Shown here: positions 1 through 64,000 of the stretch, one piece after another | How the letters are laid out: every line of letters starts with the position of its first letter | Numbering within the stretch: position 1 is the stretch's first letter | Origin: Candidatus Hadarchaeota archaeon | Lineage (GTDB): Archaea > Hadarchaeota > Hadarchaeia > Hadarchaeales > Hadarchaeaceae | Length of the DNA: 64,000 nucleotides | Reading direction: 5' to 3' | Assembly (NCBI GenBank): GCA_964514965.1 | Contig: CAZETV010000001.1 | Coordinates: forward strand, 30,756-94,755 | Translations under genes and position numbers: made by a program | The notes under the pieces: generated by a model | Told to the model about the DNA's origin: nothing | Database searches by the model: none | Seen by the model: only the letters and a program-made list of their open reading frames with translations

Positions 1-256
1 CAATCGAGGCCAAGTCAATGAGAGGTAGGCAGCCGGCCACAACTACACGCTTTCCGTTCGAGTTCTGGAGTTCCCTCAAGCGGCGCAGCATTCTTCGATA
101 AGTTGTCCCCTTCACGGCGCATGTGTTGACAATTATTGCGTCAGCTTTAGCTGGATTTTGGACCATTTCGTGCCCAGCGACAGCGAGTTGCCCCAAAATG
201 AGTTCTGCGTCGCTCCGGTTCATCGTGCAACCGTAGGTTTCACAGTACACACGCAT
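1..256 (-). CDS. MiaB/RimO-family radical-SAM methylthiotransferase, N-terminal part (gene runs off window start)
   Basis: Minus-strand translation from ATG at 256: MRVYCETYGCTMNRSDAELILGQLAVAGHEMVQNPAKADAIIVNTCAVKG... This matches the N-terminal MTTase domain of MiaB/e-MtaB-like enzymes (YxTxGCxMN ... IVNTCAV). Truncated by the window edge. Confidence 0.7.
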   Translation of the reverse strand, partial: MRVYCETYGCTMNRSDAELILGQLAVAGHEMVQNPAKADAIIVNTCAVKGTTYRRMLRRLRELQNSNGKRVVVAGCLPLIDLASI

Positions 257-305
257 AACATCAACTTTTATTTACACTTTCTTGCAATAAAATCAGAGGG
301 TATTC

Positions 306-1064
306 ATGAAAAAAATCCAGCTGACGCTAGTGCAAATTGACAATTACGGCCCGTGGACCGTTACGCCAGAGCCCCACGGAGAGGCAGAGTTGCAAACGTT
401 ACAGGCCGAGCTATTTGCGGAGCTTGAACGGCAGTTTGCTTCTCATAAGGGTCTAGCGTTCCAGACGAGGCTCGATAACATGATAGCGATTACGAATGGA
501 ATTTCACTCGATGAACATCGCGCCATCCAAAAAGTTGTGAACGAAAAATTTCCGGTGACGGTGAGCATGAGCGTGGGTACAGCCCCCACGCCCTACGAGG
601 CGCAGGTTCAGGCGACCATTGCCCTACAGCACGTTGGCAGCAGCAGGTCGGCAGAGCGAAGTGGAGCGCTTGTTGGCGTTTGTGTGGATTCACCCGATGA
701 AGATTGGGTGCAACTTGCCCACATGGATGTAAACCATTCAGCGCTGTTCACAGACAGCAAGCCTATATACGATACTCACCTCTTTCTCCAAAGAACTTGC
801 GTTTCGCTCATGTCGGCGCTGGTACATAGAAATGCATTAGTGTTTTACACAGGGGGTGATAATTTCATGGTTCCATCAAATGGCCTAAATTTAAGTGAGC
901 TGACTTCTGTTTTCTCTGAGGTCAAGCGTGAGGTTGGAGTAGATCTCAAGGCAGGTGTAGGCGCTGCTCGAACAGCTGAACTAGCGGCGCGCTTGGCCAG
1001 CGAGGGGCTTCATGAGATCAGGAAGGGCGTGGTGAAGGAACAAATCATTTACAAAACTGGATAA
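306..1064 (+). CDS. arfA: GTP cyclohydrolase III (archaeal ArfA/Gch3, FAPy-forming)
   Basis: 252-aa ORF. The IQ(L/I)DNYGPWTVTP ... HKGL ... FDN(M/L)IAITNG ... FTVSM ... TPYEAQ ... GGDNFM(V/A)PSNG ... KAG(V/I)G pattern is characteristic of archaeal GTP cyclohydrolase III (MJ0145 family). Confidence 0.85.
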   Translation: MKKIQLTLVQIDNYGPWTVTPEPHGEAELQTLQAELFAELERQFASHKGLAFQTRLDNMIAITNGISLDEHRAIQKVVNEKFPVTVSMSVGTAPTPYEAQVQATIALQHVGSSRSAERSGALVGVCVDSPDEDWVQLAHMDVNHSALFTDSKPIYDTHLFLQRTCVSLMSALVHRNALVFYTGGDNFMVPSNGLNLSELTSVFSEVKREVGVDLKAGVGAARTAELAARLASEGLHEIRKGVVKEQIIYKTG

Positions 1065-1163
1065 TTTTTTCCCACACAACCAGGCCTCATCACAAAAAGT
1101 GCGTAAATAACTGACTCAAGCTCTAATTTTCTCACATTGCCAGTCGAGAAAAGAAAGCGCCGC

Positions 1164-1412
1164 CTATAAGTTCTTCGCCACGATCTTTAAGTTTTTATAC
1201 GCTTCCATGAACTCAAGTCCCTTTTTCGTGATTTTAAATTCTCCCAATGAGCCTGCGGCGGGACTTATCAACCCCTCTTGAATGAGTAAATCCAAGTACT
1301 TGTTGACAACGTTGAAGTTTAAATTTGCACGATAAACGATTGAGGTTTTCTTCGCACCATTTGTGGCAAGAGAAAGAATCTCTCCAACAATTTCAAACCT
1401 GCTCCGGCGCAA
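1164..1412 (-). CDS. small winged-helix DNA-binding protein (82 aa)
   Basis: ORF of 82 aa with predicted wHTH-like architecture (IVGEILSLATNGAKKTSIVYRANLNFNVVNKYLDLLIQEGLI). Family not resolved. Confidence 0.5.
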   Translation of the reverse strand: MRRSRFEIVGEILSLATNGAKKTSIVYRANLNFNVVNKYLDLLIQEGLISPAAGSLGEFKITKKGLEFMEAYKNLKIVAKNL

Positions 1413-1645
1413 GCCCCTCGCCCCTCACATCCAGCGAATTAATATTGGGATGTTTAAGATTATAAATTTTTACCTATCTAACACAAAAAATATTAACATG
1501 GAATTTTTATTTTTTAAACTAAAAATTAGATGAAAATATTGCAACTGTAAATGTAAAATTTCAATTTGTGGGTAAATGTATGCTAAAAGTTATTGTCGTT
1601 TATGAATCAAGCGCGATAACACTAAATTTGTAGCGGAAAAAATCA

Positions 1646-1672
1646 GAGGCCGAAAACCGGGTCGGGGACTGG
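1646..1672. repeat. 27-bp perfect inverted repeat, left copy (partner 2839..2865)
   Basis: gaggccgaaaaccgggtcggggactgg at 1646..1672 is the exact reverse complement of 2839..2865. Weaker similarity extends about 50 bp inward on both sides. Confidence 0.9.
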
Positions 1673-1737
1673 GTCTTGAGTGTCAGAGTAACGCCCACGA
1701 ACATCACGGTGGGCAACAACATAACTATGGAGGCGAC

Positions 1738-2175
1738 GTGTCGATAGTTTTGGACAGCAACGGTTATCCGCATATAGGTTATTGCTATGTACCCGCGGCA
1801 GACGTAACTCCATTCAGGGGAGACGCTTTGAAGTACGCCCATTTGCATGGTGACGAGTGGGTGATCCAAACAGTTGATGACGGTGGCGGTTATCCTGCAG
1901 ATGTTGGGCGAGGCGCATCGATAGCTCTCGACGAGGATGGTCGTCCACATTTAAGTTATAATGACTTCGGGCGCACCAGCGTGAAATACGCCAGTTACGA
2001 CGACGAAAAATGGGTAATCGAGGTAGTGGATAACATGGTTGGCTCTGGAGAGGATAATCCAACAACCATCGCATGGAGGAGCACCTCAACAGCCCTCGAT
2101 AGCGATGGCAATCCCCACATAAGTTACTACAGCTGGGCCGACGGAGTTTTAAAATACGCATTTAAAAATGGTTAA
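1738..2175 (+). CDS. hypothetical repeat protein (DxNG-x-PH(I/L)xY motif repeated 3 times), GTG start
   Basis: ORF with GTG start preceded by GGAGG 6 nt upstream. Internal repeats LDSNGYPHIGY / LDEDGRPHLSY / LDSDGNPHISYY. No signal peptide. Confidence 0.55.
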   Translation: MSIVLDSNGYPHIGYCYVPAADVTPFRGDALKYAHLHGDEWVIQTVDDGGGYPADVGRGASIALDEDGRPHLSYNDFGRTSVKYASYDDEKWVIEVVDNMVGSGEDNPTTIAWRSTSTALDSDGNPHISYYSWADGVLKYAFKNG

Positions 2176-2231
2176 GAGTGATTGGCTCCATGAAGTCTAT
2201 CCAGAGTCCACGGCTGATATTTGCCCTCCCC

Positions 2232-2684
2232 TCACGGTTTCACCTCTATGAGCAACCCAACTGTGATGTCCACTTGGCTGTTATCGGGGTTGTACACCAA
2301 ATGGGAAACCTCGACCCTGTACATCCCTGAAACAGTGATCGGACCAAACACGAATTGGCGGCTCTTGGAAAGTTGTGGGTATACCTCGACTTTTGTCTGA
2401 ACCGTAACTAGGCTCATTTCATCATAGAGGGTTCCATCCGGGCTTATAATGTTGATTGTCGGCTCGAACAGGTACGGGGCAGTCACCATGTAGTTGTCGG
2501 ACCCCGTGTATTTTATGGTCGTCTCCACGATTATGTTTTTGTCCACCACGATAGTTTGAGCACTCCAAGGGGTTGTCTGTGTTTGGGCGTGGTATCTCTT
2601 GCGGTCCGGTTCAACGTAGGCCACCCTAGGATTCCCCTGTAAATCATTTACGGCCTGCGACGGAACCGAAGCGGCAATCGCCAA
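2232..2684 (-). CDS. hypothetical protein; possibly the C-terminal part of a frameshifted secreted protein (see 2746..3009)
   Basis: ORF in a frame that is open from 2768. The first start codon is TTG at 2684 and has no obvious SD. N-terminal region carries a DLQGNPRVAYV motif related to the repeats of the 1738..2175 product. Confidence 0.4.
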   Translation of the reverse strand: MAIAASVPSQAVNDLQGNPRVAYVEPDRKRYHAQTQTTPWSAQTIVVDKNIIVETTIKYTGSDNYMVTAPYLFEPTINIISPDGTLYDEMSLVTVQTKVEVYPQLSKSRQFVFGPITVSGMYRVEVSHLVYNPDNSQVDITVGLLIEVKP

Positions 2685-2745
2685 AAAATTCTGGAAAGTG
2701 TATTTTATCCTGCCGCCGTGGGATATGACCTCCTCGGCAACGTTC

Positions 2746-3009
2746 TCAGTGTCCGAGGCCTCTGAATCCTATTATGATTGGAACCATGTTGTCAACGGTG
2801 TTGTCCTGAGGAGCGGATGTGACCCTGACGCTCAGGATCCAGTCCCCGACCCGGTTTTCGGCCTCGTATCCCGAGCTACCGGAGCACAGCGCGATGCCTG
2901 TCACGATGCCGACCCCTATGACGAGCGCAACCAAGGAACATAAAACGATATAATTTCTTCCCAGCACGCCCTTCCCCCCCGACGCATCCACGGAGATATT
3001 TGCCCCCAT
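2746..3009 (-). CDS. small secreted/membrane-anchored protein (signal peptide/TM); possible N-terminal fragment of a frameshifted gene
   Basis: Start taken at ATG 3009 (MGANISVDASGGKGVLGRNYIVLCSLVALVIGVGIVTGIALCSG...). TAATAATA lies about 27 nt upstream, consistent with a leaderless archaeal promoter. The track ORF start at 3117 would place the three direct repeats inside the coding region, so it was not used. Confidence 0.45.
   Translation of the reverse strand: MGANISVDASGGKGVLGRNYIVLCSLVALVIGVGIVTGIALCSGSSGYEAENRVGDWILSVRVTSAPQDNTVDNMVPIIIGFRGLGH
2839..2865. repeat. 27-bp perfect inverted repeat, right copy (partner 1646..1672)
   Basis: ccagtccccgacccggttttcggcctc is the reverse complement of 1646..1672. 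Confidence 0.9.
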
Positions 3010-3041
3010 ATATAATAATTTTTTTGCTATTATTACTGGCT

Positions 3042-3102
3042 TTGCACATAAATTGCTAAAAATCCGATCTTGCACATAAATTATCGATTCTGCACATAAA
3101 TT
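3042..3102. promoter_or_regulatory. three direct repeats of (T/C)TGCACATAAATT in a divergent intergenic region (candidate operator)
   Basis: tTTGCACATAAATT at 3042, cTTGCACATAAATT at 3070 and tCTGCACATAAATT at 3090, spaced 28 and 20 bp. The repeats lie about 35-95 nt upstream of the minus-strand start at 3009 and about 115-175 nt upstream of the RHH gene start at 3215. Confidence 0.6.
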
Positions 3103-3214
3103 CGGAGGCGATCTCACAAAAGGGTTAATTTATGGGCAAAGCCCCTACTACAGAAACCCTTAAATACCAACTGGATTATAGATGGATTGTAACTGGATTA
3201 TAAGGGGAGGCTGA

Positions 3215-3406
3215 ATGATGGTCCAAAAAAAAGCCGAAGTTCGGGTTTTTGTGGACGGGATTTACCTCAAGGTTATAGACGACCTCATCGGCACCGGCTA
3301 CGGCAGCAACCGCAGCGAGGTCGTCCGCAAGATGATCCACGATTGGGTAATGACCAATATCGGAGGATTTCAAGGTCTGATGAAATATTCGAGAGGGAAA
3401 AAGTGA
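3215..3406 (+). CDS. ribbon-helix-helix (CopG/Arc/MetJ-like) small DNA-binding protein
   Basis: 63 aa. N-terminal beta-strand VRVFVDGIYLKV is followed by two helices (SNRSEVVRKMIHDWV). SD GGGGAGG lies 6 nt upstream of the ATG. Confidence 0.6.
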   Translation: MMVQKKAEVRVFVDGIYLKVIDDLIGTGYGSNRSEVVRKMIHDWVMTNIGGFQGLMKYSRGKK

Positions 3407-3488
3407 ACTCAACTCACGGTCACCCCACCTCCTCAGTCCAGCCTCCAAAGGGGTGTCAGGCGGGGCGGCCTTTCGGGGCCGCTCTCGC

Positions 3489-4133
3489 CTAACGTTCATA
3501 AAGCCTGTGGGGGATTCTCTGGAAGGCCCTCCATAGGAAAATTGAAAGGGGGAGAGTCCGTCCCGAAATCGATGTCTCTCCCCTTTTAATCTGTTCTAAG
3601 ATTGAATCGACGTTTGGCTTGCAGTTTAAAGTTGTACTGGCTAGACCTATCTCGTCGCAGTGATGGGCATCAGAGCCCGCGGTAATGGGAAATCGATTTT
3701 GTTTGGCGAATCTTCGCGCGAGAGGATTGCTGAAAAAAAGGGCGCGGGAGTTGAATGCCTCGATCGCATCAAACTTCGCCCTGTAAACTAGGTTTGGCTT
3801 CCGCCCAAGCGCAAATGGGTGGGCGGCGACGGCGATACCCCTCTGCTCTTTTATTCGTTTGACAGTTTCTTTTGCCGATAGCCCTCGCGGCACGAGTTCT
3901 CTGACTCCGAGCCCGAGGATATGGCCGTCAGCGCTCGAAATTTCCACGCCAGGGATGATTATGAAATCGTGTTTGGAGAATTTCTTTGTTTCAACATGTC
4001 CACGGATGGTGTTGTGATCTGTGATCGCGATGCCGTTCAATCCCTTCGCTTTCGCTGCTTTCGCGGCATCTTCCACGGAGCAGGTTCCATCGGGAGAGTG
4101 CGAGGTGTGAACATGCAGATCGATGCGGAGCAA
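3489..4133 (-). CDS. PHP-domain metal-dependent phosphoesterase
   Basis: MLRIDLHVHTSHSPDG ... ITDHNT ... H motifs are typical of the PHP (polymerase/histidinol phosphatase) fold. Confidence 0.75.
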   Translation of the reverse strand: MLRIDLHVHTSHSPDGTCSVEDAAKAAKAKGLNGIAITDHNTIRGHVETKKFSKHDFIIIPGVEISSADGHILGLGVRELVPRGLSAKETVKRIKEQRGIAVAAHPFALGRKPNLVYRAKFDAIEAFNSRALFFSNPLARRFAKQNRFPITAGSDAHHCDEIGLASTTLNCKPNVDSILEQIKRGETSISGRTLPLSIFLWRAFQRIPHRLYER

Positions 4134-6029
4134 CTATCTCACCTTGGCGCCCGGCTTGACTGGTTTGTCGGAGGTCAAGATGGAAATTTTTTCTTCATCT
4201 TCAGCGGCCAAGAGCATTCCTTCAGATTTCACGCCCATGAGCTTCACCGGCTCGAGATTGGTGACGATCGCGACTTGCTTGCCGATTAGTTTCTCCGATG
4301 GATAGTGCTCGGCAATTCCCGCCACTATCGTGCGTCGTTCTCCAGCGAGTTCCAGCTCAAGTTTAAGGAGTTTTTTCGAGCCGGGAATTTTTTCTGCTTT
4401 TGTTATCCTACCGACTCGGATGTCGAGCTTTTCGAAATCCTTGATCGAAACCTGTGGTTTAAGGGGTTTAGAGGGGTTGTCGGTTTGAACCTTCGTGAAG
4501 AGGATTGACGGCTTTACGATTCGGTGCTCTGGCTCGATATCGAATTTCTTTGCCTGTTCCCAACTGCTCACCTCAACATTTAGCTGCTTGGCGAGCCTAT
4601 CGCAAGTTGAGGGCATGAACGGCGAGAGAGCGACGCACAGCGCCTTTACGAGGTTTGCGCAATTGAGGATGCAGTCAGCCGCTTTCCGGGGGTCGCTCTT
4701 TATCGTCTTCCAGGGTTTATGAAGCTGGAAATATTCGTTCCCGCGCCCAGCGATAACCAGTATTTCGTCGAGCGCTTGGGTCACCTTCAATTCCTCCAAC
4801 AGTTTTTCCACTTTCCCTATTCGTTCGCTAACCTCGGCTTCGAGTTTTTTGTCGATCTTTCCGGCGGGTATAGTGCCTTCGAAGCGATCTCGGGTGAATG
4901 TGAGCACGCGATGGACAAAATTTCCGAAGACATCCGCGAGTTCGTCGTTTAACCTCGTGCGCAAGCTTTCCTCAGAGAAATTACCGTCTTGACCGAATGA
5001 TATCTCTCGGATCAAGAAATAGCGTATAACGTCTGCAGAATACTTCTCGATGAGGTAAGACGAATCGATGACGTTGCCGAGTGATTTGCTGATTTTTTGT
5101 CCTTCGACCGTCAAGAATCCGTGCGCGAAGATTTGTTTAGGCAACTCGTAGCCGGCCGAAAGCAGCATCCCGGGCCATACAACGCAGTGGAAGCGTATGA
5201 TGTCTTTCGCGATGATATGGGCGTCAGCTGGCCAGTAGTCGCGCGGCAGCATGTAGTTTACGAGAGCGTCAAGCCAGACCCAGATTGTTTGCTTGGGGTC
5301 GCCCGGAACTTTTATACCCCACTCCAGCTCTGGGCGGGAAACGCTGATGTCTTTGAGGCCACTTTTGAGAAAGCTGAGTACCTCATTCTTCCGCGTCTCC
5401 GGTTGGATGAATTGGGGGTTGCTTTGGATATGTTCCAGGATTTGATTTTGGTATTTTGAAAGTTTGAAAAAGTAGTTCTCCTCTTTGAGCAACTTGGGTT
5501 TTCTTTTGTGAAGGGGGCATTTTCCATTGACGAGATCCTCCTCCGCGACGTAGGCCTCGCAACCCTCGCAGTAAAGTCCTTCATACTCTCCCTTGTAGAT
5601 GTCACCGCGCTCATTAATTCGCTTGAACAACTCGCGCACGTTCCGCTTGTGGCGCTCTTGGGTGGTGCGGATGAAGTCGTCATAACTTATATCAAACAAT
5701 TTCCAAGCGTCAACCCACACCTTCGCCATCGAGTCCGCGTAGGCCTGAATTTCTTTGAACCCCTGTTCTCTTGCCGCCTTAACTGTTTTTGTGGAGTTCT
5801 CGTCCAGCCCAGTTAGGAAGAAGACATCATCTCCAAAAAGACGGTGCCATCGAGCGAGCACATCCGCAACTATGTTGGTGTAGGCGTGCCCGATGTGTGG
5901 CACAGCGTTGATGTAGTATATCGGCGTGGTGATGTAGAACTTAGCCATACCTTTCCCCTCTTTCTTTGAGTGGTGATAATTTAAATGTCTTGAATAAACC
6001 TTTCCTAAATTTATTAAACCTAGATGCAA
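4134..6029 (-). CDS. metG: methionyl-tRNA synthetase with C-terminal tRNA-binding (EMAP/Trbp111-like) domain
   Basis: Class-I HIGH (PHIGHAYT) and KMSKS (KISKSLGN) motifs, a Zn knuckle (CEGCEAY ... CPLH) and a C-terminal OB-fold extension. 631 aa. Confidence 0.95.
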   Translation of the reverse strand: MHLGLINLGKVYSRHLNYHHSKKEGKGMAKFYITTPIYYINAVPHIGHAYTNIVADVLARWHRLFGDDVFFLTGLDENSTKTVKAAREQGFKEIQAYADSMAKVWVDAWKLFDISYDDFIRTTQERHKRNVRELFKRINERGDIYKGEYEGLYCEGCEAYVAEEDLVNGKCPLHKRKPKLLKEENYFFKLSKYQNQILEHIQSNPQFIQPETRKNEVLSFLKSGLKDISVSRPELEWGIKVPGDPKQTIWVWLDALVNYMLPRDYWPADAHIIAKDIIRFHCVVWPGMLLSAGYELPKQIFAHGFLTVEGQKISKSLGNVIDSSYLIEKYSADVIRYFLIREISFGQDGNFSEESLRTRLNDELADVFGNFVHRVLTFTRDRFEGTIPAGKIDKKLEAEVSERIGKVEKLLEELKVTQALDEILVIAGRGNEYFQLHKPWKTIKSDPRKAADCILNCANLVKALCVALSPFMPSTCDRLAKQLNVEVSSWEQAKKFDIEPEHRIVKPSILFTKVQTDNPSKPLKPQVSIKDFEKLDIRVGRITKAEKIPGSKKLLKLELELAGERRTIVAGIAEHYPSEKLIGKQVAIVTNLEPVKLMGVKSEGMLLAAEDEEKISILTSDKPVKPGAKVR

Positions 6030-6075
6030 TATTCATAGTAGTGGGGGTGTAATATTGGGTGGAAAGCGGGTTTTG

Positions 6076-6573
6076 ATGATAATTGCGCCTGAGAACTTTA
6101 GAGACGAGGAACTTTTGCATACAAGGGAGGAGCTTGAGAGCGCTGAGGTGAAGACAACAATCGCGAGCACGAAAATAGGTGAAGTTAAGGGCGTGCTGGG
6201 GGCGAAAGTAAATTCTGGTATCAAACTCGACCAAGTAAATGTTGATGATTACGATGGTGTGGTTTTTGTGGGCGGTTCTGGCGCGGAAGTTTATTTCAAC
6301 GATAAGCGAGCAATCTCGATAGCTGGCGAGGCATTCAGCAAGGACAAGAAAATCTGTGCCATTTGCATCGCTCCAGTTATCCTCGCGAATGCGGGGGTGT
6401 TGGAGGGCAAGCGTGCAACAGTCTTCGACGGTGATTACGTTAGAAAAATTGAAGGCAAAGGCGCCACTTATACCGGAAAGCCAGTCGAAGTTGACGGAAA
6501 CATCATAACTGCGAACGGTCCAGCGGCTGCACGCGAGTTCGGACGCACGATTGCAAATGAACTTGAGCTTTAG
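6076..6573 (+). CDS. DJ-1/PfpI-family intracellular protease/glyoxalase-like protein
   Basis: PfpI-like core including the nucleophile elbow ICAICIAP. Start set at ATG 6076 rather than the upstream TTG at 6055. Confidence 0.7.
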   Translation: MIIAPENFRDEELLHTREELESAEVKTTIASTKIGEVKGVLGAKVNSGIKLDQVNVDDYDGVVFVGGSGAEVYFNDKRAISIAGEAFSKDKKICAICIAPVILANAGVLEGKRATVFDGDYVRKIEGKGATYTGKPVEVDGNIITANGPAAAREFGRTIANELEL

Positions 6574-7894
6574 GGGCGATGGCTTGGTCGATATCTTAAT
6601 CAAGGGCGGCCACATCATCACAATGGATTCTCAACGCCATGTGCTCGACCGGGGTTCTGTGGTGATTGATGGTGGCAGGATAGTTTCAGTTGGCAAGGAA
6701 GTCAAAGTGCGGGCGGACACGGTGATTGATGCTCGGGGCAAAGCCGTGCTTCCCGGGCTCATCAACGCCCACACTCACCTCTCGATGACTTTGTTGCGAG
6801 GCGTTGCCGACGACATGGAGCTAGACTCTTGGTTAAAAACTAAAATTTGGCCAATCGAGAAACATCTTCGAGCCGAGGACTGTTACGTTGGTGCATTACT
6901 CGGTTGTCTAGAGATGATAAAATCTGGAACGACTTGCTTTGCCGACCAATATCTTCACATGGAGGATGTCGCCCGAGCAGTTGAAAAATCTGGTATCCGT
7001 GGCGTACTCTCTTACGGCATCATAGAACAAGGCGACCCCAAGAAGCGGAAATCGGAGATTCAGGCAGGTGAAAAGTTGGTCAAAAATTATCATGGCAAGG
7101 CAAATGGTCGGATTTTAACCATGTTTGGTCCACACGCCTCGTACACATGTTCACCTGAGTGTCTCGTGCAAGTAAAGGAGTTGGCAAAAAAGTACAAAGT
7201 TGGAGTTCATATTCATATCGCCGAGTCTAAATGGGAAGTTGGAGAAATAATCAAAAAATACGGTAAGCGCCCAGTTGAGCATTTAGATGCAATCGGCTTT
7301 CTGGGGCCCGAGGTTCTGGCGGCGCACTGTGTTCAATTGACTGGGCAGGAAATTCGGATTTTGCATGATAGAGGGGTCAAGCCAGTGCATAACCCGGTGA
7401 GTAACATGAAAATTGCATGTGGCGTGTCGCCCGTACCAGAAATGCTGGCAGCGGGTATACCCGTAGCACTCGGCACGGATGGGGCCGCTTCAAACAACGC
7501 ACTGGACATGTTCAGTGAGATGAAATTTGCAGCGCTGCTCAACAAAGTTGATAAATTTAATCCTACAATCATGCCCGCTCAATCGGTGCTCGAAATGGCG
7601 ACAATTAATGGCGCGAGAGCACTTGGGTTGGATGGAAGTCTCGGCTCGATTGAGGTCGGGAAGAAAGCCGATTTAATACTAGTTGATTTACGGAAGCCAC
7701 ACCTTACACCCATTAATAACGTCATATCTCATTTGGTCTATAGTGCAACTGGTAGCGATGTTGATACGGTTATCGTGGATGGTAAGGTCATTATGCAGGG
7801 GCGAAGGGTTCTAAAATTCGAAGAGGATAAGGTTTTGAAGGAGGCCCAGAAAGCTGCAGATGATTTACTCGCGCGGAAGGAAGTAGCAAAATGA
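6551..7894 (+). CDS. mtaD: amidohydrolase, 5'-methylthioadenosine/S-adenosylhomocysteine deaminase (MtaD/DadD-like)
   Basis: Metal-dependent amidohydrolase with HTH near the N-terminus (INAHTHLSMTLLRG), HxH, and the D-site. It overlaps ahcY downstream by 4 bp. Exact start is ambiguous (6551 or 6557). Confidence 0.75.
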   Translation: MQMNLSFRGDGLVDILIKGGHIITMDSQRHVLDRGSVVIDGGRIVSVGKEVKVRADTVIDARGKAVLPGLINAHTHLSMTLLRGVADDMELDSWLKTKIWPIEKHLRAEDCYVGALLGCLEMIKSGTTCFADQYLHMEDVARAVEKSGIRGVLSYGIIEQGDPKKRKSEIQAGEKLVKNYHGKANGRILTMFGPHASYTCSPECLVQVKELAKKYKVGVHIHIAESKWEVGEIIKKYGKRPVEHLDAIGFLGPEVLAAHCVQLTGQEIRILHDRGVKPVHNPVSNMKIACGVSPVPEMLAAGIPVALGTDGAASNNALDMFSEMKFAALLNKVDKFNPTIMPAQSVLEMATINGARALGLDGSLGSIEVGKKADLILVDLRKPHLTPINNVISHLVYSATGSDVDTVIVDGKVIMQGRRVLKFEEDKVLKEAQKAADDLLARKEVAK

Positions 7895-9150
7895 CTTACA
7901 AAGTCAAGAACATCAAGCTCGCACCCCAAGGCAAACGCATGATTGATTGGGCCGAGCGCCACATGCCTGTGCTGGCCGAAATTCGTCGTGAACTTTCAAA
8001 GACAAAACCGCTCAGGGGTATGAGGGTCGGAGCGGCCCTGCACACCGAGGCCAAGACGGCGGTGCTCGTCCGAACTCTCGTGGCGGCGGGAGCCAAGACG
8101 GCGATAACTAGCTGCAATCCGCTTTCAACACGTGATGAAGTTGCCGCAGCTCTAGCGAAGGAGGGCGTTGAAGTTTACGCGTGGCGGGGAGAAACCGCTC
8201 AAGAATATTACACCAACCTCAATCATGTGCTCGATATCAAGCCCGATGTGCTAGTGGACGATGGGGCCGATCTTATCTCGCTCGTCCATTCAAAGCGTAC
8301 CGCGCTTTTGAAACGCATTCTGGGTGCATCGGAGGAAACGACTACAGGGGTTAATCGGCTGCGGGTGATGTCAGCGGATGGTGCGCTCAAGTTTCCAGTG
8401 ATGGCGGTCAACGACTCCCCGGCGAAACGCTTTTTTGACAACCGCTTCGGCACAGCAGAGTCCGCATTTCAAGCAATCACGGGAATCACCAACACGCTCA
8501 TTGCTGGCAAGAACGTCGTAGTTGTTGGTTACGGTTTTGTTGGCCGAGGTATCGCCTCGCGCGCGAAAGGGTTGGGGGCAATCGTAGTCGTTGTTGAAAC
8601 CGACCCAATCAAGGCGCTTGAGGCGACGATGGATGGTTTCAGAGTTGCAGGGATGAAAAAGGCTGCTCGTGTGGGCGATATATTCGTAACGACGACGGGT
8701 AACCTAAAGGTTATTCGTGAGGAGCATATGTGCATGATGAAAGATGGCGCGATTTTGTGCAACGCGGGGCACTTCAACGTTGAGATAGACATTCCAGCAC
8801 TCAGAAAGCTCGCCGTGAAGAGTTGTGAGGTGTTGGAGGATGTTGAGGAGTTTCAGCTCAAGGATGGTAAGCGGCTTTACTTGCTCGCGGAGGGGCGCTT
8901 GGTAAACCTCGCTGGTAAACGTTCGCTCGGACACCCGATGGAAATTATGGACATGAGTTTCGCTCTGCAGGCTCTAAGTGTCGAATATATCGCTAAGCAC
9001 GCTGGCGAGCTTGAGCCAAAGGTGCATGAGGTACCGGCAGAGATAGATCGCAAGGTGGCTGAAATCAAGCTCAAGTCGATCGATGTGGAACTTGAAAAGC
9101 CAACTAAGGAGCAATTTGAGTATTTAAAATCTTGGCGTGTGGGCACTTAA
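7891..9150 (+). CDS. ahcY: S-adenosyl-L-homocysteine hydrolase
   Basis: 419 aa with an NAD-binding GYGxVGRG motif and the HxTxQTAVL(I/V)ETL-like region (HTEAKTAVLVRTL). Typical archaeal AdoHcyase. Confidence 0.95.
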   Translation: MTYKVKNIKLAPQGKRMIDWAERHMPVLAEIRRELSKTKPLRGMRVGAALHTEAKTAVLVRTLVAAGAKTAITSCNPLSTRDEVAAALAKEGVEVYAWRGETAQEYYTNLNHVLDIKPDVLVDDGADLISLVHSKRTALLKRILGASEETTTGVNRLRVMSADGALKFPVMAVNDSPAKRFFDNRFGTAESAFQAITGITNTLIAGKNVVVVGYGFVGRGIASRAKGLGAIVVVVETDPIKALEATMDGFRVAGMKKAARVGDIFVTTTGNLKVIREEHMCMMKDGAILCNAGHFNVEIDIPALRKLAVKSCEVLEDVEEFQLKDGKRLYLLAEGRLVNLAGKRSLGHPMEIMDMSFALQALSVEYIAKHAGELEPKVHEVPAEIDRKVAEIKLKSIDVELEKPTKEQFEYLKSWRVGT

Positions 9151-9184
9151 AAATGTAAAATGGAAATTTATTAGAGCTATTATT

Positions 9185-9454
9185 TTATTTTTTCCGCGCT
9201 ATTTTTTCGAGTAATGTGAAAGATATGGCGCCAATCACCCCAAATATCAGAGGAATGTACCCGCCCTCACCCATACATATGCTCATCCTGTGCCAAAAAG
9301 TAGTCTCGGGTATCCAAAAGAGTTGCTTTTGACGAATATACGCCCAGATAATCCAAGCCACGAACCCACAGAGAGTAGCGATAAAGACTAACCTAGGAAT
9401 CCACCATTTGACATTCTTTGCCCGCTGAGGCCTTCTACTTTTTGTCCTGTTCAT
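9185..9454 (-). CDS. small membrane protein (2 predicted TM helices), hypothetical
   Basis: 89-aa ORF with a basic N-terminus and two hydrophobic segments. Confidence 0.4.
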   Translation of the reverse strand: MNRTKSRRPQRAKNVKWWIPRLVFIATLCGFVAWIIWAYIRQKQLFWIPETTFWHRMSICMGEGGYIPLIFGVIGAISFTLLEKIARKK

Positions 9455-9552
9455 GCCGAAACTTCCTTACTATGATTTGAAAAAGATGTTATCCCACTTT
9501 TTTATAATCTCCTTGATTAAAATTTTCGTCACGAACCTCCCTTAACGAACCT

Positions 9553-10809
9553 TCACGCGGCAGGTCTAAATCTCAAGAGCGCTGCTAACCCTTTGAAAGC
9601 TATTAGAAGTTGTTTGCCCTCCTCGGTTTCGGTTGAGATGAACTCGGCGCCAGCACCAAACTTTTCTGCTAGCTCCAACAGCTCTTGCACGACGTCCTTG
9701 TTCCCGACTAACGACAACCTAGTTTCGCCGCAGTTCGGGCATTCTCGCACAGATAGCTGTTTTTCAAATTTTTCGACATCTTCGACGGTTTCCCGCAGTT
9801 CATGCCCGCAAGATTGACATTTTGCAGTTACTCGATTTTTCCTTATACCCTCTGAAATTAACAATAGCTCGACAGCACCCAGCTCGAGAGAGTGCCTGAT
9901 TTCCCGCTCGCCATATGTCGCTAGTCCTCTGCCAGCGACGAGTTCTTCCATGAAGCGTTGGACGAGCGATTTTTCCTTCAGAATATCTAGGTCGGCGAGT
10001 ATCTCACCTGATTTGTTGACCACTTCCTTTACTCCTTGCTCATCGGTGTAGCCAGTATCGAGTACTCCAGCGATTTTCTTCTTGATCCTATCTTGCAATA
10101 ATTCACTTTTCAAGAATTCTTCTTTAGTCGGCCCAGGCCCACCGACTATAACCGCCCGCAAATCTGATATATGCGAAAATATCTCGTTGGCGGCTTCTGC
10201 AACTCTTTTCGCGTACTCATGAGCAGCGATTTCTATCAACCTTTCGAACCGTCGTGCAGACTGACCTCCCTTGCCGTGTTTTCCGGGTACTCCGGAGGTC
10301 AACCTTCTCACTATCTCTATGTTTTTGCCACGTAGGGTCGCGAGCGTCGCTTCTCGCCGGTCCATGACGAGCACTCCCACGGTCTCTTTGACTTGGGTCA
10401 TATCTCGCAGCGGGTCAAGCACGAACTCTTGGTCGCAACGATACATCTTGATAGTTATCTGCTCGGGGGGTTCGACCCAATAAAGCTTGATGTCGGCGAT
10501 GTCATCGCGTCCAGCCACGTTTCCACAAAATATTGCCATCCCATTTGGAGGGGGACGCTTGTGAGTGTCGGCGTAGATGCGCAAGAACTGGATAATTCGC
10601 TCGAGAGCGCTTACCACGTTCTTTCGGGTAGTTTTCGACTTTATATTTGCTGCCGTCCCTTGCTCATCCCTGAGTTGTTGGATAACTTTGATGAGTTCAA
10701 AATCGGGGGTAATGTAGACCGAGATTAGCTCGGTTCCTCGGCCGCGCTTGCTAGCCAAATCTTCGAGCATCCGCTTAAATTGGTAACGCGCCTTGCTATC
10801 GACAGACAT
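9553..10809 (-). CDS. prf1: peptide chain release factor aRF1
   Basis: 418 aa with the GGQ motif (HGKGGQSARRFERL), an NIKS-like region (TAANIKSKTTRKN) and a C-terminal zinc-ribbon insertion (CQSCGHE ... CPNCG). Confidence 0.95.
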   Translation of the reverse strand: MSVDSKARYQFKRMLEDLASKRGRGTELISVYITPDFELIKVIQQLRDEQGTAANIKSKTTRKNVVSALERIIQFLRIYADTHKRPPPNGMAIFCGNVAGRDDIADIKLYWVEPPEQITIKMYRCDQEFVLDPLRDMTQVKETVGVLVMDRREATLATLRGKNIEIVRRLTSGVPGKHGKGGQSARRFERLIEIAAHEYAKRVAEAANEIFSHISDLRAVIVGGPGPTKEEFLKSELLQDRIKKKIAGVLDTGYTDEQGVKEVVNKSGEILADLDILKEKSLVQRFMEELVAGRGLATYGEREIRHSLELGAVELLLISEGIRKNRVTAKCQSCGHELRETVEDVEKFEKQLSVRECPNCGETRLSLVGNKDVVQELLELAEKFGAGAEFISTETEEGKQLLIAFKGLAALLRFRPAA

Positions 10810-10880
10810 TCGTATTCCCCATCATACTTCTCAACCGCGAATGTTAATAATGTGGCGCCGAATTTATTTTTGGTGATAAT

Positions 10881-11567
10881 ATGCGTGTGACATTCTGTTT
10901 CGGTGGCTCAATATTGGCGCCGGATAAGCCGGATGTGGGCTGCATTCGAGAGGTGGCTCAGACTCTCCGTACGCTCAAGTCGCAGATGCATGAAATCCTC
11001 GTCGTCACAGGTGGAGGAGGGCCTTCGCGCAAGTACATCGAAGTTGCACGAAAGTTTAAAGCTTCAAGCACCTTCTGCGATATCATAGGGATAAATTTCA
11101 CACGCCTGAATGCTCGCCTGTTGATTGCTGCCCTCGGCGATCTCGCGGAACAGGAACCCATTACAACTTTTGAAGCGGCGATTAGAGTGATGCTTAGGGA
11201 TAAAGTACCTGTGATGGGCGGTACAATGTCAGGTCAAACCACCGATGCAGTCGCCGCGATGTTGGCTAGTTCGAGTAAGTCCAAACTTTTGATTTTCTTG
11301 ACAGATGTGGACGGAGTTTACACAGCCGATCCTAAAATTGACCCAAAAGCAAAGAAGTTCAAGGTGATGACTGGTGATGAACTCATGAAGCTAGTGTCGG
11401 TAAAAAAAATGAAACCGGGAATTAACATGATAATCGACCCTGTGAGTGCGAAGCTCATCCAGCGGACGGGCATCCGAACTCTTGTGTTAGGGAAGCACGA
11501 GATCAAACGCTTACCGGAGATTTTAAGGGGTGCAGAGCATAGTGGTACTACGATTGTATCCGGATGA
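10881..11567 (+). CDS. pyrH: uridylate (UMP) kinase, archaeal type
   Basis: Amino-acid-kinase fold, approximately 228 aa, with motifs VVTGGGG ... GGTMSGQTTD ... LTDVDGVYTADP. Confidence 0.8.
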   Translation: MRVTFCFGGSILAPDKPDVGCIREVAQTLRTLKSQMHEILVVTGGGGPSRKYIEVARKFKASSTFCDIIGINFTRLNARLLIAALGDLAEQEPITTFEAAIRVMLRDKVPVMGGTMSGQTTDAVAAMLASSSKSKLLIFLTDVDGVYTADPKIDPKAKKFKVMTGDELMKLVSVKKMKPGINMIIDPVSAKLIQRTGIRTLVLGKHEIKRLPEILRGAEHSGTTIVSG

Positions 11568-11571
11568 TAAA

Positions 11572-11763
11572 ATGCCAGAGAACCATCGACATTGCATTGT
11601 TTGCGGGAAGGCGATTGAGCAAGATAAATTTTTCTGCTCACCTTCATGCGAGGATGTCTTCAAAAAACAACAAAAGCGTATGTCACGCAGTAGATTAATT
11701 ATGATAGCGATTTTTGTTGCAATTTTCGTGATGATTGTAGTTTTGCAATACATTAGGTCATGA
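11572..11763 (+). CDS. DUF2116-like zinc-ribbon protein with C-terminal TM helix
   Basis: Starts MPENHRHCIVCGKAIEQDKFFCSPSCEDVFKK, then a basic linker and a hydrophobic C-terminus. The ATG at 11572 follows the pyrH stop directly. Confidence 0.6.
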   Translation: MPENHRHCIVCGKAIEQDKFFCSPSCEDVFKKQQKRMSRSRLIMIAIFVAIFVMIVVLQYIRS

Positions 11764-14487
11764 AGATGTAATCAGGATGGTTAACGCGGGTTCTTGGATA
11801 TCGATAACTTCAACTTTGTGCCCCGCACTTGCGGTCTCTTTTATCACCTTCACATCTTCGGGCGCGAGTTCGAATTGTTTGTCACCCGCTTGGAGCGTGA
11901 GCTTCCCTTTTGCAAGCTGTGTTGCTAGTTCCTCTGGCTTCGTCTCACGCAAAGCTTGCACGACAAGTTTTACGTCCGCGCGTAGGCTCGGCCCTAGCTT
12001 TGCTAATTTGGGTTCGACCGCAAGCACGCGCTCGGCCAGCTTCGGTCTGCCGACTTTGATTTTGAGCTTCTCCACGCGCATGGTGCCGGAGATGTCTTCA
12101 TTCACCTGCTTCACATGTTCTGCGGTCTCCTCGTTAGAGGCATAAATTTCGACCGATGAAAGTTCCTTGCTAAGCGCCATCTTGTGCGCAGACTTGAATT
12201 GTCGAAGAGCACTCACGATTAAGTTTGCTATCTCGCCGGCTCGCTCGGCTGATTCGTTAATAAACTTCTTATTTACCTCGGGCCAGCTTGAGACGTGGAT
12301 GCTTGGATGTGGGCAATTCTTGGCGAAGTGAGCTTGGTAAATCTCCTCGGAGAAGTGTGGTGTGAATGGAGCGAGCAGTTTAGTGGCGGCCAATATCACA
12401 TGGTAAAGCGTATATCTTGCAGCGTCGGCAGTGGGATCGCCACCATAGAGGCGGTGTTTAATTTCTTCAATGTACATATCGCAAAACTCGTGCCAAATGA
12501 AAGTCTGGATTGCGCCTAGTGCGTGGTTAAATTGGAAGTCATCGAGCCAGTCCGTGGTTTGCTTGATAAGTCGGTTGAGGCGGCTGAGAATCCAGAGGTC
12601 AACAGGTTTAAACTTGAGCTTCTCCGGGTCGAGCTCAGCAATTTTCGCGTTCAGATGGGTTCCCGCGAAACGCGCAGCATTCCAGAACTTACGCATGAAA
12701 CGATAACCGAATTCGACATCCTTCCAGTTGAAGGGGATATCGGAACCCGTGGAGGCTCCGATAGCTGCCCACTGCCGGAGGGCATCGGTCCCATACTTGC
12801 TCCGGGCCATTGTCGTGTCGACATAGTTGCCGAGCGACTTCGACATCTTTCGACCGTCTTCACCAAAAACCATGCCGTTGATTAGCACCGTGCGATAAGG
12901 CGCCTCGCCCAGCAGCGCTAGGTGTCGAACCATAAGGTAGTAGTCCCATGTGCGGATGATGTCTGTCCCGTTAGGTTGAAGGTCTGCTGGAAAGAGGCGT
13001 CGGTCGAGCTCTGGCCAGCCGGCATGAACGGCGATTGTTATCGAACTGTCCATCCATGTGTCGAGCACGTCTTTTTCAGGCTCGAAGCTTTTGTTGCCAC
13101 ATTTCGGGCATCGTTCGACTAGTGGTTCATCTTTCACAGGGTTCACGGGCAGCTGTTTTTCCTCAGCGACAATAGGCTCTTTACAACTCGTACAGTACCA
13201 AGCTGGAATCGGGGTCGCAAAGATGCGCTGTCTCGATATCACCCAATCCCAATCCATCGACTCTGCCCAGTCGATTAACCTCTGTCGCATGTGGTCGGGA
13301 ACCCAACGGACTTGCTTGGCGCTTTCGACCACCTTGTCCTTGAGGTCTATCACTCTCATGAACCACTGCGGTTTTGCTAGAATTTCAACCGGAGTCTTGC
13401 ACCGCCAACACACTCCGACGCTTTGAGCCAGCTTCTCCTGCTTAACTATCAGACCCGCTTTGCGGAGGTCATCGATGATTGCACGCTTGCACTCCTTGAG
13501 CGTCAGTCCAGTGTATTTTCCAGCTGCTCCGCTCATCTTCCCTCTTTCATCGATGAGTTTGACTACGGGTAACTTGTAGCGTTTCGTCCATCGTACATCG
13601 GTCTTATCGCCAAAAGTGCAGACCATCACCACGCCCGTGCCGAACTCGGGGTCAACTTCGTGGTCCTCGATGATTTCGACGACTTGACCGAATGGTGGAA
13701 CCTCGAGTTTTTTTCCAACGTGTTTTCTGTAGCGCTCGTCTCCAGGGTAAACCGCCACGACCACGCATGCGGGAAGATACTCGGGTCGAGTGGTGGCTAT
13801 GGTGAGGTATTCTTCTTCATCATGAAACTTGAACTTGATGTAGCTGAATGTTGCCTCTCGATCTTCGTATTCGACTTCGGCATCGGCAATCGCGGTTTCG
13901 CATCTCGGGCACCAGTTGACAGGATGCTCGCCTCGATAGATCAAACCACGCTTGTAGAGCTGCACGAAGGATAACTGGGTTCGCCTGTAGTAGTCCGGGT
14001 TCATCGTCCGGTATTCTGTAGACCAATCGATTGAAAAGCCGAGCGAGTTCATCTCCTCCCTCATGTGGCCGATGTTTTCCTCGGTTAGCTTGATGCAGAG
14101 TTCGCGAAATTTTCCAACAGGGAGGTCGCCTTTACGGATTCCGTAGCGCTTTTCGACTTGAACTTCAGTTGGCAACCCGTGGCAATCCCAGCCTTGCGGG
14201 AACAGTACATTGAAACCGCGCATTCTTTTGTAGCGGGCGGCGATATCGAAGTAGGTCCAGTTAAGCGCCGTGCCGATGTGAAACTCTCCGGACGGGTAGG
14301 GAGGTGGAGTATCAATAACGTAAGTCGGCTTTTTTTTATCTTCGCGGTCAAAGCGGTGGATGTCTAACTCTCTCCATCGCTCCTGCCACTTGGGTTCGAT
14401 TTTGAGCGGTTCGTAATCTTTTGATACTTCCACTTGATATCCTCCTTTGGCTTTCTGGGCAGCCTCATCAAAATCTGAATTAAACAA
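11758..14487 (-). CDS. valS: valyl-tRNA synthetase
   Basis: 909 aa with HIGH (PYPSGEFHIGTALN), KMSKS, an editing domain, and the archaeal C-terminal extension. Confidence 0.95.
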   Translation of the reverse strand: MFNSDFDEAAQKAKGGYQVEVSKDYEPLKIEPKWQERWRELDIHRFDREDKKKPTYVIDTPPPYPSGEFHIGTALNWTYFDIAARYKRMRGFNVLFPQGWDCHGLPTEVQVEKRYGIRKGDLPVGKFRELCIKLTEENIGHMREEMNSLGFSIDWSTEYRTMNPDYYRRTQLSFVQLYKRGLIYRGEHPVNWCPRCETAIADAEVEYEDREATFSYIKFKFHDEEEYLTIATTRPEYLPACVVVAVYPGDERYRKHVGKKLEVPPFGQVVEIIEDHEVDPEFGTGVVMVCTFGDKTDVRWTKRYKLPVVKLIDERGKMSGAAGKYTGLTLKECKRAIIDDLRKAGLIVKQEKLAQSVGVCWRCKTPVEILAKPQWFMRVIDLKDKVVESAKQVRWVPDHMRQRLIDWAESMDWDWVISRQRIFATPIPAWYCTSCKEPIVAEEKQLPVNPVKDEPLVERCPKCGNKSFEPEKDVLDTWMDSSITIAVHAGWPELDRRLFPADLQPNGTDIIRTWDYYLMVRHLALLGEAPYRTVLINGMVFGEDGRKMSKSLGNYVDTTMARSKYGTDALRQWAAIGASTGSDIPFNWKDVEFGYRFMRKFWNAARFAGTHLNAKIAELDPEKLKFKPVDLWILSRLNRLIKQTTDWLDDFQFNHALGAIQTFIWHEFCDMYIEEIKHRLYGGDPTADAARYTLYHVILAATKLLAPFTPHFSEEIYQAHFAKNCPHPSIHVSSWPEVNKKFINESAERAGEIANLIVSALRQFKSAHKMALSKELSSVEIYASNEETAEHVKQVNEDISGTMRVEKLKIKVGRPKLAERVLAVEPKLAKLGPSLRADVKLVVQALRETKPEELATQLAKGKLTLQAGDKQFELAPEDVKVIKETASAGHKVEVIDIQEPALTILITSS

Positions 14488-14502
14488 TATAAATCAATTC
14501 GG

Positions 14503-15354
14503 CTATTCCACCTCAACGTTGCGTTCAGGGGGTATTCGCGCAAAAGCTTCCAAACTAGGCTGCGTGGGTGGGCGCTTAAATTTCACTTCTTTGTCAAGAT
14601 TAACACGTAGCCCGGCGTAACCCGGCAACGTTTCTACACCCGTTGCAGCCTTGATTCGCTTCGCCTCCTTCTCTGGTGAATGTTTCAAGAACAGCATGCC
14701 CATATGCACTATCACTGCTAGTTCTGGTTTAACTTGATTTAGGAGATCGATGAGGTCGTCAGAGCAGAGGTGCCACGGGATTCGCATCGCCAGCGGGCGC
14801 GTGACATTTGCTATTAAGACTCGACTGCCTTTGAAGTGCTTTGCGAGTTCATCAAAGTACTGGGTATCATTGGTGTAGCCTATGATGCCCTTTTGTGAGT
14901 GAATTTTTAACCCAAAAGTCGTGGGGTCGCTATGTTTTGTTGGTGTCGCATCGAGTTTTATGTCGTCTAACTTGCAACTTTCGCCGACTTGAAGGCAAAT
15001 AACTTTCTCCGGCTTTCCTTGATGAAAACGCGAGACCGCCTGATCAAATTCTCCTACGCCCTCAAGCACGCTTTTGCTTCCTATTAACATGCCTCGTCTG
15101 CGGGTCATGTGTCGAGTCATCGCCTCGATGAGCACTTCTGCGTCACAGTAATGGTCGAGATGGCAATGAGTAGCCACGACGCAGTCAAGATCAAGCGGAT
15201 TTAAATTGTGCTGATGGGTAAGCAAGAGAGCTCCGGGTCCAGGATCGACGTGTATTTTGATTCCCGCGTGCAAGCGGAAGCCCCCAGTCTTGAAATGTTG
15301 GGCGATAACTTGAAGACGGCCTCCACCGCATCCCAGAAATACTAGTTCGACCAT
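14503..15354 (-). CDS. MBL-fold metallo-hydrolase (RNase Z/BN-like)
   Basis: HxHxDH motif (ATHCHLDHYCD) and a glycine-rich N-terminus (LVFLGCGGG). Confidence 0.55.
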   Translation of the reverse strand: MVELVFLGCGGGRLQVIAQHFKTGGFRLHAGIKIHVDPGPGALLLTHQHNLNPLDLDCVVATHCHLDHYCDAEVLIEAMTRHMTRRRGMLIGSKSVLEGVGEFDQAVSRFHQGKPEKVICLQVGESCKLDDIKLDATPTKHSDPTTFGLKIHSQKGIIGYTNDTQYFDELAKHFKGSRVLIANVTRPLAMRIPWHLCSDDLIDLLNQVKPELAVIVHMGMLFLKHSPEKEAKRIKAATGVETLPGYAGLRVNLDKEVKFKRPPTQPSLEAFARIPPERNVEVE

Positions 15355-15636
15355 AAGACTACCGATTTTTATTTGTGGGAGGAAAAATAAACCTGCTTAA
15401 CAAGCTGTGAATGGATTTCTGCAGAGTTACTACAAGCGTTCCTGAGTCTAACCCAATTATCTTTTTCAAAAAGCGTCCAGTGGTGATTTAATAGAGAATG
15501 GCTATCCCAGGTAAAAAGAACTTGACGTGGATGAGGCTTTCAGGTTTTTGGGTTGCCTCTTCCAAAATTTAGGAGTTTGTACAGTCCTAACCATTAACTG
15601 GATGAACTGCCTGCATGTTGTAGGTGGAGATCGACC

Positions 15637-15862
15637 TCACGCCACTATCAGCGAAGTCTCCGTGTACCGTACCCCGGAGATGCTCTGAATCTTGCTGACG
15701 ACGGACTCACCGAGTGCTTTAAGATCTGCCACTTCAACCCGGACGACGATATCAAACCTTCCTGTGGTCGCGGCAGCAAATCTTACTTCTGGCAAATTTT
15801 TGATTTTATCCAGGAGTCAAGGCTTTCCCAGGTTCAGTACGGATGTATGCGATTGCCTGCAT
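15637..15862 (-). pseudogene. stand-alone RAM-domain (Lrp/AsnC ligand-binding domain) gene, apparently frameshifted
   Basis: The minus strand has GGAGGTGGATAAT-ATG at 15862, giving MQAIAYIRTEPGKALTPG followed by a stop. The +1 frame continues as LLDKIKNLPEVRFAAATTGRFDIVVRVEVADLKALGESVVSKIQSISGVRYTETSLIVA. Together these reconstitute a typical 75-aa RAM protein. The frameshift lies near 15805..15815. Confidence 0.5.
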
Positions 15863-16140
15863 TATCCACCTCCTGCAAGTTCTATCTCACAAATTAATTT
15901 TGAACTTACAGCTAATTAAAACCATAATCCACGTTTTGATATAATCTGCTCGTTCAGATTTTCGAAAGTAAATTGTTGGCATTTCAAGAAAGGATTATCT
16001 CGCGTATATCCGTAGGATGAATGTTTTGGTGAATGGCGCGGCAGACCGTCACAAATGGATGTTTGATATCGGTTCTTCGCGTTCCAAAAATATTAAGAGA
16101 TGCAACGATTGGATTAAAACTGGAAGGGTGTCTCCTTACA

Positions 16141-16231
16141 GGGCCCATAGCTCAGTTGGTAGAGCGCCGCCTTCGCATGCATTTGCCGGAAAAGGCGGAG
16201 GTCGCGGGTTCGAGTCCCGCTGGGTCCACCA
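16141..16231 (+). tRNA. tRNA-Ala (anticodon CGC) with 15-nt intron at 37/38 (16178..16192), CCA encoded
   Basis: Manual fold. Acceptor GGGCCCA/TGGGTCC, D-arm GCTC-AGTTGGTA-GAGC, anticodon stem CCGCC/GGCGG with loop TTCGCA|intron|A, T-arm GCGGG-TTCGAGT-CCCGC, discriminator A. Confidence 0.85.
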
Positions 16232-16559
16232 CTTTTATTCAACCACCCATCCCCGCCGTTAGCCTCGTCACTCGTGCTCATCGTCTTCGATACTAGAACT
16301 GCTAGTATCATTGCCGCACTCCTTTATAATTAGAATTTCGTTTTTCATTTTTTTCACTTCCTTACTCGCATTTTGGTATTCATACTAGTGGTAAACAGTA
16401 GCTGCACTAATGACCATCTGAGGGCAAACCGTGCACTATTTAAGTGTCTTAGTTCAATGAAATTAAGACACAATGGGCTTTTCTCAGGAAGAGCTTTTCA
16501 AAGAAACAGTTAAGACGTTTCTTCGGGTTGTGTCTAAGAAAAAAAGGAGTGTTAATAAA

Positions 16560-16745
16560 ATGGCATATGGCGGAAGATTCGGTGGACGCAGAAGGGATTT
16601 CCCTCGCGAAATGAACAAAGCGACTTGCTCAGACTGTGGCAAGGAATGTGAGGTTCCCTTCAAACCAACAGAAGGTCGACCGGTTTACTGCAGAGAGTGC
16701 TTTCAGAAGCACCGATCAGAGAGAAGAGGCCCATCGCGCTGGTAG
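16560..16745 (+). CDS. small zinc-ribbon protein (Cx2C-x17-Cx2C), 61 aa
   Basis: MAYGGRFGGRRRDFPREMNKATCSDCGKECEVPFKPTEGRPVYCRECFQKH. AAGGAG lies 10 nt upstream of ATG 16560, so the longer track ORF from 16473 is unlikely to be the real start. Confidence 0.6.
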   Translation: MAYGGRFGGRRRDFPREMNKATCSDCGKECEVPFKPTEGRPVYCRECFQKHRSERRGPSRW

Positions 16746-17049
16746 GTGAGCAGGTTCTGGTGGCTGTTCTCTTTGGTTAGCGATAGCTATCTTTCTCAGA
16801 CTAGAAAGAAGTAATGGCTAACTAAAAAGGGACAAAATAGCAGGGAAAATTACAGAAAAACCTGTAAAGTTGAGTTCTCGAAATAGGAGAATCTGTCTAC
16901 GCCACCTTGCTCATGAGGGCGCTTCGACCGCGTCTGAAATCGTTTAGGCCCTAGGGGTCCTTAGCGGCAAGCAAAGTGTAATGAAAGTAAAACGAATTAG
17001 ATCAGATTATCTAAGAAGAAATTTAAGTAACGTGAGCAACTGCTTAAGG

Positions 17050-17142
17050 GGGCCCGTGGCGCAGATTGGTTAGCGCGTTCGGCTGATAGCCAGTTTGGCA
17101 GAAACCGGAAGGTCGAGGGTTCGAATCCCTCCGGGCCCACCA
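17050..17142 (+). tRNA. tRNA-Ile (anticodon GAU) with 15-nt intron at 37/38 (17089..17103), CCA encoded
   Basis: Manual fold. Acceptor GGGCCCG/CGGGCCC, D-arm GCGC-AGATTGGTTA-GCGC, anticodon stem TTCGG/CCGGA with loop CTGATA|intron|A, T-arm GAGGG-TTCGAAT-CCCTC. Confidence 0.85.
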
Positions 17143-17158
17143 TCAAAGGTAACGAACT

Positions 17159-17956
17159 ATGTCACTCGACGAGAAACTTAAGCATCTCAAATCGATTATC
17201 CGAGACTGCAACAGTGCGGTAATCGCTTTTTCGGGTGGGGTCGACTCCTCGCTCGTCTGCGCGGTTGCCCACGAAGTTTTGGGTGAGCGAACCGTCGCGG
17301 TCACGGCCATTTCTCAGACTTACCCGCATGGAGAAGTTGAATGGGCCAAGAAAGCTGCCGAGCATATCGGTATCAGGCATATGACCATCATCACGAACGA
17401 ACTCGAGGACCCACATTTCGCCACAAATCCGCCAGAAAGATGCTACAACTGTAAAAGTGAATTGCTTCGAAAATTGGATTGGGTCCGCAAGGAGATGGGA
17501 TTTGAGAAAATTTTTGATGGAACGAATCTCGACGATTTTTCAGACTACAGGCCGGGTATCCGCGCCCTCCGTGAGTTTGGGGTTCTTAGCCCGCTTGCGG
17601 AAGCTGGTTTGACGAAGGAGGAAGTTCGGGAGCTGGCGGCCGGGTACGGTTTGCCAAATGCGGGTAAACCTGCCAATCCCTGCCTCGCTTCTAGGATTCC
17701 TTTCGGCCAGGAAATAACACCCGAAAAGCTCGAGCGGATAGCGAAAGGAGAGGAGTTCATTCGTTCGTTGGGTTTTTGCGTGGTTAGGGTGAGGGATTAC
17801 GGGGAGCTGGCGAGGGTCGAAGTCGGAAAAGAGGAGTTGCAACGGGTGCTTCAGTTGAGCGGGAAAATTGAATCAGCTTTGAAGAGGCTCGGATATGCCC
17901 AAGTGACGATAGATCCCCGAGGCTACCGTGAAGGCGGGGCAAACCTCACTTTTTAA
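17159..17956 (+). CDS. PP-loop ATP pyrophosphatase, LarE-like (TIGR00268-type) sulfur transferase family
   Basis: SGGVDSS PP-loop near the N-terminus and a conserved CYNCK / NPC Cys region. 265 aa. Confidence 0.7.
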   Translation: MSLDEKLKHLKSIIRDCNSAVIAFSGGVDSSLVCAVAHEVLGERTVAVTAISQTYPHGEVEWAKKAAEHIGIRHMTIITNELEDPHFATNPPERCYNCKSELLRKLDWVRKEMGFEKIFDGTNLDDFSDYRPGIRALREFGVLSPLAEAGLTKEEVRELAAGYGLPNAGKPANPCLASRIPFGQEITPEKLERIAKGEEFIRSLGFCVVRVRDYGELARVEVGKEELQRVLQLSGKIESALKRLGYAQVTIDPRGYREGGANLTF

Positions 17957-17962
17957 GTCAAG

Positions 17963-18778
17963 ATGCGAGGTATTAGAAAGGGTGCGAGATTGAAGCTTGA
18001 GGACACCAAAATAACGGCTGCGATCATAGAGCGATTCATGCGAAATTTAATGGACATAACAGAGCTTGACGTAGCGATAGCTGGAGCTGGGCCATCGGGA
18101 ATAACCGCCGCTCGCTACTTGGCCAAGGCGGGTGCTAAAGCTGCGGTTTTCGAGCGGAACCTTCATGTGGGGGGAGGGATGTGGGGTGGCGGAATTCTTT
18201 TCCCACGCATTGTGATTCAGGAGGAAGCGAAGGGAATTATAGAGGAGGTCGGGGTCAAGCTCGAGGCACATGAGGCTGGCTACTACACCGCTGATTCGGT
18301 GGAAGCCGTGTCTAAATTTACTTCAGCTGCGGTCGATTCTGGAGCGCGCGTAATGGTCGGGTTAACGGTAGAGGATGTGATGATACGAGAGAGAGATCGT
18401 GTGGCTGGCGTCGTGATTAATTGGAAAGCGGTTGAACTGGCAAGCCTGCACGTTGACCCGATTGGAATAAATGCGAAAGTCGTTATCGACGCCACGGGAC
18501 ACGATGCGAAGATAGCCCGCATAATACAACGGAAGGTACCTGGCGCCAAGTTTCCGACGAGTACAGGCGGAGTTATAGGAGAAAAGCCAATGTGGGCAGA
18601 GGCGGGAGAGGCCGAGATCATGCGCAACACACGTGAGGTCTATCCGGGTCTGATTGTGACAGGCATGGCAGCCAACACCGTCTTTGGATCGCCTCGAATG
18701 GGGGCGGTTTTTGGTGGCATGCTGCTCTCAGGCAAAAGGGCTGCGGAGATTGCCCTAGAGTTGCTTCGCAAAAAGTGA
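17963..18778 (+). CDS. thi4: thiazole synthase Thi4 (archaeal, sulfide-dependent type likely)
   Basis: FAD/NAD dinucleotide-binding VAIAGAGPSG, ... VVIDATGHDA ..., approximately 270 aa, as in the archaeal Thi4/ribose-1,5-bisphosphate isomerase family. Confidence 0.85.
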   Translation: MRGIRKGARLKLEDTKITAAIIERFMRNLMDITELDVAIAGAGPSGITAARYLAKAGAKAAVFERNLHVGGGMWGGGILFPRIVIQEEAKGIIEEVGVKLEAHEAGYYTADSVEAVSKFTSAAVDSGARVMVGLTVEDVMIRERDRVAGVVINWKAVELASLHVDPIGINAKVVIDATGHDAKIARIIQRKVPGAKFPTSTGGVIGEKPMWAEAGEAEIMRNTREVYPGLIVTGMAANTVFGSPRMGAVFGGMLLSGKRAAEIALELLRKK

Positions 18779-18835
18779 GCGTAGATTTTAAAAGTGCGAG
18801 CTTTAGTTTTTTTCAAATTTTTCCAGATGAGTTCA

Positions 18836-19012
18836 TTAAGCTTGGGTTGATTGAAGAGTCCATCGGTCTCGCCCGCTGTGGCTTTCATGCGCAGGTGCTT
18901 CGGCAGCGTGCTGCAAACAAATGTATGCTGTGTTTGCCAAGTCTAACTCTCTCGAGATTTTCTCAAATTTAGCCACTTGTTTTTTCAATGCGTTCATAAT
19001 AAGCCCAAACAT
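18836..19012 (-). CDS. small hypothetical protein (58 aa from MFGLIM...)
   Basis: Minus-strand ORF between thi4 and tRNA-Cys. No recognizable family. Start is uncertain. Confidence 0.25.
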   Translation of the reverse strand: MFGLIMNALKKQVAKFEKISRELDLANTAYICLQHAAEAPAHESHSGRDRWTLQSTQA

Positions 19013-19182
19013 CTCCTCGCTCGTGTGTGGGTAAGTGTAGAAATGAATTGGTAAAATGTTTAATTTTTTCGTTGTAAAGGCGCGCGCGGCAGAAGAGTGT
19101 TTTCCAGAAACCAAGCAAACGATTCACTCTTTTATTTAAACCACAGATTTTTTATCAATGTTGCAATAAAAAATAAGAATGT

Positions 19183-19256
19183 GCCGGGGTGGCCCAATCT
19201 GGAAAGGCGGCGGACTGCAGATCCGCTTTTTGCCGGTTCAAATCCGGCCCCCGGCT
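19183..19256 (+). tRNA. tRNA-Cys (anticodon GCA), no intron, U73 discriminator, CCA not encoded
   Basis: Manual fold. Acceptor GCCGGGG/CCCCGGC, anticodon stem GCGGA/TCCGC with loop CTGCAGA, T-arm GCCGG-TTCAAAT-CCGGC, discriminator T. Confidence 0.85.
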
Positions 19257-19357
19257 CTGTTTTTATACTTTTATTTCAAAGCCGACTTAGGCGTGCCAAA
19301 AATTGAATGCGTTCATAAAAAAAAAGGTTTATAAACACTATCTCTAAATCTCTCTTC

Positions 19358-20212
19358 ATGTGCCCGCCTTCGAAACTTTTCGGATTCGCGCTTGCGGCGA
19401 TTTTTGTGGTCGTTGGATTGTCTGGATTAGTGGGTGCAGTTTCCGATCATGGGTGGACTCTCGAAACCGCAGACCAGGCCTTCCAGACTTGGATAATAAC
19501 GGATATAGAAGTAGGGCAGCAGGCAACGCTCACAGTCGATAGTTCCGGAAACTTTACAGGTTTGGGCTGGGTCGGAACCGCCCCAGGTGCTGGCGACTAT
19601 AACATCTATATCACGAATGGTAGGATGTCAGGTACCTCGATGACCTTTCAGGTGAGTGCTTCTTATAGCGGAGGACAAGGGACCATTTCAGGAACAGGTA
19701 CTGGGACACTGAACGCATCATTCCCGAGCGCTACATCAGCATCCGGAACACATTCCGGCACCATATCGGATCCACTTGGCAGTAAGGCTTACAGCTCCTC
19801 GTGGACTGCAACGAAAATTGGGGGAGACGGCGATGGAGGAGGTCTAGTCTTCCCAGACCTCACCGTATTAATCTATCGTGTAGCACCGGGTGTATCCCTT
19901 ATCGTCGCTATAGTTGCAGCTGTTGCAATCGTAGTCGCTATTCTGCCCCTTCCACGTAAGGGGGTTCGACCCACAAGAGGTAAGTTAAAAACCGGTGCGC
20001 CTGCCAGCATGGTTCAGCATCTAGATTCAATACAAAAAATCCCGCCGGGTGCACGGCCTCTGCCTCAACCTAGGTTGCATCCGGGCAAATTTGAGCCAAC
20101 CGATGTCCTTCAAAAAGTCCCCTGTCCATACTGCGGTACTATCCTCATTTCCGCATTTGGAAAATGGTACTGCCCGAATCCAAAGTGCAAATGGAATAAA
20201 GGAGAAGTGTAA
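19358..20212 (+). CDS. bitopic membrane protein: N-terminal signal/anchor, Gly/Ser/Thr-rich extracellular domain, TM helix, cytoplasmic C-terminal zinc ribbon
   Basis: N-terminal hydrophobic segment (LFGFALAAIFVVVGLSGLVGA), a low-complexity GTxxGTGTGT region, a second TM segment (VSLIVAIVAAVAIVVAILPLP), and C-terminal CPYCG ... CPNPKC. TTTATAAA lies about 25 nt upstream, suggesting a leaderless transcript. Confidence 0.55.
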   Translation: MCPPSKLFGFALAAIFVVVGLSGLVGAVSDHGWTLETADQAFQTWIITDIEVGQQATLTVDSSGNFTGLGWVGTAPGAGDYNIYITNGRMSGTSMTFQVSASYSGGQGTISGTGTGTLNASFPSATSASGTHSGTISDPLGSKAYSSSWTATKIGGDGDGGGLVFPDLTVLIYRVAPGVSLIVAIVAAVAIVVAILPLPRKGVRPTRGKLKTGAPASMVQHLDSIQKIPPGARPLPQPRLHPGKFEPTDVLQKVPCPYCGTILISAFGKWYCPNPKCKWNKGEV

Positions 20213-20228
20213 GTCACAGGTGATCCTT

Positions 20229-20555
20229 ATGTCTGCCCAATCGCAGGGTGCGTCATCCTATGAATTCTTGCGTAAACAGGCTGCTGGGTATAGAGTCGGT
20301 CTCTTGATACTCGCCATAGCAGCGATGTTTTTAGCTGCTGTGAACTATCAAATGCTAGATGAGAGCTTTGTCCGTACGAATTTCCAGATGGCTATTATCA
20401 TTTTAGCTTTGACAGCAGCATTTGGATTCATCTGCTTAGGGGCGATGAAAGGATATCTTAAGGTTCGTCGTTCTGCCAGCAACGCCCTGAGGGCTGGAAC
20501 GGTTACAGAGATGTCGGATGTTCCAGTAAGAGCATCCAAGAAAAAAGGGAAATAG
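20229..20555 (+). CDS. small membrane protein (2 TM), hypothetical
   Basis: Start taken at ATG 20229, which avoids overlapping the upstream gene. Two hydrophobic helices and a basic C-terminus. Confidence 0.4.
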   Translation: MSAQSQGASSYEFLRKQAAGYRVGLLILAIAAMFLAAVNYQMLDESFVRTNFQMAIIILALTAAFGFICLGAMKGYLKVRRSASNALRAGTVTEMSDVPVRASKKKGK

Positions 20556-20646
20556 TCTATGGCCCACTAGTTATTCTCCACCCAACTGGATAGATTTATC
20601 ACGGAATTTTTAAACTTCCAGAGAATACAATCTGCAGGGTTGTATA

Positions 20647-21069
20647 ATGCCCGATGTTGGCATCCATCAAAAGGGCGAGGTTGATTTGCCGAGACTTCTT
20701 GAAAAATTGCAAAGTGAACTCGAGGGGAAGGCGGGTGCGGTAGGGTGCTTCGTGGGTGTCGTCCGTGAAACTTCGAAGGATGGAAAGAAAGTAAAGTATC
20801 TTCACTATGAGTGTGCGGAAGAATCGATTAAAGGACTTGAGCGAATAGCAGCTGACATCGAGAGGCTACCCGGCATCCTGAAAGTGATGATTCACCATGT
20901 AATTGACGATCTTACACCGGGTGAAGATGTCATCTATATATTAGTGGCCGGAAAGCATCGAGCAGAGGTCTTTTCGGCGCTACCCAAAATCATGGACAGG
21001 GTAAAGACGGAAGTACTAATCTGGAAGAAAGAGTTCACTGAAACCGGAGAGCAATGGATTCATGAGTAG
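20647..21069 (+). CDS. moaE: molybdopterin synthase catalytic subunit MoaE
   Basis: 140 aa with a GAVGCFVGVVR ... HR ... IWKKE pattern typical of MoaE. Confidence 0.8.
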   Translation: MPDVGIHQKGEVDLPRLLEKLQSELEGKAGAVGCFVGVVRETSKDGKKVKYLHYECAEESIKGLERIAADIERLPGILKVMIHHVIDDLTPGEDVIYILVAGKHRAEVFSALPKIMDRVKTEVLIWKKEFTETGEQWIHE

Positions 21070-21147
21070 CAAGCTCAATTTATATAGAATACTCTCTTCT
21101 GGTTTGGTTATCATTTTTAATTTTTTGGCCTCGCACGTTTCAACGCT

Positions 21148-21963
21148 TTAATATTCTGATGGGAGTTGTTTTAGTTTTTCATACGAAAAGACAGGTCCAT
21201 CTCGGCATACATAAACACTGCCTAAATTGCACCTTCCGCATTTGCCCAATCCGCACTTCATTTTCATCTCAAGCGTCATAAAAATTTGATCGGGTTTGAA
21301 TCCTAACTCCAAGAGGTTTTTCATGACAAAGTTTATCATGATTGGGGGACCGCAAGTCACGGCTATCGAATTTCCGGATGGAGGAGAAATTTTCAGCAAG
21401 TTGGCGGGTACGAAGCCTACAAATTCACCCCACCCATCCTCGGCCTTGTCGATTGATAAATGCACCTTTACTCCGTTATCCCTTAAGCCAAGGAGTTCTT
21501 TTTCTCGAATCAAATCTTTCCTACTCCTTGCTCCGTAAATTAACATCAATTCTCTGTACTTTCCTTTATTCATTGTATAGTAAAGCAGAGGTCTCAGTGG
21601 GGGTAAACCTATGCCGCCGCCGATTAGTATTAATTTTTTTCCTTCCCACTCTTTAACTGGAAAACCGTTCCCATACGGTCCTCTTACCCAAACGGTTTCT
21701 CCCACCTCGAGTCTGTGCAGCGCCGTTGTAACTTTGCCCATCTTTTTCACGCAGATTTCTATTTTACCTTCAGCTGGTGGCGAAAAAAGAGAGACCGGAA
21801 ACTCACCTTCCCCTAGCACTGATATTTCGAAGTACTGTCCCGGAACAAAATTTAGCTTCTCTTCTCTGTCTTTTAGCTCCAGCTCAAAGCTCTTTATGTC
21901 TGGCGTTTCTTGCCTGATTTGCTTGATTACTGCGGGTTTTGGAGAGTAAATATATTCAGTCAA
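21148..21963 (-). CDS. NAD(P)H-binding FAD/[2Fe-2S] oxidoreductase subunit (sulfhydrogenase gamma HydG/AsrB/PyrK/FlxA-like)
   Basis: FNR-like FAD and NAD(P) domains (RPYS-type region, GGGIGLPPLRPL) and a C-terminal Cys cluster CGLGKCGRCNLGSVYVC. The proposed start is a TTG that overlaps the upstream stop (TTGA), with GGTGGGG 5 nt upstream. The track ATG start at 22014 would overlap the upstream gene by 55 bp. Confidence 0.75.
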   Translation of the reverse strand: MTEYIYSPKPAVIKQIRQETPDIKSFELELKDREEKLNFVPGQYFEISVLGEGEFPVSLFSPPAEGKIEICVKKMGKVTTALHRLEVGETVWVRGPYGNGFPVKEWEGKKLILIGGGIGLPPLRPLLYYTMNKGKYRELMLIYGARSRKDLIREKELLGLRDNGVKVHLSIDKAEDGWGEFVGFVPANLLKISPPSGNSIAVTCGPPIMINFVMKNLLELGFKPDQIFMTLEMKMKCGLGKCGRCNLGSVYVCRDGPVFSYEKLKQLPSEY

Positions 21964-22961
21964 GATTTCCCCACCTTCGATAATATCTCGATTAAATTTA
22001 TCCCTGATGGACAATTATCTAAGCATCTCCCGCAGCCGACGCAGCCGATTTCATCGATGTTTTCCAACAGGTATTGGAACTTGTGGTAGACTCTGTTTCG
22101 AATCCTCTCTCGTCGGGTTGGTCTTGGGTTATGGCCGGAGGATTGCAAGGTGAAATAAGGGAACGTGCAAGAATCCCAAGTTCTCACCCTGAAGGTTTTG
22201 CCGTCCAAGAATTCGTCAGTCAAATCAAAGCAATGACAGGTGGGGCAAAAGTAAGCGCATACCCCACAGCCAATACATATTTTGGATACTTCGTCCCAGA
22301 TTTCGCTTTCGAAAGTGTGTTTTAATTTTGCGGTTACCTGCTTCACATCTAATTCTCGTGCAATCTTTTTTTCCGCGTTCTGCTGGGTGTTTTTCCTTAA
22401 CTCTATATCAGCTTTGGTTGGTTCTGAGAACAATTCTTTGCTACTCTCAACCAATTTTTCCCCGACCTTGCTCAACACTTCCACATAGTATTTCTCACCC
22501 ATATCTGTGAGCAGCATATCGAGCCCATCTGTAGAAAACGGACCCAAGCCGAGAGAGCTGCAAAAACAATTTTCCCCTGGGGATGTACAGGCCAGCCCGA
22601 TCATGGGGAGATTATTTTTCCTCTGTAAAAAGTAAGGGTCTTCACGATCTTTTTCGAAAACCTTGGTCAACACCTGTATGCTTTTCGCATCGCAGGGTCT
22701 AACTCCAAATATTACTCCCAAGTTCGAAACTTTTGGTGTATAGATCTCCTTTTTGCCCGCCATGAAAATCGTTTCCGTTTGAGGCATGAATAAAGACTTG
22801 ATTGGTTTCAGGGTGTTCGTGAACTCAAAAGTTATTTCTTTCGGATCATTTACAAGCTTAAACTCGATTTTGCCTTCCTCATCTTTAACAGGTGCATATA
22901 ACTTTTCAGTGCGCAGATTTCGCAGAAACTTTTGCAAATCTCTCTTCTTGATGACTTTCAT
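21960..22961 (-). CDS. 4Fe-4S subunit, sulfhydrogenase beta/AsrA/FlxB-like
   Basis: GVRPCDAKS N-domain motif plus two ferredoxin-type motifs (CIGCGVCAYFCPTCHC and CVGCGRCLDNCP). Start overlaps the upstream gene with ATGA. Confidence 0.75.
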   Translation of the reverse strand: MKVIKKRDLQKFLRNLRTEKLYAPVKDEEGKIEFKLVNDPKEITFEFTNTLKPIKSLFMPQTETIFMAGKKEIYTPKVSNLGVIFGVRPCDAKSIQVLTKVFEKDREDPYFLQRKNNLPMIGLACTSPGENCFCSSLGLGPFSTDGLDMLLTDMGEKYYVEVLSKVGEKLVESSKELFSEPTKADIELRKNTQQNAEKKIARELDVKQVTAKLKHTFESEIWDEVSKICIGCGVCAYFCPTCHCFDLTDEFLDGKTFRVRTWDSCTFPYFTLQSSGHNPRPTRRERIRNRVYHKFQYLLENIDEIGCVGCGRCLDNCPSGINLIEILSKVGKS

Positions 22962-23929
22962 CTTATGAACTCCTCAGGATCCTCTAGTTTAAAACTCGCG
23001 AGAAGAGGTTTCTGTTCTATATTTATGCCCGCCCTGTAGTCAAAAAGATTCTTCATGTCTTTTTCCATTTTTCTAAACAGCTTTGAGAGTGGTATCCCCT
23101 CCGGGCAGCTATGTTCGCACGCAACGCAGCCAACGCACCTCCCGGCCAAGTGGAATACTCTCATCAAATGGAAAAAGGCATTTTCGGACTCAACTACTGA
23201 TTTTTTAACCCATGTTGGCATCGTCTTGTCCGCGAGACATTCTTTGCAATAGCAGAGCGGACACACTTCCCTGCAGGCATAGCACCTAACACATTTACTT
23301 AGCTTTTCCTTCCAGTAATCCCATCTCTCCTCTAACTCCATTCTCTCTATCTCCTTCACGTCGTCGTAGTTCTCTTTGCCCCAGGGTTTCACTTCCTCGC
23401 CGAGCAGGATATCATAAATTACAGGGGTGGGATTTTGGCAGTGATTGCAACTGTCGAACACGAATTCTCTTCGATCGAGTTTGATGACTCCATTTTTTGT
23501 TTCGACTTTCACTGTTCCGTTTTCGATTAGAATTCCCGTGACTGAAGAGGACTGTACATTTCTTTTACCGAGCTCTTCACGCAGTTTTTCAAGGTCTACT
23601 ATACCCTGGCAAGGAATTCCTATCAGCACCACTTTCTCTCTGTCAACAATCCCTTCCTGTATCAACTTTGTCACTGCACGGCTATCGCAACCTTTGACCA
23701 CCAAGCCGATTTTTTCGCCTGCTTTGATTTCTTCTAAAGTTAAATAGACGGCCAAATTGTGAGCACATAGAGAGGAATAGTGTAGTTTGTTAACATCATC
23801 GGTCGATTTAGCAAAGAAGGGCCTCGCGTTCAAGGGTTCGACCATTTCGTATCCGATGATATATTTCACTTTTCCTTCGGTCAGTAGCCTGTTTGCCTCT
23901 TTTCGGAGATTTTCTACTAAGCTTACCAT
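22958..23929 (-). CDS. second HydB/AsrA-like 4Fe-4S subunit (FlxC-like paralog of 21960..22961)
   Basis: KGCDSRAV N-domain motif plus CVRCYACREVCPLCYC and CVGCVACEHSCP. It is paralogous to the adjacent gene and translationally coupled on both sides. Confidence 0.65.
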   Translation of the reverse strand: MVSLVENLRKEANRLLTEGKVKYIIGYEMVEPLNARPFFAKSTDDVNKLHYSSLCAHNLAVYLTLEEIKAGEKIGLVVKGCDSRAVTKLIQEGIVDREKVVLIGIPCQGIVDLEKLREELGKRNVQSSSVTGILIENGTVKVETKNGVIKLDRREFVFDSCNHCQNPTPVIYDILLGEEVKPWGKENYDDVKEIERMELEERWDYWKEKLSKCVRCYACREVCPLCYCKECLADKTMPTWVKKSVVESENAFFHLMRVFHLAGRCVGCVACEHSCPEGIPLSKLFRKMEKDMKNLFDYRAGINIEQKPLLASFKLEDPEEFIR

Positions 23930-24345
23930 TCTATCTTCCTCTTGATTTTTTTCATTGGGCCAAGCACTCGGATTTCTTCCACCATGTCTTCCACGATTTT
24001 AGCAAACTTCTGTCCTTCCGATGCAGAAACCCACGCGGCTTGGAGCCTTTTTGGATTTATCCCAATGTATTCCAAAAGATTTCTTAGGAGCTTCAGTCTT
24101 CTTCTATTGTAATAGTTTCCTTCCCGATAATGGCATTCCCCTGGGTGACAACCACCTATGAACACGCCGTCAGCTCCTTGCTGGAAACACCTCAACACCC
24201 ACAATGGATTCACCCTGCCCGAGCACATCACCCTGATGGTTCTCAAGTTAGGCGGGTAGGTCAATCTGCTAGTACCTGCCAAATCGGCTCCCGCATAAGC
24301 ACACCAATTGCATAAGAAGCCTACTATACGCGGTTCCCAACTCAA
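23923..24345 (-). CDS. mvhD: MvhD-type [2Fe-2S] electron-transfer subunit (FlxD/MvhD)
   Basis: 140 aa with the FLCNWCAYAGAD ... CSGRV ... GADGV(F/L)IGGCHPGECHY pattern typical of methyl-viologen-reducing hydrogenase delta subunit. Confidence 0.85.
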   Translation of the reverse strand: MSWEPRIVGFLCNWCAYAGADLAGTSRLTYPPNLRTIRVMCSGRVNPLWVLRCFQQGADGVFIGGCHPGECHYREGNYYNRRRLKLLRNLLEYIGINPKRLQAAWVSASEGQKFAKIVEDMVEEIRVLGPMKKIKRKIEW

Positions 24346-27300
24346 CTTTGCTCACCCAGTACATCGATTAAGGGCAATACTTGTTTGTCTTCAAAGTGTC
24401 GCTGTTGAATGGCTCCTGAAGGACAGGCTGCAGAGCATATGCCGCAACCTTTACATAACGCTTCATTTACCTTGGCTAATTTTGATATTGCCCCTTTCTT
24501 CTCCACCGTCTTGAGTTCTATTACATTTGTTGGACAAACCTCAGCACAGAAACCACAACCAGTGCACAAATTCTCATCGACCGAGGCCACAATTCCTTCG
24601 GCCATCACCTTACCTTTTGTTAACAAAGAGCAAACTTCAGCTGCGCTCGCTGATGCTTGTGATACTGTGTCGGGGATGTCTTTGGGCGATTGGGCGCATC
24701 CAGCAAGGAAGATCCCGTCGCTAAAGGTATCGACAGGTCTAAGCTTTGGATGGGCCTCGAGGAAGAAGCCATCCGAGCCTTGGTTAATGTTTAGGATTTT
24801 GGCTAGCTCGGAGGCACCATGGCTAGGAACAATCGCGCTAGCTAACACCACGAGGTCTACTTCTTCGGGCTCGTGAGGCTTTGCTTCCACAACGAGTTTG
24901 TCATTTTTTTTGCTGACCCTTATCTCGTCGTCCAGCTCCCTGCGCTTGTACTTCACTCCTTCGTCCTTGACCCGGTCGTAGAACTCCTCGTACCCTTTAC
25001 CAAAAGCCCTGACATCTGTGTAGTATACAGTCACTTCAGCATCCGGAATTTTTTCCTTAATGAGGTGAGCATGCTTGGCCGTGTACATGCAGCATACGCG
25101 CGAGCAATATGAGTTCGTCTCTTTTTTCCTGCTTCCAACACAGGAGATGAATGCTACTCGCTTCGGCTCCTTACCGTTTATTTCAATTTTTCCGTTGGTC
25201 GGGCCGGAAGCCGAACTAAGCCTCTCGAACTCAAGCCCAGTTATCACCTCTGGATATTTCCCGTAACCATACTCGGGGAGCTTGGAAGGATCGAATTGAT
25301 CGAAGCCCGTGGTTACGACTATAGCGCCAACATCGAGTTCGATTGATTCCTCTTTTTGATTATGAACAATGGCTTTGGCCTCGCATGCTTTTTCACATTC
25401 AAGACACTCAGAACACCCGCCGCACTGCAAACATCGTTTTGCTTCTTTTATCGCTTCTTCTTCGGTATAACCTAACTCGACTTCTCGAAAGTTGTTTTTC
25501 CTCTCTTCGATCGGCAGGTATCTCATCGGCACTTTTCGTTCATTTTTAACATCTTCTACTGATACCTCAGCGATTTTTGGTTTTATCCCGCGACCGTCTT
25601 TCAGGTCTTTCTCGTTGATGTATCTGTCAATGGAAATTGCAGCTTCTTTTCCGGCAGCAATTGCTTCTATAACAGTCCCAGCACCTAACACGGCATCGCC
25701 GCCGCAAAAAACGGCTTCTATATTGGTTGCTAACGATATAGGGTCAATTTTGACAGTTCCCCAAGGGGTACATTCTAAATTAATATCCTTGGTTAAGAAG
25801 CTCAAATCCACTTCCTGTCCGATAGCTAATATCAGGCTATCCGCTTCCATCATAAACTCAGAGCCAGGGATGGGTCTAACTTTTCTTCTACCAGTTTCAT
25901 CAGGCTCTGTCAATTCCATCTTGATGCATTCAATTGCTTTGATATGCTCGTTTTCACCTATAATTTTTGTTGGTGTGGTAAGATAGACTAGTTTCACGCC
26001 TTCATGCTCTGTTTCGTCAATTTCCCATTCTGGTTCTGCAGGCATTTCTACACGAGACCTGCGATACATTATGATAACTTCCTTAGCACCTAATCTCAAA
26101 GCAGAACGTGCTGTGTCTAATGCTGCATTGCCTCCACCAACGACAATTATCTTATCGCCTAGTTTAGGAGTCTTACCTAAATTCAGCTCTTTCAAGAATT
26201 CGGTAGCTTGGAATACACCTCCAAGTTTTTCGCCAAGTATATCCATTTTTCTACCTTTCTGAGCCCCCACAGCTAAAAAAATCGCTTTATAACCACTGTC
26301 GAATAGGTTCTTTATAGTCAAATTTTTGCCTATCGCCGAGTTCAGATGCACTTTAACTCCTAGCGCGAGAATGTCAGATATCTCTCTTTCAAGAATTTCT
26401 CTCGGCAGTCGAAAAGTAGGAACACCAAATCGCATCATGCCGCCAAGCACGGGCGCACTTTCATATATTGTTACAGGGTATCCTTTCATAGCAAGGTCAT
26501 GAGCAGCAGTTAAGCCAGCAGGCCCTCCTCCGACTATAGCCACAGTTTCTGTTCTCTTTTTTATAGGGGAGGATTCTGTAGTAGGGCTCTTGAGCTCTAA
26601 ATCTCCGACAAAACGTTTAATATGTGCTATGCTTACTGGCTCATCTATATCTTTTCTTGTGCATGCTTTTTCGCAAGGCCTGTGACAGACCCTGCCGCAT
26701 ATAGATGGAAACGGAAGTTTCTCTTTTATAACTTGGAGTGCCTCGTAGAATTTACCGCGACTGGTGAGCATTACGTAACCAGGTGCGCCAACACCTGCAG
26801 GGCACGCGTCTTTGCATGGTTGTAATCCCCGTTTATCGATAGTATATTTGGGCGGAACCGCTTGTGGGAATGGAATGTAAATTGATTTTCTGCTGCTGAG
26901 CCCAAAGTCAAACTCGTTTGGCAGTTTCACAGAGCATACTTCGGTGCATTCTCCACATCCAGTACACTTTTCCGGGTCCACGTATCTAGGCTTTTTCCTT
27001 ACTTTTAACTTAAAGTTACCTACATAACCCTCGATGTTTTCAATTTCTGAATAAGTCAGGAGTTCTATATTTGGATGCCATTTTACGTCTACCATCTTGG
27101 GGGTGAGAATGCACGCAGAGCAATCCAGAGTTGGGAAAGTCTTGTCGAGTTGGGCCATCCTCCCTCCGATGGATGGTGAGCGCTCCACGAGGTATACTTT
27201 GAAACCCCTGTCCGCGATGTCGAGGGCAGCTTGCATCCCGGCTATGCCCCCGCCTATTACGGCGGCCTGAGGTATGACGGAAATTTCGTTTCTTTCCAAG

Positions 27301-27689
27301 CTTTCGAGTTCTACAGCTCTGTTTACACCTGCCAAGACGAGTTCCAGCGCTTTTTTCGTAGCTTCTTCTTTTTCTTCATGAACCCAAGAGCATTGCTCTC
27401 TTATATTCACCATCTCGAAGCAGTAAGGATTCAGCCCCGCTTCTTCGACAGCGCTGCGAAAAGTAGGCTCATGCATCCTGGGCGAACAAGATGCTACTAC
27501 TATTCTGTCTAACTTCTCCCTGCGGATATCATCTTTGATTAATTGCTGGCCGGGTTCTGAGCACATGTATTCGTAGTGTTTGGAGACCTTCACTCTTGGA
27601 TGCTTTCCTATGGTATCCGCGACTTTTTCGACATCCACTGTCTTCGCAATGTTGGTTCCGCAATGACAGATATAGACGCCGATTTTCAT
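24342..27689 (-). CDS. hdrA: HdrA-like flavoprotein with embedded GltD/NfnB-like NAD(P)H oxidoreductase module (HdrL-type giant HdrA), 1115 aa
   Basis: N-terminal HdrA domain (GVYICHCGTNIA, VIGGGIAGMQAAL), then about 430 aa with GltD-type 2x[4Fe-4S] (CKDACPAG ... CGRVCHRPCEKAC) and two Rossmann motifs (VAIVGGGPAGLTAAHDL; IIVVGGGNAALDTARSA), then the rest of HdrA including the inserted and C-terminal ferredoxin domains. One continuous ORF, 4-bp overlaps on both sides. Confidence 0.8.
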   Translation of the reverse strand: MKIGVYICHCGTNIAKTVDVEKVADTIGKHPRVKVSKHYEYMCSEPGQQLIKDDIRREKLDRIVVASCSPRMHEPTFRSAVEEAGLNPYCFEMVNIREQCSWVHEEKEEATKKALELVLAGVNRAVELESLERNEISVIPQAAVIGGGIAGMQAALDIADRGFKVYLVERSPSIGGRMAQLDKTFPTLDCSACILTPKMVDVKWHPNIELLTYSEIENIEGYVGNFKLKVRKKPRYVDPEKCTGCGECTEVCSVKLPNEFDFGLSSRKSIYIPFPQAVPPKYTIDKRGLQPCKDACPAGVGAPGYVMLTSRGKFYEALQVIKEKLPFPSICGRVCHRPCEKACTRKDIDEPVSIAHIKRFVGDLELKSPTTESSPIKKRTETVAIVGGGPAGLTAAHDLAMKGYPVTIYESAPVLGGMMRFGVPTFRLPREILEREISDILALGVKVHLNSAIGKNLTIKNLFDSGYKAIFLAVGAQKGRKMDILGEKLGGVFQATEFLKELNLGKTPKLGDKIIVVGGGNAALDTARSALRLGAKEVIIMYRRSRVEMPAEPEWEIDETEHEGVKLVYLTTPTKIIGENEHIKAIECIKMELTEPDETGRRKVRPIPGSEFMMEADSLILAIGQEVDLSFLTKDINLECTPWGTVKIDPISLATNIEAVFCGGDAVLGAGTVIEAIAAGKEAAISIDRYINEKDLKDGRGIKPKIAEVSVEDVKNERKVPMRYLPIEERKNNFREVELGYTEEEAIKEAKRCLQCGGCSECLECEKACEAKAIVHNQKEESIELDVGAIVVTTGFDQFDPSKLPEYGYGKYPEVITGLEFERLSSASGPTNGKIEINGKEPKRVAFISCVGSRKKETNSYCSRVCCMYTAKHAHLIKEKIPDAEVTVYYTDVRAFGKGYEEFYDRVKDEGVKYKRRELDDEIRVSKKNDKLVVEAKPHEPEEVDLVVLASAIVPSHGASELAKILNINQGSDGFFLEAHPKLRPVDTFSDGIFLAGCAQSPKDIPDTVSQASASAAEVCSLLTKGKVMAEGIVASVDENLCTGCGFCAEVCPTNVIELKTVEKKGAISKLAKVNEALCKGCGICSAACPSGAIQQRHFEDKQVLPLIDVLGEQS
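24877..25274. repeat. 398-bp tract 100% identical to 28197..28594 (within the two hdrA paralogs); similarity extends over about 24650..25290
   Basis: Base-by-base comparison at a constant offset of 3320 bp. Identity is perfect across 24877..25274 and about 85-90% identity in the flanks. Confidence 0.9.
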
Positions 27690-29644
27690 GATATCAGACC
27701 TGCCAATTGAGCGAAGAGTTGAACGTCCGTGTAATGTTTCATAGAGATAGCCTTAGACGGACAAGCGGCTACACAAACCCCGCAACCCTTGCAAAGCACT
27801 TCGTTGAGTTTTACTGAGCGTTTTTCGCTGTTATATTCAAAGGCATTAAACTCACAAAGGTGTTCACACACTCTGCAACCGCTACATAGATCCTCATCCA
27901 CAATTGCTACTATCGGCTCTATCGCGACTTTTCCAGCTGCCAGGGGTATAGATGCTTTAGCACCTGCACCGCTTGCTTGTGCTACTGTGTCGGGGATGTC
28001 TTTGGGCGATTGGGCGCAGCCGGCAAGGAAGATCCCGTCGCTAAAGGTATCGACAGGCCTAAGCTTTGGGTGGGCCTCGAGGAAGAAGCCATCCGAACCG
28101 CGGGTAATGTTCAAAATTCTGGCGAGTTCTAAGACTCCGGAGTTTGGAACTATTGCATTCGCCAGCACAACGAGGTCTACTTCTTCGGGCTCGTGGGGCT
28201 TTGCTTCCACAACGAGTTTGTCATTTTTTTTGCTGACCCTTATCTCGTCGTCCAGCTCCCTGCGCTTGTACTTCACTCCTTCGTCCTTGACCCGGTCGTA
28301 GAACTCCTCGTACCCTTTACCAAAAGCCCTGACATCTGTGTAGTATACAGTCACTTCAGCATCCGGAATTTTTTCCTTAATGAGGTGAGCATGCTTGGCC
28401 GTGTACATGCAGCATACGCGCGAGCAATATGAGTTCGTCTCTTTTTTCCTGCTTCCAACACAGGAGATGAATGCTACTCGCTTCGGCTCCTTACCGTTTA
28501 TTTCAATTTTTCCGTTGGTCGGGCCGGAAGCCGAACTAAGCCTCTCGAACTCAAGCCCAGTTATCACCTCTGGATATTTCCCGTAACCATACTCAGGCAA
28601 CTGAGATGGATCAAACAAGTCAAAGCCTGTGGCGACCACTATCGAGCCTACTTCAAGTTCAATCGAATTTTCTTGTTGTTCAAAATCGATAGCGTTGCGG
28701 GAACACGCAGCTTTGCAAGCGGGGCTTTTCCCACATACCCCTCTCGTAAGGTATAGGCAATGCTTAGGGTCTATCAAGTATTTCATAGGCACGGCCTGCG
28801 GAAATGGTATGTATGCTGCTCCTCTCTTCCCTAAACCCAAATCGAATTCATTTGGAAGCTTCCCATTCAGTAAGCAAGCTTTGGCGCATTCTCCGCAACC
28901 GATGCACTTTTCCTCATCGACATACCTCGGTTTTTTCTTAACCTTTACCTTGAAATTTCCGATGTAGCCTTCAATTCGTTCGACCTCCGAATAACTCAAG
29001 AGTTCTATATTTGGCTGTCTGTTCACGTCCACCATCTTGGGGGTTAAAATGCACGCAGAACAATCTAAGGTTGGAAAGGTTTTGTCGAGTTGAGCCATTT
29101 TTCCTCCGATGGATGGTGAGCGCTCCACGAGGTACGTGTATATTCCATTTTCTGCTATCTCCAACGCCGCTTGAATCCCGGCAATTCCTCCTCCAATCAC
29201 CAAAGCTTTCGGTATTACATCTACTTCTCTCCTCTCTAGCGGCTGAAGTTCGGTAGCTCGTGCCACAGCGCCTGCAATCAATTTCTTGGCCTTTTCAGTG
29301 GCTCTTTCTTTATCTTCATGAACCCAAGAGCACTGTTCTCTTATATTTGCCATCTCGAAGCAGTAGGGGTTGAGGTTCTTGTGTTCTACGACCTTTCTAA
29401 AAGTGGGTTCGTGCATTCTTGGAGAACAGCTCGCCACGACTACACGATCAAGTCCGGCTTCGTCTATATCCTTCTTGATTAATTCTTGTCCTGGGTCAGA
29501 GCACATGTACTTATAGTCCCTAGCAATCACCACGTTTGGCAAAGACTTGGCATATTTCACCACTTCTTCAACATCAACGGTAGCCGCTATATTTAAGCCG
29601 CAATGGCAAATGTACACGCCCGTTTTCACTTCCTTATCCCCCAT
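27686..29644 (-). CDS. hdrA: heterodisulfide reductase subunit A (canonical length, 652 aa)
   Basis: N-terminal GVYICHCGLNIA and FAD-binding VIGGGIAGIQAALEIAENG, the HdrA four-Cys insertion, C-terminal ferredoxin motifs CSGCRVCEHLC and CKGCGVCVAACP. No in-frame TGA. Confidence 0.9.
   Translation of the reverse strand: MGDKEVKTGVYICHCGLNIAATVDVEEVVKYAKSLPNVVIARDYKYMCSDPGQELIKKDIDEAGLDRVVVASCSPRMHEPTFRKVVEHKNLNPYCFEMANIREQCSWVHEDKERATEKAKKLIAGAVARATELQPLERREVDVIPKALVIGGGIAGIQAALEIAENGIYTYLVERSPSIGGKMAQLDKTFPTLDCSACILTPKMVDVNRQPNIELLSYSEVERIEGYIGNFKVKVKKKPRYVDEEKCIGCGECAKACLLNGKLPNEFDLGLGKRGAAYIPFPQAVPMKYLIDPKHCLYLTRGVCGKSPACKAACSRNAIDFEQQENSIELEVGSIVVATGFDLFDPSQLPEYGYGKYPEVITGLEFERLSSASGPTNGKIEINGKEPKRVAFISCVGSRKKETNSYCSRVCCMYTAKHAHLIKEKIPDAEVTVYYTDVRAFGKGYEEFYDRVKDEGVKYKRRELDDEIRVSKKNDKLVVEAKPHEPEEVDLVVLANAIVPNSGVLELARILNITRGSDGFFLEAHPKLRPVDTFSDGIFLAGCAQSPKDIPDTVAQASGAGAKASIPLAAGKVAIEPIVAIVDEDLCSGCRVCEHLCEFNAFEYNSEKRSVKLNEVLCKGCGVCVAACPSKAISMKHYTDVQLFAQLAGLIS
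28197..28594. repeat. 398-bp tract 100% identical to 24877..25274
   Basis: See partner feature. Confidence 0.9.
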
Positions 29645-29742
29645 GAAATCACGCCAGCAGTGAATTTGGCCTAGGTTTAATCTTTTTATCTATTACCATC
29701 ATGGTTTAAAAGTCGTCCTGACTAAAAGGTTGAGGTGGCCGG

Positions 29743-30735
29743 TTGAGAAAAATGAAGAGTGAAGAACCAAAAAAGTTGAAATTTGCTTTCTACTGGGCTG
29801 GCAGTTGTGGGGGCTGTGAGATTGCTGTTCTAGATATAAACGAGAAGATTCTGGATGTGGTTGCCATTGCTGAGGTAATCTTTTGGCCTGTCGCCATGGA
29901 TATCAAGTATAAAGACGTAGACGCGATGCCGGACAAGAGCATAGACGTCTGTTTCTTTAATGGTTCGGTCAGGACAGAGGAGCAAGAACACATGGCCAAA
30001 CTTCTGAGGCGGAAGTCAAAGTTTTTGATAGCATTTGGCACCTGTGCTCAGCTAGGTGGCATTCCAGGTCTTGCGAACATTTCGAATAAAAAAGAGATTT
30101 TCGAGAAGGTATACGTTCAAACTCCATCGACAAAAAATTCTAAAGCTGCGATACCTAAAACTGCTGTTAAAGTCGAATGCGGGGAACTAACTCTGCCAGA
30201 GTTTTATGATACTGTGAAGACACTAGATCAAACCGTGGAAGTGGACTACTATATCCCAGGTTGTCCTCCGCACCCAAACTTGATATTGAAAGCCGTGGAA
30301 GCCATAGCCAAAAATGAGTTACCCGCTAAAGGTTCGGTATTGGCCCCCGAGAAGTCGGTTTGCGATGAATGTCAGAGGGAAAAGAAAGAAAAGGTTATCT
30401 CCAGATTATACAGGATGCACGAAATCAAACCAGATCCGGAGAAATGTTTTTTGGAGCAGGGGGTGGTGTGCATTGGGCCCGCAACCCGTGGTGGATGCGA
30501 GGCGCGGTGTATCAATGCGAATATGCCTTGTACGGGGTGCGGTGGTCCATGCCCCAATGAAATCGAGCAAGGGGCGTCCATGATAAGTGCCATTTCTTCG
30601 ATTCTCGGGTTGGATGAGGAAAAAGGAGAAACATATGACGCTGAAAAATTAATCAACCAAATAAAAGACCCCTTGGGGACTTTTTACCGGTACTCCCTGC
30701 CAGCTGCTCTCATCCGAAGGAGGGTTCAGAAATGA
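29743..30735 (+). CDS. mvhG: [NiFe] hydrogenase small subunit, F420-non-reducing type (MvhG)
   Basis: N-terminal YWAGSCGGCEIAVLD, proximal and distal cluster Cys (CxxC ... GCPP ... CTGCGGPCP), approximately 330 aa. Confidence 0.85.
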   Translation: MRKMKSEEPKKLKFAFYWAGSCGGCEIAVLDINEKILDVVAIAEVIFWPVAMDIKYKDVDAMPDKSIDVCFFNGSVRTEEQEHMAKLLRRKSKFLIAFGTCAQLGGIPGLANISNKKEIFEKVYVQTPSTKNSKAAIPKTAVKVECGELTLPEFYDTVKTLDQTVEVDYYIPGCPPHPNLILKAVEAIAKNELPAKGSVLAPEKSVCDECQREKKEKVISRLYRMHEIKPDPEKCFLEQGVVCIGPATRGGCEARCINANMPCTGCGGPCPNEIEQGASMISAISSILGLDEEKGETYDAEKLINQIKDPLGTFYRYSLPAALIRRRVQK

Positions 30736-32219
30736 GCGAATTTAAGGAGATAAGCATAGAGCCCGTCACGAGGCTTGAGGGTCACGCAAAGATAGTGATA
30801 TTTCAAGATGAGAAAGGGGAAGTGAAAAACGCCTATTTACAACTCCCTGAACTCAGGGGCTTTGAGAGATTCTGTGAGGGGAGAAAAGCTGAAGACCTCC
30901 CACAGCTGCTCTCGAGAATTTGCGGAGTATGTCCCGTTGCCCATCATCTCGCTTCCACGAAAGCTTTGGATGCGGCGTTTCGTGTGGACCCCCCTTCAGC
31001 TGCGAAAAAACTTCGGGAACTCATGTACAGCGGCTATTTCATGTACGATCACATTCTTAATTTTTATTTCCTAGCTGCGCCGGACTTCGTCGTGGGGCCT
31101 GATGCTCCACCTCAAGAAAGAAACATTTTCGGCGTGATCAAGAAGGTCGGCTTAGACGTGGCCAAGGAAGTAATCAAGCATCGGGCTTACGGCCAAAAAA
31201 TTACCGAGATAATAGGTGGAAAGGCAACCCATCCGGTTTGTGGACTTCCGGGTGGCATATCCAAGCCGCTGACGGAAGAAGAAAGAAAGGAAATAGAAAA
31301 GATGGCGGAGGCCGGGCTTGAATTCGCCAAGTTCAGCTTGAAGTTATTTGACGATGTTGTATTGAAAAATAAGAAATACGTTGACCTGATTATGAGCGAC
31401 GCTTACACTTTAAAAACATATTACATGGGTCTAGTGGACCGAAACAACAAGGTCAATTTTTACGATGGCAAAATACGTGTGGTTAATCCCGGGGGTCAAG
31501 AGTTCGTGAAGTTTAACCCATCCGAATACTTGGACATCATCGAGGAGCATGTTGAGGAATGGAGCTATGTAAAACTACCTTATCTCAAAAAAATCGGATG
31601 GAAAGGCTTGAGGGATGGACATAGCAGCGGGATTTACAGAGTTGGTGCATTGGCCAGACTAAATGCCGCAGATGGCATGGCGACTCCCCTAGCCCAGCAA
31701 GAGTACGAGAGGATGTATGAAACCCTAGGCGGGAAGCCCGTGCACTCAACTCTCGCGTTTCACTGGGCTAGACTGATAGAAATAATTTATGCGGCCGAAA
31801 GATGCCTAGAGCTCAGTCGAGATGAAGAGATAACGAGCAAGGAAATTCGAAACGAGCCAAATACCCCGGGAGAAGGAATCGGAATAGTCGAAGCTGCGAG
31901 AGGTACATTGATCCATCATTACAATCTTAACAAAGAGGGCCTAACCGAAAAAGTAAATTTGATAGTCCCTACGACCAACAACAATCCATCCATCTGCATG
32001 TCCGTGAGGGATGCAGCGAAGGGGCTCATCCATGGTAAAGAAGTTAGCGAGGGGTTGCTGAACATGGTGGAGATGGCTTTGAGAGCTTATGACCCATGTA
32101 TCGCATGCGCTTCCCACTGCCACATAGGCGATTTGCCCCTTGAAATAAAAATACACGATAATAATCGGAGTTTGATAAAAACCGTTGTGAGAGAACCTCT
32201 TGGCTTTAAACACTTTTAG
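30732..32219 (+). CDS. mvhA: [NiFe] hydrogenase large subunit (MvhA)
   Basis: N-terminal RLEGHAKIVI and RICGVCPVAHH (RxCGxCxxxH) with C-terminal DPCIACASHCH Ni-binding motif followed by a cleavable tail. Overlaps mvhG by 4 bp. Confidence 0.9.
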   Translation: MSEFKEISIEPVTRLEGHAKIVIFQDEKGEVKNAYLQLPELRGFERFCEGRKAEDLPQLLSRICGVCPVAHHLASTKALDAAFRVDPPSAAKKLRELMYSGYFMYDHILNFYFLAAPDFVVGPDAPPQERNIFGVIKKVGLDVAKEVIKHRAYGQKITEIIGGKATHPVCGLPGGISKPLTEEERKEIEKMAEAGLEFAKFSLKLFDDVVLKNKKYVDLIMSDAYTLKTYYMGLVDRNNKVNFYDGKIRVVNPGGQEFVKFNPSEYLDIIEEHVEEWSYVKLPYLKKIGWKGLRDGHSSGIYRVGALARLNAADGMATPLAQQEYERMYETLGGKPVHSTLAFHWARLIEIIYAAERCLELSRDEEITSKEIRNEPNTPGEGIGIVEAARGTLIHHYNLNKEGLTEKVNLIVPTTNNNPSICMSVRDAAKGLIHGKEVSEGLLNMVEMALRAYDPCIACASHCHIGDLPLEIKIHDNNRSLIKTVVREPLGFKHF

Positions 32220-32272
32220 AGATATCTTTTCGTGTCGCATAAGTTAGCAAACTATCGCAACGGGTAAGTCAA

Positions 32273-32770
32273 ATGGAAAAATGTGCGATTCAAAATAATT
32301 TCAACGAGAAGCTCAAGAAGTGGCTTCTAGATGCCCGAAGGGTTGTTATCGCAGGTATTGGAAGCTCGATTCGAAAAGATGATTTCATAGGGGTCGGGGT
32401 CGTAGAAAAACTACGGGGGAAAGTTTCACGATCGGTTCATTTAATAGTGTGTGGAATGTCTCCTGAGAATTTTTTAGAACCGATTATTCACTTTAAGCCA
32501 ACCCACGTACTATTTGTCAACGCGGCTCAACTAGGCTTAAAACCTGGTTCTTCAAGGTTGATTGAACTAAATCAGATTTCGTGGCCAGCGGTATTGACTC
32601 ATGCTCTAACTCATCAGATATTTCGAGAATTTCTAACAGAGGCAACTGGTGCTAAGGTCGCTCTGCTCGCCGTGCAACCAAAGGACACGAGTTTTGGAGA
32701 AGGTTTTACAAAAGAATTGGAAGAAACTGTCGAGCGTTTATCAAGTTTTTTGTTGAGGGTTTTACCCTGA
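32273..32770 (+). CDS. hydrogenase maturation endopeptidase (HycI/FrhD-like)
   Basis: 165 aa with GIGSSIRKDDFIGVGVVEKL and a downstream His, typical of hydrogenase maturation proteases. Sits directly after mvhA. Confidence 0.75.
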   Translation: MEKCAIQNNFNEKLKKWLLDARRVVIAGIGSSIRKDDFIGVGVVEKLRGKVSRSVHLIVCGMSPENFLEPIIHFKPTHVLFVNAAQLGLKPGSSRLIELNQISWPAVLTHALTHQIFREFLTEATGAKVALLAVQPKDTSFGEGFTKELEETVERLSSFLLRVLP

Positions 32771-32807
32771 AATGGATAATGTACGATACTTTTGAACTTT
32801 AGGTTGC

Positions 32808-33269
32808 TTAACTACCCGAAACTAGTGGCTTTGGAATTTGGGCCGATACTTTACAAGGCCCCAACTTTGTAATTTCATTAACAACTTCCGTAACAATTTT
32901 AACAAATCGTTCGGCTTCTCCAGCTGATACTGTCTCGAACCTGAGCCGCTCCGGTTCTATCCCCAACTGCACTAGTATTCGTTTGAGCAGTTCAACTCTT
33001 CGCTGAGCTTTGTAGTTTCCAGAGACGAAATGACAGTCTCCGAAGTGGCATCCAGCGACCAAAACCCCGTCCGCACCTCGTTTAAAAGTTTCTAGAATGT
33101 AAACAGGGTCTAGCCGCCCAGTGCACATCAGCCTGATGATGCGGACGTTGGGCGGATAATGCATGCGGCTCGTTCCAGCGAGGTCAGCCGCAGCGTAGGA
33201 GCAGAAATTGCAAAGAAAGACGATGATTTTTGGTTCAAATTCAACCATGTTATCTACCTTTAATATCAC
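32808..33269 (-). CDS. mvhD: second MvhD-type subunit
   Basis: FLCNFCSYAAADLAGTSR ... CTGRLDP ... GADGVLVAGCHFGDCHF. It sits 43 bp downstream of sufBD on the same strand. Confidence 0.85.
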   Translation of the reverse strand: MILKVDNMVEFEPKIIVFLCNFCSYAAADLAGTSRMHYPPNVRIIRLMCTGRLDPVYILETFKRGADGVLVAGCHFGDCHFVSGNYKAQRRVELLKRILVQLGIEPERLRFETVSAGEAERFVKIVTEVVNEITKLGPCKVSAQIPKPLVSGS

Positions 33270-33312
33270 TAGTGTACTTAAAAATTTTAATTCTTATATT
33301 TTTCACCCCACC

Positions 33313-34533
33313 TTACAAGGCTTCACCGAGAGTTACATCGACCATCCGCTTGATATCCCTTTTCAAGGCGTCTGGAAGTCCAAAAATGTCAATATCCATG
33401 AATCCCCGAATAATCAGTGATTCTGCATCAGACTCCGAAAAACCCCTCGCAGTCAAGTATTGGACTTGCTCTTCCGCTATCTTCCCTACGGCGGCTTCAT
33501 GCGAAAGTTCGGTCCCCTTCACTTTCCCCGCCAGCTCTGGAATTGCGTGTATAAATGCTTCGTCAGAGAGCAAGAGACCCCTGCATTCTAGGTGCGCCTT
33601 ACTGTCTCGGTGCTCTCCAACCAAGAGTCCACGGGCATTTATCTGCGCATTGTCCGAGGCTATCGCCCGCGCGATGACTTCTCCTTTGCTCCCTTTGCCT
33701 TGAAGAACCGCTTTCGAGCCTACATCCAAATAGGAGTTCTGCCTCCCGTGTAGAATTGTGTTGAACCTGACCCTAGAGTTAGACCCCTTACAGTAAGCAA
33801 CTGGGTACATTTGAATACTTTTCACCGGTTTCATGCACAGGTAATTGTTAATAAACGTTGCATCGTCGTCTAAGAGGGCCGCAGTTCGAGGTCGGACGTC
33901 AAAATTTTGGGCCCAGTTATGAATCATGGTGAAAGTGAGCTTCGCGTTTTTCTTCACATAAAATTCGGAGATGCCCACATGCAGACCACTTTGAACGTTT
34001 GGGTGGGTCGTGCAGCCAGTTATTATTTGGGCCTCAGAGTGGGGTTCTGCGATTATCAAGTTATGAACGTTTTGGTTAAAATTGTCTTTTGAGATGAAAA
34101 TGCATGCTTGTAGAGGGAGCGTGATTTTTTGCCCCTCAAGTATTCGGATGAAATAGCCCTGATCCCACTTTAACTTGGCCAAAGTGGTGAATTTGTCGGT
34201 GCTTGGGTCAACAATTTTCCACCAATACTCCTTGGCCCAGCGGTATTTTTTGAGTGCTTCTTTAGTGCTCATTATTTCGGCTTTTCCCCTGAAAGTTTTT
34301 TGGATTGCTTGAAGAACCGCAGAATGATCTATTTGAAAATATGTGCCTGCTCGTTCCTTTTCCCTGGTAATGCCAACGCTTAGGGCTCTTTGGGTGATAT
34401 TTTCTGGTAGCGTCGAAATAGTACATGAGGGCCAAGGTGAAGTTTCTCTTTTGAAAGTTTCTACATCTAAGTCGGGCCCAAAAGCCGCTGGTTTTCTGAT
34501 TGTACTCAACGTAGTCTTTTTACCTTTGGGCAT
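33313..34533 (-). CDS. sufB: Fe-S cluster assembly scaffold SufB/SufD-family protein
   Basis: 406 aa SufBD beta-helix family. Overlaps sufC upstream. Confidence 0.8.
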   Translation of the reverse strand: MPKGKKTTLSTIRKPAAFGPDLDVETFKRETSPWPSCTISTLPENITQRALSVGITREKERAGTYFQIDHSAVLQAIQKTFRGKAEIMSTKEALKKYRWAKEYWWKIVDPSTDKFTTLAKLKWDQGYFIRILEGQKITLPLQACIFISKDNFNQNVHNLIIAEPHSEAQIITGCTTHPNVQSGLHVGISEFYVKKNAKLTFTMIHNWAQNFDVRPRTAALLDDDATFINNYLCMKPVKSIQMYPVAYCKGSNSRVRFNTILHGRQNSYLDVGSKAVLQGKGSKGEVIARAIASDNAQINARGLLVGEHRDSKAHLECRGLLLSDEAFIHAIPELAGKVKGTELSHEAAVGKIAEEQVQYLTARGFSESDAESLIIRGFMDIDIFGLPDALKRDIKRMVDVTLGEAL

Positions 34534-35231
34534 CGCTCACACCACTTGTATCCTCTTTTCATGACCCGGTTGATAATATTGGTCGGTTTTCCAGAGCAGG
34601 CAATCATTCCATAAAACATCACATGGGCTTTGTCCACTTTTAAGTAGCGCAGGATGTGGCCGAGATGGGTTATCAAAAGGCCAGATCGCTTTTTGAGGAG
34701 CTCGTTGATCGCCTTGCCTATAACCTCTAGATTCTCAACATCTACTCCTGAGTCAGGCTCGTCGAATATCGCAAAATCTGGTCGTTGTGCGAGCAATTGC
34801 AAAATCTCCGTCCGCTTGAGCTCACCTCCGGAGAAGCCCAAATTCAAATCTCTGCCGAAAAAATCCATAGGAATGTTTGTGGTGCCTGCTAGCTTTACTT
34901 CATCGACTTTTCCCTTGGTGAGGTATCGCAAAACATCACCCAGTTTGACACCTCTTATCTGTGGGGGGGTTTGAAAGGCCACTCCAATGCCTAGCTTCAC
35001 GCGCTCATCCGTTGACATGGTGGTGATGTCGGTGCCGTTGAATCGAATCTTGCCCGATAGAACGCGGCAGTTCGGGAAGCCCAAAATTGACGTTATCAGC
35101 GAGGTCTTTCCTGATCCGTTGGGGCCGAGCAAGACGTGGGTCTCCCCCTTGGGTATCTCTAGGTTAACCCCTTCGAGCACCCGTTTTCCCGCGATTTCTA
35201 CAGTTAGATTCTCTATCTTTAGCATCTTCAA
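34506..35231 (-). CDS. sufC: Fe-S cluster assembly ATPase SufC
   Basis: ABC ATPase with Walker A GPNGSGKTS, signature LNLGFSGGELKR, and Walker B FAIFDEPDSG. Confidence 0.9.
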   Translation of the reverse strand: MKMLKIENLTVEIAGKRVLEGVNLEIPKGETHVLLGPNGSGKTSLITSILGFPNCRVLSGKIRFNGTDITTMSTDERVKLGIGVAFQTPPQIRGVKLGDVLRYLTKGKVDEVKLAGTTNIPMDFFGRDLNLGFSGGELKRTEILQLLAQRPDFAIFDEPDSGVDVENLEVIGKAINELLKKRSGLLITHLGHILRYLKVDKAHVMFYGMIACSGKPTNIINRVMKRGYKWCERCPKVKRLR

Positions 35232-35321
35232 GTTTTCAACCCCATTTTAATACTCTTCGGGACGACCTAAAAGTTTCCCAACAAGGCACATTTATTAATC
35301 TTCATGATTTAAGGTGCAGTT

Positions 35322-35813
35322 ATGGACGACTTTACATTTGGATTGCTCTATGGCGTTGTAGCAATGGCCCTTGTGGGGGTCTTGTTATTCTTGTTAGGCC
35401 GAAAACTCGATCGACGGCTTTACCTGCGACCAGTACTTTATGGCTTTTTTTTCTGGGCGGGCGTCAACGTACTTTTTGTAGGAGGAATCTTCAGCTTTTT
35501 GGTAGGTGGTGCGGTTACTGGATACTTTCTCGCTCGGGAGGTTGGAGAATGGGGGAATCAATTTCGAGCGGGTGGGTTGAGCGGTACTTTAATCATTTGC
35601 AGCCTTCTCCTCGCGAACATTTTGATCCTATTCACACGAGGCGTCTCTGATATCTCAGTTAGTCCGGTTAGTCATGAGGAAGTATTATTTCTGCTGTATG
35701 GGGACATGTTAATCTATGCTTTTATGTTGTTGGCCATTGCCGGAATTGGCGCTGTGCTGGGTGGTCTGCTGCGCAAGCTCTTAAAACCTGCTGGGCAGGA
35801 ACCCCAACAATAG
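35322..35813 (+). CDS. polytopic membrane protein, hypothetical
   Basis: 163 aa with 4-5 hydrophobic helices. No family recognized. Confidence 0.4.
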   Translation: MDDFTFGLLYGVVAMALVGVLLFLLGRKLDRRLYLRPVLYGFFFWAGVNVLFVGGIFSFLVGGAVTGYFLAREVGEWGNQFRAGGLSGTLIICSLLLANILILFTRGVSDISVSPVSHEEVLFLLYGDMLIYAFMLLAIAGIGAVLGGLLRKLLKPAGQEPQQ

Positions 35814-36026
35814 CGTTTTGTTTGTAAAGAACTCCACCCGAAAACTCGGTGGGTGAATAGGGGTAGCATCAAAATAAATTGGATATACCAATAAGCTCGG
35901 CTTGAATAAGGTACTTAGTTTGAATGTTTGTTGGTGATAGGTTCTTTTGTATTGATACAAAATTTCGGCAATGCGCTTAATTTTAGAAACACAAATCATT
36001 TATCCCGAAAAATCAGACGAATTTAC

Positions 36027-36240
36027 GGTAGTGGGGTAGCTACCTGCAGCGGGGTAGAGCAGCAGTAGGCGAACTACTCTGCCCCTACGGCAGCATGGAG
36101 TGCCCGCCGGTCGTGGAAAACCACGGGCGAAGCTCATAAGGCGTCAAGCCGTGGGTTTGGCGCTCCTGCGAGACCCGGAGGTCAGTGGTTCAAGAGAGAG
36201 TGGCGTAAAACCTCTCTCGGGATTTCCACTCCCCGCTACC
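36027..36240 (+). ncRNA. candidate structured RNA (about 214 nt) in a 466-bp intergenic region; class unresolved (SRP RNA-like end pairing?). Strand uncertain.
   Basis: A GC-rich island inside AT-rich intergenic DNA. 5' GGTAGTGGGG can pair with 3' CCCCGCTACC to close a terminal helix. Internal hairpins GAGAGAG-N11-CTCTCTC (36193..36219) and CGTGG-AAAA-CCACG. No ORF is present. Confidence 0.35.
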
Positions 36241-36280
36241 TTATCTAGTCTGATTGTCTAAGTGAGTTAAGAGGCTAATT

Positions 36281-36868
36281 ATGTCTATTATCGGTTTGGT
36301 TGCGCTTACTCTGCTCTTGGGCCCATTTGGCGCTATACCGTTCGCGTTTGCTCAAGGAATGTCGACTTTTGATACTGCAATCACTGTAAGCATTATCCAC
36401 GCGACTCTCGTGCCAGTATGGTTGGGTTTTTTTGAATTTATTGGGTATAGCATGCGTTACAAAAATCGTATTATCTCCCGTGTTATGAGGTACGCAACGA
36501 CTAAATCTAAAAGGTTCAGGGTAGATATTGACAGTTACATACGAAAATTTGAGCGCCGGACGGGACAGTTCGGTTTTGCTCTCGGTGTGGTTGGATTCAC
36601 ATTTTTGGTTGGCGTCTCTTGGGCGGCTCTCTGTGCTTACATACTAAACATAAAGAAGAAGACGATCCTCGCATCCATCGCTGTCGGTGCAGTGATTTCA
36701 AGCGTTTTCTGGACCTTTGTGTTTGCTGGAATTGTGGGGGCCCTTCCTAGCCCATTGACACTTTACCTAATATTGATTGTTGCGACGTTCGCTTTCCTCG
36801 TATACAAGAAAGTTCGCGAGCGTAAACTATTACGGAAAATTTTTCATCCAGTCTTAAAAGATCGTTGA
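36281..36868 (+). CDS. small multidrug-export-like membrane protein (PF06695-like)
   Basis: 195 aa with four hydrophobic helices and a central basic loop. Resembles the 'putative small multi-drug export' family. Weak call. Confidence 0.4.
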   Translation: MSIIGLVALTLLLGPFGAIPFAFAQGMSTFDTAITVSIIHATLVPVWLGFFEFIGYSMRYKNRIISRVMRYATTKSKRFRVDIDSYIRKFERRTGQFGFALGVVGFTFLVGVSWAALCAYILNIKKKTILASIAVGAVISSVFWTFVFAGIVGALPSPLTLYLILIVATFAFLVYKKVRERKLLRKIFHPVLKDR

Positions 36869-36920
36869 TGACTTTGCGTTGGAATCAGAGGAAACCGTGT
36901 CTGTTCTCGGACTCACGTTT

Positions 36921-38060
36921 TCATTTGATTAGCCCAATTTTGTAAAGGTACTCAGCTGCTAGCACTGCACCCTTCGCTGCGCCGAGTTCGGTGTTGTGCG
37001 AGAGCACGGTGTACTGGAAGCCGTTCTCAAAAGCGTTTGCTTCTACTCCGCCGATGACCGCGACCATGCCACCTTCCAAGGTTGAATCGAACTTAGGCTG
37101 GGGCCTGTCTATCTCATTCATGATTACTATCGGTTGTTTAGGTGCGGTCGGTAATTCCAGTTTTTGTGGTTCGCCCCGATAATTTTTCCAAACTTCTTTC
37201 AGCTCATTGATAGTACATTCTTTCGTGGTCTCGATGAAAACGGACTCCGTGTGACCGTCGAGGACCGGAACACGATTACATTTGCATGCAATCTTAAATC
37301 CCGTTGGTGTTATTTTATCTTCGTTGAATTCTCCAAGGAGCTTCACCGTTTCTTTTCTGACTTTTTCTTCCTCCATGTGAATGTATGGAATGACGTTGCC
37401 CTCGAAGACACTTTGGGAAAATTCATCCAGTCCAGCCGGAAGGTCGGCCCCTTGTATCTTTCGCTGTTCGGCCCAGCTCCTGACCGCACTATACCCCGCG
37501 CCAGACACAGCCTGCATCGAAGCCATCGTCACGTGCTCAAGTCCGAATTCATCGTGCACAGGCTTCAAAGACATCACTAGGCCAATAGTCGTGCAGTTGG
37601 GCTGAGGCACGACAAATCCTTTCCAACCCCTACCTTTTTGTTGCACATCTATGATGCCGGCATGTGACTCATTCACACTCGGCAGGTATACAAAGCTGTC
37701 GTCGAAGTAGCGATAGGCTGAAGCCGTGCTGACTACCGGCTTTTCCATTGCGATGTTTCCCTCGACCCCTAGCGCCGTTTCCGACGGCAACGCTGAAAAG
37801 AACAAGCTGTTTTCTTCAGGGCGCACGTTGCTAAGATTCCGGACTATCATGTCTAAAATTTTTTTGCTGGACGCTCCTTTGCAAAACCATCTTGAATTTT
37901 CCATCCCATAATTTAGTGCATCTGCATAAGTCCTGTCAGCGGACCTTTCCGAGGCATACAATGCCGTGAGCTCAAACCACGGGTGCTTCTGAAGGTTGAG
38001 TACAAATTTCTGCCCAACCTCGCCCGTCGCGCCCAAGACAGCAACTGGTATTTTCTTCAT
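36921..38060 (-). CDS. asd: aspartate-semialdehyde dehydrogenase (archaeal type)
   Basis: N-terminal VAVLGATGEVGQ Rossmann motif, active-site Cys region (NCTTIGLV), 379 aa. Confidence 0.9.
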   Translation of the reverse strand: MKKIPVAVLGATGEVGQKFVLNLQKHPWFELTALYASERSADRTYADALNYGMENSRWFCKGASSKKILDMIVRNLSNVRPEENSLFFSALPSETALGVEGNIAMEKPVVSTASAYRYFDDSFVYLPSVNESHAGIIDVQQKGRGWKGFVVPQPNCTTIGLVMSLKPVHDEFGLEHVTMASMQAVSGAGYSAVRSWAEQRKIQGADLPAGLDEFSQSVFEGNVIPYIHMEEEKVRKETVKLLGEFNEDKITPTGFKIACKCNRVPVLDGHTESVFIETTKECTINELKEVWKNYRGEPQKLELPTAPKQPIVIMNEIDRPQPKFDSTLEGGMVAVIGGVEANAFENGFQYTVLSHNTELGAAKGAVLAAEYLYKIGLIK

Positions 38061-38288
38061 TCATTCACCTGCTCTACTGTGTTCTCAAGTCTTATTTATT
38101 TAATTTGACAAGTTGAAAAGATTTAGGTGTTTAGATGCCCCGCCGCAAGTATGGGCACATGGTCGGGCCACTTCCAGCTCCGCCTAAACCCGAAAAGTGT
38201 AGATTTTGTAGGCGGGGGTTACCTTGTCCTTTCCATAAGCAAAGAAAAACATCTCTGAGAAAAAAGTAGTGATCGTCATTTTGATTAA

Positions 38289-39344
38289 TTAAGTAGATAG
38301 TTTGCTAATTTTTGTCAGGAATTCTTCTTGTTGTGTCCACAGTTCACGTTTCAGAGTCCTGAAGTCCCTCTTGATATTTTTAGAATCATCGAGAGCACGC
38401 AATGAAACTTCCTTGATCTCTTTCAGATTAGCGCTTCTGACATCTATTACCTTATCTTTCTGACCAATGAACTCCATGAAATTGTAATTTTTGGCGTCGT
38501 AAGCAACATTTACTATTGGAACCTCGCTTCCGAATGCTAGCACTGTAGAATGCATCATCATCCCAATGACTAAATCTAGTTTACTGTAAATGAATTTCAT
38601 TTTGTATGGGTCGGGGGCTGTATCCACCACTTTGAGCGGCAATTTTTTCTTTCGCATTATCTCAACAACGTGGTGCTCATCTGGATGGTGTACTAAATAG
38701 ACGATTTCTGCGTTTAGATGTTTAATTAAAAATTTGCAAGCTTTGATGTACTCTTCAATTGTTCGGTACAAATATTCAGGATACAGCGCCCAGTAGTGGC
38801 AAGCCACGTTCACACCTATCTTTATTTTGCTTTCATCTAGGGCGATTTGACTAGTCTCTTCAGAAGCGAGAAAAATTGCGGGATCACCTATTACGTGCAC
38901 ATCGTTTACTCCTAAATCTCTCAAAAATTTACAGGTGTATCCGTCCCGAACGGAGGTGAGTTTGGCGCGCGCGTTCAATAATCGAATGCTTTCTTTTTGC
39001 TCTTGAGTCAGTTCCTTGTCTCCGAGATTTCTGATGTATCCTATTCCATAGAGCACGATTGGTATCTCTACCGATTTGATAATTTGTGCATCCATCGGGA
39101 GAAAAAATTTGGAGTATAATCCTCCTCCCCCGATTACACAAATGTCATGCTGGTTGATGGTCTCGATAAATTCGGTGGGTTGTGGTTTTTCTAATTCTTC
39201 GACTTCCCCCGGGGTATAGGTAAATGGTTTCAAACGGGAGCGTAGCATGTCTCTGATTGAATATGCTATAGCGATTTCGCCTATGTTGTAAAAATCCTCT
39301 TCTCTCCTACAAAAATGGATTATACTAGACAATGTAACTCCCAT
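38289..39344 (-). CDS. polysaccharide pyruvyl transferase (CsaB/WcaK, PF04230) family protein
   Basis: ICVIGGGGLYSKFF ... IVLYGIGY ... HV(I/V)GDPA pattern resembles the WcaK/CsaB family. Starts 19 bp downstream of dapB on the same strand. Confidence 0.5.
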   Translation of the reverse strand: MGVTLSSIIHFCRREEDFYNIGEIAIAYSIRDMLRSRLKPFTYTPGEVEELEKPQPTEFIETINQHDICVIGGGGLYSKFFLPMDAQIIKSVEIPIVLYGIGYIRNLGDKELTQEQKESIRLLNARAKLTSVRDGYTCKFLRDLGVNDVHVIGDPAIFLASEETSQIALDESKIKIGVNVACHYWALYPEYLYRTIEEYIKACKFLIKHLNAEIVYLVHHPDEHHVVEIMRKKKLPLKVVDTAPDPYKMKFIYSKLDLVIGMMMHSTVLAFGSEVPIVNVAYDAKNYNFMEFIGQKDKVIDVRSANLKEIKEVSLRALDDSKNIKRDFRTLKRELWTQQEEFLTKISKLST

Positions 39345-39362
39345 TTCACTAAGTTCATCGGA

Positions 39363-40136
39363 CTATAAACCTAGGACATCCTGCATGTCTTGCACAACGC
39401 TTGGCTTGCCGTTTTCAACGATGTAGCGGATTGCCTTCATCGCTCCTGCAGCAAACGTCTCTCGACTCTGCGCACGATGAATTATCTCGAACCGTTCCCC
39501 CGGGGTGAAGAATATCACCGTGTGTTCTCCGACAATGTCGCCTTCTCTAATCGATTTAATTTTTATTTTATCCTCGCTCCAGTTGAATTCTTTCGCGATA
39601 ATTTGCGCAGCTCTGCGTGCGGTTCCGCTGGGAGCGTCGCGCTTGTGTACATGGTGCGCTTCAACTATTTCTACTTTGTAATCGCTGCCCAACATCCTTG
39701 CAGTTTTCTCGACTGATTTGAAAAATACATTTACGCCGACAGACATGTTTGGTGAAATGACCGCTCGGATTTTCCCTTTTTTCACGGCTTCTTCCATTTC
39801 AACCAGCTGTTCTGCCGTGAAGCCGGTGGTACCCACGACCACAGAAACGCCCACTTCTGATGCGGTTTTGACGTTTTGAACTGTGGCATCTGCTTTGGTG
39901 AAGTCCATTAAGACATCTGGCTTTGACTCCTTCAGAACTTCAGCCAGTTTGTCTGCACCAACAATTTTTACGCCAAGTCCACCCACATCAGCTAGTTCCC
40001 CGGCATCCTTTCCTACATTTGGGATATCGGGGACATCGATGGCTGCAACCAACTTCATATCCGATTGTTTCGCGACTTGGCGCACAATTAGCCTGCCCAT
40101 CCGTCCGCAGGCACCGCAGACAGCAACTCGAATCAT
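39363..40136 (-). CDS. dapB: 4-hydroxy-tetrahydrodipicolinate reductase
   Basis: N-terminal IRVAVCGACGRMG, approximately 257 aa, DapB fold motifs (VVGTTGF ... HHVHKRDAPSGTA). Confidence 0.85.
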   Translation of the reverse strand: MIRVAVCGACGRMGRLIVRQVAKQSDMKLVAAIDVPDIPNVGKDAGELADVGGLGVKIVGADKLAEVLKESKPDVLMDFTKADATVQNVKTASEVGVSVVVGTTGFTAEQLVEMEEAVKKGKIRAVISPNMSVGVNVFFKSVEKTARMLGSDYKVEIVEAHHVHKRDAPSGTARRAAQIIAKEFNWSEDKIKIKSIREGDIVGEHTVIFFTPGERFEIIHRAQSRETFAAGAMKAIRYIVENGKPSVVQDMQDVLGL

Positions 40137-41017
40137 TTTACCAATCTCATGTCGACTAGAACTTTGCGCAATTTTTCTTGGTTTTCTGGCTCGAGTTCTA
40201 CTAATGGTAGCCTAGGTCCTCCAGCGGACATCCCCATCCAGTTCATGGCCATCTTGACGGGCCCTGGATTAGTTTCTATAAACAACACCTTGAACAGCGA
40301 TGTTAATTCGTCGTTAATCCGTTTGGCTGTTTCGACATCTCTGGACCTAAAAGAATCTACTATCTTAGCCACTTTATCAGGCACGATGTTTGCTGCAACC
40401 GAGATAATGCCGACCCCCCCCATTTTCATAATTTCGAGCATCAGCGAATCGTTACCAGAAATCACAACGAAATTTTCACCGCGAGTCAGTTCAATTATTC
40501 GCATGATTTGCTCTAGGTTTCCGCTTGCTTCTTTTACTCCCACGATGTTCTTCAGCTTGGCCAGTTTTGCCATGGTCTCAGGCTCCATGTTGACGCTCGT
40601 GCGCGAGGGTATATTGTAAATAACTTGAGGTATATCGACCTCCTCCGCGAGCCGCTTGTAATGCTGGTAAAGGCCCGCTTGAGTTGGCCTGTTATAATAG
40701 GGCACCACGAGTAGCGCTCCGTCCGCGCCCACTTCCTTTGCGTGTTTCGTGAGCATGATTGCTTCCCACGTGCTGTTGCTCCCAGTGCCAGCAAGCACGG
40801 GCACTTTTCCCTTTGCCGCATCGACAACGATTTCGACGACGCGGTTGTGTTCTTCGTAAGAAAGCGTTGTGCATTCACCTGTTGTCCCAACCGGCACTAA
40901 TCCGTGGATACCATTTTTGATTTGAAATTTCACATTTTCGCGAAGCCCTTCCTCGTAGATTTTTCCATCTTTATCAAAGGGCGTGACCATTGCAGTTAGG
41001 GCGCCTTCGAACATCAT
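40133..41017 (-). CDS. dapA: 4-hydroxy-tetrahydrodipicolinate synthase
   Basis: TIM-barrel DapA with GLVPVGTTGE, the active-site Lys region (VISGND), and the conserved Tyr (YYNRPTQ). Confidence 0.9.
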   Translation of the reverse strand: MMFEGALTAMVTPFDKDGKIYEEGLRENVKFQIKNGIHGLVPVGTTGECTTLSYEEHNRVVEIVVDAAKGKVPVLAGTGSNSTWEAIMLTKHAKEVGADGALLVVPYYNRPTQAGLYQHYKRLAEEVDIPQVIYNIPSRTSVNMEPETMAKLAKLKNIVGVKEASGNLEQIMRIIELTRGENFVVISGNDSLMLEIMKMGGVGIISVAANIVPDKVAKIVDSFRSRDVETAKRINDELTSLFKVLFIETNPGPVKMAMNWMGMSAGGPRLPLVELEPENQEKLRKVLVDMRLVK

Positions 41018-42243
41018 ATAACCTCCTTAATAGTCTGCCTGAGCAGCTTCAGGGCTTTCTTACGATCGTCCCAGTTGACGAAGAAGCTAATCGACGCCCG
41101 GCTTGAGAATATTTCAATGATGTTTATCCGAGCTCGCGCGAGAGGTTCCGACAATTTGGATATGGCACCCGGCGTGTAGATGAATCGTTCACTTTCCGCA
41201 ATGAGCAATGCAATGTTGTTCTCACTCGTCACTGATTTCATCTTTCTGTTTAGAATTATGCTTTTGTGCAGCAGCTCAAGTGCTCGGTGGGACTCCTCCT
41301 CCATAACGTAAATCGAGAAAGACCTTGGGCCGATTGAGATGCCGAATATGTTTATGCCCGCTTTGGTTAGGGGGGTTGCGCACTTTACAAGTATCCCTGG
41401 CGTAGTCTGCATTTCTTCGCCGACTATCGTCAGCATCGCAAGCGGTTTTTCGTGCGCTCGAACACCCACAAATTCGACCTCCTTTGGTCCTACAATAGTT
41501 GTACCCCGAACAGATAAATTACCGTATCGGAAGTGTATAACCTTGGCGTTTATGTGGGGGCTCTTATAACTCATCGCTCGGGGATGCATCACCTGCGCCC
41601 CAAAGCGTGCTAGGTCACGCATTTCTTCTACTGAGATGCGCTTGATTAACTGTGCTTCCTTGATTTTGTTGGGATCAACAGTCATAACCCCTTCGGCATC
41701 TGTGACAATAATCACCTCATCTGCGCCTAAGCATTCTCCCATTAGAAAACCCGTTATATCGCTGCCTCCGCGTCCGATCGTTGTTATATTGCCTTGATTA
41801 TCTTTGCCCAGAAAACCGCATATCACAGGGATTACACGCTTTTTCAGTAAAGGAGAAATGAATTTTTTGGTTCTAATTCTCGTCTCGGCCAAGTTCACGT
41901 TAGCAAAGCCGAAGTTGCTGTTAGTCACCACCGGCCATTCACGTTGATTAGGGTCTATATACCTTGCATTCGCCCCAAAGCTACACAATGCTGCAGCGAA
42001 TACTCGAGCACTCGTTTGCTCTCCCATCGCCATAACATCGTCGAGTTCTCGGGCGCTCACCTTGCCATCAGTGCCCGCTTTCGCTGCTTTAATTAGTTCA
42101 TCTGTTGTGTGCCCCATTGCGGACACTACTACTGCCACTTCAGTGCCTTTTTTATACTCTCGATAGACGGCTTTTGCCCCCATACGTATACGTTCGCCGT
42201 CCGCGACGCTGGTCCCCCCAAACTTGACGACAATTCGCCTCAC
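41014..42243 (-). CDS. lysC: aspartate kinase
   Basis: VVKFGGTSV N-terminus, amino-acid-kinase fold and C-terminal ACT domains. 409 aa. Confidence 0.9.
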   Translation of the reverse strand: MRRIVVKFGGTSVADGERIRMGAKAVYREYKKGTEVAVVVSAMGHTTDELIKAAKAGTDGKVSARELDDVMAMGEQTSARVFAAALCSFGANARYIDPNQREWPVVTNSNFGFANVNLAETRIRTKKFISPLLKKRVIPVICGFLGKDNQGNITTIGRGGSDITGFLMGECLGADEVIIVTDAEGVMTVDPNKIKEAQLIKRISVEEMRDLARFGAQVMHPRAMSYKSPHINAKVIHFRYGNLSVRGTTIVGPKEVEFVGVRAHEKPLAMLTIVGEEMQTTPGILVKCATPLTKAGINIFGISIGPRSFSIYVMEEESHRALELLHKSIILNRKMKSVTSENNIALLIAESERFIYTPGAISKLSEPLARARINIIEIFSSRASISFFVNWDDRKKALKLLRQTIKEVI

Positions 42244-43553
42244 TTAAGCCACCCGGGGATTTGATCGAGGCGTGTCAGGTCTTCGTAACTTTCCCTCTTC
42301 CGGATGATTTCGGTCTTGCCACGGTTGACCAAAACCATTGCCGGGCGGGGCTGAGCGGTGTGTTGGTTAGATACAGCTAAGCCATAAGCCCCAACATCGA
42401 AAATCACAGCCAGATCTCCGGGTTCGGTGGCGGGCAACTTACGTTCTTTGCCCAAGAAATCGCCAGACTCACAGAGGGGCCCAGCGATATTGAAGAGTAT
42501 CTCATTTTTTTCTCGGATTTTGTTTGCGAGTTCGATATGGTGGTATGCTCCGTAAAGAGCTGGCCTAATCAGCGCGTTCATCCCCGCGTCAACCGCCACC
42601 CATGTTGGCATCCCGGGCCGCTCCTTGGTGTAGCCGACACGTGCCAGCAGCACACTTGCGTCGGCGATTATGTACCGCCCTGGTTCAAAGACAAGTGTCG
42701 GTTTTGTGAGATTCTTTTCTTCGACGACCCGTTTGACCACAGCCACTATGCGCTCTGCTACTTGTGCGGGTTTGAGTTCTGGGTCATCGGGTTTATAGGG
42801 GATTCCGATACCGCCCCCAAAATCGACGAATTGGAGGTTGATGTTAAACCTTTTTTTAATCTCGACTACTAGAGCCATAAGTTTCTTAGCCTCTTCCTCG
42901 AAGGGCCCGGAGTCGAGGAGTTGAGAGCCGATATGGGCGTGGATGCCAACGACCTTGACGTTCTTCATCTTTGATGCGAGCTTGTATGCTTCAAGTGCCT
43001 GCCCACTCGCAACATCGAACCCAAATTTACTCTCTCGAAGCCCCGTGGCTATGTAAGGGTGAGTCGGGGCTTTCACGTCAGGGTTCACTCTAAACCCTAT
43101 CCGTGCTTTTTTTCCAATCCTTGCGGCGATTTTTTCAACCACATTAAGTTCCTGCGCACTGTCAACGTTTATCAGAACGTTGTTAATTATTGCATACTCC
43201 AGCTCCGGAGGTGATTTGTGGTTGCCGTTGAAGATTGCCCTCTCACCAGGAACGCCAACCTTCAGGGCGTTTCGGAGTTCATTACCGGAACTAATCTCCG
43301 CACCCGCATTCTCGCTCTGCAGAATTTTGCAAATCGCCAAGTTGGAGTTAGCCTTGAGGGCGTAGGAGACAAACACGTTTGGCCATCTCTCGGCAAAGGC
43401 ATGATAGAAACGCCTGTAGTTCTCGCGCACACGCTGTTCATCAACTACATATAAAGGAGTTCCAAATCGCTCGGCGAGTTCGACCGCGTCGGCACCACCA
43501 ATCACGAGATGTCCTTTGGGGTTGGTGCTGAAATGCTGTTTCAGCATTAGCAT
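42240..43553 (-). CDS. lysA: diaminopimelate decarboxylase
   Basis: PLP fold-III decarboxylase with the YALKAN Lys motif, GGGIGIPY, and the C-terminal EPGR ... CESGD motif. Confidence 0.9.
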   Translation of the reverse strand: MLMLKQHFSTNPKGHLVIGGADAVELAERFGTPLYVVDEQRVRENYRRFYHAFAERWPNVFVSYALKANSNLAICKILQSENAGAEISSGNELRNALKVGVPGERAIFNGNHKSPPELEYAIINNVLINVDSAQELNVVEKIAARIGKKARIGFRVNPDVKAPTHPYIATGLRESKFGFDVASGQALEAYKLASKMKNVKVVGIHAHIGSQLLDSGPFEEEAKKLMALVVEIKKRFNINLQFVDFGGGIGIPYKPDDPELKPAQVAERIVAVVKRVVEEKNLTKPTLVFEPGRYIIADASVLLARVGYTKERPGMPTWVAVDAGMNALIRPALYGAYHHIELANKIREKNEILFNIAGPLCESGDFLGKERKLPATEPGDLAVIFDVGAYGLAVSNQHTAQPRPAMVLVNRGKTEIIRKRESYEDLTRLDQIPGWLK

Positions 43554-44884
43554 TTTCTCTCAACCTCGCGGAGGGCTTCCCCGAAGATATCTAGGCCAAG
43601 TTCGAGTTCGTTTTGACTTATGATGAGCGGTGGGGCTATTCGAATAGTTGATTTTCCTCCCCGAAAGACGATGAGCCCTCGATTCAAGGCTCCCTGTATC
43701 ACTGCATTACGCTCTTTGATTGCTTTCTTCTTTGTCCGCCTATCTCTGACTAATTCCACCGCTAACAGCAGTCCTTTACCCCTAACTTCGCCAATCAAGC
43801 GGGATTCATCGGCGAATTCCTGTAGCCGTTTGAGCGCAAGCTCGCCTAGCTCGCCAGCTCTTTTCACGAGCTTTTGTTTTTCCAAGATATCTAACCCTTC
43901 AAGAGCTGCCGCGCAGGCTATCAGGTTGCCTCCGAAGGTCGAGGCGTGCGCTCCAGGTTCCCAATCCATGACCTTCGCGTTGGCTATTGTCGCGCCTATT
44001 GGGGCCATCCCACCAGCTAGTGCTTTCGCTACACACGAGATTTCGGGCGTTATTTTCCAATGTTCCATCGCGAACATCTTTCCAGTTCGCCCGAGACCAG
44101 TCTGGATCTCGTCGGCTATAAAGAGCCAGTCGTGTTTCTCGCACAACTCTCTCAACATTGGGTAGTATTCAGGTGGGGGGATGATGTACCCGGAGTTACC
44201 TTGAATCGGCTCGATGATGACTGCAGCAACCTCCTCAGGTGGGATTACTTGTTTTATTGATTTGCGGATGTACTCAACACATGTGAAATCGCACCCTGGG
44301 TAACTCTGACTGAATGGGCATCGGTAGCAGTAGGGGTAGGGCATGAAGCTCACGCCCGGCACTAACGGGGCAAAATAGCGATGATGAACGACGTTTACTG
44401 AGGACAGGCTCATCGCTCCGAAAGTTCGGCCATGGAATGCCCCTGTGAAAGCAATCATGCGTGGGCGGCGAGTGTGCCAGCGAGCGCATTTGAAGGCTGC
44501 TTCCACTGATTCGGCGCCACTGTTTCCGAAGTAAACGCGTTTGGCAAACTTTCCAGGAGTAATCCTCACGAGTTTTTCAGCGAGCTTCACCTGCGCCTCG
44601 TAGTAGAAATCGGTTCCGGCGAAGTGTGTGAGCTTCGTAGCCTGTTGCTCGATGGCGCGGATAAGTTGAGGGTGAGAATAACCAAAGTTGAGGACGAACA
44701 TGCCCGATGTGAGATCGAGCAGGACGTTTCCGTCCACATCCCGCACATAACAACCCCAACCTTCCTTCGCCACTATCTGCTCAGCTCGCGTGTAAGAAGG
44801 TGACATTACACGCTCATCACGTGCAACTATCCCTTTTGCTCGAGGGCCTGGAATTGGTTTTACAATCCGTGGGCCCCTTTTCAT
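43547..44884 (-). CDS. class-III (ornithine/acetylornithine/DapC-type) PLP aminotransferase
   Basis: GNSGAESVEAA ... DEIQTGLGRTGKMFAMEH ... and a KALAGG-type Lys region. First gene of the lysine cluster. Confidence 0.8.
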   Translation of the reverse strand: MKRGPRIVKPIPGPRAKGIVARDERVMSPSYTRAEQIVAKEGWGCYVRDVDGNVLLDLTSGMFVLNFGYSHPQLIRAIEQQATKLTHFAGTDFYYEAQVKLAEKLVRITPGKFAKRVYFGNSGAESVEAAFKCARWHTRRPRMIAFTGAFHGRTFGAMSLSSVNVVHHRYFAPLVPGVSFMPYPYCYRCPFSQSYPGCDFTCVEYIRKSIKQVIPPEEVAAVIIEPIQGNSGYIIPPPEYYPMLRELCEKHDWLFIADEIQTGLGRTGKMFAMEHWKITPEISCVAKALAGGMAPIGATIANAKVMDWEPGAHASTFGGNLIACAAALEGLDILEKQKLVKRAGELGELALKRLQEFADESRLIGEVRGKGLLLAVELVRDRRTKKKAIKERNAVIQGALNRGLIVFRGGKSTIRIAPPLIISQNELELGLDIFGEALREVERKC

Positions 44885-45019
44885 CCATGCTGGTTTTGAC
44901 AGACTCTCACCCTACAGTTTTACGCAAATATATCTATTTAAATAATTGCAGCGGCGTAACAAAGCAAGCTAACTAAGTTTTTTATAGCTAGCAGCGCCTT
45001 TTCCTTCAGAGGTGCACTT

Positions 45020-45907
45020 GTGGTAAATCCTAAAATGCGTGTTGGAAAAAGAGATGTGTTAGCGGTTTTACCTAAACGAAAGCATGGAGCACACAAAGGT
45101 GACTATGGACGGTTACTCGTTGTCGGGGGCGGGTCGCGTTATGTTGGGGCTCCAGCGCTCGTTGGCCTAGCCGCGTTGCATTCCGGTGTTGACCTCGCAA
45201 TCATTGCTGCGCCTGAAAAAGCAGCTTGGACGATAAACTCATTCTCACCAGACCTTATCACAATCAAACTTCCCTGTCGCGACCTTGAGCCCTCCGCAAT
45301 TTCTGAATTACGGAACGAATTTAAACTCTCAACAGCCGTAGTCGTGGGGCCGGGATTGGGCACGCTTGCGAAGACACGTGACGCTATAATCGAGATAGCA
45401 CGCACCCTCAAGGAGGCGCAACCAAACCTGCCCGCGCTCTTCGACGCGGATGGGTTGAAAGCGCTGGCATCAGAGCGGGATTTACTTCAGGAAATGCGTT
45501 GGGTTCTGACACCCCATGCGCGTGAGTTCGAATTACTAACTGGCGTGGACCTCCCAGCTGACATAAACGGACGAGCCCAACAGGTCAAGGCTGCCGCAAA
45601 GCAGTTCGGCTGCACGGTGTTGTTGAAATCGTGGGTGGACATTATTGCATCACCTGCTGGCAAAGTTAAACTCAATTACACAGGCAACTCCGGGATGACA
45701 GTGGGAGGCACAGGTGATGTACTCGCAGGAATAGTGGGCACTTTCTTGGCGCAAGGGGTAGAACCTTTCAAAGCTGCGGTCTCTGGAGCTTGGGTATGCG
45801 GGCGGGCGGGGGATATATGCCTTCGGGAAAAGAGTAATGAATTCTTAGCATCAGACTTGCTTGGGAAATTATCCGAAGTTTTCAAGGAGGTTAGAGGAAG
45901 GAGATGA
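45020..45907 (+). CDS. ADP-dependent NAD(P)H-hydrate dehydratase (YjeF C-terminal/Nnr2 family)
   Basis: [13 protein letters not shown] ... GPGLG ... [11 protein letters not shown] motifs. Confidence 0.75.
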
Positions 45908-45911
45908 TATT

Positions 45912-46058
45912 ATGGCGAAATTTGAAGCTGCTGAGCGGCGCTTATTTAACGTGAAGATATGTATGCGGTGCAACGCGCGCAACCCTTGGAAGGCAACCAA
46001 GTGCAGGAAGTGCGGCTACAGTGGGCTTAGGTCGAAATCGAGGGAGCCACGAGGATGA
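45912..46058 (+). CDS. rpl40e: 50S ribosomal protein L40e
   Basis: [48 protein letters not shown], a close match to the L40e zinc-ribbon family. Start taken at the internal ATG 45912. Confidence 0.8.
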
Positions 46059-46807
46059 AAGTGGAAGAGCGATTGAAACGAACCATAGCTCGAGAGGGTG
46101 CAGCTCACTTAACGCTTATAGACCCAGCAAAACAGGCTCCGAGAGTCGCCGCGCAAATAGCGTCGGATGCTGCATCTGCAGGAAGTGATGGCATTATGGT
46201 TGGTGGCTCTACTCGCGCGGGTGGCAGTCTCCTTGACCGGACTGTAGCGGAGATAAAAAAAGCCATAAAACTTCCTGTTATCCTTTTTCCCGCAAGTGAA
46301 GCAGGGATAAGCCAGCATGCGGATGCAATCTTTTTCATGAGCATGCTCAACTCCCGTGACCCCTATTTTATCACTGGTGCTCAAAAGTGCGGGGCGCCGC
46401 TCATAAAACAATTAAAGTTGGAAACCTTGCCTATGGCCTATTTATTGGTCGAACCTGGTCAGGCGGTCGGGAAGGTCGGGAAAGCAGACCTTCTCCCCCG
46501 CACCAAACCTGAGCTGGCCGCGGCATACGCGCTTACGGCGCAATATCTGGGGATGAGGTTTGTCTACTTAGAGGCTGGTTCAGGGGCGCCTATGCCAGTG
46601 CCGGCAAGCATGGTGCGAGCGGTGCGGGAGTCAACGCAAGCGACGCTCATTGTGGGAGGCGGGATAAAAACACCGAGAGCGGCTGCCGAGCGCGTGAAAG
46701 CTGGTGCGGATATTATTGTAACTGGGACCATCGTTGAGCGCGCAAAAGATAGGGTAAAAAAAATTCGTGAAATAGTGAAAGCAATTAAACTAGGCCGCGG
46801 TGCTTAG
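46055..46807 (+). CDS. geranylgeranylglyceryl phosphate synthase (PcrB family)
   Basis: TIM-barrel GGGPS motifs: LTLIDPAK ... [10 protein letters not shown] ... VEPG ... YLEAGSGA ... IVGGGIK. Confidence 0.85.
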
Positions 46808-47003
46808 CGCAGGAAATGCAAGCGTAACCTTTGAAGCTTGGAGTAAAAACGCGCCTCCGATCGATACCGGGAATCTTGGGGTCAACCCTGAAGCCTTTCC
46901 TCACTGATACGGCTTTTATTCTAGGCACCATTCGCCCGCAATATACACAGGGGACTGGCTGACTTCGCCCTCCCGCACGATAGCGACCCCATTTTTTACC
47001 CAT
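46785..47003 (-). CDS. ribosomal protein S26e-like zinc-binding protein
   Basis: CVYCGRMVPRIKAV ... YACISCAKH matches the S26e CxxCxRxVPKDKA ... YCVSCAIH pattern. L34e is an alternative. 72 aa. Confidence 0.45.
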   Translation of the reverse strand: MGKKWGRYRAGGRSQPVPCVYCGRMVPRIKAVSVRKGFRVDPKIPGIDRRRVFTPSFKGYACISCAKHRGLV

Positions 47004-47219
47004 TTTCTCAACTGCACATTATTCGGAATTGTAGGCTATAACTATTTTGGGTGATTAAAAGTTCGCATTGACTGTTCCATCTTCCCTCGACTTTGCCTTT
47101 TCGGGGTCGCGGATCGCCCGATTAATGGAATTTATTCAGGATTTCCCGATTCTTACGAACTTTTACGAAAGTGTTAAATCATATTAAAAAAATCCTTATA
47201 GAGTCGGAGTGAAATCTCC

Positions 47220-47762
47220 ATGAATGGCATGATAGAGATAAGATTTCACGGTCGCGGTGGGCAAGGAGCAGTGACCGCGGCTAGGTTGCTTGCCGAGGCG
47301 GCTTTTGCGGAAGGTAAACATAGCCAAGCTCTCCCATTTTTTGGGGCTGAAAGAAGAGGGGCGCCCGTGCTCGCGTTCACGCGAATAGATAGCAGGCCAA
47401 TCCGCATCCGCACGCAAATTTACGAACCTGACTATGTGGTGGTGCTAGACCCTTCACTGCTGGAAGTTGTGAACGTCGCTTCTGGCATAAAGCAAGGTGG
47501 ACTAATAGTGCTCAACTCTAAAAAAAATGCACAATTTCCCAATGCTAAAAGCGCTTTCGTTGATGCTACTTCGATAGCGAAGGAGATGCTAGGGGTGCCG
47601 ATAACAAACACAGCCATGCTGGGCGCTTTTACGAAGGCGACGAAGCTCTTGTCGTTGGATTCGCTCATAAATGTGATCAAAGGACGCTTTTCAAGTAAAC
47701 TTGCAGAAAAAAACATCGCTGCGATAAAAGCAGCGTATGAACAAACAAAGGTGATGACATGA
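47220..47762 (+). CDS. porG: pyruvate:ferredoxin oxidoreductase gamma subunit
   Basis: [23 protein letters not shown] ... typical PorG. Confidence 0.9.
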
Positions 47763-48019
47763 AATTACCCCCTAGCACGATTATCCTTAAACCGGGGAAT
47801 AGTGAGCAAAATGAAACTGGCAGTTGGCGGAGCCTCAAACCAGTGGTCGATGCTGAAAAATGCAATGGATGCGGGCTGTGCTGGCTTTATTGCCCTGAGC
47901 CAGCAATTACCAAGGGCAAACCTGTTGTTATTGATTACCGATATTGTAAGGGCTGTGGTATCTGTGCCAATGAATGTCCAGTCAAAGCGATAGTGATGGT
48001 TGAGGAGGGACAAAAATGA
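47759..48019 (+). CDS. porD: pyruvate:ferredoxin oxidoreductase delta subunit (2x[4Fe-4S])
   Basis: [13 protein letters not shown] and [12 protein letters not shown]. Confidence 0.9.
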
Positions 48020-49200
48020 GGCAACTGGTTACTGGTGACGACGCCGCTGCTATCGCCGCAAAGCTTGCACGCGTCAAGGTCATCTCAGCTTACCCAATAA
48101 CCCCGCAGACGATAATCGTAGAGCGACTTGCCGAATTCGTGGCTAATGGTGAGCTGGATGCAGAATACATTAAAGTGGAGTCAGAACACAGTGCACTAAG
48201 TGCCTGCTTAGGTTCTGCAGCTGTAGGGGCAAGGACATTCACTGCGACTTCCTCTCAGGGACTAATGCTCATGAGCGAGATATTGTTCGTCGCTTCTGGC
48301 ATGCGGTTGCCCATTGTCATGGCGAACGCAAATCGCTCGCTCTCTGCGCCGCTCAGCATTTGGTGCGACCAACAAGACTCAGTAGCTGTGCGCGATTGCG
48401 GTTGGATACAACTTTATTGCGAGAATAACCAAGAGATTTTCGACTCAACTCTTCAAGCATTCCGCATCGCTGAAGAGTCCTTGCTTCCAGTGATGGTCTG
48501 TTTTGATGGATATATTCTTTCACACACGGCCGAGCCCGTGGAGATTCCTGAGCAAGCTGAAGTCGATAAATTCTTGCCGCCCCACAAGTATCCTTATCCC
48601 CTCGATCCCGAGAAGCCCAGCACGATGGGTGCGGTCGGAGTACCGGACTATTATGAGGAATTTAGGTATCTGTTGCAAGAAGCCGTACTCAAATCGAAGG
48701 AAAAAATAATTGAAGTTGGACAAGCATTCGGCAAGCAATTTGGAAGGAAAAGTAGCCTCATCGAGTGTTACCGAAGTGATGATGCAGATATGATTTTGTT
48801 AACAATGGGCTCGTTGAGCGGCAGCGTTAAAGAGGTGATTGATGAGTATCGCGCTCACGGTGAACGAGTTGGGCTCGTGAAGGTGCGAGCATTCAGACCC
48901 TTTCCAGAAAAAGAGTTAATGGACTCGCTTGGTCACGCCAAGGCCGTAGCTGTACTCGAAAAAGATTTCTCGCCCGGTTCCACTGGGGCACTTTTTTCGA
49001 ACCTTTCTGGGGCGTTTGTAAATTATAAAGATGCTCCGCTCTTGTTGAATTTCATTTGTGGTCTTGGTGGACGTGATGTTTCATCGCTTCAAATTAGGGA
49101 AGCGACCAAAGCAGCGATGGAAGCAGTGAAAACCGGTGAGGTCAAAAAAACTGTTCACTGGTTAGGATTGAGAGAAACTATGGTGGGGTTAAAACCATGA
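48016..49200 (+). CDS. porA: pyruvate:ferredoxin oxidoreductase alpha subunit
   Basis: 394 aa PorA fold. Translationally coupled to porD and porB. Confidence 0.9.
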
Positions 49201-50069
49201 GCCCCGTGCCCGAAGAAGAATTGCTCGCGCCGGGACATCGCGCATGCCCAGGGTGCGGTAGCATCCTTGCGATACGGTACGCGCTAAAAGCTCTTGGTAA
49301 AAACACCATTGTTTGTGCTCCAACTGGTTGCATGGAGGTCGTGACCACGCCATACCCAGAAACCGCTTGGCGAGTGCCTTGGATACATGTGGCTTTTGAG
49401 AATGCCGCCGCAGTTGCTTCTGGAGTTGAGGCTGGTCTGAAAAGTTTGGGTAAACGTGGCGTCAAGGTCGTTGCAATAGGTGGTGATGGAGGCACTGTAG
49501 ATATCGGGCTTCAAGCTCTTTCTGGAATGGTCGAGCGCAACCACAATGTGCTTTACATTTGCACTGACAACGAGGCTTACATGAACACTGGGATTCAGCG
49601 AAGTGGAGCGACACCCTACAGCGCATGGACAACTACAACACCTATAGGCAAGGTGAAGCGAGGTGAGGACCTCCCGAAAAAAGACATGCCGGCAATAATC
49701 GCGGCTCACCGTGCTCCTTACGTTGCGACCGCTTCAGTTGGCTACCCTCTCGATTTCATTAAAAAAGTGGAGAAGGCAGCCTCGATCGAAGGACCAACAT
49801 ACATCCATGTGCATTGCCCGTGCGGTCCTGGATGGAGAATCGATTCCGGCAATACTATTGGAGTCGCCAAGCTTGCAGTGTTGACAGGAATGTGGAATCT
49901 CTATGAGATCGATAATGGCGTGTTTAAGCTCACTTTTAAGCCGCCTAAGCGAAAGCCGGTGGCAGATTACTTGAAAGTGCAGGGGAGATTTAAGCATCTA
50001 ACTGAAGATGAAATCGCGGAGATTCAGCGGGCGGTAGATGAACAGTGGAAGCGCTTCGGCATCAGTTAG
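49197..50069 (+). CDS. porB: pyruvate:ferredoxin oxidoreductase beta subunit (TPP-binding)
   Basis: CPGCG ... GDGG ... TPP-binding motifs. 290 aa. Confidence 0.9.
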
Positions 50070-50105
50070 ATGAATTTTTAAAACTGAAGCCTGACCTGTT
50101 TTAAA

Positions 50106-52427
50106 TTGGGTGGGGATTTGCGCGCTCGTGCTGAAATAGCGGTCACTGGAATAGTGCAGGGAGTAGGATTTAGACCGTTCATCTATCGACTTGCCACTCA
50201 TCATGGGCTCACTGGCTTCGTCCGGAACATGGGCGACGCGGGAGTGCAGGCGGTCGTCGAGGGTGATAAAAGGGCAATTGAAAAATTTGTCAGCTTGTTG
50301 TGTCCCGAGCAACCACCGCTCGCGAGAATAGATAATGTTCGGGTTGTGTGGAAGAATCCAACCAACGAATTCGCTATTTTTAGGGTAGTACCGAGTGAAA
50401 AGAGCGGCTTGGGACTTCCTTCGGTAGTGCCACCTGATCTCGCGCTCTGCGACGATTGCTTACACGAGATGCTCGACCCAAACGACCGACGTCATAATTA
50501 TCCATTCATTACTTGCGTCAACTGTGGCCCTCGCTTCACTATCATCGAGAAGCTCCCCTACGACCGACCTCGAACTTCAATGAAGACTTTTCCGCTCTGC
50601 GACGATTGTCTCCGCGAATATCAGAATCCCCCTGACCGACGATATCACGCAGAACCGACATGTTGCTCCGTCTGCGGTCCTCAAATGAAACTCCACGATG
50701 CAGAGGGGAATCCCATTGATGTGCATGAACCGCTGCGTGAGGTAGCGCGTCTGCTTGATGGTGGTAGTATGGTCGCCATCAAGGGGATAGGAGGAATTCA
50801 CATAGCATCGAAAACAACCGAGGATGAAGCACTTGCACGCATGCGGAGGGCATTCAACCGCTTTCAGCAGCCATTTGCGGTAATGTCTAGAGATATTAAG
50901 ACAATCCAGACTTTTGCGGAAGTCAGTAAAGCCGAACTTGAGTTGCTGAAATCCTTTCGACGGCCGATAGTTGTGCTTCAACGCTCTAGCGATTATATGC
51001 TTTCAGAGCTCGTGGCACCCGGTTTGGATTCAGTTGGCGTGATGCTGCCTTACTCGGGGATTTATCATCTCATTCTGAATTACGGCAAGGATCCGGCCTA
51101 CGTTATGACGAGCGCAAATATCGCTGGGTTACCGATGATAATAGATGATACTGAAGCTTTCAGAAAGCTGCGAGGAGTGGTCGATTACTTTCTATTTCAT
51201 GATAGGCTAATCGTCAACCGATGTGATGACTCTGTGATTAAGGAGGTCGATGGAAAGCCAGCATTTTTGAGGCGTTCGCGAGGTTTCGTGCCGGAACCCG
51301 TGAAGCTTAATTTTGTGAGTGATAAAAAAGTGCTCGCATTGGGTGCTGAACTCAATGTGACTTGCTCGGTTCTGACTGGCGACCGGTGCTTCCCCAGTCA
51401 ACATATAGGCGACACTACAAAAGTGGAAACTTTCAAATACATGCAATCAGCTGCTGAGCGACTTATGTGCTTGTTAAACTTGGACTCAGTTGACATAGTT
51501 GTTCACGATTTACACCCCAACTATGCAACGACAATGATTGCACCGCGGATGGCAAAGAAGCTCGGAGCAAGAACCCTCTCTGCGCAACATCATCACGCTC
51601 ACCTTGTTGCCCTGATGGCAGAACATAGTCTCAGCGAGTTCGTCGGCATCGCCATAGATGGTGTTGGGTATGGTTCAGATGGCACGATATGGGGTGGAGA
51701 AGTCATGTTGGCCGATTTGAACTCGTTTAAACGTGTGGGCGGGCTAATGAGCCAGCGCATGCCTGGAGGTGACTTGGCGGCGATATTTCCAGCGCGCATG
51801 GTTGCAGGCATCCTCTGGCAGCACATCGAGCGTGAGGAGCTTGAGCGGGTTCTGGACGAGTTCTGCGCGAGTAGCTTCAGACGCGGAAAGCGAGAGAGAG
51901 AGATAGTTCTTCGCCAACTCGAGCGCGATTTGAACGTGTTTCGAACGAGTAGTTGCGGTAGAGTACTCGATGCCATCGCCTGCCTGCTCGGGATTTGCAA
52001 CGAACGAACCTACGAGGGCGAGCCGGCAATCAAGCTTGAGGCGGTAGCAAACAGGGGGGACGCAGGAAAAGTGAGACTAGAACCAGTAATCGAAAAGATC
52101 GGCGGGATGGTGGTCGTTAACACATCTAGGTTGCTTATGGATGTACTCGATGCCCTCCGAGCACGAGTTTCCCGCGAACACATCGCGGCTGCGGCTCAAC
52201 AAGCTATCGCTCGGGGATTGGCGTCAATCGCTATCGATACAGCTTCATCTAACGGAATTGGAGTTGTCGGAGGGTCAGGTGGGGTGTTCTACAACAAATC
52301 TATCACTACAGCAGTGCACAGAGAAGTCGAGAAAGCTGGATTGAGGTTTGTCCAACACGAGTTTCTACCCCCGGGTGATGGTGGCATCTCCGTCGGGCAG
52401 GCAATCATCGCAGTAAAACGGTCATAA
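50106..52427 (+). CDS. hypF: [NiFe]-hydrogenase maturation carbamoyltransferase HypF
   Basis: Acylphosphatase domain, two Zn-finger pairs (CDDCLHEM ... CVNCGPRF and CDDCLREY ... CSVCGPQ), YrdC and Kae1-like domains. 773 aa with a TTG start. Confidence 0.9.
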   Translation: MGGDLRARAEIAVTGIVQGVGFRPFIYRLATHHGLTGFVRNMGDAGVQAVVEGDKRAIEKFVSLLCPEQPPLARIDNVRVVWKNPTNEFAIFRVVPSEKSGLGLPSVVPPDLALCDDCLHEMLDPNDRRHNYPFITCVNCGPRFTIIEKLPYDRPRTSMKTFPLCDDCLREYQNPPDRRYHAEPTCCSVCGPQMKLHDAEGNPIDVHEPLREVARLLDGGSMVAIKGIGGIHIASKTTEDEALARMRRAFNRFQQPFAVMSRDIKTIQTFAEVSKAELELLKSFRRPIVVLQRSSDYMLSELVAPGLDSVGVMLPYSGIYHLILNYGKDPAYVMTSANIAGLPMIIDDTEAFRKLRGVVDYFLFHDRLIVNRCDDSVIKEVDGKPAFLRRSRGFVPEPVKLNFVSDKKVLALGAELNVTCSVLTGDRCFPSQHIGDTTKVETFKYMQSAAERLMCLLNLDSVDIVVHDLHPNYATTMIAPRMAKKLGARTLSAQHHHAHLVALMAEHSLSEFVGIAIDGVGYGSDGTIWGGEVMLADLNSFKRVGGLMSQRMPGGDLAAIFPARMVAGILWQHIEREELERVLDEFCASSFRRGKREREIVLRQLERDLNVFRTSSCGRVLDAIACLLGICNERTYEGEPAIKLEAVANRGDAGKVRLEPVIEKIGGMVVVNTSRLLMDVLDALRARVSREHIAAAAQQAIARGLASIAIDTASSNGIGVVGGSGGVFYNKSITTAVHREVEKAGLRFVQHEFLPPGDGGISVGQAIIAVKRS

Positions 52428-52430
52428 AAA

Positions 52431-53030
52431 TTATACACCCATGGCCCAGAGGAGCACTAAAATTGAGTTGTAAGCGTTGTGGGTTATAATCGCTCCAGCC
52501 AGTCCGCTTACCAGATAGCAGATTCCTAGCAGAAGTCCAGCCCCAAGCAAAGGTATCACAAACGCAGGGTAAGTACCGGGATTTGAGAGGTGGAATGTAG
52601 CGAAGATGATGGTTGAGACCAGCACCCCCATCCATTTCGAGCGAGTCCGCCGTGCCACTTCCTCAAGTAAAATACCCCTGAATATCCACTCCTCAAAGAT
52701 AGGCAGCAAGTTGACCATCATGAGCAACAACAACGGATATTGCTCTTGGAGCGCAGTGAAGGGATACTCCTCCGTCGAGTACATCTCCACCCCCGCTCCA
52801 TGAAGGATATTTCCTACTATAATCGTCATGGCGAGTGCCGCAGCGGTAAATGCAAGTGAAATTAAGATAAGTTTAATTGACTCCCGCATTCGCATTTGAC
52901 GCGCTATAGGTAACCAATGGTTTGGCCGTATTCGCTCGAGGTAAGAGGGTCTCAACGCAACGAGCTTACCGACTACGAGGCCAAGCGCGATGCCGGATAG
53001 GAGAATTCTAGCGAGGTCGAGCCAGAGCAA
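52431..53030 (-). CDS. CPBP-family (CAAX/Abi) intramembrane metalloprotease
   Basis: EEWIFRGILL ... FATFHLSN motifs. Confidence 0.7.
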   Translation of the reverse strand: MLWLDLARILLSGIALGLVVGKLVALRPSYLERIRPNHWLPIARQMRMRESIKLILISLAFTAAALAMTIIVGNILHGAGVEMYSTEEYPFTALQEQYPLLLLMMVNLLPIFEEWIFRGILLEEVARRTRSKWMGVLVSTIIFATFHLSNPGTYPAFVIPLLGAGLLLGICYLVSGLAGAIITHNAYNSILVLLWAMGV

Positions 53031-53035
53031 CTAAA

Positions 53036-53271
53036 TCACGGAACATATTTTTTAGAGAGTTTTTCGTAGCGCCGATTTAAGGATGTACTTACCTTTATCG
53101 TCCATGTGGGCTTGTTTTCTCGCTGTCGGCGCTCGACTTTTCCTTCCTCAGCCAGTCTAAAGAGATCGACCCGTAGTTGGGTGATGTCGATCCCAGTTTT
53201 CTGAGAAAGCTCTTCGATGGTGAGCGCGACTCCGGCCTCTCTTAACGCCTTGAGAATTTCATCCTTTCGCA
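53036..53271 (-). CDS. small winged-helix protein (78 aa), TTG start
   Basis: Start taken at the TTG at 53271, which lies 4 nt after the upstream gene's stop with GAGGTGA upstream. The wHTH core is LTIEELSQKTGIDITQLRVDLFRLAEEGKV. The longer track ORF from 53386 overlaps the upstream gene by about 110 bp. Confidence 0.5.
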
Positions 53272-53276
53272 AGTTT

Positions 53277-53603
53277 TCACCTCTTCTCCAACTTTTCGAG
53301 TACTTCAAGAATAGGTTTAATACGGTCGAGCAGCTCCAAGGTCTTGGCGTGGTCAGTTTCCTTTTCGAGCTGAGCAGCAAGCGCATTTAGTTTAGTACGT
53401 AGGACATCTCCAACTTTCTCGGTGAGGGCAGCTTTGGGCTTAGCTTCAGCTTTCGCGGCTTCGGTTCTCCCGCCACAAACAGGGCAGACGACTTTCCCCT
53501 TAAACTCGAATAGAGGCCCCTTGCAGGTGCCGCAGTGCATCGAAAGCATCTTCCCCCCGCCGAGGAGCATTTCCGTCATCTTAGCTATTCTTTCGTCTTG
53601 CAT
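53277..53603 (-). CDS. UPF0148-family zinc-ribbon protein
   Basis: AKMTEMLLGGGKMLSMHCGTCKGPLFEFKGKVVCPVCG matches the archaeal UPF0148 signature. Confidence 0.7.
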   Translation of the reverse strand: MQDERIAKMTEMLLGGGKMLSMHCGTCKGPLFEFKGKVVCPVCGGRTEAAKAEAKPKAALTEKVGDVLRTKLNALAAQLEKETDHAKTLELLDRIKPILEVLEKLEKR

Positions 53604-53674
53604 CTGACCCCAAACTCTTTATGAGGCCCCTTCCTTAAAATTAAGTGGATTGGATATGCGGACGGGTGATAACC

Positions 53675-53932
53675 GTGTCCTCGGATGTCAAACTAAGGCA
53701 AGTAGCGGAAATAATGGCGCGTGTGGCAGAGGATACTTCAGTTCCCCGCAATATTCGAAGAGCTGCTAACGAAGCTAAGAATGCCCTATTGAAACAGGAG
53801 GGCGATTCAGTTCTCAAGGCTTCTTCTGCGACAATGATACTTGACGAAATAAGTAATGACCCCAATATGCCCATCCACACTCGAACGACGATATGGAGTG
53901 CCCTCAGCGTCTTGGAAACAATCCGCGAGTGA
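53675..53932 (+). CDS. UPF0147-family protein
   Basis: DTSVPRNIRRAANEAKNALLKQEGD ... ISNDPNMP ... VLE pattern matches UPF0147. GTG at 53675 is preferred over the upstream ATG at 53645. Confidence 0.65.
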   Translation: MSSDVKLRQVAEIMARVAEDTSVPRNIRRAANEAKNALLKQEGDSVLKASSATMILDEISNDPNMPIHTRTTIWSALSVLETIRE

Positions 53933-54105
53933 GGTAAATCATTCTTGCGATACTCTCGACTGCCTCTGCCACGAGAAATGCTTTGTGTGGTGTATGCTTA
54001 ATGGTTATTAACTCGCGTTTTTTCCACGATGAACTTTTGGGCTGTGTTGGAAACCGTTATAGCCTCTGGGGTTTCTTAACTTTTGGTTAAAATTTAGGTG
54101 ATTGT

Positions 54106-54459
54106 ATGGGATTAGATTTGAAAACTTTCGTCCAGATTCTCAAGAAAAAAGACACAAAAAATGCCAAGGAATGGCTTGAGCAAATCAGAAGCAGAGTTGA
54201 TTTCAACGATGAGTTCGGGCAAGGTTATCTGCTGGCGCTGCGGGGTATGGTTGCGGCTCTTGAAGCCGGAGGAGAGCTGTCAGTGATTAACCGCGTGGTG
54301 AATGGAGAATACAAACAGGAACAAGTTTCAGAACTTGTCAAAAGTGTGCAGGAGAGGCTCGCATCGAAGTTTAGGCCCAAGGATGAAACGGGATTCTACA
54401 CTGCGTTGGTTGAGGTGCTTCAGGAATTCTCTGGAGAAATGTCTGACGTGCCTGCTTAG
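54106..54459 (+). CDS. hypothetical protein (117 aa)
   Basis: ORF only. No family recognized. Confidence 0.35.
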   Translation: MGLDLKTFVQILKKKDTKNAKEWLEQIRSRVDFNDEFGQGYLLALRGMVAALEAGGELSVINRVVNGEYKQEQVSELVKSVQERLASKFRPKDETGFYTALVEVLQEFSGEMSDVPA

Positions 54460-54624
54460 TTTCTTTAAAGTATTGTAAGGATGTTTAGGATTCCGTGCAT
54501 TGTGTCAGCTTTCTCGCACCCTATAACAATTAATTATAGGTTTTAAGTTCAAACCTGCAGTTGTTTTTAGCCTAGCAAATCCTTTATACACTTTCGGCGA
54601 GGGTATACGGTTGGAGGTTGCGTC

Positions 54625-56028
54625 ATGCTACATTTCATAGGGTTCATTCTGCTCGCTCTAGGTGCTGTGATGTTGGTACCGACTCCAGTGACATTTATAG
54701 CGAACGAAACCTATTTGCTCCCATATTTCGTAGTCCCAGCAGTCATCGTCTTAGTGCTAGGATTTTTCCTAAGGCGGCGTTTTCCACCTGTGGATATAAC
54801 CTTGGGCAAGGCAATGGTGCTTGTCGCCATTAGTTGGATAATATTCTCGGCATTCGGCTCGATACCTTACATCTTCGGCAACCACATGCTAGTCGAGGAC
54901 GCTTATTTTGAGAGCATGTCTGGTTTCACGGCTACAGGATTAACAATGTTTTCTAATGTTGACGCAATTCAACCAACCATCCTTTTCTGGCGCAGTCTAA
55001 CCGAGTGGGTGGGCGGTATGGGTGTGATCGTTCTCTTCTTAGCAGCTCTCATCGGCGCGGGGAAAGCAGCTCGGAAGATATATGTTGCTGAGGCGCGAGC
55101 TGATCGCATCGAGCCAAGTATTCGAGAAACTGCTCGTTCCTTATGGAAGATATACGTGTTACTCACTCTTCTGGGCATTGTTGGATTATACTTCGCAGGT
55201 GCACCCAACATGTCGCTGTTTGAAGCAGTTAACCACTCAATGACGGGAATTGCCACTGGCGGATTCAGCGTGCGCAACGCGAGTTTTGTGGGGTATAGCT
55301 TTCCCGTGCTTATAGTTACGATTTTGATAATGATGGCAGGCGCGATTAGCTTCGCGGTCCATCGAAGAGTCATGACCGGGCATTGGCGAGAACTTTTCCA
55401 AAACATCGAGGTTCGGCTGATGCTCGTACTAATAGCGCTGGCCACACTTTTGCTTATGTGGAGCGTGGGATTGCAGAACGCACTATTTCAATCCGTTTCT
55501 GCTCTGACTGGAACAGGTTTCTCCACGACCAACCTCTCAACGTGGGGAGATCCCCAAAAGGGACTGCTCACGATTCTTATGGTTATAGGTGGAGGGTATG
55601 GTTCAACCTCGAGTGCGATCAAGCTCATCCGGACCGTAGTCATCGTTAAATCGGTCCACTGGATGATTAAGCGAAGCTTTCTTCCGGAGCGAGCTGTTGT
55701 GCCGATGAAAATATCTGGTAGGATTTACAGCGAACAGGAGATGATGGAAACTTCCATTTATGCATTTCTCTACATTATCGTGCTGGTAAGCGGTGCAATA
55801 GTGCTGATGGCAATGGGCAACTCAGCCATTAATTCGGTATTTGAGTCGGCCTCAGCTCAAGGGAACGTTGGCTTATCTGTGGGGATAACTTCAGCAGCAA
55901 TGCCCTTAGTTGGAAAGATAAGCCTGACAGTTCAAATGTTGGTAGGACGCCTTGAGATAATTCCGGTGATAGCGTTCGTTAGCTACCTGATAGCTAGGGT
56001 GCCTCGCCCTCGGCAGAAGCCCTTCTAG
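54625..56028 (+). CDS. trkH: TrkH/KtrB-family K+ transporter membrane subunit
   Basis: 467 aa polytopic protein with repeated pore-loop-like segments (SGFTATGLT, TGTGFSTT, SAQGNVGLSVG). Confidence 0.85.
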   Translation: MLHFIGFILLALGAVMLVPTPVTFIANETYLLPYFVVPAVIVLVLGFFLRRRFPPVDITLGKAMVLVAISWIIFSAFGSIPYIFGNHMLVEDAYFESMSGFTATGLTMFSNVDAIQPTILFWRSLTEWVGGMGVIVLFLAALIGAGKAARKIYVAEARADRIEPSIRETARSLWKIYVLLTLLGIVGLYFAGAPNMSLFEAVNHSMTGIATGGFSVRNASFVGYSFPVLIVTILIMMAGAISFAVHRRVMTGHWRELFQNIEVRLMLVLIALATLLLMWSVGLQNALFQSVSALTGTGFSTTNLSTWGDPQKGLLTILMVIGGGYGSTSSAIKLIRTVVIVKSVHWMIKRSFLPERAVVPMKISGRIYSEQEMMETSIYAFLYIIVLVSGAIVLMAMGNSAINSVFESASAQGNVGLSVGITSAAMPLVGKISLTVQMLVGRLEIIPVIAFVSYLIARVPRPRQKPF

Positions 56029-56590
56029 ATGGCGGGCGCACGAAGACACGGTATTTGTCGGAGCCCTCTAACTCCATTATTATCCGTTTTGCAATCAAGC
56101 CTTTCGGGTTGGTTAATCCCTTTACTCTTTTATCTAAATTATCAAAGTCCGCGAAGAAGCCCTTCTTCCGCTCTTCGATGATCGCCCACATAAGTTTCTT
56201 CCCTATTCCTGGGATGAGTTCAAGTTGGTGGAAGCGCGTAGTCAGAGGCGTGGCACGATTGAAGAATTCTATGAATCGTTCTGGGGCCTCGCTGATCAGT
56301 CCCTCTATTGCGACTGGCAGCTCTGCTTTTGCCGCAGCTGTGAGCTCATCGTAACCCACACGGCGTTTGATTCTTTCGACTTTGTCTCGCCCGCCTTTGC
56401 CTATAAAAACGCGTTCGTGAGGGGTAAATATCACTCCTGCTATGGGCACGATTTCAAGCAGGGTGAAAAACGTGTCTCCAAGAATTTGAGCTATGGGCTC
56501 ACGCAAATGGATTGGCCTAGGGTCACCCGGGTTCCCATTAGGCAAGAAATCCAACACTACGCCTCGGTCTTCATACTTTTTGTCGACCAA
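55994..56590 (-). CDS. DUF655/COG1491 archaeal nucleic-acid-binding protein (OB + HhH)
   Basis: HhH motif LELIPGIGKKLMWAIIEER. Sits in a conserved neighbourhood with rpoF and rpl21e. Confidence 0.6.
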   Translation of the reverse strand: MVDKKYEDRGVVLDFLPNGNPGDPRPIHLREPIAQILGDTFFTLLEIVPIAGVIFTPHERVFIGKGGRDKVERIKRRVGYDELTAAAKAELPVAIEGLISEAPERFIEFFNRATPLTTRFHQLELIPGIGKKLMWAIIEERKKGFFADFDNLDKRVKGLTNPKGLIAKRIIMELEGSDKYRVFVRPPSRRASAEGEAP

Positions 56591-56617
56591 GAATACGCGC
56601 CTCCAACTAACTAGAAA

Positions 56618-56956
56618 CTACTTCCTGTACTCGTTAATTAGCTCTAAAATTTTTTTGATATCCTCATCTTCAAGCATTGTTCGTTCTTTTGCGAAAATGA
56701 GTTCCACATCCTCTTTTCTCTCGGGCATAAGATCAACGAGTGCAATTGCTTGATGTTCCCTTATTTTCTCAAGCTTGAGCAACTCACCGACCAGTTCCCC
56801 TGTTTTTTTGATATCTAACTTCGCAAATTTTTGCGCGTAATCGTAGGTGAGCCGTTGTCCGTACTCCAACTCTCCCTGCTTTTTTTGTTTTTCGAGGATT
56901 TCAAGTACTTTGGCCAGTGATACGGGTTTTTCACCTGTTACCCCTTTTCCTATCAT
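56618..56956 (-). CDS. rpoF: DNA-directed RNA polymerase subunit F (Rpb4 homolog)
   Basis: 112 aa with an acidic/helical pattern (LAKVLEILEKQ ... YAQKFAKL ... IFAKER). Overlaps rpl21e by 4 bp. Confidence 0.7.
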   Translation of the reverse strand: MIGKGVTGEKPVSLAKVLEILEKQKKQGELEYGQRLTYDYAQKFAKLDIKKTGELVGELLKLEKIREHQAIALVDLMPERKEDVELIFAKERTMLEDEDIKKILELINEYRK

Positions 56957-57252
56957 CTTACCCCCACCATTCTAAGGTGTTCTGGGCGGGAAATAACCTT
57001 TTTGATGGAGCCCCCGTCCCTAATTTCGACCACGTAAGCTCGCCCACAACGTTCCTGAACAACTCCAATTCTGCCATGGTACCGCGGGTGGGGCTGCCCC
57101 TTCGCGATGCTTGGGTCAAGGATAATTGTAACCTTCGTGCCAGGCCCAATCGGCTGAATCACTCGACTCACAGGCGAAAGCCCACGTTCACGAACATGCT
57201 TGGTGAGCTTTCTTCTGCTTTTGCTTCGAAGACCTTTCGATCTTTTAGCCAT
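56953..57252 (-). CDS. rpl21e: 50S ribosomal protein L21e
   Basis: MAKRSKGLRSKSRRKL ... YHGRIGVV ... matches L21e. Start at ATG 57252. Confidence 0.8.
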   Translation of the reverse strand: MAKRSKGLRSKSRRKLTKHVRERGLSPVSRVIQPIGPGTKVTIILDPSIAKGQPHPRYHGRIGVVQERCGRAYVVEIRDGGSIKKVISRPEHLRMVGVR

Positions 57253-57306
57253 GATAACACCATAAGTAATAGGTTTTCCTAACATTTCTAAACTACTCGT
57301 TCTCAC

Positions 57307-58701
57307 TTAAGAACTTTTTCTGCTAGCTCCCTTTCCTATATCGTGAGATATTTCCTTCGGTAATTGTTTCATTAGCTTTGCAAACGGGCCAAATTTCGGT
57401 CCTCGTCCTTTTATCATCTTTTTAATCAACTTTTTCATGAGTTCATATTGTTTTAGCAATTCTTTAACATCTGTCTCACCTGTGCCCGAGCCTCGGGCTA
57501 TTCGGTGAATTCGTGAGGCGTTGAGCAACTTCGGATTTTCGAGTTCCTCAGGAGTCATTGACTGCATGATAACCTTAAAACGCTTTAGTTTCTCCTCTCC
57601 AACCCGCATCTCTTCTTCCGGTATAGCTACCCCCAGTCCAGGGACCATCTGCATAAGCTTCTTGAGGGGACCCATTTTTCCCATCATTTCAAGCTGGCTG
57701 TAAACGTCTTGTAAAGTTATCTTGCCTGCGAGGATTGCTTTCATATCAGCAGGCTTCATATCTTCGGCTTTTGCGGTCTCCTCTATCTTCTTCAGTAATG
57801 TCTCAATATCGCCCATTCCAAGCAAGCGAGCCACGAAGCGCTCGGGCACAAAAGGCTCGAGATCATCTAGGTGTTCACCGACACCTATGAACTTAATCGG
57901 AGCCTCAGTTGCCGCAACCGCCGAGAGAGCTCCACCACCTTTTGCCGTGCCATCCAATTTGGTAATCAAAATCGAGCCTATGTTCGTTGCAGCTTTGAAT
58001 GCGGTGGCCTGCTCTTTTGCCTGTTGTCCCATTGTCCCATCCACGACAAGCATAATTTCGTCTGGCTCTATTGTTTTGGCGATTTGATGCATTTCTTCCA
58101 TCAGGGCTTCCTCTTTGCGATGCCTACCAGCCGTGTCAACGATGATTAATTCAAGATGCTCTTTTTTGTGCTGCTTGACGCCCTCCTTTGCGAGCTTAAT
58201 CGAATTCTTGGCTTGGGGTTCACCGAAAAATCTTGTGCCCACTTGTTGACTAAGTTGACTGAGCTGTTCGTACGCACCTGGGCGAAAGGTGTCCGCACAG
58301 ACAATGCCAACCTTGAAGCCCCGTTTCTTGAAGTGAGCGGCTAGCTTTGCCACCGAGGTCGTTTTTCCACTTCCTTGAAGGCCGACCATCAATAGTACCG
58401 TGGATTCTCCGGGCTTGAGCTGTAGTTGGGTTGGGCGCCCCATGAGCTTGGAGAGTTCTTCGTATACAATTTTGATGATGTGTTCCTTGCGTGCCATGCC
58501 AGGGGGAAGCTTCTCATCGAGTGCCCGCTTTTCTATTCGCTTCGTCATTTCCAGCACGAGTTCTACATTGGCGTCCGCCTGCAGTAGAGCGCGCTGGATA
58601 TCCCGCACTAGCTCCTTGATTACTCGCTCGTCAATGTGGGGCGCGCGTGTCAGCTTTCTGAGGGCGCTGTGCAGGGTCCTACCAAGTCTGTCGAGAACCA
58701 T
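57307..58701 (-). CDS. srp54: signal recognition particle protein SRP54
   Basis: N domain, G domain ([19 protein letters not shown]) and Met-rich M domain. 464 aa. Confidence 0.95.
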
Positions 58702-58754
58702 AGGGTATCACGTTCAATAATCGTTTGTCAAGTTGTATTAAATAAACGAGGAGG

Positions 58755-59795
58755 CTAAGCTCTTCTCTTGGGCATTAAGATCGTGCGAATCGGGAACGGG
58801 ATCGTGATGCCCTCCTTCTTGTAGCGTTTGTGTAGCTCCTTGACAAACTCATGAGTGATCAAGTACTTGTCCACGAATTCTTTGACCCTCAGGATGACGG
58901 TGAAATTTATACTAAAGTCGCTGAAGGTGTGATAACGGATGAAGGGCTCGAACTCAGGCACCCCACCAGTCACTTTTTTCAAAACTTTTTTACCTACATC
59001 AATGGTCACTCTTTCCACTTTCTCAAGGTCGCTGTCGTAGGCCACTCCAACCTGGACCAAGCAGGCCATCTGTGGCTCGGGTAAGTAGTAATTGGTGACT
59101 ATTGCTCCCGCCATTTTTGAGTTAGGTACTACAATTATGTTGTTTGGAAGTTCGCGTATTCTTGTGCTACGCCAACCGATCTCTTCCACATAGCCTTTTT
59201 GACCGGAGTCTAGCTCGATATAATCGCCTACCCTTACGGGTCGGTCGGACATAATGTAAATGCCGGCAAAGAACTCGGACAATGTTCCTTGAAGGGCGAA
59301 CGCAACTGCGAGGCCCCCTATCCCAAAGGCTGCGACTAATGCGGTCACTTGAATGCCAAGTGCATCTAGTATAAGTAAGAATGCTACAAAAAAGATGATA
59401 ATTTTCATGATTTTCTGGAGCGTTGGTACGAGTGTTTTCACGCTGGGGCGCACTGTGCCGTAGTACTTTAATATTCCAGTTATAATCCTCGTGGCGCACC
59501 ATGTTGTTATTAAGAGTATTAACAGGTAGCTGATGGTCGGGATATATCGTATAACCTCAGCAGGGACAAACGTTGCACGCTCAAGAGCAAAGTTAATCCC
59601 CATAATCAAGAATATTGCAACTATCGGCACTTTAATAGCAGCGAGAATGATATCGTCGATTTTGGTTTTCGTCTTTCTGGTGAGCCTACTGATGTAAATG
59701 TTTAACACAAATCTCAGCGCGTACCCCGCCACAATGAACCCGATTAATATTAAAATCGGCGTTAGTATTTGCCAGAGTTCTTCAATGGTCATCAT
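58755..59795 (-). CDS. mechanosensitive ion channel, MscS family
   Basis: Three N-terminal TM helices followed by the MscS beta-domain motif (VRVGDYIELD ... GYVEEIGWRSTRIR). Confidence 0.8.
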   Translation of the reverse strand: MMTIEELWQILTPILILIGFIVAGYALRFVLNIYISRLTRKTKTKIDDIILAAIKVPIVAIFLIMGINFALERATFVPAEVIRYIPTISYLLILLITTWCATRIITGILKYYGTVRPSVKTLVPTLQKIMKIIIFFVAFLLILDALGIQVTALVAAFGIGGLAVAFALQGTLSEFFAGIYIMSDRPVRVGDYIELDSGQKGYVEEIGWRSTRIRELPNNIIVVPNSKMAGAIVTNYYLPEPQMACLVQVGVAYDSDLEKVERVTIDVGKKVLKKVTGGVPEFEPFIRYHTFSDFSINFTVILRVKEFVDKYLITHEFVKELHKRYKKEGITIPFPIRTILMPKRRA

Positions 59796-59860
59796 TTACA
59801 CCAATGTTATTTTATAATCATATCTAAAAAACATATTTAAAACATCGCTTCCACTATTTC

Positions 59861-61351
59861 TTGGTTTTAATGGTTTCTGCGAATGATATACAGGTGCTTG
59901 TGAAATCTAAGTTGAAAGGATACAAATTTCTAATTGTTTCTAACCGTGAGCCTTACATCCATATGCACACGCCTGATGGGGTGCAGGTTAAGACCCCCGC
60001 TGGAGGTCTGACAGCGGCTCTGGACCCCCTGATGCAGACTACCGGCGGAACGTGGGTGGCAGGCGGTAGTGGGGATGCCGATCGGGAAAACGTAAATAAA
60101 CAAAATCGGTGCCGGGTCCCCCCCAGTAACCCGAAATATGTGCTTAAACGGGTCTGGATGTCAAAGGACGAGGTGGACAAGTTTTACTTCGGTTTTTCGA
60201 ATCAGACGCTCTGGCCCCTCTGCCATAACGTGTTTCGGGAACCCGTTTTCAAGAAATCGTTCTGGAACGGTTACAAGCACTCGAACGCACTGTACGCGGA
60301 AGCTATCAGGCAGGAGATGAAGGGAATAGATAAAGCTTTCATTTGGTTTCATGACTATCACTTGGGGCTAGCACCAAGAATGGTCAGGAATGGAGCCCCG
60401 AAAAAACAAAAGCTTGTGCTTGCTCATTTTTGGCATATTCCTTGGCCCACATGGGATACATTCACCCTTCTACCGTGGGGGGAGGCGATACTCGACGGCA
60501 TGCTCGCGAACGACCTCATTGGTTTTCACCTCCATAGTTATTGTGTCAACTTCTTGACGAGCGTTGAGAAGGTGATGGGAATTAAACCCGATTACAGGAC
60601 ACTTAACGTGAGATATAAAGGACGCAGCATTCACGTGAGGCCCTTCCCTATAAGCGTGGATTTTGAAACCATTGATAAACTGGTGAGAAGCCCAGGGGTA
60701 AAGCGGGAGATGAAGCGCGTCCGAGCTCTCCAGTACATTCCATACAAATATATCGGTGTAGGCGTAGATCGGATTGACTACACAAAGGGCATCATTGAGA
60801 GGTTCAGGGCCATAGATCGGTTTTTGGAGAAGTACCCAGAGTACCAGAATAATTTTGTGTTCGTGGAAGCAGGGGCACCAAGCCGCACACGAATTCCAAA
60901 GTATATGGAACTGAACGAGGAGATATCTAAAGTTGTCGAAAAGATTAATTGGAAATACATGAGGGGCTATTGGAAACCTATCATTTACATTGGGGGAAAG
61001 TTGGGTCCAGATAAACTTTTCGCATTATACAGAACCGCTGATGTTTGTTTAGTGAGCCCGATTCAAGACGGGATGAACTTGGTGGCGAAGGAATTCATCT
61101 CTGCAAATTTAGATTGCACGGGAGCGTTGATGTTAAGCAAATTTGCGGGAGCAACAGAGGAACTGGAGGGTGCCGTGATAATCAATCCTTATGATGTGGA
61201 GGGATTTGCAGACGCGATTAAAGATACTTTGGGCATGTCGCTGAAAGAGAAGCGCCAAAGGATGAAAAGTCTAAGGGCTAATGTTAAAAGGAATAATGTT
61301 TTCAAGTGGTTGTCAGATTTTATTTGCGAGGTCGCAAAATTCATCTCGTGA
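59861..61351 (+). CDS. otsA: alpha,alpha-trehalose-phosphate synthase (GT20)
   Basis: FLIVSNREP ... NQTLWPLCH ... WFHDYHL ... FWHIPWP ... VGVDRID ... SPIQDGMNLVAKEF. Confidence 0.85.
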   Translation: MVLMVSANDIQVLVKSKLKGYKFLIVSNREPYIHMHTPDGVQVKTPAGGLTAALDPLMQTTGGTWVAGGSGDADRENVNKQNRCRVPPSNPKYVLKRVWMSKDEVDKFYFGFSNQTLWPLCHNVFREPVFKKSFWNGYKHSNALYAEAIRQEMKGIDKAFIWFHDYHLGLAPRMVRNGAPKKQKLVLAHFWHIPWPTWDTFTLLPWGEAILDGMLANDLIGFHLHSYCVNFLTSVEKVMGIKPDYRTLNVRYKGRSIHVRPFPISVDFETIDKLVRSPGVKREMKRVRALQYIPYKYIGVGVDRIDYTKGIIERFRAIDRFLEKYPEYQNNFVFVEAGAPSRTRIPKYMELNEEISKVVEKINWKYMRGYWKPIIYIGGKLGPDKLFALYRTADVCLVSPIQDGMNLVAKEFISANLDCTGALMLSKFAGATEELEGAVIINPYDVEGFADAIKDTLGMSLKEKRQRMKSLRANVKRNNVFKWLSDFICEVAKFIS

Positions 61352-61356
61352 TTCGA

Positions 61357-62142
61357 ATGAAATATCTTTTTGATTTCTGGGAGGAAGTGAAGCGAGCTTT
61401 AACGCCTGGCGCTTTGTTGTTGCTCGATTACGATGGCACCCTCACTCCCATTGTCGAGAGACCAGAACTTGCTACTCTCTCACCAGATATGGGGGAATTA
61501 CTTAAACGTGTGTCCCAGCACTACACGCTGGGGATAATAAGCGGCAGGTCGCTCGCTGATGTGAAAAGGCTAGTTGGGCTGGAGGGGATATATTATGCGG
61601 GAAACCATGGTTTCAAAATAATTGGTCCGGGGGTGAAATTAGTCAAACCCGAGGCCGAGCGTGTGTGCTCAACTTTAATCAAATTTTGCAAGGAGTTACA
61701 GGAAAAACTGAGCAAAATCAAGGGAGCGATTGTTGAGAACAAGGGATTGACGGCAAGCGTTCATTACCGATTAGTCGCGGGGGGGGAGTTTGGCCATCTA
61801 AAAAACATTTTTGAAAAGGTGGTTAGTCCGTACATAGATTCAGGGGTAATAAAAGTTACCCGTGGTAAGAAAGTTTTCGAGATAAGACCGAACATTGAGT
61901 GGGACAAAGGGAAAGCTGTGCTTTGGATATATAGTGTAGTTGACCCCAAAGGAAAGCTCAAGCCAATTTATGTAGGAGATGACCAAACAGATGAGGACGC
62001 TTTTTTGGCTTTGAAAGAAAAGGGCATAACTATCTTGATTTCTGAGGAGCCGATAGAATCGAACGCAAAATACTTCGTAAAAAATATCGACGAGGTTAAG
62101 ACATTTTTTGAAAAACTAATAAATCTTAGCGCAGATATTTAG
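61357..62142 (+). CDS. otsB: trehalose-6-phosphate phosphatase (HAD)
   Basis: HAD motif I LLLDYDGTL and motif IV YVGDDQTDEDAF. Start set at ATG 61357, directly after the otsA stop. Confidence 0.8.
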   Translation: MKYLFDFWEEVKRALTPGALLLLDYDGTLTPIVERPELATLSPDMGELLKRVSQHYTLGIISGRSLADVKRLVGLEGIYYAGNHGFKIIGPGVKLVKPEAERVCSTLIKFCKELQEKLSKIKGAIVENKGLTASVHYRLVAGGEFGHLKNIFEKVVSPYIDSGVIKVTRGKKVFEIRPNIEWDKGKAVLWIYSVVDPKGKLKPIYVGDDQTDEDAFLALKEKGITILISEEPIESNAKYFVKNIDEVKTFFEKLINLSADI

Positions 62143-62153
62143 GGGGAATGTGA

Positions 62154-63170
62154 ATGAAAGCATTGATGCTAGCGGGCGGGTTTGCGACTCGACTTGGTAC
62201 TATCGGCGAGCAGATGCCCAAGGCAATGATAGTTGTCGAAGGGGACACAGTTCTTGGCCATTTGATTAAGAAGCTCGAAAATGAGAAAATTGAGCCGATA
62301 ATCTCGACAAATAAAAAGTTTGAGAATTTTTTTGAAAGATATAAAAATGTTTTTGTCGAAGAAGCGACGGCGGAGGAAGAAAAACTTGGGGCAGTTCAGG
62401 CAATAAATAATGCAATCAAAAAGCTGAAAATTGATGAGGATCTTTTGGTAGTGTGTGCCGACAATTATTTCTCCTCCGATTTCAATAGTTTCGTCTCCAG
62501 TTACACAGGTGAGCCGCTCATCGGCGTTTATCACGCGGGTCAAAACCCAGACATGAATCCAGAAGAGATGGCGACGATGAAATTTAAGGGAAGCGAAAGT
62601 TTTCCGCCGCCGGAGCAGAGCTTTTATCTAACCGATTTTAAAGAAAAAGTTAAACCGCCACTTAGCGATTACGTCAGTGCTGGCATATACCTCTACCCAA
62701 AATCAATTTTTCCAATATTAGACGAGTTCTGCAAGAGTGGAACTCAGGATGCTCCCGGATTTTTCATTCAACATTTGCAGGAACGTGGCGTGAAAGTCAA
62801 GGGCTATTTGTTCGGGGGTGAGTGGCACGATGTATCTCACAAGAGTTACCTCCAAGTCTTTAGTGATGCAAGACTCGTGAGGAGCGATGACCGTTACATT
62901 ATATGTGATAAACCCTTGGGCGAGAACTTGGTGCTTTCGATCACAATTTTGCATGCGGGTAAACACACGACTGGGCATTCCCACTCGGTTAATGAGGTTT
63001 ACTTCTTTGTCGAGGGGCAGGGCGAGATTGAGCTAGATGGTGAGCGGAGGGTCGTGAGGAGTAAGGATGTATTACCTATAAAGCCTGACGAGTTTCACCG
63101 TGTTTACAACACATCGGACATAGATCTCATCTTCATGTGTGTGTTTGAAAAATATGGGGAGAGGGGATAG
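62154..63170 (+). CDS. sugar-1-phosphate nucleotidyltransferase fused to C-terminal cupin domain (ManC-like architecture)
   Basis: N-terminal LAGGFATRLGT pyrophosphorylase motif. C-terminal cupin H-x-H ... E ... H pattern (GHSHSVNEVYFFVEGQG ... FHRV). Confidence 0.65.
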   Translation: MKALMLAGGFATRLGTIGEQMPKAMIVVEGDTVLGHLIKKLENEKIEPIISTNKKFENFFERYKNVFVEEATAEEEKLGAVQAINNAIKKLKIDEDLLVVCADNYFSSDFNSFVSSYTGEPLIGVYHAGQNPDMNPEEMATMKFKGSESFPPPEQSFYLTDFKEKVKPPLSDYVSAGIYLYPKSIFPILDEFCKSGTQDAPGFFIQHLQERGVKVKGYLFGGEWHDVSHKSYLQVFSDARLVRSDDRYIICDKPLGENLVLSITILHAGKHTTGHSHSVNEVYFFVEGQGEIELDGERRVVRSKDVLPIKPDEFHRVYNTSDIDLIFMCVFEKYGERG

Positions 63171-63215
63171 CTCCAAAAGTAAAAGTCGAAAAGCTTTGAG
63201 TATTCTGGGATAAAT

Positions 63216-64000
63216 TTGACAAAGATTAAGTTTGAAAAGAGGGTTCAAGAAGCTAAGCTACTAAGTCCTCTACAGGATTTCAAACTGGTTACCCAACCAA
63301 TCGAACTTAGAAAGGATCCACTTACTGGAAGACGGTGCAGAATAAATCTTGAGCGCGCGAAAAGGCCGAAACAAGCAACCGAGATAACCGACATAGAAAA
63401 TATCATCGAAGCCTCTCGGGCCAAATGCTTCTTCTGCTCAGAAAATTTGGAGAAAATGACTCCAATGTTCCCAGAGGATTTCCCGGAGGGTAGGATAAAG
63501 GTCGGAACCGCATGTATATTCCCGAATCTCTTTCCGTTTGGTGCTTTTCACGCAGTTGGGGTCTTCTCGGGAGATCACCACCTAGGTCTTAGTCAATTTT
63601 CACCTGAGTTACTTGAGGATTGTTTCGAGGGGTGTTTGAGGTATTTCGAGCAAGTACACGCGAGGCATCCTGAAATCAAGTATTGGCACATAAACTGGAA
63701 CTACATGCCGCCTGCTGCTGCCAGCATCATCCATCCGCACGTTCAGCTCACGGCTGACTCGGACCCGACTTCACGGTTCAAAGAATTAATCACAAGCAGC
63801 AAATCCTATTTCGATAGGGAAAGGAGTAATTATTGGTCAGACTTAGCGGAGGCGGAGAGAGAGAAAGGAGAGAGGTTTATCGAGAAAACTGGCCCCGTGG
63901 TTTGGATTACGAGTTTTGCTCCCGAAGGAAACAGCGAGGTTGTAGCAGTCTTCACAGGAATTTCCGCGATGACCGACCTCAAAAAACGCGGGCTCGGATA
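63216..64000 (+). CDS. GalT-like (HIT-superfamily) hexose-1-phosphate nucleotidyltransferase, partial (runs off window end)
   Basis: Open frame from a TTG at 63216 to the window end. N-terminal RKDPLTGRR ... ERAKRP and HIT-like HPHVQL motifs typical of the galactose-1-phosphate uridylyltransferase family. Absent from the supplied ORF track because it is unterminated. Confidence 0.6.
   Translation, partial: MTKIKFEKRVQEAKLLSPLQDFKLVTQPIELRKDPLTGRRCRINLERAKRPKQATEITDIENIIEASRAKCFFCSENLEKMTPMFPEDFPEGRIKVGTACIFPNLFPFGAFHAVGVFSGDHHLGLSQFSPELLEDCFEGCLRYFEQVHARHPEIKYWHINWNYMPPAAASIIHPHVQLTADSDPTSRFKELITSSKSYFDRERSNYWSDLAEAEREKGERFIEKTGPVVWITSFAPEGNSEVVAVFTGISAMTDLKKRGLG

Follow-up and report, generated by a model that had tools for sequence, protein, structure and literature searches.

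A Hadarchaeota gene cluster that encodes a [NiFe] hydrogenase alongside a pair of HdrA flavoproteins and two NAD(P)H-binding modules

The 64-kb stretch of DNA that was analysed (the window) comes from an uncultured subsurface archaeon of the Hadarchaeota and contains a ten-gene redox cluster, in which a [NiFe] hydrogenase is combined with a pair of HdrA flavoproteins and two modules for NAD(P)H binding. Gene content, cofactor motifs and conserved co-location were observed directly, and domains and motifs are intact in all ten proteins. We tentatively favour the reading that the hdr-flx operon, the mvhGA-hycI operon and mvhD2 encode one soluble redox assembly, which would link H2, NAD(P)(H) and ferredoxin by flavin-based electron bifurcation or confurcation. 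Every component is of an already described type and the cluster is found in further archaea too; we know of no biochemical study of an enzyme with this subunit make-up. The cluster comprises the following features:

21148..21963, minus strand: flxA-like FAD / NAD(P)H / [2Fe-2S] protein, 271 aa (Pfam domains, PDB 9nez_C)
21960..22961, minus strand: flxB-like Fe-S protein, 333 aa, sulfhydrogenase beta / AsrA-like (Fer4_22, ShyB, PDB 9nez_B)
22958..23929, minus strand: flxC-like Fe-S protein, 323 aa (PF04432, 3.8e-12; FdhB structure matches)
23923..24345, minus strand: mvhD1 / flxD, [2Fe-2S] adaptor, 140 aa (PF02662 FlpD, 1.7e-56; VhuD, 8.5e-39)
24342..27689, minus strand: hdrL / type III hdrA, 1115 aa (HdrA with an NfnB/GltD-like module inside the inserted ferredoxin domain)
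25455..26837, minus strand: NfnB/GltD-like insertion of hdrL, aa ~285-745 (PDB matches and motifs)
27686..29644, minus strand: hdrA, 652 aa (NCBIfam HdrA2, 868.6 bits, below the cut-off of 1100; PDB 5odc_A, 8.6e-237)
29645..29742, no strand: AT-rich intergenic region, 98 bp, between the divergent hdr-flx and mvh operons
29743..30735, plus strand: mvhG-like [NiFe] hydrogenase small subunit, 330 aa (PF01058, 7.6e-27; VhuG, 1.4e-66, best NCBIfam match)
30732..32219, plus strand: mvhA-like [NiFe] hydrogenase large subunit, 495 aa (L1/L2 motifs; PDB 5odc_F, 9.5e-117)
32273..32770, plus strand: hycI-type hydrogenase maturation protease, 165 aa (PF01750; TIGR00142, 7.5e-25)
32808..33269, minus strand: mvhD2, second [2Fe-2S] adaptor, 153 aa (PF02662, 6.3e-55; VhuD, 1.2e-44)

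The six minus-strand ORFs at 21148-29644, which a preliminary description of this DNA had called a translationally coupled unit, are indeed joined by overlaps of 4-7 bp. Those read in the sequence are ATGA (4 bp) between hdrA and the giant hdrL, TTGA (4 bp) between hdrL and mvhD1, 7 bp between mvhD1 and flxC, and ATGA (4 bp) between flxC and flxB. The flxB/flxA junction is a 4-bp TTGA provided that translation of flxA begins with the TTG at 21963; counted from 22014, the mechanical start of the ORF, the overlap with flxB would be 55 bp, and family matches start only at residue 18-23. The unit is larger than these six coupled genes: it also takes in the divergent mvhG, mvhA and hycI-like protease genes and a second mvhD, which had been missed. 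The mvhG-mvhA-hycI operon starts on the opposite strand 98 bp upstream of the hdr-flx operon, and mvhD2 is placed after sufC-sufBD, convergent with the hydrogenase operon. In the intergenic region, TTTAAAAG and, on the opposite strand, ATAAAAAG are candidate archaeal TATA boxes. Because the two operons lie on opposite strands here, we can only infer their co-regulation. The window additionally contains POR gamma-delta-alpha-beta and hypF genes at 47.2-52.4 kb, with POR 18 kb from the cluster.

The small HdrA is a canonical type I protein with an N-terminal cluster domain, an FAD/thioredoxin-reductase domain, an intact inserted ferredoxin domain and a C-terminal ferredoxin domain. It shares ~60% identity with methanogen HdrA and has lost none of the cluster motifs, and all Cys motifs align with 5odc_A, including the Cys197 equivalent in DCSAC. 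The HdrA parts of HdrL, which has thousands of relatives of 1100-1700 aa, show 61% and 76% identity with those of the small protein, and the HdrA2 model gave 869 and 876 bits for the two proteins. Both retain the CVGSR...YCSRVCCMY Cys motif, which, judging from the 5ODC structure, presumably ligates the cluster relaying electrons to HdrC; its retention suggests that a partner still docks there. Also present in both are the N-terminal cluster motif and the Cys197 equivalent, which are required for dimer-shared clusters (PMC9012536).

Domain matches, all well above chance level, and motifs confirm that the two HdrAs are distinct and that one carries an NfnB-type site. The HdrL insertion (Pyr_redox_2, 8.5e-43; Fer4_20, 4e-23; PRK12771, 542 bits) contains two N-terminal Cys clusters, and it matches the structures 9bov_A (6e-128), 9n5u_A (NfnA of NfnABC; 9e-123), 8oh5_C (9e-111) and 4ylf_B (NfnB; 2e-102), the match to GltD being weaker (1e-66). 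Its predicted FAD site (GGGPAG) and NADPH-type site (GGGNAA...YRRS), together with the NAD_binding_1 domain of FlxA, agree with the two separate pyridine-nucleotide sites proposed earlier. The GltD insertion of type III HdrA has independently been predicted to block the ferredoxin site and to serve NAD(P)H (PMC12054007).

The identification of MvhD and the HydB- and HydG-like proteins as a Flx-like four-gene module was likewise borne out, with one correction. Of the two proteins taken for HydB/AsrA-like paralogues, FlxB is HydB/ShyB/AsrA-like (Fer4_22, 7e-32; ShyB, 3e-68, below cut-off; 9nez_B, 3.5e-53), whereas FlxC is of the FrhB/FdhB type and only distant kin (26% over 129 aa, E 1e-6). FlxC combines an FrhB/FdhB-type N-terminal part with an FdhB-like C-terminal di-cluster domain containing two CxxCxxCxxxC motifs. 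The latter domain matches FdhB of solved Fdh-Hdr complexes (9t1s_M, 1e-27; 8rvu_E; 7bkb_E), in which this subunit passes electrons to MvhD. FlxA has FAD_binding_6, NAD_binding_1 and DHODB_Fe-S_bind domains, with ShyC/HydG/AsrB-like matches of 1e-73 to 5e-58 and structural matches to sulfhydrogenase gamma (9nez_C, 2.6e-63) and NfnA (4ylf_A, 1.9e-14). The hydrogenase large subunit has the motifs RICGVCPVAH (L1) and DPCIACASH (L2) and a C-terminal extension of 33 aa. It is closest to MvhA of the solved Mvh-Hdr complex (5odc_F) and to 7t2r_D (4e-116), presumably of the electron-bifurcating NiFe-HydABCSL, and matches sulfhydrogenase alpha at just 5e-29.

The same divergent layout is present in two more Hadarchaeota-like contigs (L080 and L088, 91-92% identity). 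In two Thermoprofundales contigs (L081, L082), the genes lie on one strand as mvhGA-hycI-flpD-flxCBA-hdrA-hdrL-flpD; a Lokiarchaeial contig of a Promethearchaeota genome (L083) has mvhGA-flpD-flxCBA-hdrL, and in all three hdrC-hdrB adjoin. Two Thermoplasmata MAG contigs (L005, L006) have hdrL-flpD-flxCBA-flpD-mvhGA-hdrA, the mvhD2 orthologue lying directly upstream of mvhG. In each of four independent lineages, the hydrogenase genes either run collinear with the flx-hdrA-hdrL genes or lie next to them. Because the ten cluster genes share one strand in the Thermoprofundales, Lokiarchaeial and Thermoplasmata contigs, we regard hydrogenase, Flx, HdrA and HdrL together as the unit, and the collinearity of the hydrogenase genes and mvhD2 with the operon in other lineages points to H2 as a central substrate.

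In such an assembly, the HdrA/HdrL pair would form the flavin core, probably a dimer resembling methanogen HdrA. The two MvhD adaptors would dock two input/output modules on the C-terminal ferredoxin domains, one being the Mvh-type [NiFe] hydrogenase (H2/H+) and the other FlxC-FlxB-FlxA, a putative NAD(P)H:Fe-S oxidoreductase resembling sulfhydrogenase beta/gamma. Ferredoxin may bind at the free inserted-ferredoxin domain of the small HdrA, while that of HdrL would be capped by the NfnB-like FAD/NADP(H) module. The HdrA flavins would bifurcate or confurcate electrons, with NAD(P)+ replacing the heterodisulfide as high-potential partner. In a fermentative cell with its own production of reduced ferredoxin (POR is encoded 18 kb away), the reaction would probably run from NAD(P)H and reduced ferredoxin to H2; with H2 as donor, it would be reversed. 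We infer the subunit contacts, the HdrA/HdrL heterodimer, and the reaction with its direction from the encoded parts. The presence of two NAD(P)H modules leaves the stoichiometry not obvious, which counts against a single assembly.

A conventional disulfide reductase is possible, albeit rather doubtful. Here, HdrB and HdrC (or HdrD) encoded elsewhere in the genome would join these proteins. Electrons from H2, entering by way of Mvh, and from NAD(P)H, entering by Flx and the NfnB-like domain, would then reduce ferredoxin together with a heterodisulfide, a protein of the DsrC type or some other thiol/disulfide carrier, as proposed for the Flx/Mvh-HdrABC enzymes of Desulfovibrio and Asgard archaea. 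The adjoining hdrC-hdrB genes in L081, L082 and L083, ~55 bacterial and Bathyarchaeial loci with hdrB directly upstream of hdrA-flpD-flxCBA, and the resemblance of the small HdrA to methanogen HdrA argue for it; most other hdrL loci also have CCG genes. However, the window contains neither a CCG-domain (HdrB/HdrD) gene nor a free HdrC-like gene: the six-frame ORFs of 50 aa or more are all devoid of a CCG tripeptide, so that the earlier statement that HdrBC is missing from operon and flanks holds throughout, and the sole other 2x[4Fe-4S] ORF is the POR delta subunit. CCG genes are also absent from L080 and L088 (15 kb and 22 kb) and from within ~10 kb of flpD-flxCBA-hdrL in Theionarchaea-like and Methanofastidiosia loci. 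A weak, indirect argument is that an account of Hadarchaeota names HdrABC for the alkane-oxidising family and does not mention other families in this respect (PMC10811742). The absence of hdrBC applies to three Hadarchaeota-like contigs (15-64 kb) and is not extended to the whole genome, because hdrC-hdrB directly adjoin the homologous Thermoprofundales and Lokiarchaeial clusters and the window covers 64 kb.

Two independent neighbouring enzymes seem unlikely. In one, the Mvh hydrogenase would use an MvhD of its own to supply electrons to the small HdrA or a different acceptor; the other would be a separate Flx-HdrL complex acting as NAD(P)H:ferredoxin oxidoreductase or, as the preliminary description suggested, as Nfn-like NADH/NADPH/ferredoxin transhydrogenase. 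The window does have the operons on opposite strands, L084 and L086 contain flpD-flxCBA-hdrL joined to NuoE/F/G-like genes and with no hydrogenase, and hdrL has other partners elsewhere, for example MetF/MTHFR in L085. With the NfnB-like domain and an FlxA related to NfnA, the ingredients for Nfn chemistry are present, and such transhydrogenase chemistry on an Hdr scaffold is possible. Nevertheless, the recurrent linkage of hydrogenase genes in four lineages speaks against separate enzymes, and two mvhD genes fit two modules docked on a single core. A sulfur-linked enzyme, with HydB/HydG-like and NfnB/SudA-like parts forming a sulfhydrogenase- or sulfide-dehydrogenase-type polysulfide/S0 or sulfite reductase module, is very improbable: sulfhydrogenase beta/gamma and AsrA/AsrB are the best named matches of FlxB/FlxA, but scores fall far below equivalog cut-offs (ShyB 230 vs 690, AsrA 152 vs 323, AsrB 196 vs 289), no AsrC or sirohaem gene was found, the hydrogenase is Mvh-type rather than group 3b, and the genes are ordered as in flx clusters.

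FlxABCD-HdrABC (Flox-Hdr) is widespread, being described from many anaerobic bacteria including Desulfovibrio vulgaris (Ramos et al. 2015, cited in PMC5947623 and PMC12054007), and Flx-Hdr from Asgard archaea (PMC7015854). Our cluster shares with FlxABCD-HdrABC the order hdrA-mvhD(flxD)-flxC-flxB-flxA, matched by ~55 of the 79 genome loci retrieved, as well as an FlxA with FAD, NAD(P) and [2Fe-2S] sites, di-cluster Fe-S proteins FlxB/FlxC and an MvhD-like FlxD. It differs in its archaeal host, in the lack of hdrB and hdrC in the window, and in having, besides, a giant HdrA that carries an NfnB-like insertion, a [NiFe] hydrogenase next to the operon and one more MvhD. MvhA, MvhG, MvhD and HdrA of methanogen MvhAGD-HdrABC (PDB 5ODC) are present with metal-binding motifs; unlike in hydrogenotrophic methanogens, HdrBC (in the window) and a methanogenesis context are missing, and NAD(P)H modules of the Flx and NfnB-like types come in addition. 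Compared with Thermococcales sulfhydrogenase I/II (group 3b, PDB 9nez), FlxB/FlxA are homologous to the NADPH-oxidising beta/gamma subunits, whereas the hydrogenase is Mvh-like (3c-like) and separated from the diaphorase pair by HdrA/HdrL and MvhD. The HdrL insertion aligns end to end with NfnB or NfnB-like domains of NfnAB, StnABC and NfnABC (4ylf, 8oh5, 9n5u), but is a domain within HdrA instead of part of a free heterodimer; FlxA and NfnA are both members of the PyrK family, yet FlxA is far closer to sulfhydrogenase gamma. The architecture is not unprecedented: HdrA/glutamate-synthase fusions were described in 2009, 2022 and 2025. These HdrA-GltD/NfnB fusions are HdrL of Desulfobacterium autotrophicum (PMC2702500), HdrA9-11 in ANME-1 (PMC9012536) and "type III HdrA" beside mvhADG in Bathyarchaeota (PMC12054007). 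As in these, a ~460-500 aa glutamate-synthase-small-subunit/NfnB-like insertion splits the inserted ferredoxin domain and mvhD is next; the nucleotide site here is GXGXXA with YRR, NADPH-type, in contrast to the GXGXXG reported for type III HdrA, and the Hadarchaeota fusion is paired in tandem with an HdrA of type I and a complete Flx module.

The minus strand of the window carries six head-to-tail ORFs between 21148 and 29644:

27686-29644, minus: hdrA, 652 aa, canonical
24342-27689, minus: hdrL, 1115 aa, HdrA scaffold with a block of ~460 aa at aa ~285-745
23923-24345, minus: mvhD/flxD, match to FlpD (1.7e-56)
22958-23929, minus: flxC-like, FrhB/FdhB-type segment and C-terminal di-cluster domain
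21960-22961, minus: flxB-like, homologue of the Pyrococcus sulfhydrogenase I beta subunit (9nez_B, 3.5e-53)
21148-21963, minus: flxA-like, homologue of the Pyrococcus sulfhydrogenase I gamma subunit (9nez_C, 2.6e-63)

Reading of the sequence showed that neighbouring genes overlap by 4-7 bp at all five junctions (ATGA, TTGA, 7 bp, ATGA and TTGA), in line with the coupled minus-strand operon proposed in a preliminary description. Since internal promoters or terminators have no space, the six genes are most naturally read as one translationally coupled operon. For the flxA-like gene, the TTG start at 21963 (271 aa) was favoured over the mechanical ORF start at 22014, which is unsupported, as the family matches do not start until residue 18-23. 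HMM and structure matches also bore out the gene identities assigned before (HdrA, a giant HdrA (here HdrL), MvhD, and HydB- and HydG-like proteins). None of the six proteins reached an NCBIfam equivalog cut-off; only the HdrL insertion passed a subfamily model (PRK12771, 542 vs 516 bits).

The small HdrA aligns over residues 5-650 to the HdrA chain in the solved structure of Mvh-Hdr (5odc_A, 8.6e-237), and in this alignment every cysteine motif is retained, including the Cys197 equivalent in DCSAC. It has the defining make-up of HdrA, a flavoprotein with FAD and six [4Fe-4S] sites, with an NCBIfam score of 869 against an equivalog cut-off of 1100. In HdrL, HdrA segments (aa 1-286 and 749-1115) flank a GltD block (aa 290-694), as is characteristic of HdrL or type III HdrA, and the insertion splits the inserted ferredoxin domain into two halves, with ferredoxin half-motifs on either side. 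The block matches NfnB over its full length (4ylf_B, 1.9e-102), and it scores higher still against NfnB-like domains that are parts of larger enzymes (9bov_A, 9n5u_A and 8oh5_C). Its motifs comprise two N-terminal cysteine clusters, GGGPAG for the FAD dinucleotide, and GGGNAA followed by YRRS, which is the NADPH-type signature of the NfnB/GltD/DPD family. Judged by these motifs, the block would provide the two [4Fe-4S] clusters, FAD and NADPH site of NfnB. Both the small HdrA and HdrL retain CVGSR...YCSRVCCMY, which we take to be the ligand motif of the cluster facing HdrC.

Across the N-terminal 280 aa, HdrA and HdrL orthologues were not separated into groups in an identity matrix, with identities of 0.71-0.77 both within and between them. 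We further observed a block of 398 bp with 100% DNA identity between hdrA and hdrL (28197-28594 and 24877-25274), which spans CVGSR...YCSRVCCMY. Its flanks are much diverged, the third base being the same in only 20-60% of codons for identical residues. In two Hadarchaeota-like contigs, the longest identical runs between the two genes are 70 bp (L080) and 58 bp (L088), and paralogous copies of the region are ~83% identical across the window and L088. This pattern speaks for recurrent gene conversion, including one very recent event in the lineage of the window; it could also be an assembly collapse.

The four genes following hdrL resemble the bacterial Flx module. The mvhD-like gene sits between an HdrA gene (here hdrL) and flxC, which is the position of flxD in the bacterial flx-hdr order. 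The FlxB- and FlxC-like proteins contain two CxxCxxCxxxC motifs each, with Fer4_22 and Fer4 matches, as found in FlxB and FlxC. They had been described as a paralogous pair of HydB/AsrA-like proteins, but they are only distantly related (26% over 129 aa), and the C-terminal di-cluster domain of the FlxC-like protein resembles FdhB of solved Fdh-Hdr complexes (9t1s_M, 1e-27). The FlxA-like protein shows the domains and motifs of FlxA (PF00970, PF00175 and PF10418; GGGIGLPP; CGLGKCGRC...C at the C-terminus). Together, the FlxB- and FlxA-like proteins are a predicted diaphorase pair, one contributing Fe-S clusters and the other FAD, NAD(P)H and [2Fe-2S] sites. The order hdrA-flpD-flxC-flxB-flxA recurs in ~55 loci, mostly bacterial, with hdrB ahead (hdrB-hdrA-flpD-flxC-flxB-flxA), which confirms by synteny that the four downstream genes are Flx orthologues. 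An F420-linked role of the FlxC-like protein, raised by its FrhB/FdhB-type domain, was set aside, as the protein has no N-terminal FrhB domain; canonical Flx systems are also present in groups of bacteria that are not known to have F420. The two pyridine-nucleotide sites proposed before are well matched by predicted sites in FlxA (PF00175) and in the NfnB-like block (GGGNAA...YRRS).

The six genes had been taken as the full unit, which missed a [NiFe] hydrogenase operon beginning 98 bp upstream on the opposite strand and a second mvhD. These and further genes related to hydrogenase or ferredoxin metabolism are as follows:

29743-30735, plus: mvhG, [NiFe] hydrogenase small subunit
30732-32219, plus: mvhA, [NiFe] hydrogenase large subunit
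32273-32770, plus: HycI-type maturation protease
32808-33269, minus: mvhD2, second MvhD, last gene of a sufC-sufBD operon
47220-50069: POR/VOR-type 2-oxoacid:ferredoxin oxidoreductase (gamma 47220-47762, delta 47741-48019, alpha 48016-49200, beta 49197-50069)
50106-52427: hypF, [NiFe] hydrogenase maturation, directly after the POR genes

The Ni-Fe motifs of MvhA are intact (L1 RICGVCPVAH and L2 DPCIACASH), and it has a cleavable C-terminal extension. Its closest matches are MvhA (5odc_F, 9.5e-117) and 7t2r_D (4e-116), with sulfhydrogenase alpha far off (5e-29); the best NCBIfam match is VhuA (434 bits vs a cut-off of 800). Motifs and match scores agree with an Mvh-type (group 3c) large subunit, to which 7t2r_D and HoxH (5xf9_D) come nearly as close as MvhA. 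MvhG and MvhD partners and the linkage to hdrA are present, and relatives preserve the arrangement, either divergent or collinear. The operon of sufC-sufBD (Fe-S cluster assembly) and mvhD2 (32808-35231, minus) is convergent with the hydrogenase operon, as it is in L080 and L088; in other lineages, mvhD is found directly before mvhG instead of after sufC-sufBD. The POR/VOR-type enzyme is a local source of reduced ferredoxin.

Several other features of the window were recorded. An aRF1 gene marks the organism as an archaeon, and the best named relatives of its ValRS, at 65-80% identity, belong to Ca. Hadarchaeales/Hadarchaeum, which places it in the Hadarchaeota; among the relatives of this lineage are the contigs Ga0310067_1003847 and Ga0209636_10000464. 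Two unusually long tRNA genes at 16141-16231 (91 nt; four-base anticodon tcgc according to ARAGORN) and 17050-17142 (93 nt; tRNA-Ile(GAT)) are probably intron-containing archaeal tRNAs, and a normal tRNA-Cys is located at 19183-19257. No Pfam match was obtained for the ORFs at 2232-2684 (150 aa), 5941-6621 (226 aa), 35322-35813 (163 aa) and 19358-20212 (284 aa), the last of which also lacks an NCBIfam match; flanked by tRNA-Cys and moaE, it follows closely after the end of the six-gene operon. Lysine/diaminopimelate genes (asd, dapB, dapA, aspartate kinase, lysA and a class III aminotransferase) occupy 36921-44884 on the minus strand, a run broken by a polysaccharide pyruvyl transferase gene (38289-39344). 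Overlapping genes for trehalose-6-phosphate synthase (GT20) and trehalose phosphatase at 59861-62142 suggest a compatible-solute pathway in this archaeon.

When the giant HdrA was used as a query against contigs, most loci obtained were bacterial hdrB-hdrA-flx clusters of the canonical kind rather than close relatives, and they served as a contrast. The proteins of L080 (15 kb) and L088 (22 kb of a 39.6-kb contig) are 91-92% identical to those of the window, and the layout is identical. In more distant relatives these genes share one strand: two Thermoprofundales contigs (L081 and L082) carry hdrC-hdrB-mvhG-mvhA-hycI-flpD-flxC-flxB-flxA-hdrA-hdrL-flpD, a Promethearchaeota genome (L083) carries hycI-mvhGA-flpD-flxCBA-hdrL with divergent hdrCB, and two Thermoplasmata MAG contigs (L005 and L006) carry hdrL-flpD-flxCBA-flpD-mvhGA-hdrA. 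These shared gene sets indicate that the genes for the hydrogenase, the two MvhDs, Flx and the two HdrAs form a single unit that is conserved as a whole. In Theionarchaea-like (L084) and Methanofastidiosia (L086) contigs, flpD-flxCBA-hdrL is joined to NuoE/F/G-like genes, with no CCG or hydrogenase genes nearby; after hdrL come genes for a NuoE-like/FAD fusion, a NuoF-like protein and a NuoG/Fer2_4-like protein, and then another flpD (L084, 10001-18707; L086, 4819-13546). Each of these clusters unites modules of the HdrA type and the Bfu type (NuoEF-like).

The CCG tripeptide, the mark of HdrB, is absent from all ORFs of 50 aa or more in the six frames of the whole 64-kb window, and no CCG genes were found in L080 or L088. 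With respect to HdrC, the only other ORF of the window with two [4Fe-4S] motifs is POR delta (47741-48019). The HdrBC-free span thus reaches 21 kb beyond one end of the operon and 34 kb beyond the other. The lack of HdrBC noted earlier therefore holds for the window, but its reach had been overstated: hdrCB lies right beside the unit in two other lineages (Thermoprofundales and Promethearchaeota), and CCG genes adjoin most other hdrL loci in metagenomes. With HdrB of L081 as a query, only close Thermoplasmatota relatives were among the matches listed, which assigned L081 and L082 to Thermoprofundales.

In related complexes, the input module, which is Mvh or Fdh, is linked by MvhD to HdrA at its C-terminal ferredoxin domain. 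The FAD of HdrA bifurcates electrons; one branch leads to HdrC/HdrB, and the other reaches ferredoxin by way of the N-terminal cluster shared in the dimer and the inserted ferredoxin domain (PMC9012536, summarising 5ODC). For the cluster described here, we infer what goes beyond gene content and motifs. With MvhAG and FlxCBA as possible input modules, and with two MvhDs and a pair of HdrA paralogues, an HdrA/HdrL dimer with one module per side would be the simplest arrangement. The small HdrA would supply the ferredoxin site, and HdrL an NADP(H) site instead. Without HdrBC, NAD(P)+/NAD(P)H would be the sole available high-potential couple, and the complex might perform bifurcation or confurcation with H2, ferredoxin and NAD(P), a chemistry known from HydABC-type hydrogenases, to which Nfn-like exchange between the two nucleotide sites may be added. 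The main counter-argument is the retention of CVGSR...YCSRVCCMY in both HdrAs, which argues that something still docks at the HdrC face, either an HdrC encoded elsewhere or another Fe-S protein. We consider it rather unlikely, but worth stating, that the HdrA/HdrL heterodimer is a disulfide-independent hub for four substrates which, in a genome without HdrBC, couples hydrogenase, Flx NADH and NfnB-like NADPH to ferredoxin, being both a bifurcating/confurcating [NiFe] hydrogenase and an Nfn-like transhydrogenase. If so, it would represent a new class of HdrA-based enzyme common to several uncultured archaeal lineages.

The cluster poses the question of whether HdrA-based bifurcation is possible without a disulfide. 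If HdrBC is encoded elsewhere, the system is an ordinary though elaborate Flx/Mvh-Hdr system. If the Hadarchaeota version works without HdrBC, the HdrA flavin would bifurcate between H2, pyridine nucleotides and ferredoxin without a thiol/disulfide couple, which would change the reading of Mvh-Hdr genes in non-methanogens, including Asgard syntrophy models. Five groups of archaea that abound in the subsurface, Hadarchaeota, Thermoprofundales, Lokiarchaeia, Theionarchaea and Methanofastidiosia, all carry the flpD-flxCBA-hdrL module, usually beside an Mvh-type hydrogenase, and genomes are the only source from which their balance of H2, NAD(P)H and ferredoxin has been deduced.

The subunit combination had been presented as having no known characterised archaeal counterpart; this uniqueness was overstated, as similar clusters occur in other archaea and both HdrA9-11 and type III HdrA have been published. 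HdrA9-11 of ANME-1 were described in 2022 with a 500-aa NfnB-like insertion and two suggested bifurcation sites (PMC9012536). Type III HdrA was described in 2025; in its predicted structure the ferredoxin site is blocked by the GltD domain, and linkage to mvhADG was noted in Bathyarchaeota (PMC12054007). FlxABCD-HdrABC has been reported as widespread among anaerobic bacteria and also from Asgard archaea (PMC7015854), and sediment metatranscriptomes list the HdrA/GltD-like gene with the highly transcribed genes of Thermoprofundales (PMC6461988, Table 3). Our literature search returned no description or biochemical characterisation of the full set of Mvh, Flx, HdrA and HdrL or of an HdrBC-less form, and the search for Hadesarchaea or Hadarchaeota with Hdr or Mvh returned no description of this cluster there.

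In NfnAB, NfnB is the partner of NfnA in a free heterodimer, whereas the NfnB-like part is here a domain of HdrA; the FlxA-like protein matches NfnA weakly (1.9e-14) compared to sulfhydrogenase gamma (2.6e-63) and does not qualify as a dedicated NfnA. Nor do the FlxB/FlxA-like proteins qualify as a sulfhydrogenase (3b) or Asr pair, since their scores are all below the equivalog cut-offs, and no AsrC-like gene was seen in the window. A tandem of HdrA and HdrL genes linked to a MetF-type methylene-tetrahydrofolate reductase (L085, 2620-15610: hdrL(1474)-flpD-hdrA-hdrL(1189)-flpD-DUF5981-MTHFR) recalls the MetFV-HdrABC-MvhD complex of Moorella. Overall, the cluster adds to the known Flx-Hdr, Mvh-Hdr and HdrL systems a well-defined, conserved and expressed candidate enzyme of several major uncultured archaeal groups.

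Follow-up and report, generated by a model that had tools for sequence, protein, structure and literature searches.

The window analysed here, i.e., the whole stretch of 64,000 nucleotides, carries at 24342..27689 on the minus strand an intact, in-frame ORF with an ATG start, a length of 1115 aa and no internal stops, as originally predicted. The product runs as HdrA over aa 1-285, as a GltD/NfnB-like module over aa 286-758, and as HdrA again to the C-terminus. The genes and tracts at this locus are as follows.

21148..22014, minus strand: sulfhydrogenase gamma-subunit-like protein, at most 288 aa, with FAD, NAD(P)H and [2Fe-2S] motifs (Pfam FAD_binding_6, NAD_binding_1, DHODB_Fe-S_bind)
21960..22961, minus strand: sulfhydrogenase beta-subunit-like Fe-S protein, 333 aa (Pfam Fer4_22; 9nez_B)
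22958..23929, minus strand: FdhB/FrhB-like iron-sulfur (flavo)protein, 323 aa (Pfam FrhB_FdhB_C; FdhB chains 9t1s_M, 8rvu_E and 7bkb_E, E 1e-27 to 6e-22)
23923..24345, minus strand: mvhD, FlpD family, 140 aa, sharing 4 nt with the fusion gene (Pfam FlpD, E 1.7e-56)
24342..27689, minus strand: hdrA-gltD/nfnB fusion gene (HdrL / type III HdrA), 1115 aa (ORF list, translation, Pfam, PDB sequence search, AF2 model, Foldseek)
24877..25274, minus strand: 398-bp identical tract, fusion copy, aa 806-938 (exact string identity)
27686..29644, minus strand: canonical hdrA, 652 aa, first gene of the operon (ORF, Pfam, BLASTP against the fusion)
28197..28594, minus strand: 398-bp identical tract, canonical hdrA copy (exact string identity)
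29743..32770, plus strand: divergent operon of mvhG-like, mvhA-like and hycI-type genes (Pfam)
29743..30735, plus strand: mvhG-like small subunit (Pfam)
30732..32219, plus strand: mvhA-like [NiFe] large subunit (Pfam, structure match)
32273..32770, plus strand: hycI-type protease (Pfam)
32808..33269, minus strand: second mvhD paralogue, 153 aa, 3' of sufC-sufB (Pfam FlpD, E 6e-55)

The ATG of the fusion gene overlaps the stop codon of the upstream canonical hdrA by 4 nt, and gene overlaps of 4-7 nt point to a single operon. The start codon of the gamma-like gene is uncertain, since a TTG start places its first 55 nt within the upstream gene. The fusion gene itself is divided as follows, all on the minus strand.

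27300..27689, minus strand: HdrA N-terminal domain, aa 1-130 (colinear with 5odc_A residues 5-291; Cys conservation)
26982..27299, minus strand: thioredoxin-reductase-like FAD domain, first part, aa 131-236 (translation, Pfam, structure match, conservation)
26835..26981, minus strand: inserted ferredoxin domain, first half, aa 237-285 (BLASTP against the neighbouring HdrA; left junction)
25542..26834, minus strand: GltD/NfnB-like module body, aa 286-716 (Pfam Fer4_20 and Pyr_redox_2; alignments to 9bov_A, 9n5u_A, 8oh5_C, 4ylf_B and 5jca_L; conservation; pLDDT ~90)
25416..25541, minus strand: relocated NfnB-fold N-terminal helix with C753-x2-C756, aa 717-758, here called the tail (NfnB and Pfam alignments)
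25365..25415, minus strand: inserted ferredoxin domain, second half, aa 759-775 (translation, neighbour BLASTP, junction alignment)
24600..25364, minus strand: thioredoxin-reductase-like domain, second part, aa 776-1030 (neighbour BLASTP, structure match, conservation)
24345..24599, minus strand: C-terminal 2x[4Fe-4S] ferredoxin domain, aa 1031-1115 (Pfam Fer4/Fer4_7, aa 1034-1095)

In a search of solved structures, HdrA matched aa 2-286 and, in two stretches, the whole protein (E ~1e-225), and aa 290-768 matched StnC/NfnABC, NfnB and GltD (E 6e-128 to 1e-65). Pfam places Fer4_20 (aa 290-367, E 4e-23) and Pyr_redox_2 (aa 382-680, E 8.5e-43) between HdrA-type parts, confirming the GltD/NfnB-like nature of the middle region. 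The AF2 model has a mean pLDDT of 81.5, with HdrA and NfnB as its Foldseek matches. All of the motifs quoted beforehand (GVYICHCGTNIA, VIGGGIAGMQAAL, CKDACPAG, CGRVCHRPCEKAC, VAIVGGGPAGLTAAH and IIVVGGGNAALDTARSA) are present.

The HdrA portions retain their cofactor ligands. The N-terminal domain, with limits set after Wagner et al. 2017, holds C8, C10, C43 and C68, which are invariant in the family alignment. The first FAD-domain part contains the FAD motif GGGIAG (aa 146-151; GxGxxG, aa 144-151) and C190/C193, corresponding to the "Cys197" region of HdrA, which ligates the N-terminal cluster of the partner protomer. Its second part provides the cluster ligands C850/C862/C866/C867 and K872, at the position of HdrA Lys409, which contacts the FAD N5. 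The eight cysteines of the C-terminal ferredoxin domain, which in Mvh-Hdr takes electrons from MvhD, are likewise all invariant in the family alignment. The first half of the inserted ferredoxin domain carries C242-x2-C245-x2-C248-x3-C252 and ends in PQAVPPKYTID; the second carries C759-x2-C762-x2-C765-x3-C769 and starts two residues past the last Cys of the module. The original prediction had put the insert between the N-terminal and FAD domains, which is incorrect: the FAD motif (aa 144-151) and C242/245/248/252 precede it, and the insert splits the inserted ferredoxin domain of HdrA, after the FAD motif.

The module body contains two [4Fe-4S] sites (C292/C296-P and C331/335/339/343), an FAD Rossmann motif GGGPAG (aa 387-392), an NADPH Rossmann motif GGGNAA (aa 518-523) with YRRSR (aa 542-546), and R427 at the position of NfnB Arg187. 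The module is complete, its NADPH site bearing the Arg-Arg 2'-phosphate motif alongside the FAD site and both [4Fe-4S] sites. Its order is unusual for NfnB. T. maritima NfnB residues 45-459 align to fusion aa 290-691 and residues 3-42 to the tail; likewise, positions 30-110 of the Pfam Fer4_20 profile match aa 290-367 and positions 1-51 match the tail. Almost all of 130 homologues examined have the tail after the body. The module is thus circularly permuted relative to free NfnB, and the tail closes it. Of the insert bounds proposed earlier, the upper one (~nt 26840) agrees with the start at aa 286 (nt 26834). The lower one (~nt 25590, aa 700) is too early, because the last 42 aa of the module are the relocated NfnB helix and CxxC, and the true end is at ~aa 758 (nt 25416).

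The same order, body first and then helix and CxxC, is found in StnC/NfnABC, unlike NfnB. The bit scores against the module are 433, 418 and 377 for NfnABC/StnC (C. saccharolyticus and T. sibiricus NfnABC; StnC), compared with 352 and 324 for NfnB and 233 for GltD. The closest likeness of the module is to the NADPH-input module, a non-bifurcating port, of StnC/NfnABC-type enzymes. In StnC, the equivalent module is a linear feed from NADPH through FAD to C7 and C6, with bifurcation elsewhere in the enzyme. Among 27 aligned sequences, R427, E340 and K872 are invariant, YRR is kept in 24, and, apart from C331 (24/27), no cysteine of the four junction clusters varies. The contiguous run C753xxC756xxC759xxC762xxC765xxxC769, with six Cys invariant in 27/27, is a candidate cluster wire from the module to the HdrA ferredoxin domain. 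The retention of R427, equivalent to the NfnB Arg touching N5 of the bifurcating FAD, makes a second bifurcation site conceivable.

Both junctions are colinear in all 120 best homologues of the fusion protein. The left junction is identical in 19 aligned family members, and in relatives ranging from 900 to 1726 aa, both archaeal and bacterial, conservation of the two junctions extends to each residue. An orthologue of the same length (P0001, 1115 aa, 92% identity) is encoded on the JGI metagenome contig L080; other proteins of 1115 aa in its 90% cluster come from NCBI (Hadesarchaea DG-33) and ENA. Both junctions thus recur in orthologues assembled independently and in more than 100 homologues, which shows the fusion to be real and not an assembly chimera.

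This architecture has been published as HdrL (2009), as HdrA-NfnB in ANME-1 (2022) and as type III HdrA (2025); in the latter two, the module was placed inside the inserted ferredoxin domain. The present fusion is a further member of this previously described type. The assignment as an HdrL-type fusion thus held, with mvhD following as in the original HdrL definition, as did the comparison with Moorella, whose HdrA does bear a GltD domain and is part of a MetFV-HdrABC-MvhD complex described as acting with NADH. The archaeal context had been regarded as notable. However, the architecture is common in archaea and the context is therefore unremarkable: it has been described in ANME-1 and Bathyarchaeota, and was also found here in Hadesarchaea, the group to which the source of the window belongs, and in Theionarchaea, Methanofastidiosia, Thermoplasmata, Asgard archaea and Syntrophoarchaeum. 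Nor is the tandem canonical hdrA special to this locus, as it recurs in L080, L081 and L085/86, and in relatives of 1500-1726 aa the insert-bearing HdrA is fused to a second plain HdrA. No mention was found in the three papers of circular permutation or likeness to StnC/NfnABC, of a sister locus with a divergent module without Arg-Arg, of a 398-bp gene-conversion tract, or of the recurring mvhD/fdhB-like/beta-gamma-like/hdrA-gltD gene set. No family member with an established physiological reaction was found in the searchable literature, so the reaction of the fusion protein is one we infer.

The mvhA-like protein matches MvhA (5odc_F) at E 9.5e-117 versus E 5e-29 for sulfhydrogenase alpha, and the large subunit is thus of the Mvh type. 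The beta-like protein matches P. furiosus sulfhydrogenase I beta (9nez_B) at E 3.5e-53, and the gamma-like protein, of the PyrK family, matches 9nez_C at E 3e-63 versus E 2e-14 for NfnA (4ylf_A). The FdhB-like and beta/gamma-like subunits add a second NAD(P)H site. The set of mvhD, fdhB-like, beta-like, gamma-like and fusion genes is shared by Hadesarchaea, an Asgard archaeon, a Theionarchaeon and one further lineage, often beside mvhAG-hycI; mvhD adjoins the fusion gene throughout L080-L086, and the FdhB-like gene is likewise a conserved part of the set. The divergent mvhG/mvhA/hycI operon is syntenic in L080, L082 and L085, and the second mvhD paralogue is also present in L080. In bacterial family members, only mvhD of this set lies nearby.

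The reading we favour, with moderate confidence, is that of a type III HdrA with a nested NADP(H) module, paired with the canonical HdrA in an Mvh-linked H2/NADP(H)/ferredoxin complex, the most likely role of the fusion being the NADP(H) port of this bifurcating complex. The canonical HdrA, whose inserted ferredoxin domain is unsplit (C246/249/252/256 and C296/305/311/315), is the probable heterodimer partner; the N-terminal domain and the Cys197-region cysteines are present in both proteins. With its open ferredoxin site, it would form an asymmetric heterodimer with the fusion, which together with MvhD, the Mvh-type [NiFe] hydrogenase, and the FdhB-like and sulfhydrogenase beta/gamma-like subunits would make up a soluble complex coupling H2/H+, NADP(H) and ferredoxin via flavin-based bifurcation or confurcation. 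A hydride from NADPH would pass to the module FAD, and its electrons, one by one, through the two module clusters to the pair in the split ferredoxin domain, and from there via the N-terminal-domain cluster to the bifurcating FAD of HdrA; alternatively, the flow may be reversed. The idea that NAD(P)H electrons reach HdrA is supported by the retention of every cofactor determinant required for it, but "directly" goes too far, as the flavins are separated by four or more [4Fe-4S] clusters, to which the N-terminal-domain cluster should probably be added. By the route above, NADP(H) would occupy the arm that in methanogen HdrA ends at free ferredoxin, where the inserted ferredoxin domain serves as low-potential exit. 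At about -320 mV, NADP(H) would be an energetically awkward fit for this arm without a retuning of the arm potentials.

A heterodisulfide, disulfide or polysulfide reductase, in which HdrBC or HdrD from elsewhere in the genome joins the HdrA pair, is unlikely. NAD(P)H would then be the mid-potential donor to a disulfide (high) and to H+ via Mvh or to ferredoxin (low), unless the flow runs the other way. Such a scheme has been put forward for type III HdrA in Bathyarchaeota, from an hdrA cluster containing mvhADG, and agrees with HdrB/HdrC or HdrD genes within a few kb of the fusion-type gene in the Asgard locus L082 and in L085/86, and with the co-production of HdrABC/HdrL proteins in Syntrophobacter during sulfate reduction. 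However, Pfam and searches gave no CCG-domain or HdrC gene within the 64-kb window, which is hence without hdrBC, and no CCG-domain gene in contigs L080, L081 and L083/84; genes for HdrBC may lie in another part of the genome. Moreover, Hadarchaeota are mostly described as heterotrophs, with HdrABC reported for the alkane-oxidising family only, and the FdhB-like and beta/gamma-like subunits of the operon could fill the HdrBC position.

Unlikely, too, is a series of two bifurcating flavins, as suggested for ANME-1 HdrA-NfnB, in which the module behaves as a genuine NfnB with a bifurcating or confurcating FAD. The role of NfnA, giving or taking the high-potential NAD(H) electron, would fall to the PyrK-like gamma subunit and its beta partner, and the low-potential arms of the module FAD and the HdrA FAD would meet head to head via four clusters. 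The invariance of R427 (NfnB Arg187, the b-FAD N5 contact) and E340, the fold match to NfnB (Foldseek TM-score 0.79-0.80, rmsd 2.5-2.8 A) and a PyrK-family FAD/[2Fe-2S]/NAD(P)H gene kept with the fusion gene across phyla argue for it. However, the module is nearer in score and permuted topology to StnC/NfnABC, whose FAD is a non-bifurcating port with the equivalent Arg off N5; the PyrK-like protein resembles sulfhydrogenase gamma, with a beta-like partner present, rather than NfnA; and the bacterial members have no PyrK-like gene nearby.

The 398-bp tract bears on the last alternative, an assembly chimera of hdrA and nfnB/gltD with the tract as a collapsed or mis-polished repeat. An exact repeat between tandem paralogues is indeed a feature that can confuse assemblers, but this reading of the fusion itself is extremely improbable, being already refuted by the equal lengths and junctions in the independent JGI, NCBI and ENA assemblies; the junctions are kept across archaea and bacteria, one cuts a Cys motif in a way sensible only for a folded, permuted domain, the AF2 model is confident throughout the module, and the repeat is in frame in both genes, where a copy swap would yield identical sequence. 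The claim of near-identity to the neighbouring HdrA applies to aa 806-938 (100%), the remaining regions being 49-77% identical (65% and 76% before the insert; 63%, 100%, 77% and 49% after it). The flanks of the tract show 62-76% nucleotide identity between the two genes, and in the orthologous locus L080 the tract region is 87% identical between its two genes. Because the tract is exactly identical to the tandem canonical hdrA, it indicates gene conversion between the two; a recent origin of the fusion as the cause of the post-insert likeness was rejected in favour of this local tract. A sister locus has a module that is without the NADPH Arg-Arg motif and only ~40% identical to that of the fusion, with HdrA flanks that are ~90% identical.

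The fusion gene hdrA-gltD is an ORF of 1115 uninterrupted codons on the minus strand (24342..27689), and its ATG overlaps by 4 nt the stop codon of the upstream 652-aa ORF, i.e., the tandem canonical hdrA gene (27686..29644, minus strand). All of the peptide motifs quoted in the original prediction are found in its translation. Pfam places Fer4_20 at aa 290–367 (E = 4e-23) and Pyr_redox_2 at aa 382–680 (E = 8.5e-43), with FAD-oxidoreductase matches N-terminal and 2×[4Fe–4S] ferredoxin matches C-terminal to them, confirming the domain annotation expected between HdrA-type parts. In a comparison with all PDB sequences, aa 2–286 and the C-terminal third match HdrA chains from the Mvh-Hdr, Fdh-Hdr and Elp-Hdr complexes (with E values from about 1e-187 to 1e-225), the HdrA core matches 5odc_A and 8rvu_a in two stretches (E about 1e-222), and aa 290–768 match GltD-fold proteins (E 6e-128 to 1e-65). 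An AlphaFold2 model built on 27 relatives shows a mean pLDDT of 81.5 overall and about 90 across the module. Foldseek searches with this model returned HdrA at TM-scores of 0.62–0.66 (normalised to target) and NfnB and GltD at 0.79–0.80 with an rmsd of 2.5–2.8 Å; no solved structure of any insert-bearing HdrA was found among the Foldseek and PDB matches. The ORF, the Pfam and PDB sequence matches and the fold matches thus establish the proposed HdrA fusion with a GltD/NfnB-like insert as real, far beyond chance.

The position of the insert differs from that first proposed, i.e., between the N-terminal and FAD domains. According to BLASTP, aa 1–288 and aa 749–1105 are colinear with the neighbouring canonical HdrA. 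The FAD motif (aa 146–151), the region corresponding to Cys197 of methanogen HdrA (C190/C193) and the first ferredoxin motif (C242/245/248/252) precede the insert, and the second ferredoxin motif (C759/762/765/769) follows it, showing that the module (aa 286–758) interrupts the ferredoxin domain that is itself inserted in the thioredoxin-reductase-like domain. The upper boundary had been placed correctly at about nt 26840, whereas the lower one, at about nt 25590 (aa 700), was about 58 aa too early. The HdrA cofactor sites are intact: the ligands C8/10/43/68, C190/193 and C850/862/866/867, the eight C-terminal Cys, and K872, the equivalent of Lys409 in methanogen HdrA, are invariant. Both junctions are conserved at every residue across archaeal and bacterial family members 900–1726 aa long and are the same as in the window protein in all relatives examined.

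Residue-level alignment with Thermotoga maritima NfnB revealed a changed order within the module. NfnB residues 45–459 align to aa 290–691 in the module body (aa 286–716), and residues 3–42, which comprise the N-terminal helix and the first two Cys of the first cluster motif, align to aa 717–756 in a tail (aa 717–758) located behind the flavin and NADPH domains. The alignment of Pyrococcus furiosus NfnB is permuted likewise, more weakly. The Fer4_20 profile of Pfam is split in the same manner, with its positions 30–110 matching aa 290–367 and its positions 1–51 matching aa 733–783. By these alignments the module is circularly permuted relative to free NfnB, and the split profile is an independent confirmation. 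The NfnB motif CxxCxxxxCxxxCP is consequently divided, such that C292xxxC296-P starts the module and C753xxC756 ends it, and the HdrA ferredoxin motif resumes two residues past the last Cys of the module. Sixteen Cys ligands are gathered at the junctions, i.e., four in C242–C252, two at C292 and C296, four in C331–C343 and six in C753–C769, which by count is enough for four predicted [4Fe–4S] clusters. They are invariant in the 27 relatives, except for C331 (24 of 27). The body-then-tail order recurs in nearly all of the 130 homologues examined, and no mention of the permutation was found in the published descriptions of HdrL, HdrA-NfnB or type III HdrA.

In dihydropyrimidine dehydrogenase and GltD, two basic residues bind the 2′-phosphate of NADPH. 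The module retains the FAD Rossmann motif and carries GxGxxA as its second Rossmann motif, and its YRRSR corresponds to VYRRT in both NfnB structures. The combination of GxGxxA and YRRS predicts NADPH as the nucleotide.

The best solved matches of the module are the large subunits of NfnABC from Caldicellulosiruptor saccharolyticus (9bov, 433 bits) and Thermococcus sibiricus (9n5u, 418 bits) and StnC of Sporomusa ovata StnABC (8oh5_C, 377 bits), with NfnB (352 and 324 bits) and GltD (233 bits) scoring lower. Module query positions 4–480 are colinear with residues 102–575 of 9bov_A and residues 102–574 of 8oh5_C, and since these alignments run colinearly through the tail, the permuted order is common to StnC/NfnABC and the HdrA module. 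Like the module, these subunits begin their GltD-like part with PCxxxCP and end it with a helix and RCLxCG-C, nest it in another Fe–S protein and share the YRR motif for NADPH. Their host, however, is NuoG-like and belongs to a Bfu-type (NuoEF-like) bifurcating complex, whereas the host here is HdrA, and Pfam scans of the 64-kb window revealed no NuoE-type or NuoF (Complex1_51K) gene. The authors of the StnABC structure assigned StnC residues 102–565 to the GltD-like module, which sits between the [2Fe–2S] domain and the rest of the NuoG-like protein. NfnB of NfnAB (T. maritima 4YLF, P. furiosus 5JCA) is about 42% identical over the structurally aligned columns, but the module differs from it in not being a free subunit and in placing the NfnB N-terminal helix and CxxC last, so that the native NfnB topology is not preserved. 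These sequence comparisons suggest that the module is a portable NADPH port, which has been nested in two or more distinct hosts, and its permuted form, common to the StnC/NfnABC and HdrA hosts, would make it a portable building block.

The protein architecture itself is a known one, met here in a lineage in which it was not previously discussed. It was named HdrL in Desulfobacterium (2009) and in Syntrophobacter, HdrA-NfnB in ANME-1, and type III HdrA in a 2025 survey of ANME-1 and Bathyarchaeota; for ANME-1 HdrA9-11 and type III HdrA, the module has been published as lying inside the inserted ferredoxin domain. As in ANME-1 HdrA9-11 and Bathyarchaeota class A10, a module of about 470–500 aa interrupts that domain here; as with HdrL of Desulfobacterium autotrophicum and Syntrophobacter fumaroxidans, mvhD lies directly next to the gene (the FlpD gene at 23923..24345); and as in the Bathyarchaeota case, mvhADG occurs within the cluster. 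Unlike the published cases, the host is a Hadesarchaeon, a group outside those surveys, and whereas the 2025 survey reported GxGxxG and inferred NADH, the window module has GxGxxA with YRRS. HdrA of the Moorella thermoacetica MetFV-HdrABC-MvhD complex also bears a GltD domain, but it differs from the window protein in having an extra thioredoxin-reductase-like domain and no inserted ferredoxin domain. A literature search found no defined physiological reaction and no fusion enzymology for family members, and no paper on Hdr in Hadesarchaea.

The fusion protein shares a 90% cluster with KUO39256.1 of Hadesarchaea archaeon DG-33. A homologue search returned at least 8000 candidates, all with E ≤ 1e-20, of which the best 120 all bear the module; those named come from Theionarchaea, Methanofastidiosia, Thermoplasmata, Promethearchaeota and one bacterial candidate phylum, and a scan of species-representative genomes adds Syntrophoarchaeum, Bacillota, Syntrophobacterales, Anaerolineae and others. 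Most hits of that scan were canonical HdrAs, its peptide patterns lying in HdrA parts. Given the published archaeal cases and these archaeal homologues, the archaeal setting, which had been singled out as notable, is not unusual. The closest non-Hadesarchaeal relatives are 1212-aa proteins (P0002–P0035, e.g., L085:8001-11639) with an extra 2×[4Fe–4S] ferredoxin domain of about 75–100 aa (CIGCGKCAEAC...CKGCGKCASVCP), which is nested in the GltD-like module immediately ahead of its NADPH Rossmann motif, i.e., at a fourth nesting level. [quoted passage not shown]

One candidate explanation for the tandem genes, i.e., that the neighbouring hdrA was recently duplicated and one copy then received the insert, was rejected. 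The N part of the fusion protein is no closer to the neighbour (65–76% identity) than to the fusion proteins of other phyla (61–72%). A neighbour-joining tree of the N part, only indicative because it lacks support values, does not place the Hadesarchaeal fusion proteins with their neighbour; in it, fusion proteins cluster with the tandem partners, separately from most of the stand-alone HdrAs. Together with the universal junctions, these N-part comparisons argue that the fusion is old. The near-identity to the neighbouring HdrA that had been reported holds over one tract only: an exact 398-bp direct repeat (24877..25274 and 28197..28594, both in the minus-strand genes), whose flanks are 62–76% identical at the nucleotide level. 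The same stretch is 87% identical between the two genes of L080, the orthologous Hadesarchaeal locus, and the tract therefore appears to stem from gene conversion that took place recently in the lineage of the window, which explains the earlier impression. Compared with the L080 orthologues, the tract is 87.4% identical to that of the fusion gene and 86.4% to that of the canonical gene, which leaves the donor direction ambiguous.

The sister Hadesarchaeal locus L081 (GCA_964345105.1) is in synteny with the window and matches it about as closely as L080 does, its proteins being identical at 95% (canonical HdrA), 94% (MvhD), 89% (FdhB-like) and 87% (beta-like). Its fusion protein (L081:527-3868) is about 90% identical in the HdrA parts but only about 40% in the module (aa 281–750), which is nearest to another lineage, P0099 (61%). 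The same mosaic is present in P0126, from an independent ENA contig. The L081 module is without the YRR motif for NADPH and has CLETRDLSSKDR instead; VCLETRDLSSKDRMPAH replaces xYRRSR-xEMPA, with Glu for the second Arg, which predicts a preference for NADH rather than NADPH. The mosaic suggests that the module was replaced and that the predicted nucleotide specificity changed with it. A published survey of type III HdrA inferred two recent, separate insertions from the HdrA flanks. Given module replacement and gene conversion, the insertion cannot be dated from HdrA-core trees, and the flanks are an unreliable clock for the fusion, a point that touches this published inference.

The fusion gene is the second of six genes in a minus-strand operon with overlaps of 4–7 nt, separated by a 98-bp divergent intergenic region from a hydrogenase operon.

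Genes of the hdrA operon, in order of transcription, and of the divergent operon
27686..29644, minus strand: canonical hdrA, 652 aa
24342..27689, minus strand: hdrA-gltD fusion gene, 1115 aa
23923..24345, minus strand: mvhD (FlpD), 140 aa, overlapping the fusion gene by 4 nt
next, minus strand: FdhB/FrhB-like protein, 323 aa, E = 1e-27 to FdhB
next, minus strand: sulfhydrogenase-I beta-like protein, 333 aa, matching 9nez_B at E = 3.5e-53
21148..22014, minus strand: sulfhydrogenase-I gamma-like protein (FAD/NAD(P)H/[2Fe–2S]), 288 aa, matching 9nez_C at 3e-63
divergent operon: MvhG-like small subunit, MvhA-like large subunit, HycI protease

The last gene of the hdrA operon belongs to the PyrK family and is paired with the beta-like subunit; NfnA was rejected as the identity of its 288-aa product, which matches NfnA at 2e-14 vs. 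3e-63 for sulfhydrogenase gamma. No ATG is present near its start, and the longest ORF, from a TTG, overlaps the beta-like gene by 55 nt; the start is uncertain because the sulfhydrogenase gamma match begins at residue 35. As in sulfhydrogenase I (group 3b, P. furiosus 9NEZ), the beta-like and gamma-like genes are adjacent and in this order. Unlike in sulfhydrogenase I, they lie in the hdrA operon, apart from the hydrogenase genes, and the hydrogenase subunits of the locus are not of the group 3b alpha/delta type. A group 3b hydrogenase, which these two genes had brought into consideration, was rejected, since the [NiFe] large subunit is of the Mvh type (9.5e-117 to MvhA, group 3c, vs. 5e-29 to sulfhydrogenase alpha). 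The locus resembles MvhADG-HdrABC of methanogens (5ODC) in bringing MvhA, MvhG, MvhD and HdrA together, with the HdrA cluster ligands and the FAD Lys all retained. It differs from that complex in that neither HdrB nor HdrC is encoded in the locus, in that the ferredoxin-docking domain of one of the two HdrA copies is occupied by the NADPH module and in that extra FdhB-like and beta/gamma-like subunits are encoded. No methanogenesis genes are seen in the window.

Gene context was compared over about 14 module-bearing loci. The set of mvhD, FdhB-like, beta-like, gamma-like and fusion genes also occurs in L080 and L081, which are likewise Hadesarchaeal contigs; in a Promethearchaeota locus (L082), together with mvhGA and hycI and with HdrCB close by on the opposite strand; in a Theionarchaeon (L083/84); and in L085/86, with mvhGA and canonical hdrA, and with HdrD, HdrCB and a second, larger fusion gene downstream. 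Bacterial fusion loci retain only mvhD nearby. Downstream of the fusion gene, L082:12690-16736 (Asgard) and L083:11321-16707 (Theionarchaeal) carry NuoF-like (Complex1_51K) genes, Fer2_4/HydA- or NuoG-like genes and a further mvhD, and L083 additionally has a NuoE-like (2Fe-2S_thioredx) fusion gene, so that a Bfu-type module adjoins an Hdr-type one. A second mvhD is found in the window as well (32808..33269, minus strand), directly downstream of sufC-sufB (33313..35231, minus strand) and convergent with the hydrogenase operon, and likewise in L080.

HdrA-based bifurcation is best understood in methanogens, in which the CoM-CoB heterodisulfide is reduced, and many non-methanogenic anaerobes bear HdrA without an obvious disulfide substrate. 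The locus outlines one possible answer for such HdrA, with NADP(H) on the arm ending at ferredoxin, an Mvh hydrogenase in the locus and no HdrBC. NADP(H) would exchange electrons with the bifurcating FAD of HdrA via the module FAD and the chain of Fe–S clusters, i.e., along the arm that ends at free ferredoxin in methanogens. An asymmetric heterodimer is favoured, in which the canonical HdrA protomer would address ferredoxin and the HdrA-GltD protomer NADP(H), because canonical HdrA has an ordinary ferredoxin domain and other lineages fuse an insert-bearing HdrA to a plain one; these giant 1500–1726-aa forms mirror the tandem gene pair of the window. With Mvh attached through MvhD, the simplest chemistry would be 2 H2 + Fd(ox) + NADP+ ↔ Fd(red) + NADPH + 3 H+, which in a fermenter would run toward H2, without HdrBC. 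The identity of the fusion and its predicted role as an NADP(H) port are held with high confidence, and for the proposed overall reaction the chances appear evenly balanced. A point against the port model is that placing NADP(H) on the low-potential arm of methanogen HdrA is energetically awkward. More tentatively, MvhAG with MvhD, the FdhB-like and beta/gamma-like proteins, canonical HdrA and HdrA-GltD may possibly form an HdrBC-independent [NiFe] hydrogenase complex that bifurcates or confurcates H2, NADP(H) and ferredoxin, with the port as an exchangeable cassette, of the NADPH type here and of the predicted NADH type in L081. If so, fermenting Hadesarchaea, Theionarchaea and Asgard archaea would have a [NiFe]/HdrA equivalent of HydABC.

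Another reading is that the locus encodes part of a classical disulfide reductase whose HdrBC is encoded elsewhere in the genome. HdrBC are the partners in published type III/HdrL cases, whereas this operon supplies FdhB-like and sulfhydrogenase beta/gamma-like partners. A Pfam scan of the principal ORFs (150 aa or longer) in the 64-kb window, with obvious opposite-strand overlaps left out, found no CCG-domain (HdrB/HdrD) or HdrC-type gene. This reading is considered unlikely. A second genuine bifurcation at the module FAD, with the gamma subunit as an NfnA analogue, appears improbable. The module does have the GltD fold, two [4Fe–4S] sites, FAD and NADPH motifs and an Arg at the flavin-N5 position (R427, equivalent to Arg187 of NfnB). 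In StnC, the Arg equivalent to the N5-contact Arg of NfnB was reported to make no N5 contact, and NADPH electrons pass linearly via FAD, C7 and C6 into the host clusters, bifurcation occurring at the NuoF-like FMN. An assembly artefact is hardly credible, the same junctions being present in archaeal and bacterial relatives. What the locus adds to the already described protein type is a permuted, exchangeable module and a conserved gene set without HdrBC. This set recurs in Hadesarchaea, Theionarchaea and Asgard archaea, whose hydrogen metabolism bears on carbon cycling in the subsurface and on syntrophic models for the origin of eukaryotes.

The remaining window is an ordinary archaeal chromosome, in which Pfam identifies eRF1, GGGP synthase, GTP cyclohydrolase III, SRP54, aminoacyl-tRNA synthetases and lysine biosynthesis genes. 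Two ORFs flanking the redox locus, 19358..20212 (plus strand, 284 aa) and 35322..35813 (plus strand, 163 aa), gave no Pfam match. Genes for pyruvate:ferredoxin oxidoreductase subunits, a local source of reduced ferredoxin, and hypF, encoding a hydrogenase maturation factor, lie at 47220..52427 (plus strand), about 20 kb from the hydrogenase/Hdr locus. Three tRNA genes are located on the plus strand (16141..16228, 17050..17139 and 19183..19256), with a small zinc-finger ORF between tRNA genes at 16473..16745. Two of the tRNA genes span 88–90 nt vs. the 71 positions of the model, which a long variable arm or an intron might explain.

Follow-up and report, generated by a model that had tools for sequence, protein, structure and literature searches.

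Two tandem, co-transcribed hdrA paralogs of a Candidatus Hadarchaeota archaeon, found in a 64,000-nucleotide stretch of genomic DNA (the window hereafter), share a 398-bp tract that is identical base for base and that is very probably the footprint of a recent non-reciprocal homologous recombination, i.e., gene conversion, between the two genes. The evidence supports the view that conversion has struck the FAD-binding core of HdrA repeatedly and has been restricted to it, this tract being the most recent instance and not an isolated event. Identity at synonymous sites, site patterns shared with a close relative, homogenisation of the same segment in other assemblies and incongruent trees all argue for such an exchange, which had already been proposed for the tandem copies in the initial annotation, made from the DNA alone.

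The two genes, hdrA-short (S) and hdrA-long (L), are intact, tandem and co-oriented on the minus strand, where they overlap, the ATG of L running into the stop codon of S as ATGA. They and their immediate surroundings are laid out as follows:

27686..29644, minus strand: hdrA-short (S), a canonical HdrA of 652 aa (match to solved HdrA chains; Pfam and NCBIfam families of HdrA type)
24342..27689, minus strand: hdrA-long (L), an HdrA of 1115 aa with an NfnB/GltD-like insertion (Pfam, NCBIfam, alignment to S)
25380..26819, minus strand: the NfnB/GltD-like insertion in L (gap in the S/L protein alignment together with family matches)
23923..24345, minus strand: mvhD/FlpD gene, directly downstream of L in the same operon (Pfam FlpD, E 1.7e-56)

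Residues 4-649 of S are matched by 8rvu and 5odc, two solved HdrA chains of methanogens (E about 1e-237), and its homology to HdrA runs over the full length, comprising the N-terminal domain, the thioredoxin-reductase-like domain and two ferredoxin domains. L displays the same HdrA frame, split in the protein alignment at about L aa 291-770 by an insertion without counterpart in S, in which Pfam Fer4_20 and Pyr_redox_2 (aa 290-680) as well as NCBIfam PRK12771 (aa 285-790) are recognized. The best NCBIfam HdrA2 scores (876 and 869 bits, for a cut-off of 1100) leave the assignment as subunit A of a CoB-CoM heterodisulfide reductase below equivalog level. According to the protein alignment, Cys197 and the N-terminal domain are retained in both S and L. 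Downstream of the pair lie mvhD and then FrhB-like, Fer4_22 and FNR-like genes, and the genes for the small and large subunits of a [NiFe] hydrogenase are found divergently upstream; neither hdrB nor hdrC was detected among the window proteins scanned with Pfam and NCBIfam profiles. The window holds S and L only, so that a third hdrA copy within it is ruled out as a donor of the tract, and no repeat of at least 60 bp and at least 85% identity occurs elsewhere in it, besides a 60-bp hdrA match. The remainder of the window carries archaeal housekeeping genes, e.g., those for a PorA of archaeal type and an SRP54 of eukaryote type.

The homogenised zone extends beyond the exact tract, and it is patchy. 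The following parts can be distinguished, all on the minus strand:

24877..25274, minus strand: exact 398-bp tract, L copy (L aa 806-938), equal to 28197..28594 (maximal run, permutation test)
28197..28594, minus strand: exact 398-bp tract, S copy (S aa about 351-483; base-for-base comparison)
24850..24876, partner 28170..28196, minus strand: extension of the recent tract, with a single mismatch at 24876
24780..24849, partner 28100..28169, minus strand: paralog-specific island (SAIVPSHGASELAKILNINQ in L, NAIVPNSGVLELARILNITR in S), 62.9% identical
24654..24779, partner 27974..28099, minus strand: older or partly decayed conversion tract, 120/126 identical
27090..27197, partner 29030..29137 (offset 1940), minus strand: minor second homogenised segment (L aa 165-200; site patterns)

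The two copies of the tract lie at a constant offset of 3320, and the maximal exact run is 398 bp, just as initially annotated. Including the extension, 424 of 425 positions are identical between 24850..25274 and its partner. The flanks, which had been put at 85-90% identity, are close to that figure when 24650..24876 is taken as a whole (191/227, 84.1%), but they are by no means uniform, since this average combines a stretch at 95.2% (24654..24779, 6 mismatches), the island and the extension with its one mismatch. Likewise, the description of a single block with sharp edges holds for the outer edges, where S/L identity drops to 46-47% below 24654 and, after a flank at 68% (25275..25340), again beyond 25340, but not for the interior, which is interrupted by the island. 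As to the protein stretch encoded in common, given initially as 130 aa, S and L are identical over 148 aa (LPEYGYGK...VDLVVLA), with 132 of these codons inside the exact DNA tract. The minor segment is 84% identical between the copies of the window and contains the FAD-binding motif and the LDCSAC cysteines.

Alignment to solved HdrA suggests that the converted segments belong to the FAD-binding thioredoxin-reductase-like domain. They are what we take to be the two halves of this domain, the borders of which follow in part the published structure. For these borders, the description given in the passages on HdrA of a study of methanotrophic archaea (ANME) was also used (Chadwick et al., 2022, PLoS Biol, PMC9012536). 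One of the LDCSAC cysteines probably corresponds to Cys197, and the CVGSR...YCSRVCCMY motif of the main segment probably binds the iron-sulfur cluster of the thioredoxin-reductase-like domain.

Neither chance nor selection on the protein accounts for the tract. S and L differ at 543 of 1935 aligned positions, and when these differences were shuffled 10,000 times the longest identical run had a mean of 20 bp and a maximum of 49, against the 398 observed; with third codon positions alone, a run of 132 stands against a shuffle maximum of 21. The run is thus longer than the distribution of differences allows, which is the signature sought by the Sawyer/GENECONV test that had been advised for the paralog alignment in the initial annotation. 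S/L DNA identity amounts to 48-66% outside the tract and to 48-63% outside the homogenised zone, and synonymous sites are saturated, in agreement with the divergence first noted for the rest of the two genes. At codons for the same amino acid, third positions differ in 1.4% of cases inside the tract versus 64% outside, and because synonymous sites are also identical inside, selection at the protein level cannot explain the identity of the tract.

A protein search with L returned one close homologue, P0001, which is 92% identical and is encoded on a 15-kb metagenome contig (L080) that is collinear with 21966..36868 of the window at 89.8% DNA identity, with both hdrA genes in the same order. The four genes (w for the window, r for L080) were aligned by codon and each site was classified, either as by paralog, where wL = rL and differs from wS = rS, or as by genome, where wL = wS and differs from rL = rS. 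Such a comparison with an orthologous locus had been recommended at the outset, and its outcome is as follows:

L aa 1-163, 208-805 and 1013-1115, outside both homogenised segments: 367 sites by paralog, 3 by genome
L aa 806-947, main tract: 0 sites by paralog, 25 by genome
L aa 948-970, island: 13 sites by paralog, 1 by genome

In the main tract there are a further 53 sites at which only one L080 copy differs, and the stretch 24654..24779 has only 3 paralog-diagnostic sites. The longest stretches devoid of such sites measure 429 nt in the tract and 105 nt in the minor segment, all others being of at most 48 nt. Since the island shares its 13 paralog-diagnostic sites with L080, it has escaped conversion in both lineages.

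The L080 genes are themselves partly homogenised. Over 718 bp, their S and L agree at 82% of positions; exact runs measure 44 and 70 bp in the main segment, and those of the minor segment 48 and 44 bp. Between window and L080, orthologues are 87% alike inside the tract and 88-94% alike outside, and their divergence at third positions is about 30% in the tract versus 12-19% outside; this higher divergence is what would be expected if old paralog differences had been resolved in opposite directions in each lineage. Moreover, the sites at which a single L080 copy differs are clustered (12 runs for 27 expected, with 0 of 20,000 shuffles as low), and their arrangement in blocks indicates a mosaic of several events. 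When the tract is compared with L080, S-like blocks are interspersed with L-like ones, and as conversion has affected the L080 copies too, whether the last event went from S to L or from L to S cannot be read from it; with L080 as the one close relative found, the same applies to how many events the lineage of the window has undergone and which way they went.

The S-then-L tandem recurs on other contigs carrying a long HdrA (L161, L162/L163, L167 and L164), with L alone in L165 and L166; intact S/L orthologues and synteny are kept in L080, L161, L162 and L167, and the position of mvhD after L in L080 and L161. Homogenisation of the same segment is seen to different degrees in several of these assemblies. 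In L162/L163, S and L are 83% identical over 759 bp, reaching 99% over S aa 511-540, where 97% of third positions agree. The L167 copies match at 100% over S aa 181-200 (60 nt of the minor segment) and reach 78-83% by region in the main segment, with up to 90% in 20-codon windows. The signal is partial in L161 (92% over S aa 516-557) and the rise in S/L identity is weak in L005; no clear homogenised tract was found in L164, L007 and L008, which have tandem or multiple hdrA copies. The lineages with a clear signal are the window, L080 and L162/L163, with L167 also raised, i.e., fewer than five well-sampled species. When 80 fetched hdrA loci, most of them with a single hdrA, were compared with themselves, no other tract of similar length and identity appeared. 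Searches for closer material gave only distant relatives (50-66% aa) and no genome from the same species or genus among the matches listed for a scan of genome contigs with the long HdrA, nothing above 59% among those listed for a metagenome scan with the paralog-specific C-terminus, of which the patterns were of a generic ferredoxin type and missed L080, and no match above 422 aa or above 79% identity among those listed for a protein search with the tract region only. For S, no exact match is on record.

Neighbour-joining trees (300 bootstraps) of different parts of the proteins contradict each other in the manner expected of conversion. With S aa 351-492 and 516-557, the copies w_S, w_L, L080_S, L080_L and L161_L form a clade with a bootstrap of 100, and a clade of L copies only obtains 0. 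With the N-terminal and C-terminal parts, (w_L, L080_L, L161_L) and (w_S, L080_S) each obtain 100 and a clade by lineage 0-4. Compared over the C-terminal domain, the L copies from seven lineages share 55-82% of their aa with each other versus about 40-45% with their own S, so that the duplication must be old; the deeper split of all L from all S has moderate support at the protein level, with a bootstrap of 55 in the C-terminal tree and no resolution in the N-terminal one. The protein tree of the minor segment (S aa 165-214) has too few differences to reveal concerted evolution, the signal of this segment being at the nucleotide level only.

The duplication that gave rise to S and L is older than the split of the window, L080 and L161, and the paralog-diagnostic differences in L aa 806-1013 (S aa 351-557) have been erased independently in several lineages. 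The youngest event is that of the window, whose copies show no difference within the 398 bp and a single one within 425 bp, and this absence of differences dates it to well after the divergence from L080. The recency initially attributed to the exchange is thus borne out for the latest conversion, which is nevertheless one of a series and not a solitary event.

A compositional feature accompanies the converted segment. Its G+C at third codon positions (GC3) is 0.585 versus 0.41-0.46 in the window, and 0.71 versus 0.40-0.48 in L080. Expressed as an excess of the segment, this gives +0.14 in the window, +0.26 in L080 and +0.17 in L005, for +0.02 +/- 0.05 in 66 other hdrA genes; L162 has no such excess.

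Other origins of the tract have to be weighed against gene conversion. It is improbable that the identity was produced by assembly or polishing, through the collapse or homogenisation of differing tracts by software or the spurious duplication of one copy. Admittedly, the shared 398 bp are shorter than a typical insert size and could thread twice through one graph node, and the proteins of the window are absent from both protein collections searched, hence there is no independent same-strain assembly for comparison. However, both genes are intact and in frame, each having a separate orthologue in L080, where their order is unchanged (89.8% over 15 kb), the identity decays naturally through one mismatch, the island and the 95% stretch, and independent assemblies from other samples are homogenised over the same segment to different degrees; the merging of copies by an assembler would in addition need a very high prior similarity, which itself implies conversion. 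What might have occurred is that the strict 100% identity is slightly overstated through the merging of near-identical assembly paths, the true value being about 98-99%. It is highly unlikely that the two copies were overwritten not from each other but by a third sequence, be it a further hdrA paralog somewhere in the genome or G+C-richer foreign DNA, even though this would suit the raised GC3 of the segment in window and L080, the doubled divergence of orthologues in the tract and the many hdrA homologues reported in related archaea in the HdrA passages of PMC9012536. Indeed, no third hdrA copy is present in the 64 kb, the doubled divergence is explained without a donor by the resolution of old paralog differences in opposite directions, and the clade of window, L080 and L161 in the segment tree (bootstrap 100) implies that any donor would be of the same lineage; in any case, the final step that made the copies identical would be a conversion.

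Purifying selection at the nucleotide level, exerted on a DNA or RNA element or on an antisense gene common to both copies, is scarcely conceivable as the cause. Antisense open reading frames do overlap both copies (24409..24876 and 27789..28301), but they differ in position relative to the tract, and a constraint of this type is at odds with window and L080 being less alike inside the tract than outside and differing at 30% of its third positions. Rfam gave nothing at the gathering threshold in the tract region, a result that bears on described elements. A functional element at the nucleotide level was rejected on the grounds that the species diverge more within the tract than they do outside it.

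Regarding the mechanism, gene conversion would start, from what is generally known of recombination, with strand invasion between direct repeats paired out of register, either within one chromosome copy or between sister copies, after which mismatch correction or synthesis-dependent repair would copy one paralog onto the other. A strongly conserved protein sequence may keep the local DNA identity high and so seed further exchange, a process that would feed itself, and conversions reaching the specialised modules may be removed by selection, which would leave sharp edges and the island. The homogeneity of the flavin core could be selected, e.g., for a symmetric core in an S/L heterodimer or for a shared partner, or could be merely tolerated, both readings being compatible with the data. 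A more elaborate scenario, which is tentative and on balance rather doubtful, has S and L forming a heterodimer with a bifurcating FAD core kept identical by selection through long-term recurrent and GC-biased conversion, the modules for electron input and output (N-terminal domain, ferredoxin/NfnB insertion and C-terminal ferredoxin domain) being free to specialise. If it were true, hdrA S/L would be a new domain-resolved case of rare long-lasting concerted evolution and a genetic marker for the parts of HdrA that need symmetry, and the raised G+C at silent sites would reflect GC-biased conversion in an archaeon.

The mechanism is already well established for prokaryotic paralogs, and the hdrA pair is a new example of a known process. 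In bacterial tufA/tufB and in the paralogs of archaeal chaperonin subunits, RecA/RadA-dependent non-reciprocal exchange maintains near-identity over hundreds of bases; unlike S and L, these paralogs have the same architecture, and their homogenisation mostly spans the entire gene. The nearest published parallel is that of mtrA-1 and mtrA-2 in the mtr operons of methanogens, where a shared domain is homogenised and a paralog-specific module is kept (2015, G3, PMC4632066). As with hdrA, two paralogs of an archaeal energy-metabolism operon, derived from an ancient duplication and differing in architecture, undergo recurrent conversion of their shared catalytic domain. The gene family and enzyme are different, however, and the hdrA pair is homogenised in only part of the shared region, with an internal island, its sampling being moreover restricted to a few uncultured archaeal lineages. 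Long-lasting concerted evolution in prokaryotes is the subject of a survey listing 26 genes, mostly encoding members of stable complexes (Wang and Chen, 2018, Commun Biol, PMC6053082), in which ongoing conversion likewise holds paralogs alike, both at synonymous sites and at non-synonymous ones. Its inclusion threshold was at least 5 species, compared with three or four lineages with a clear signal for hdrA, and neither 'hdr' nor 'heterodisulfide' occurs in its main text. A full-text literature search yielded no relevant paper joining hdrA with gene conversion.

With regard to HdrA itself, the passages of Chadwick et al. (2022) on this protein describe tandem or fused HdrA paralogs in ANME, among which HdrA9-11 of ANME-1 have their inserted ferredoxin domain split by an NfnB-like module of about 480 aa, as in L. 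Tandem hdrA genes are proposed there to form heterodimers, on the argument of a complementary loss of Cys197 or of the N-terminal domain, whereas S and L keep both. These passages deal with domain content and contain no account of conversion. In the same source, sequence similarity serves to classify HdrA paralogs and to compare them, as a means to infer electron flow in uncultured archaea (PMC9012536). Of concern for such classifications, phylogenies of full-length HdrA will mislead wherever a lineage has tandem copies, since its FAD-core segment follows the genome instead of the paralog.

With the repeated conversions described above, hdrA would join the few energy-metabolism genes in which concerted evolution recurs and is restricted to a domain. 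The map of converted and protected parts can be regarded as a natural experiment, according to which the flavin core would be interchangeable between the subunits and the parts that have diverged in function would be the termini, the insertion and the 23-residue island. Finally, a 398-bp direct repeat with copies 3.3 kb apart would make the locus prone to deletion and duplication, as well as difficult for short reads.

The genes around the two hdrA copies, the canonical 652-aa hdrA-short and the 1115-aa hdrA-long with its NfnB/GltD-like insertion, lie in flanks spanning window 21148..24345 and 29743..32770:

one side of the pair: small and large subunits of a divergent [NiFe] hydrogenase
other side of the pair: mvhD, FrhB-like, Fer4_22 and FNR-like (FAD/NAD/2Fe-2S) genes

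This gene order is kept in the syntenic metagenome contig L080 and in a further hdrA-carrying locus, L161, and at the divergent hydrogenase the syntenic gene in L080 is a HycI-like protease. In the window, no hdrB/hdrC (CCG-domain) gene adjoins the hdrA pair. The layout is closer to Flx-type NAD(P)H-linked modules than to the classical HdrABC-MvhADG cluster.

G+C is raised at silent sites in the homogenised segments of the two paralogs, both the main one (24850..25274 and 28170..28594) and the minor one (27090..27197 and 29030..29137). For the main segment, GC3 is 0.585 in both window copies, compared with 0.41 and 0.46 in the remainder of hdrA-long and hdrA-short, respectively, and in L080 (7522..12809) it reaches 0.71-0.72 vs. 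0.40-0.48 elsewhere. Over the same segment of 66 other hdrA genes, the difference between segment and rest is only +0.02 ± 0.05, and no excess is found in L162. The elevation could have arisen by GC-biased gene conversion, or the segment could be of foreign origin.

Another 60-bp stretch (27366..27425 vs. 29306..29365, the NPYCFEM.NIREQCSWVHE region) is 92% identical between the paralogs. Since it retains paralog-diagnostic sites common to L080, which the main tract lacks, its identity is probably due to protein conservation and not to conversion.

A long HdrA with the NfnB-like insertion can also be found without a short partner, in L165 (5001..8315) and L166 (5001..8324). In both C-terminal and N-terminal trees, these two proteins cluster with the short-type copies of L162 and L167, not with other long copies; judging from this grouping, the insertion may be carried by either backbone, or the genes may be recombinants of the short and long forms. 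In the genome-scan loci L005 (213..5138) and L007 (9973..14901), the long hdrA is seen as an N-terminal ORF and a C-terminal ORF separated by a gap. Possible causes are frameshifts, errors of assembly, or in-frame codons for stop or selenocysteine.

Elsewhere in the window, two long tRNA genes (91-93 bases with ARAGORN, 88-90 with Rfam) are found:

16141..16231: tRNA gene, anticodon given by ARAGORN as four bases, tcgc
17050..17142: tRNA gene

Introns are common in archaeal tRNA genes, and they probably account for both the lengths and the four-base anticodon.
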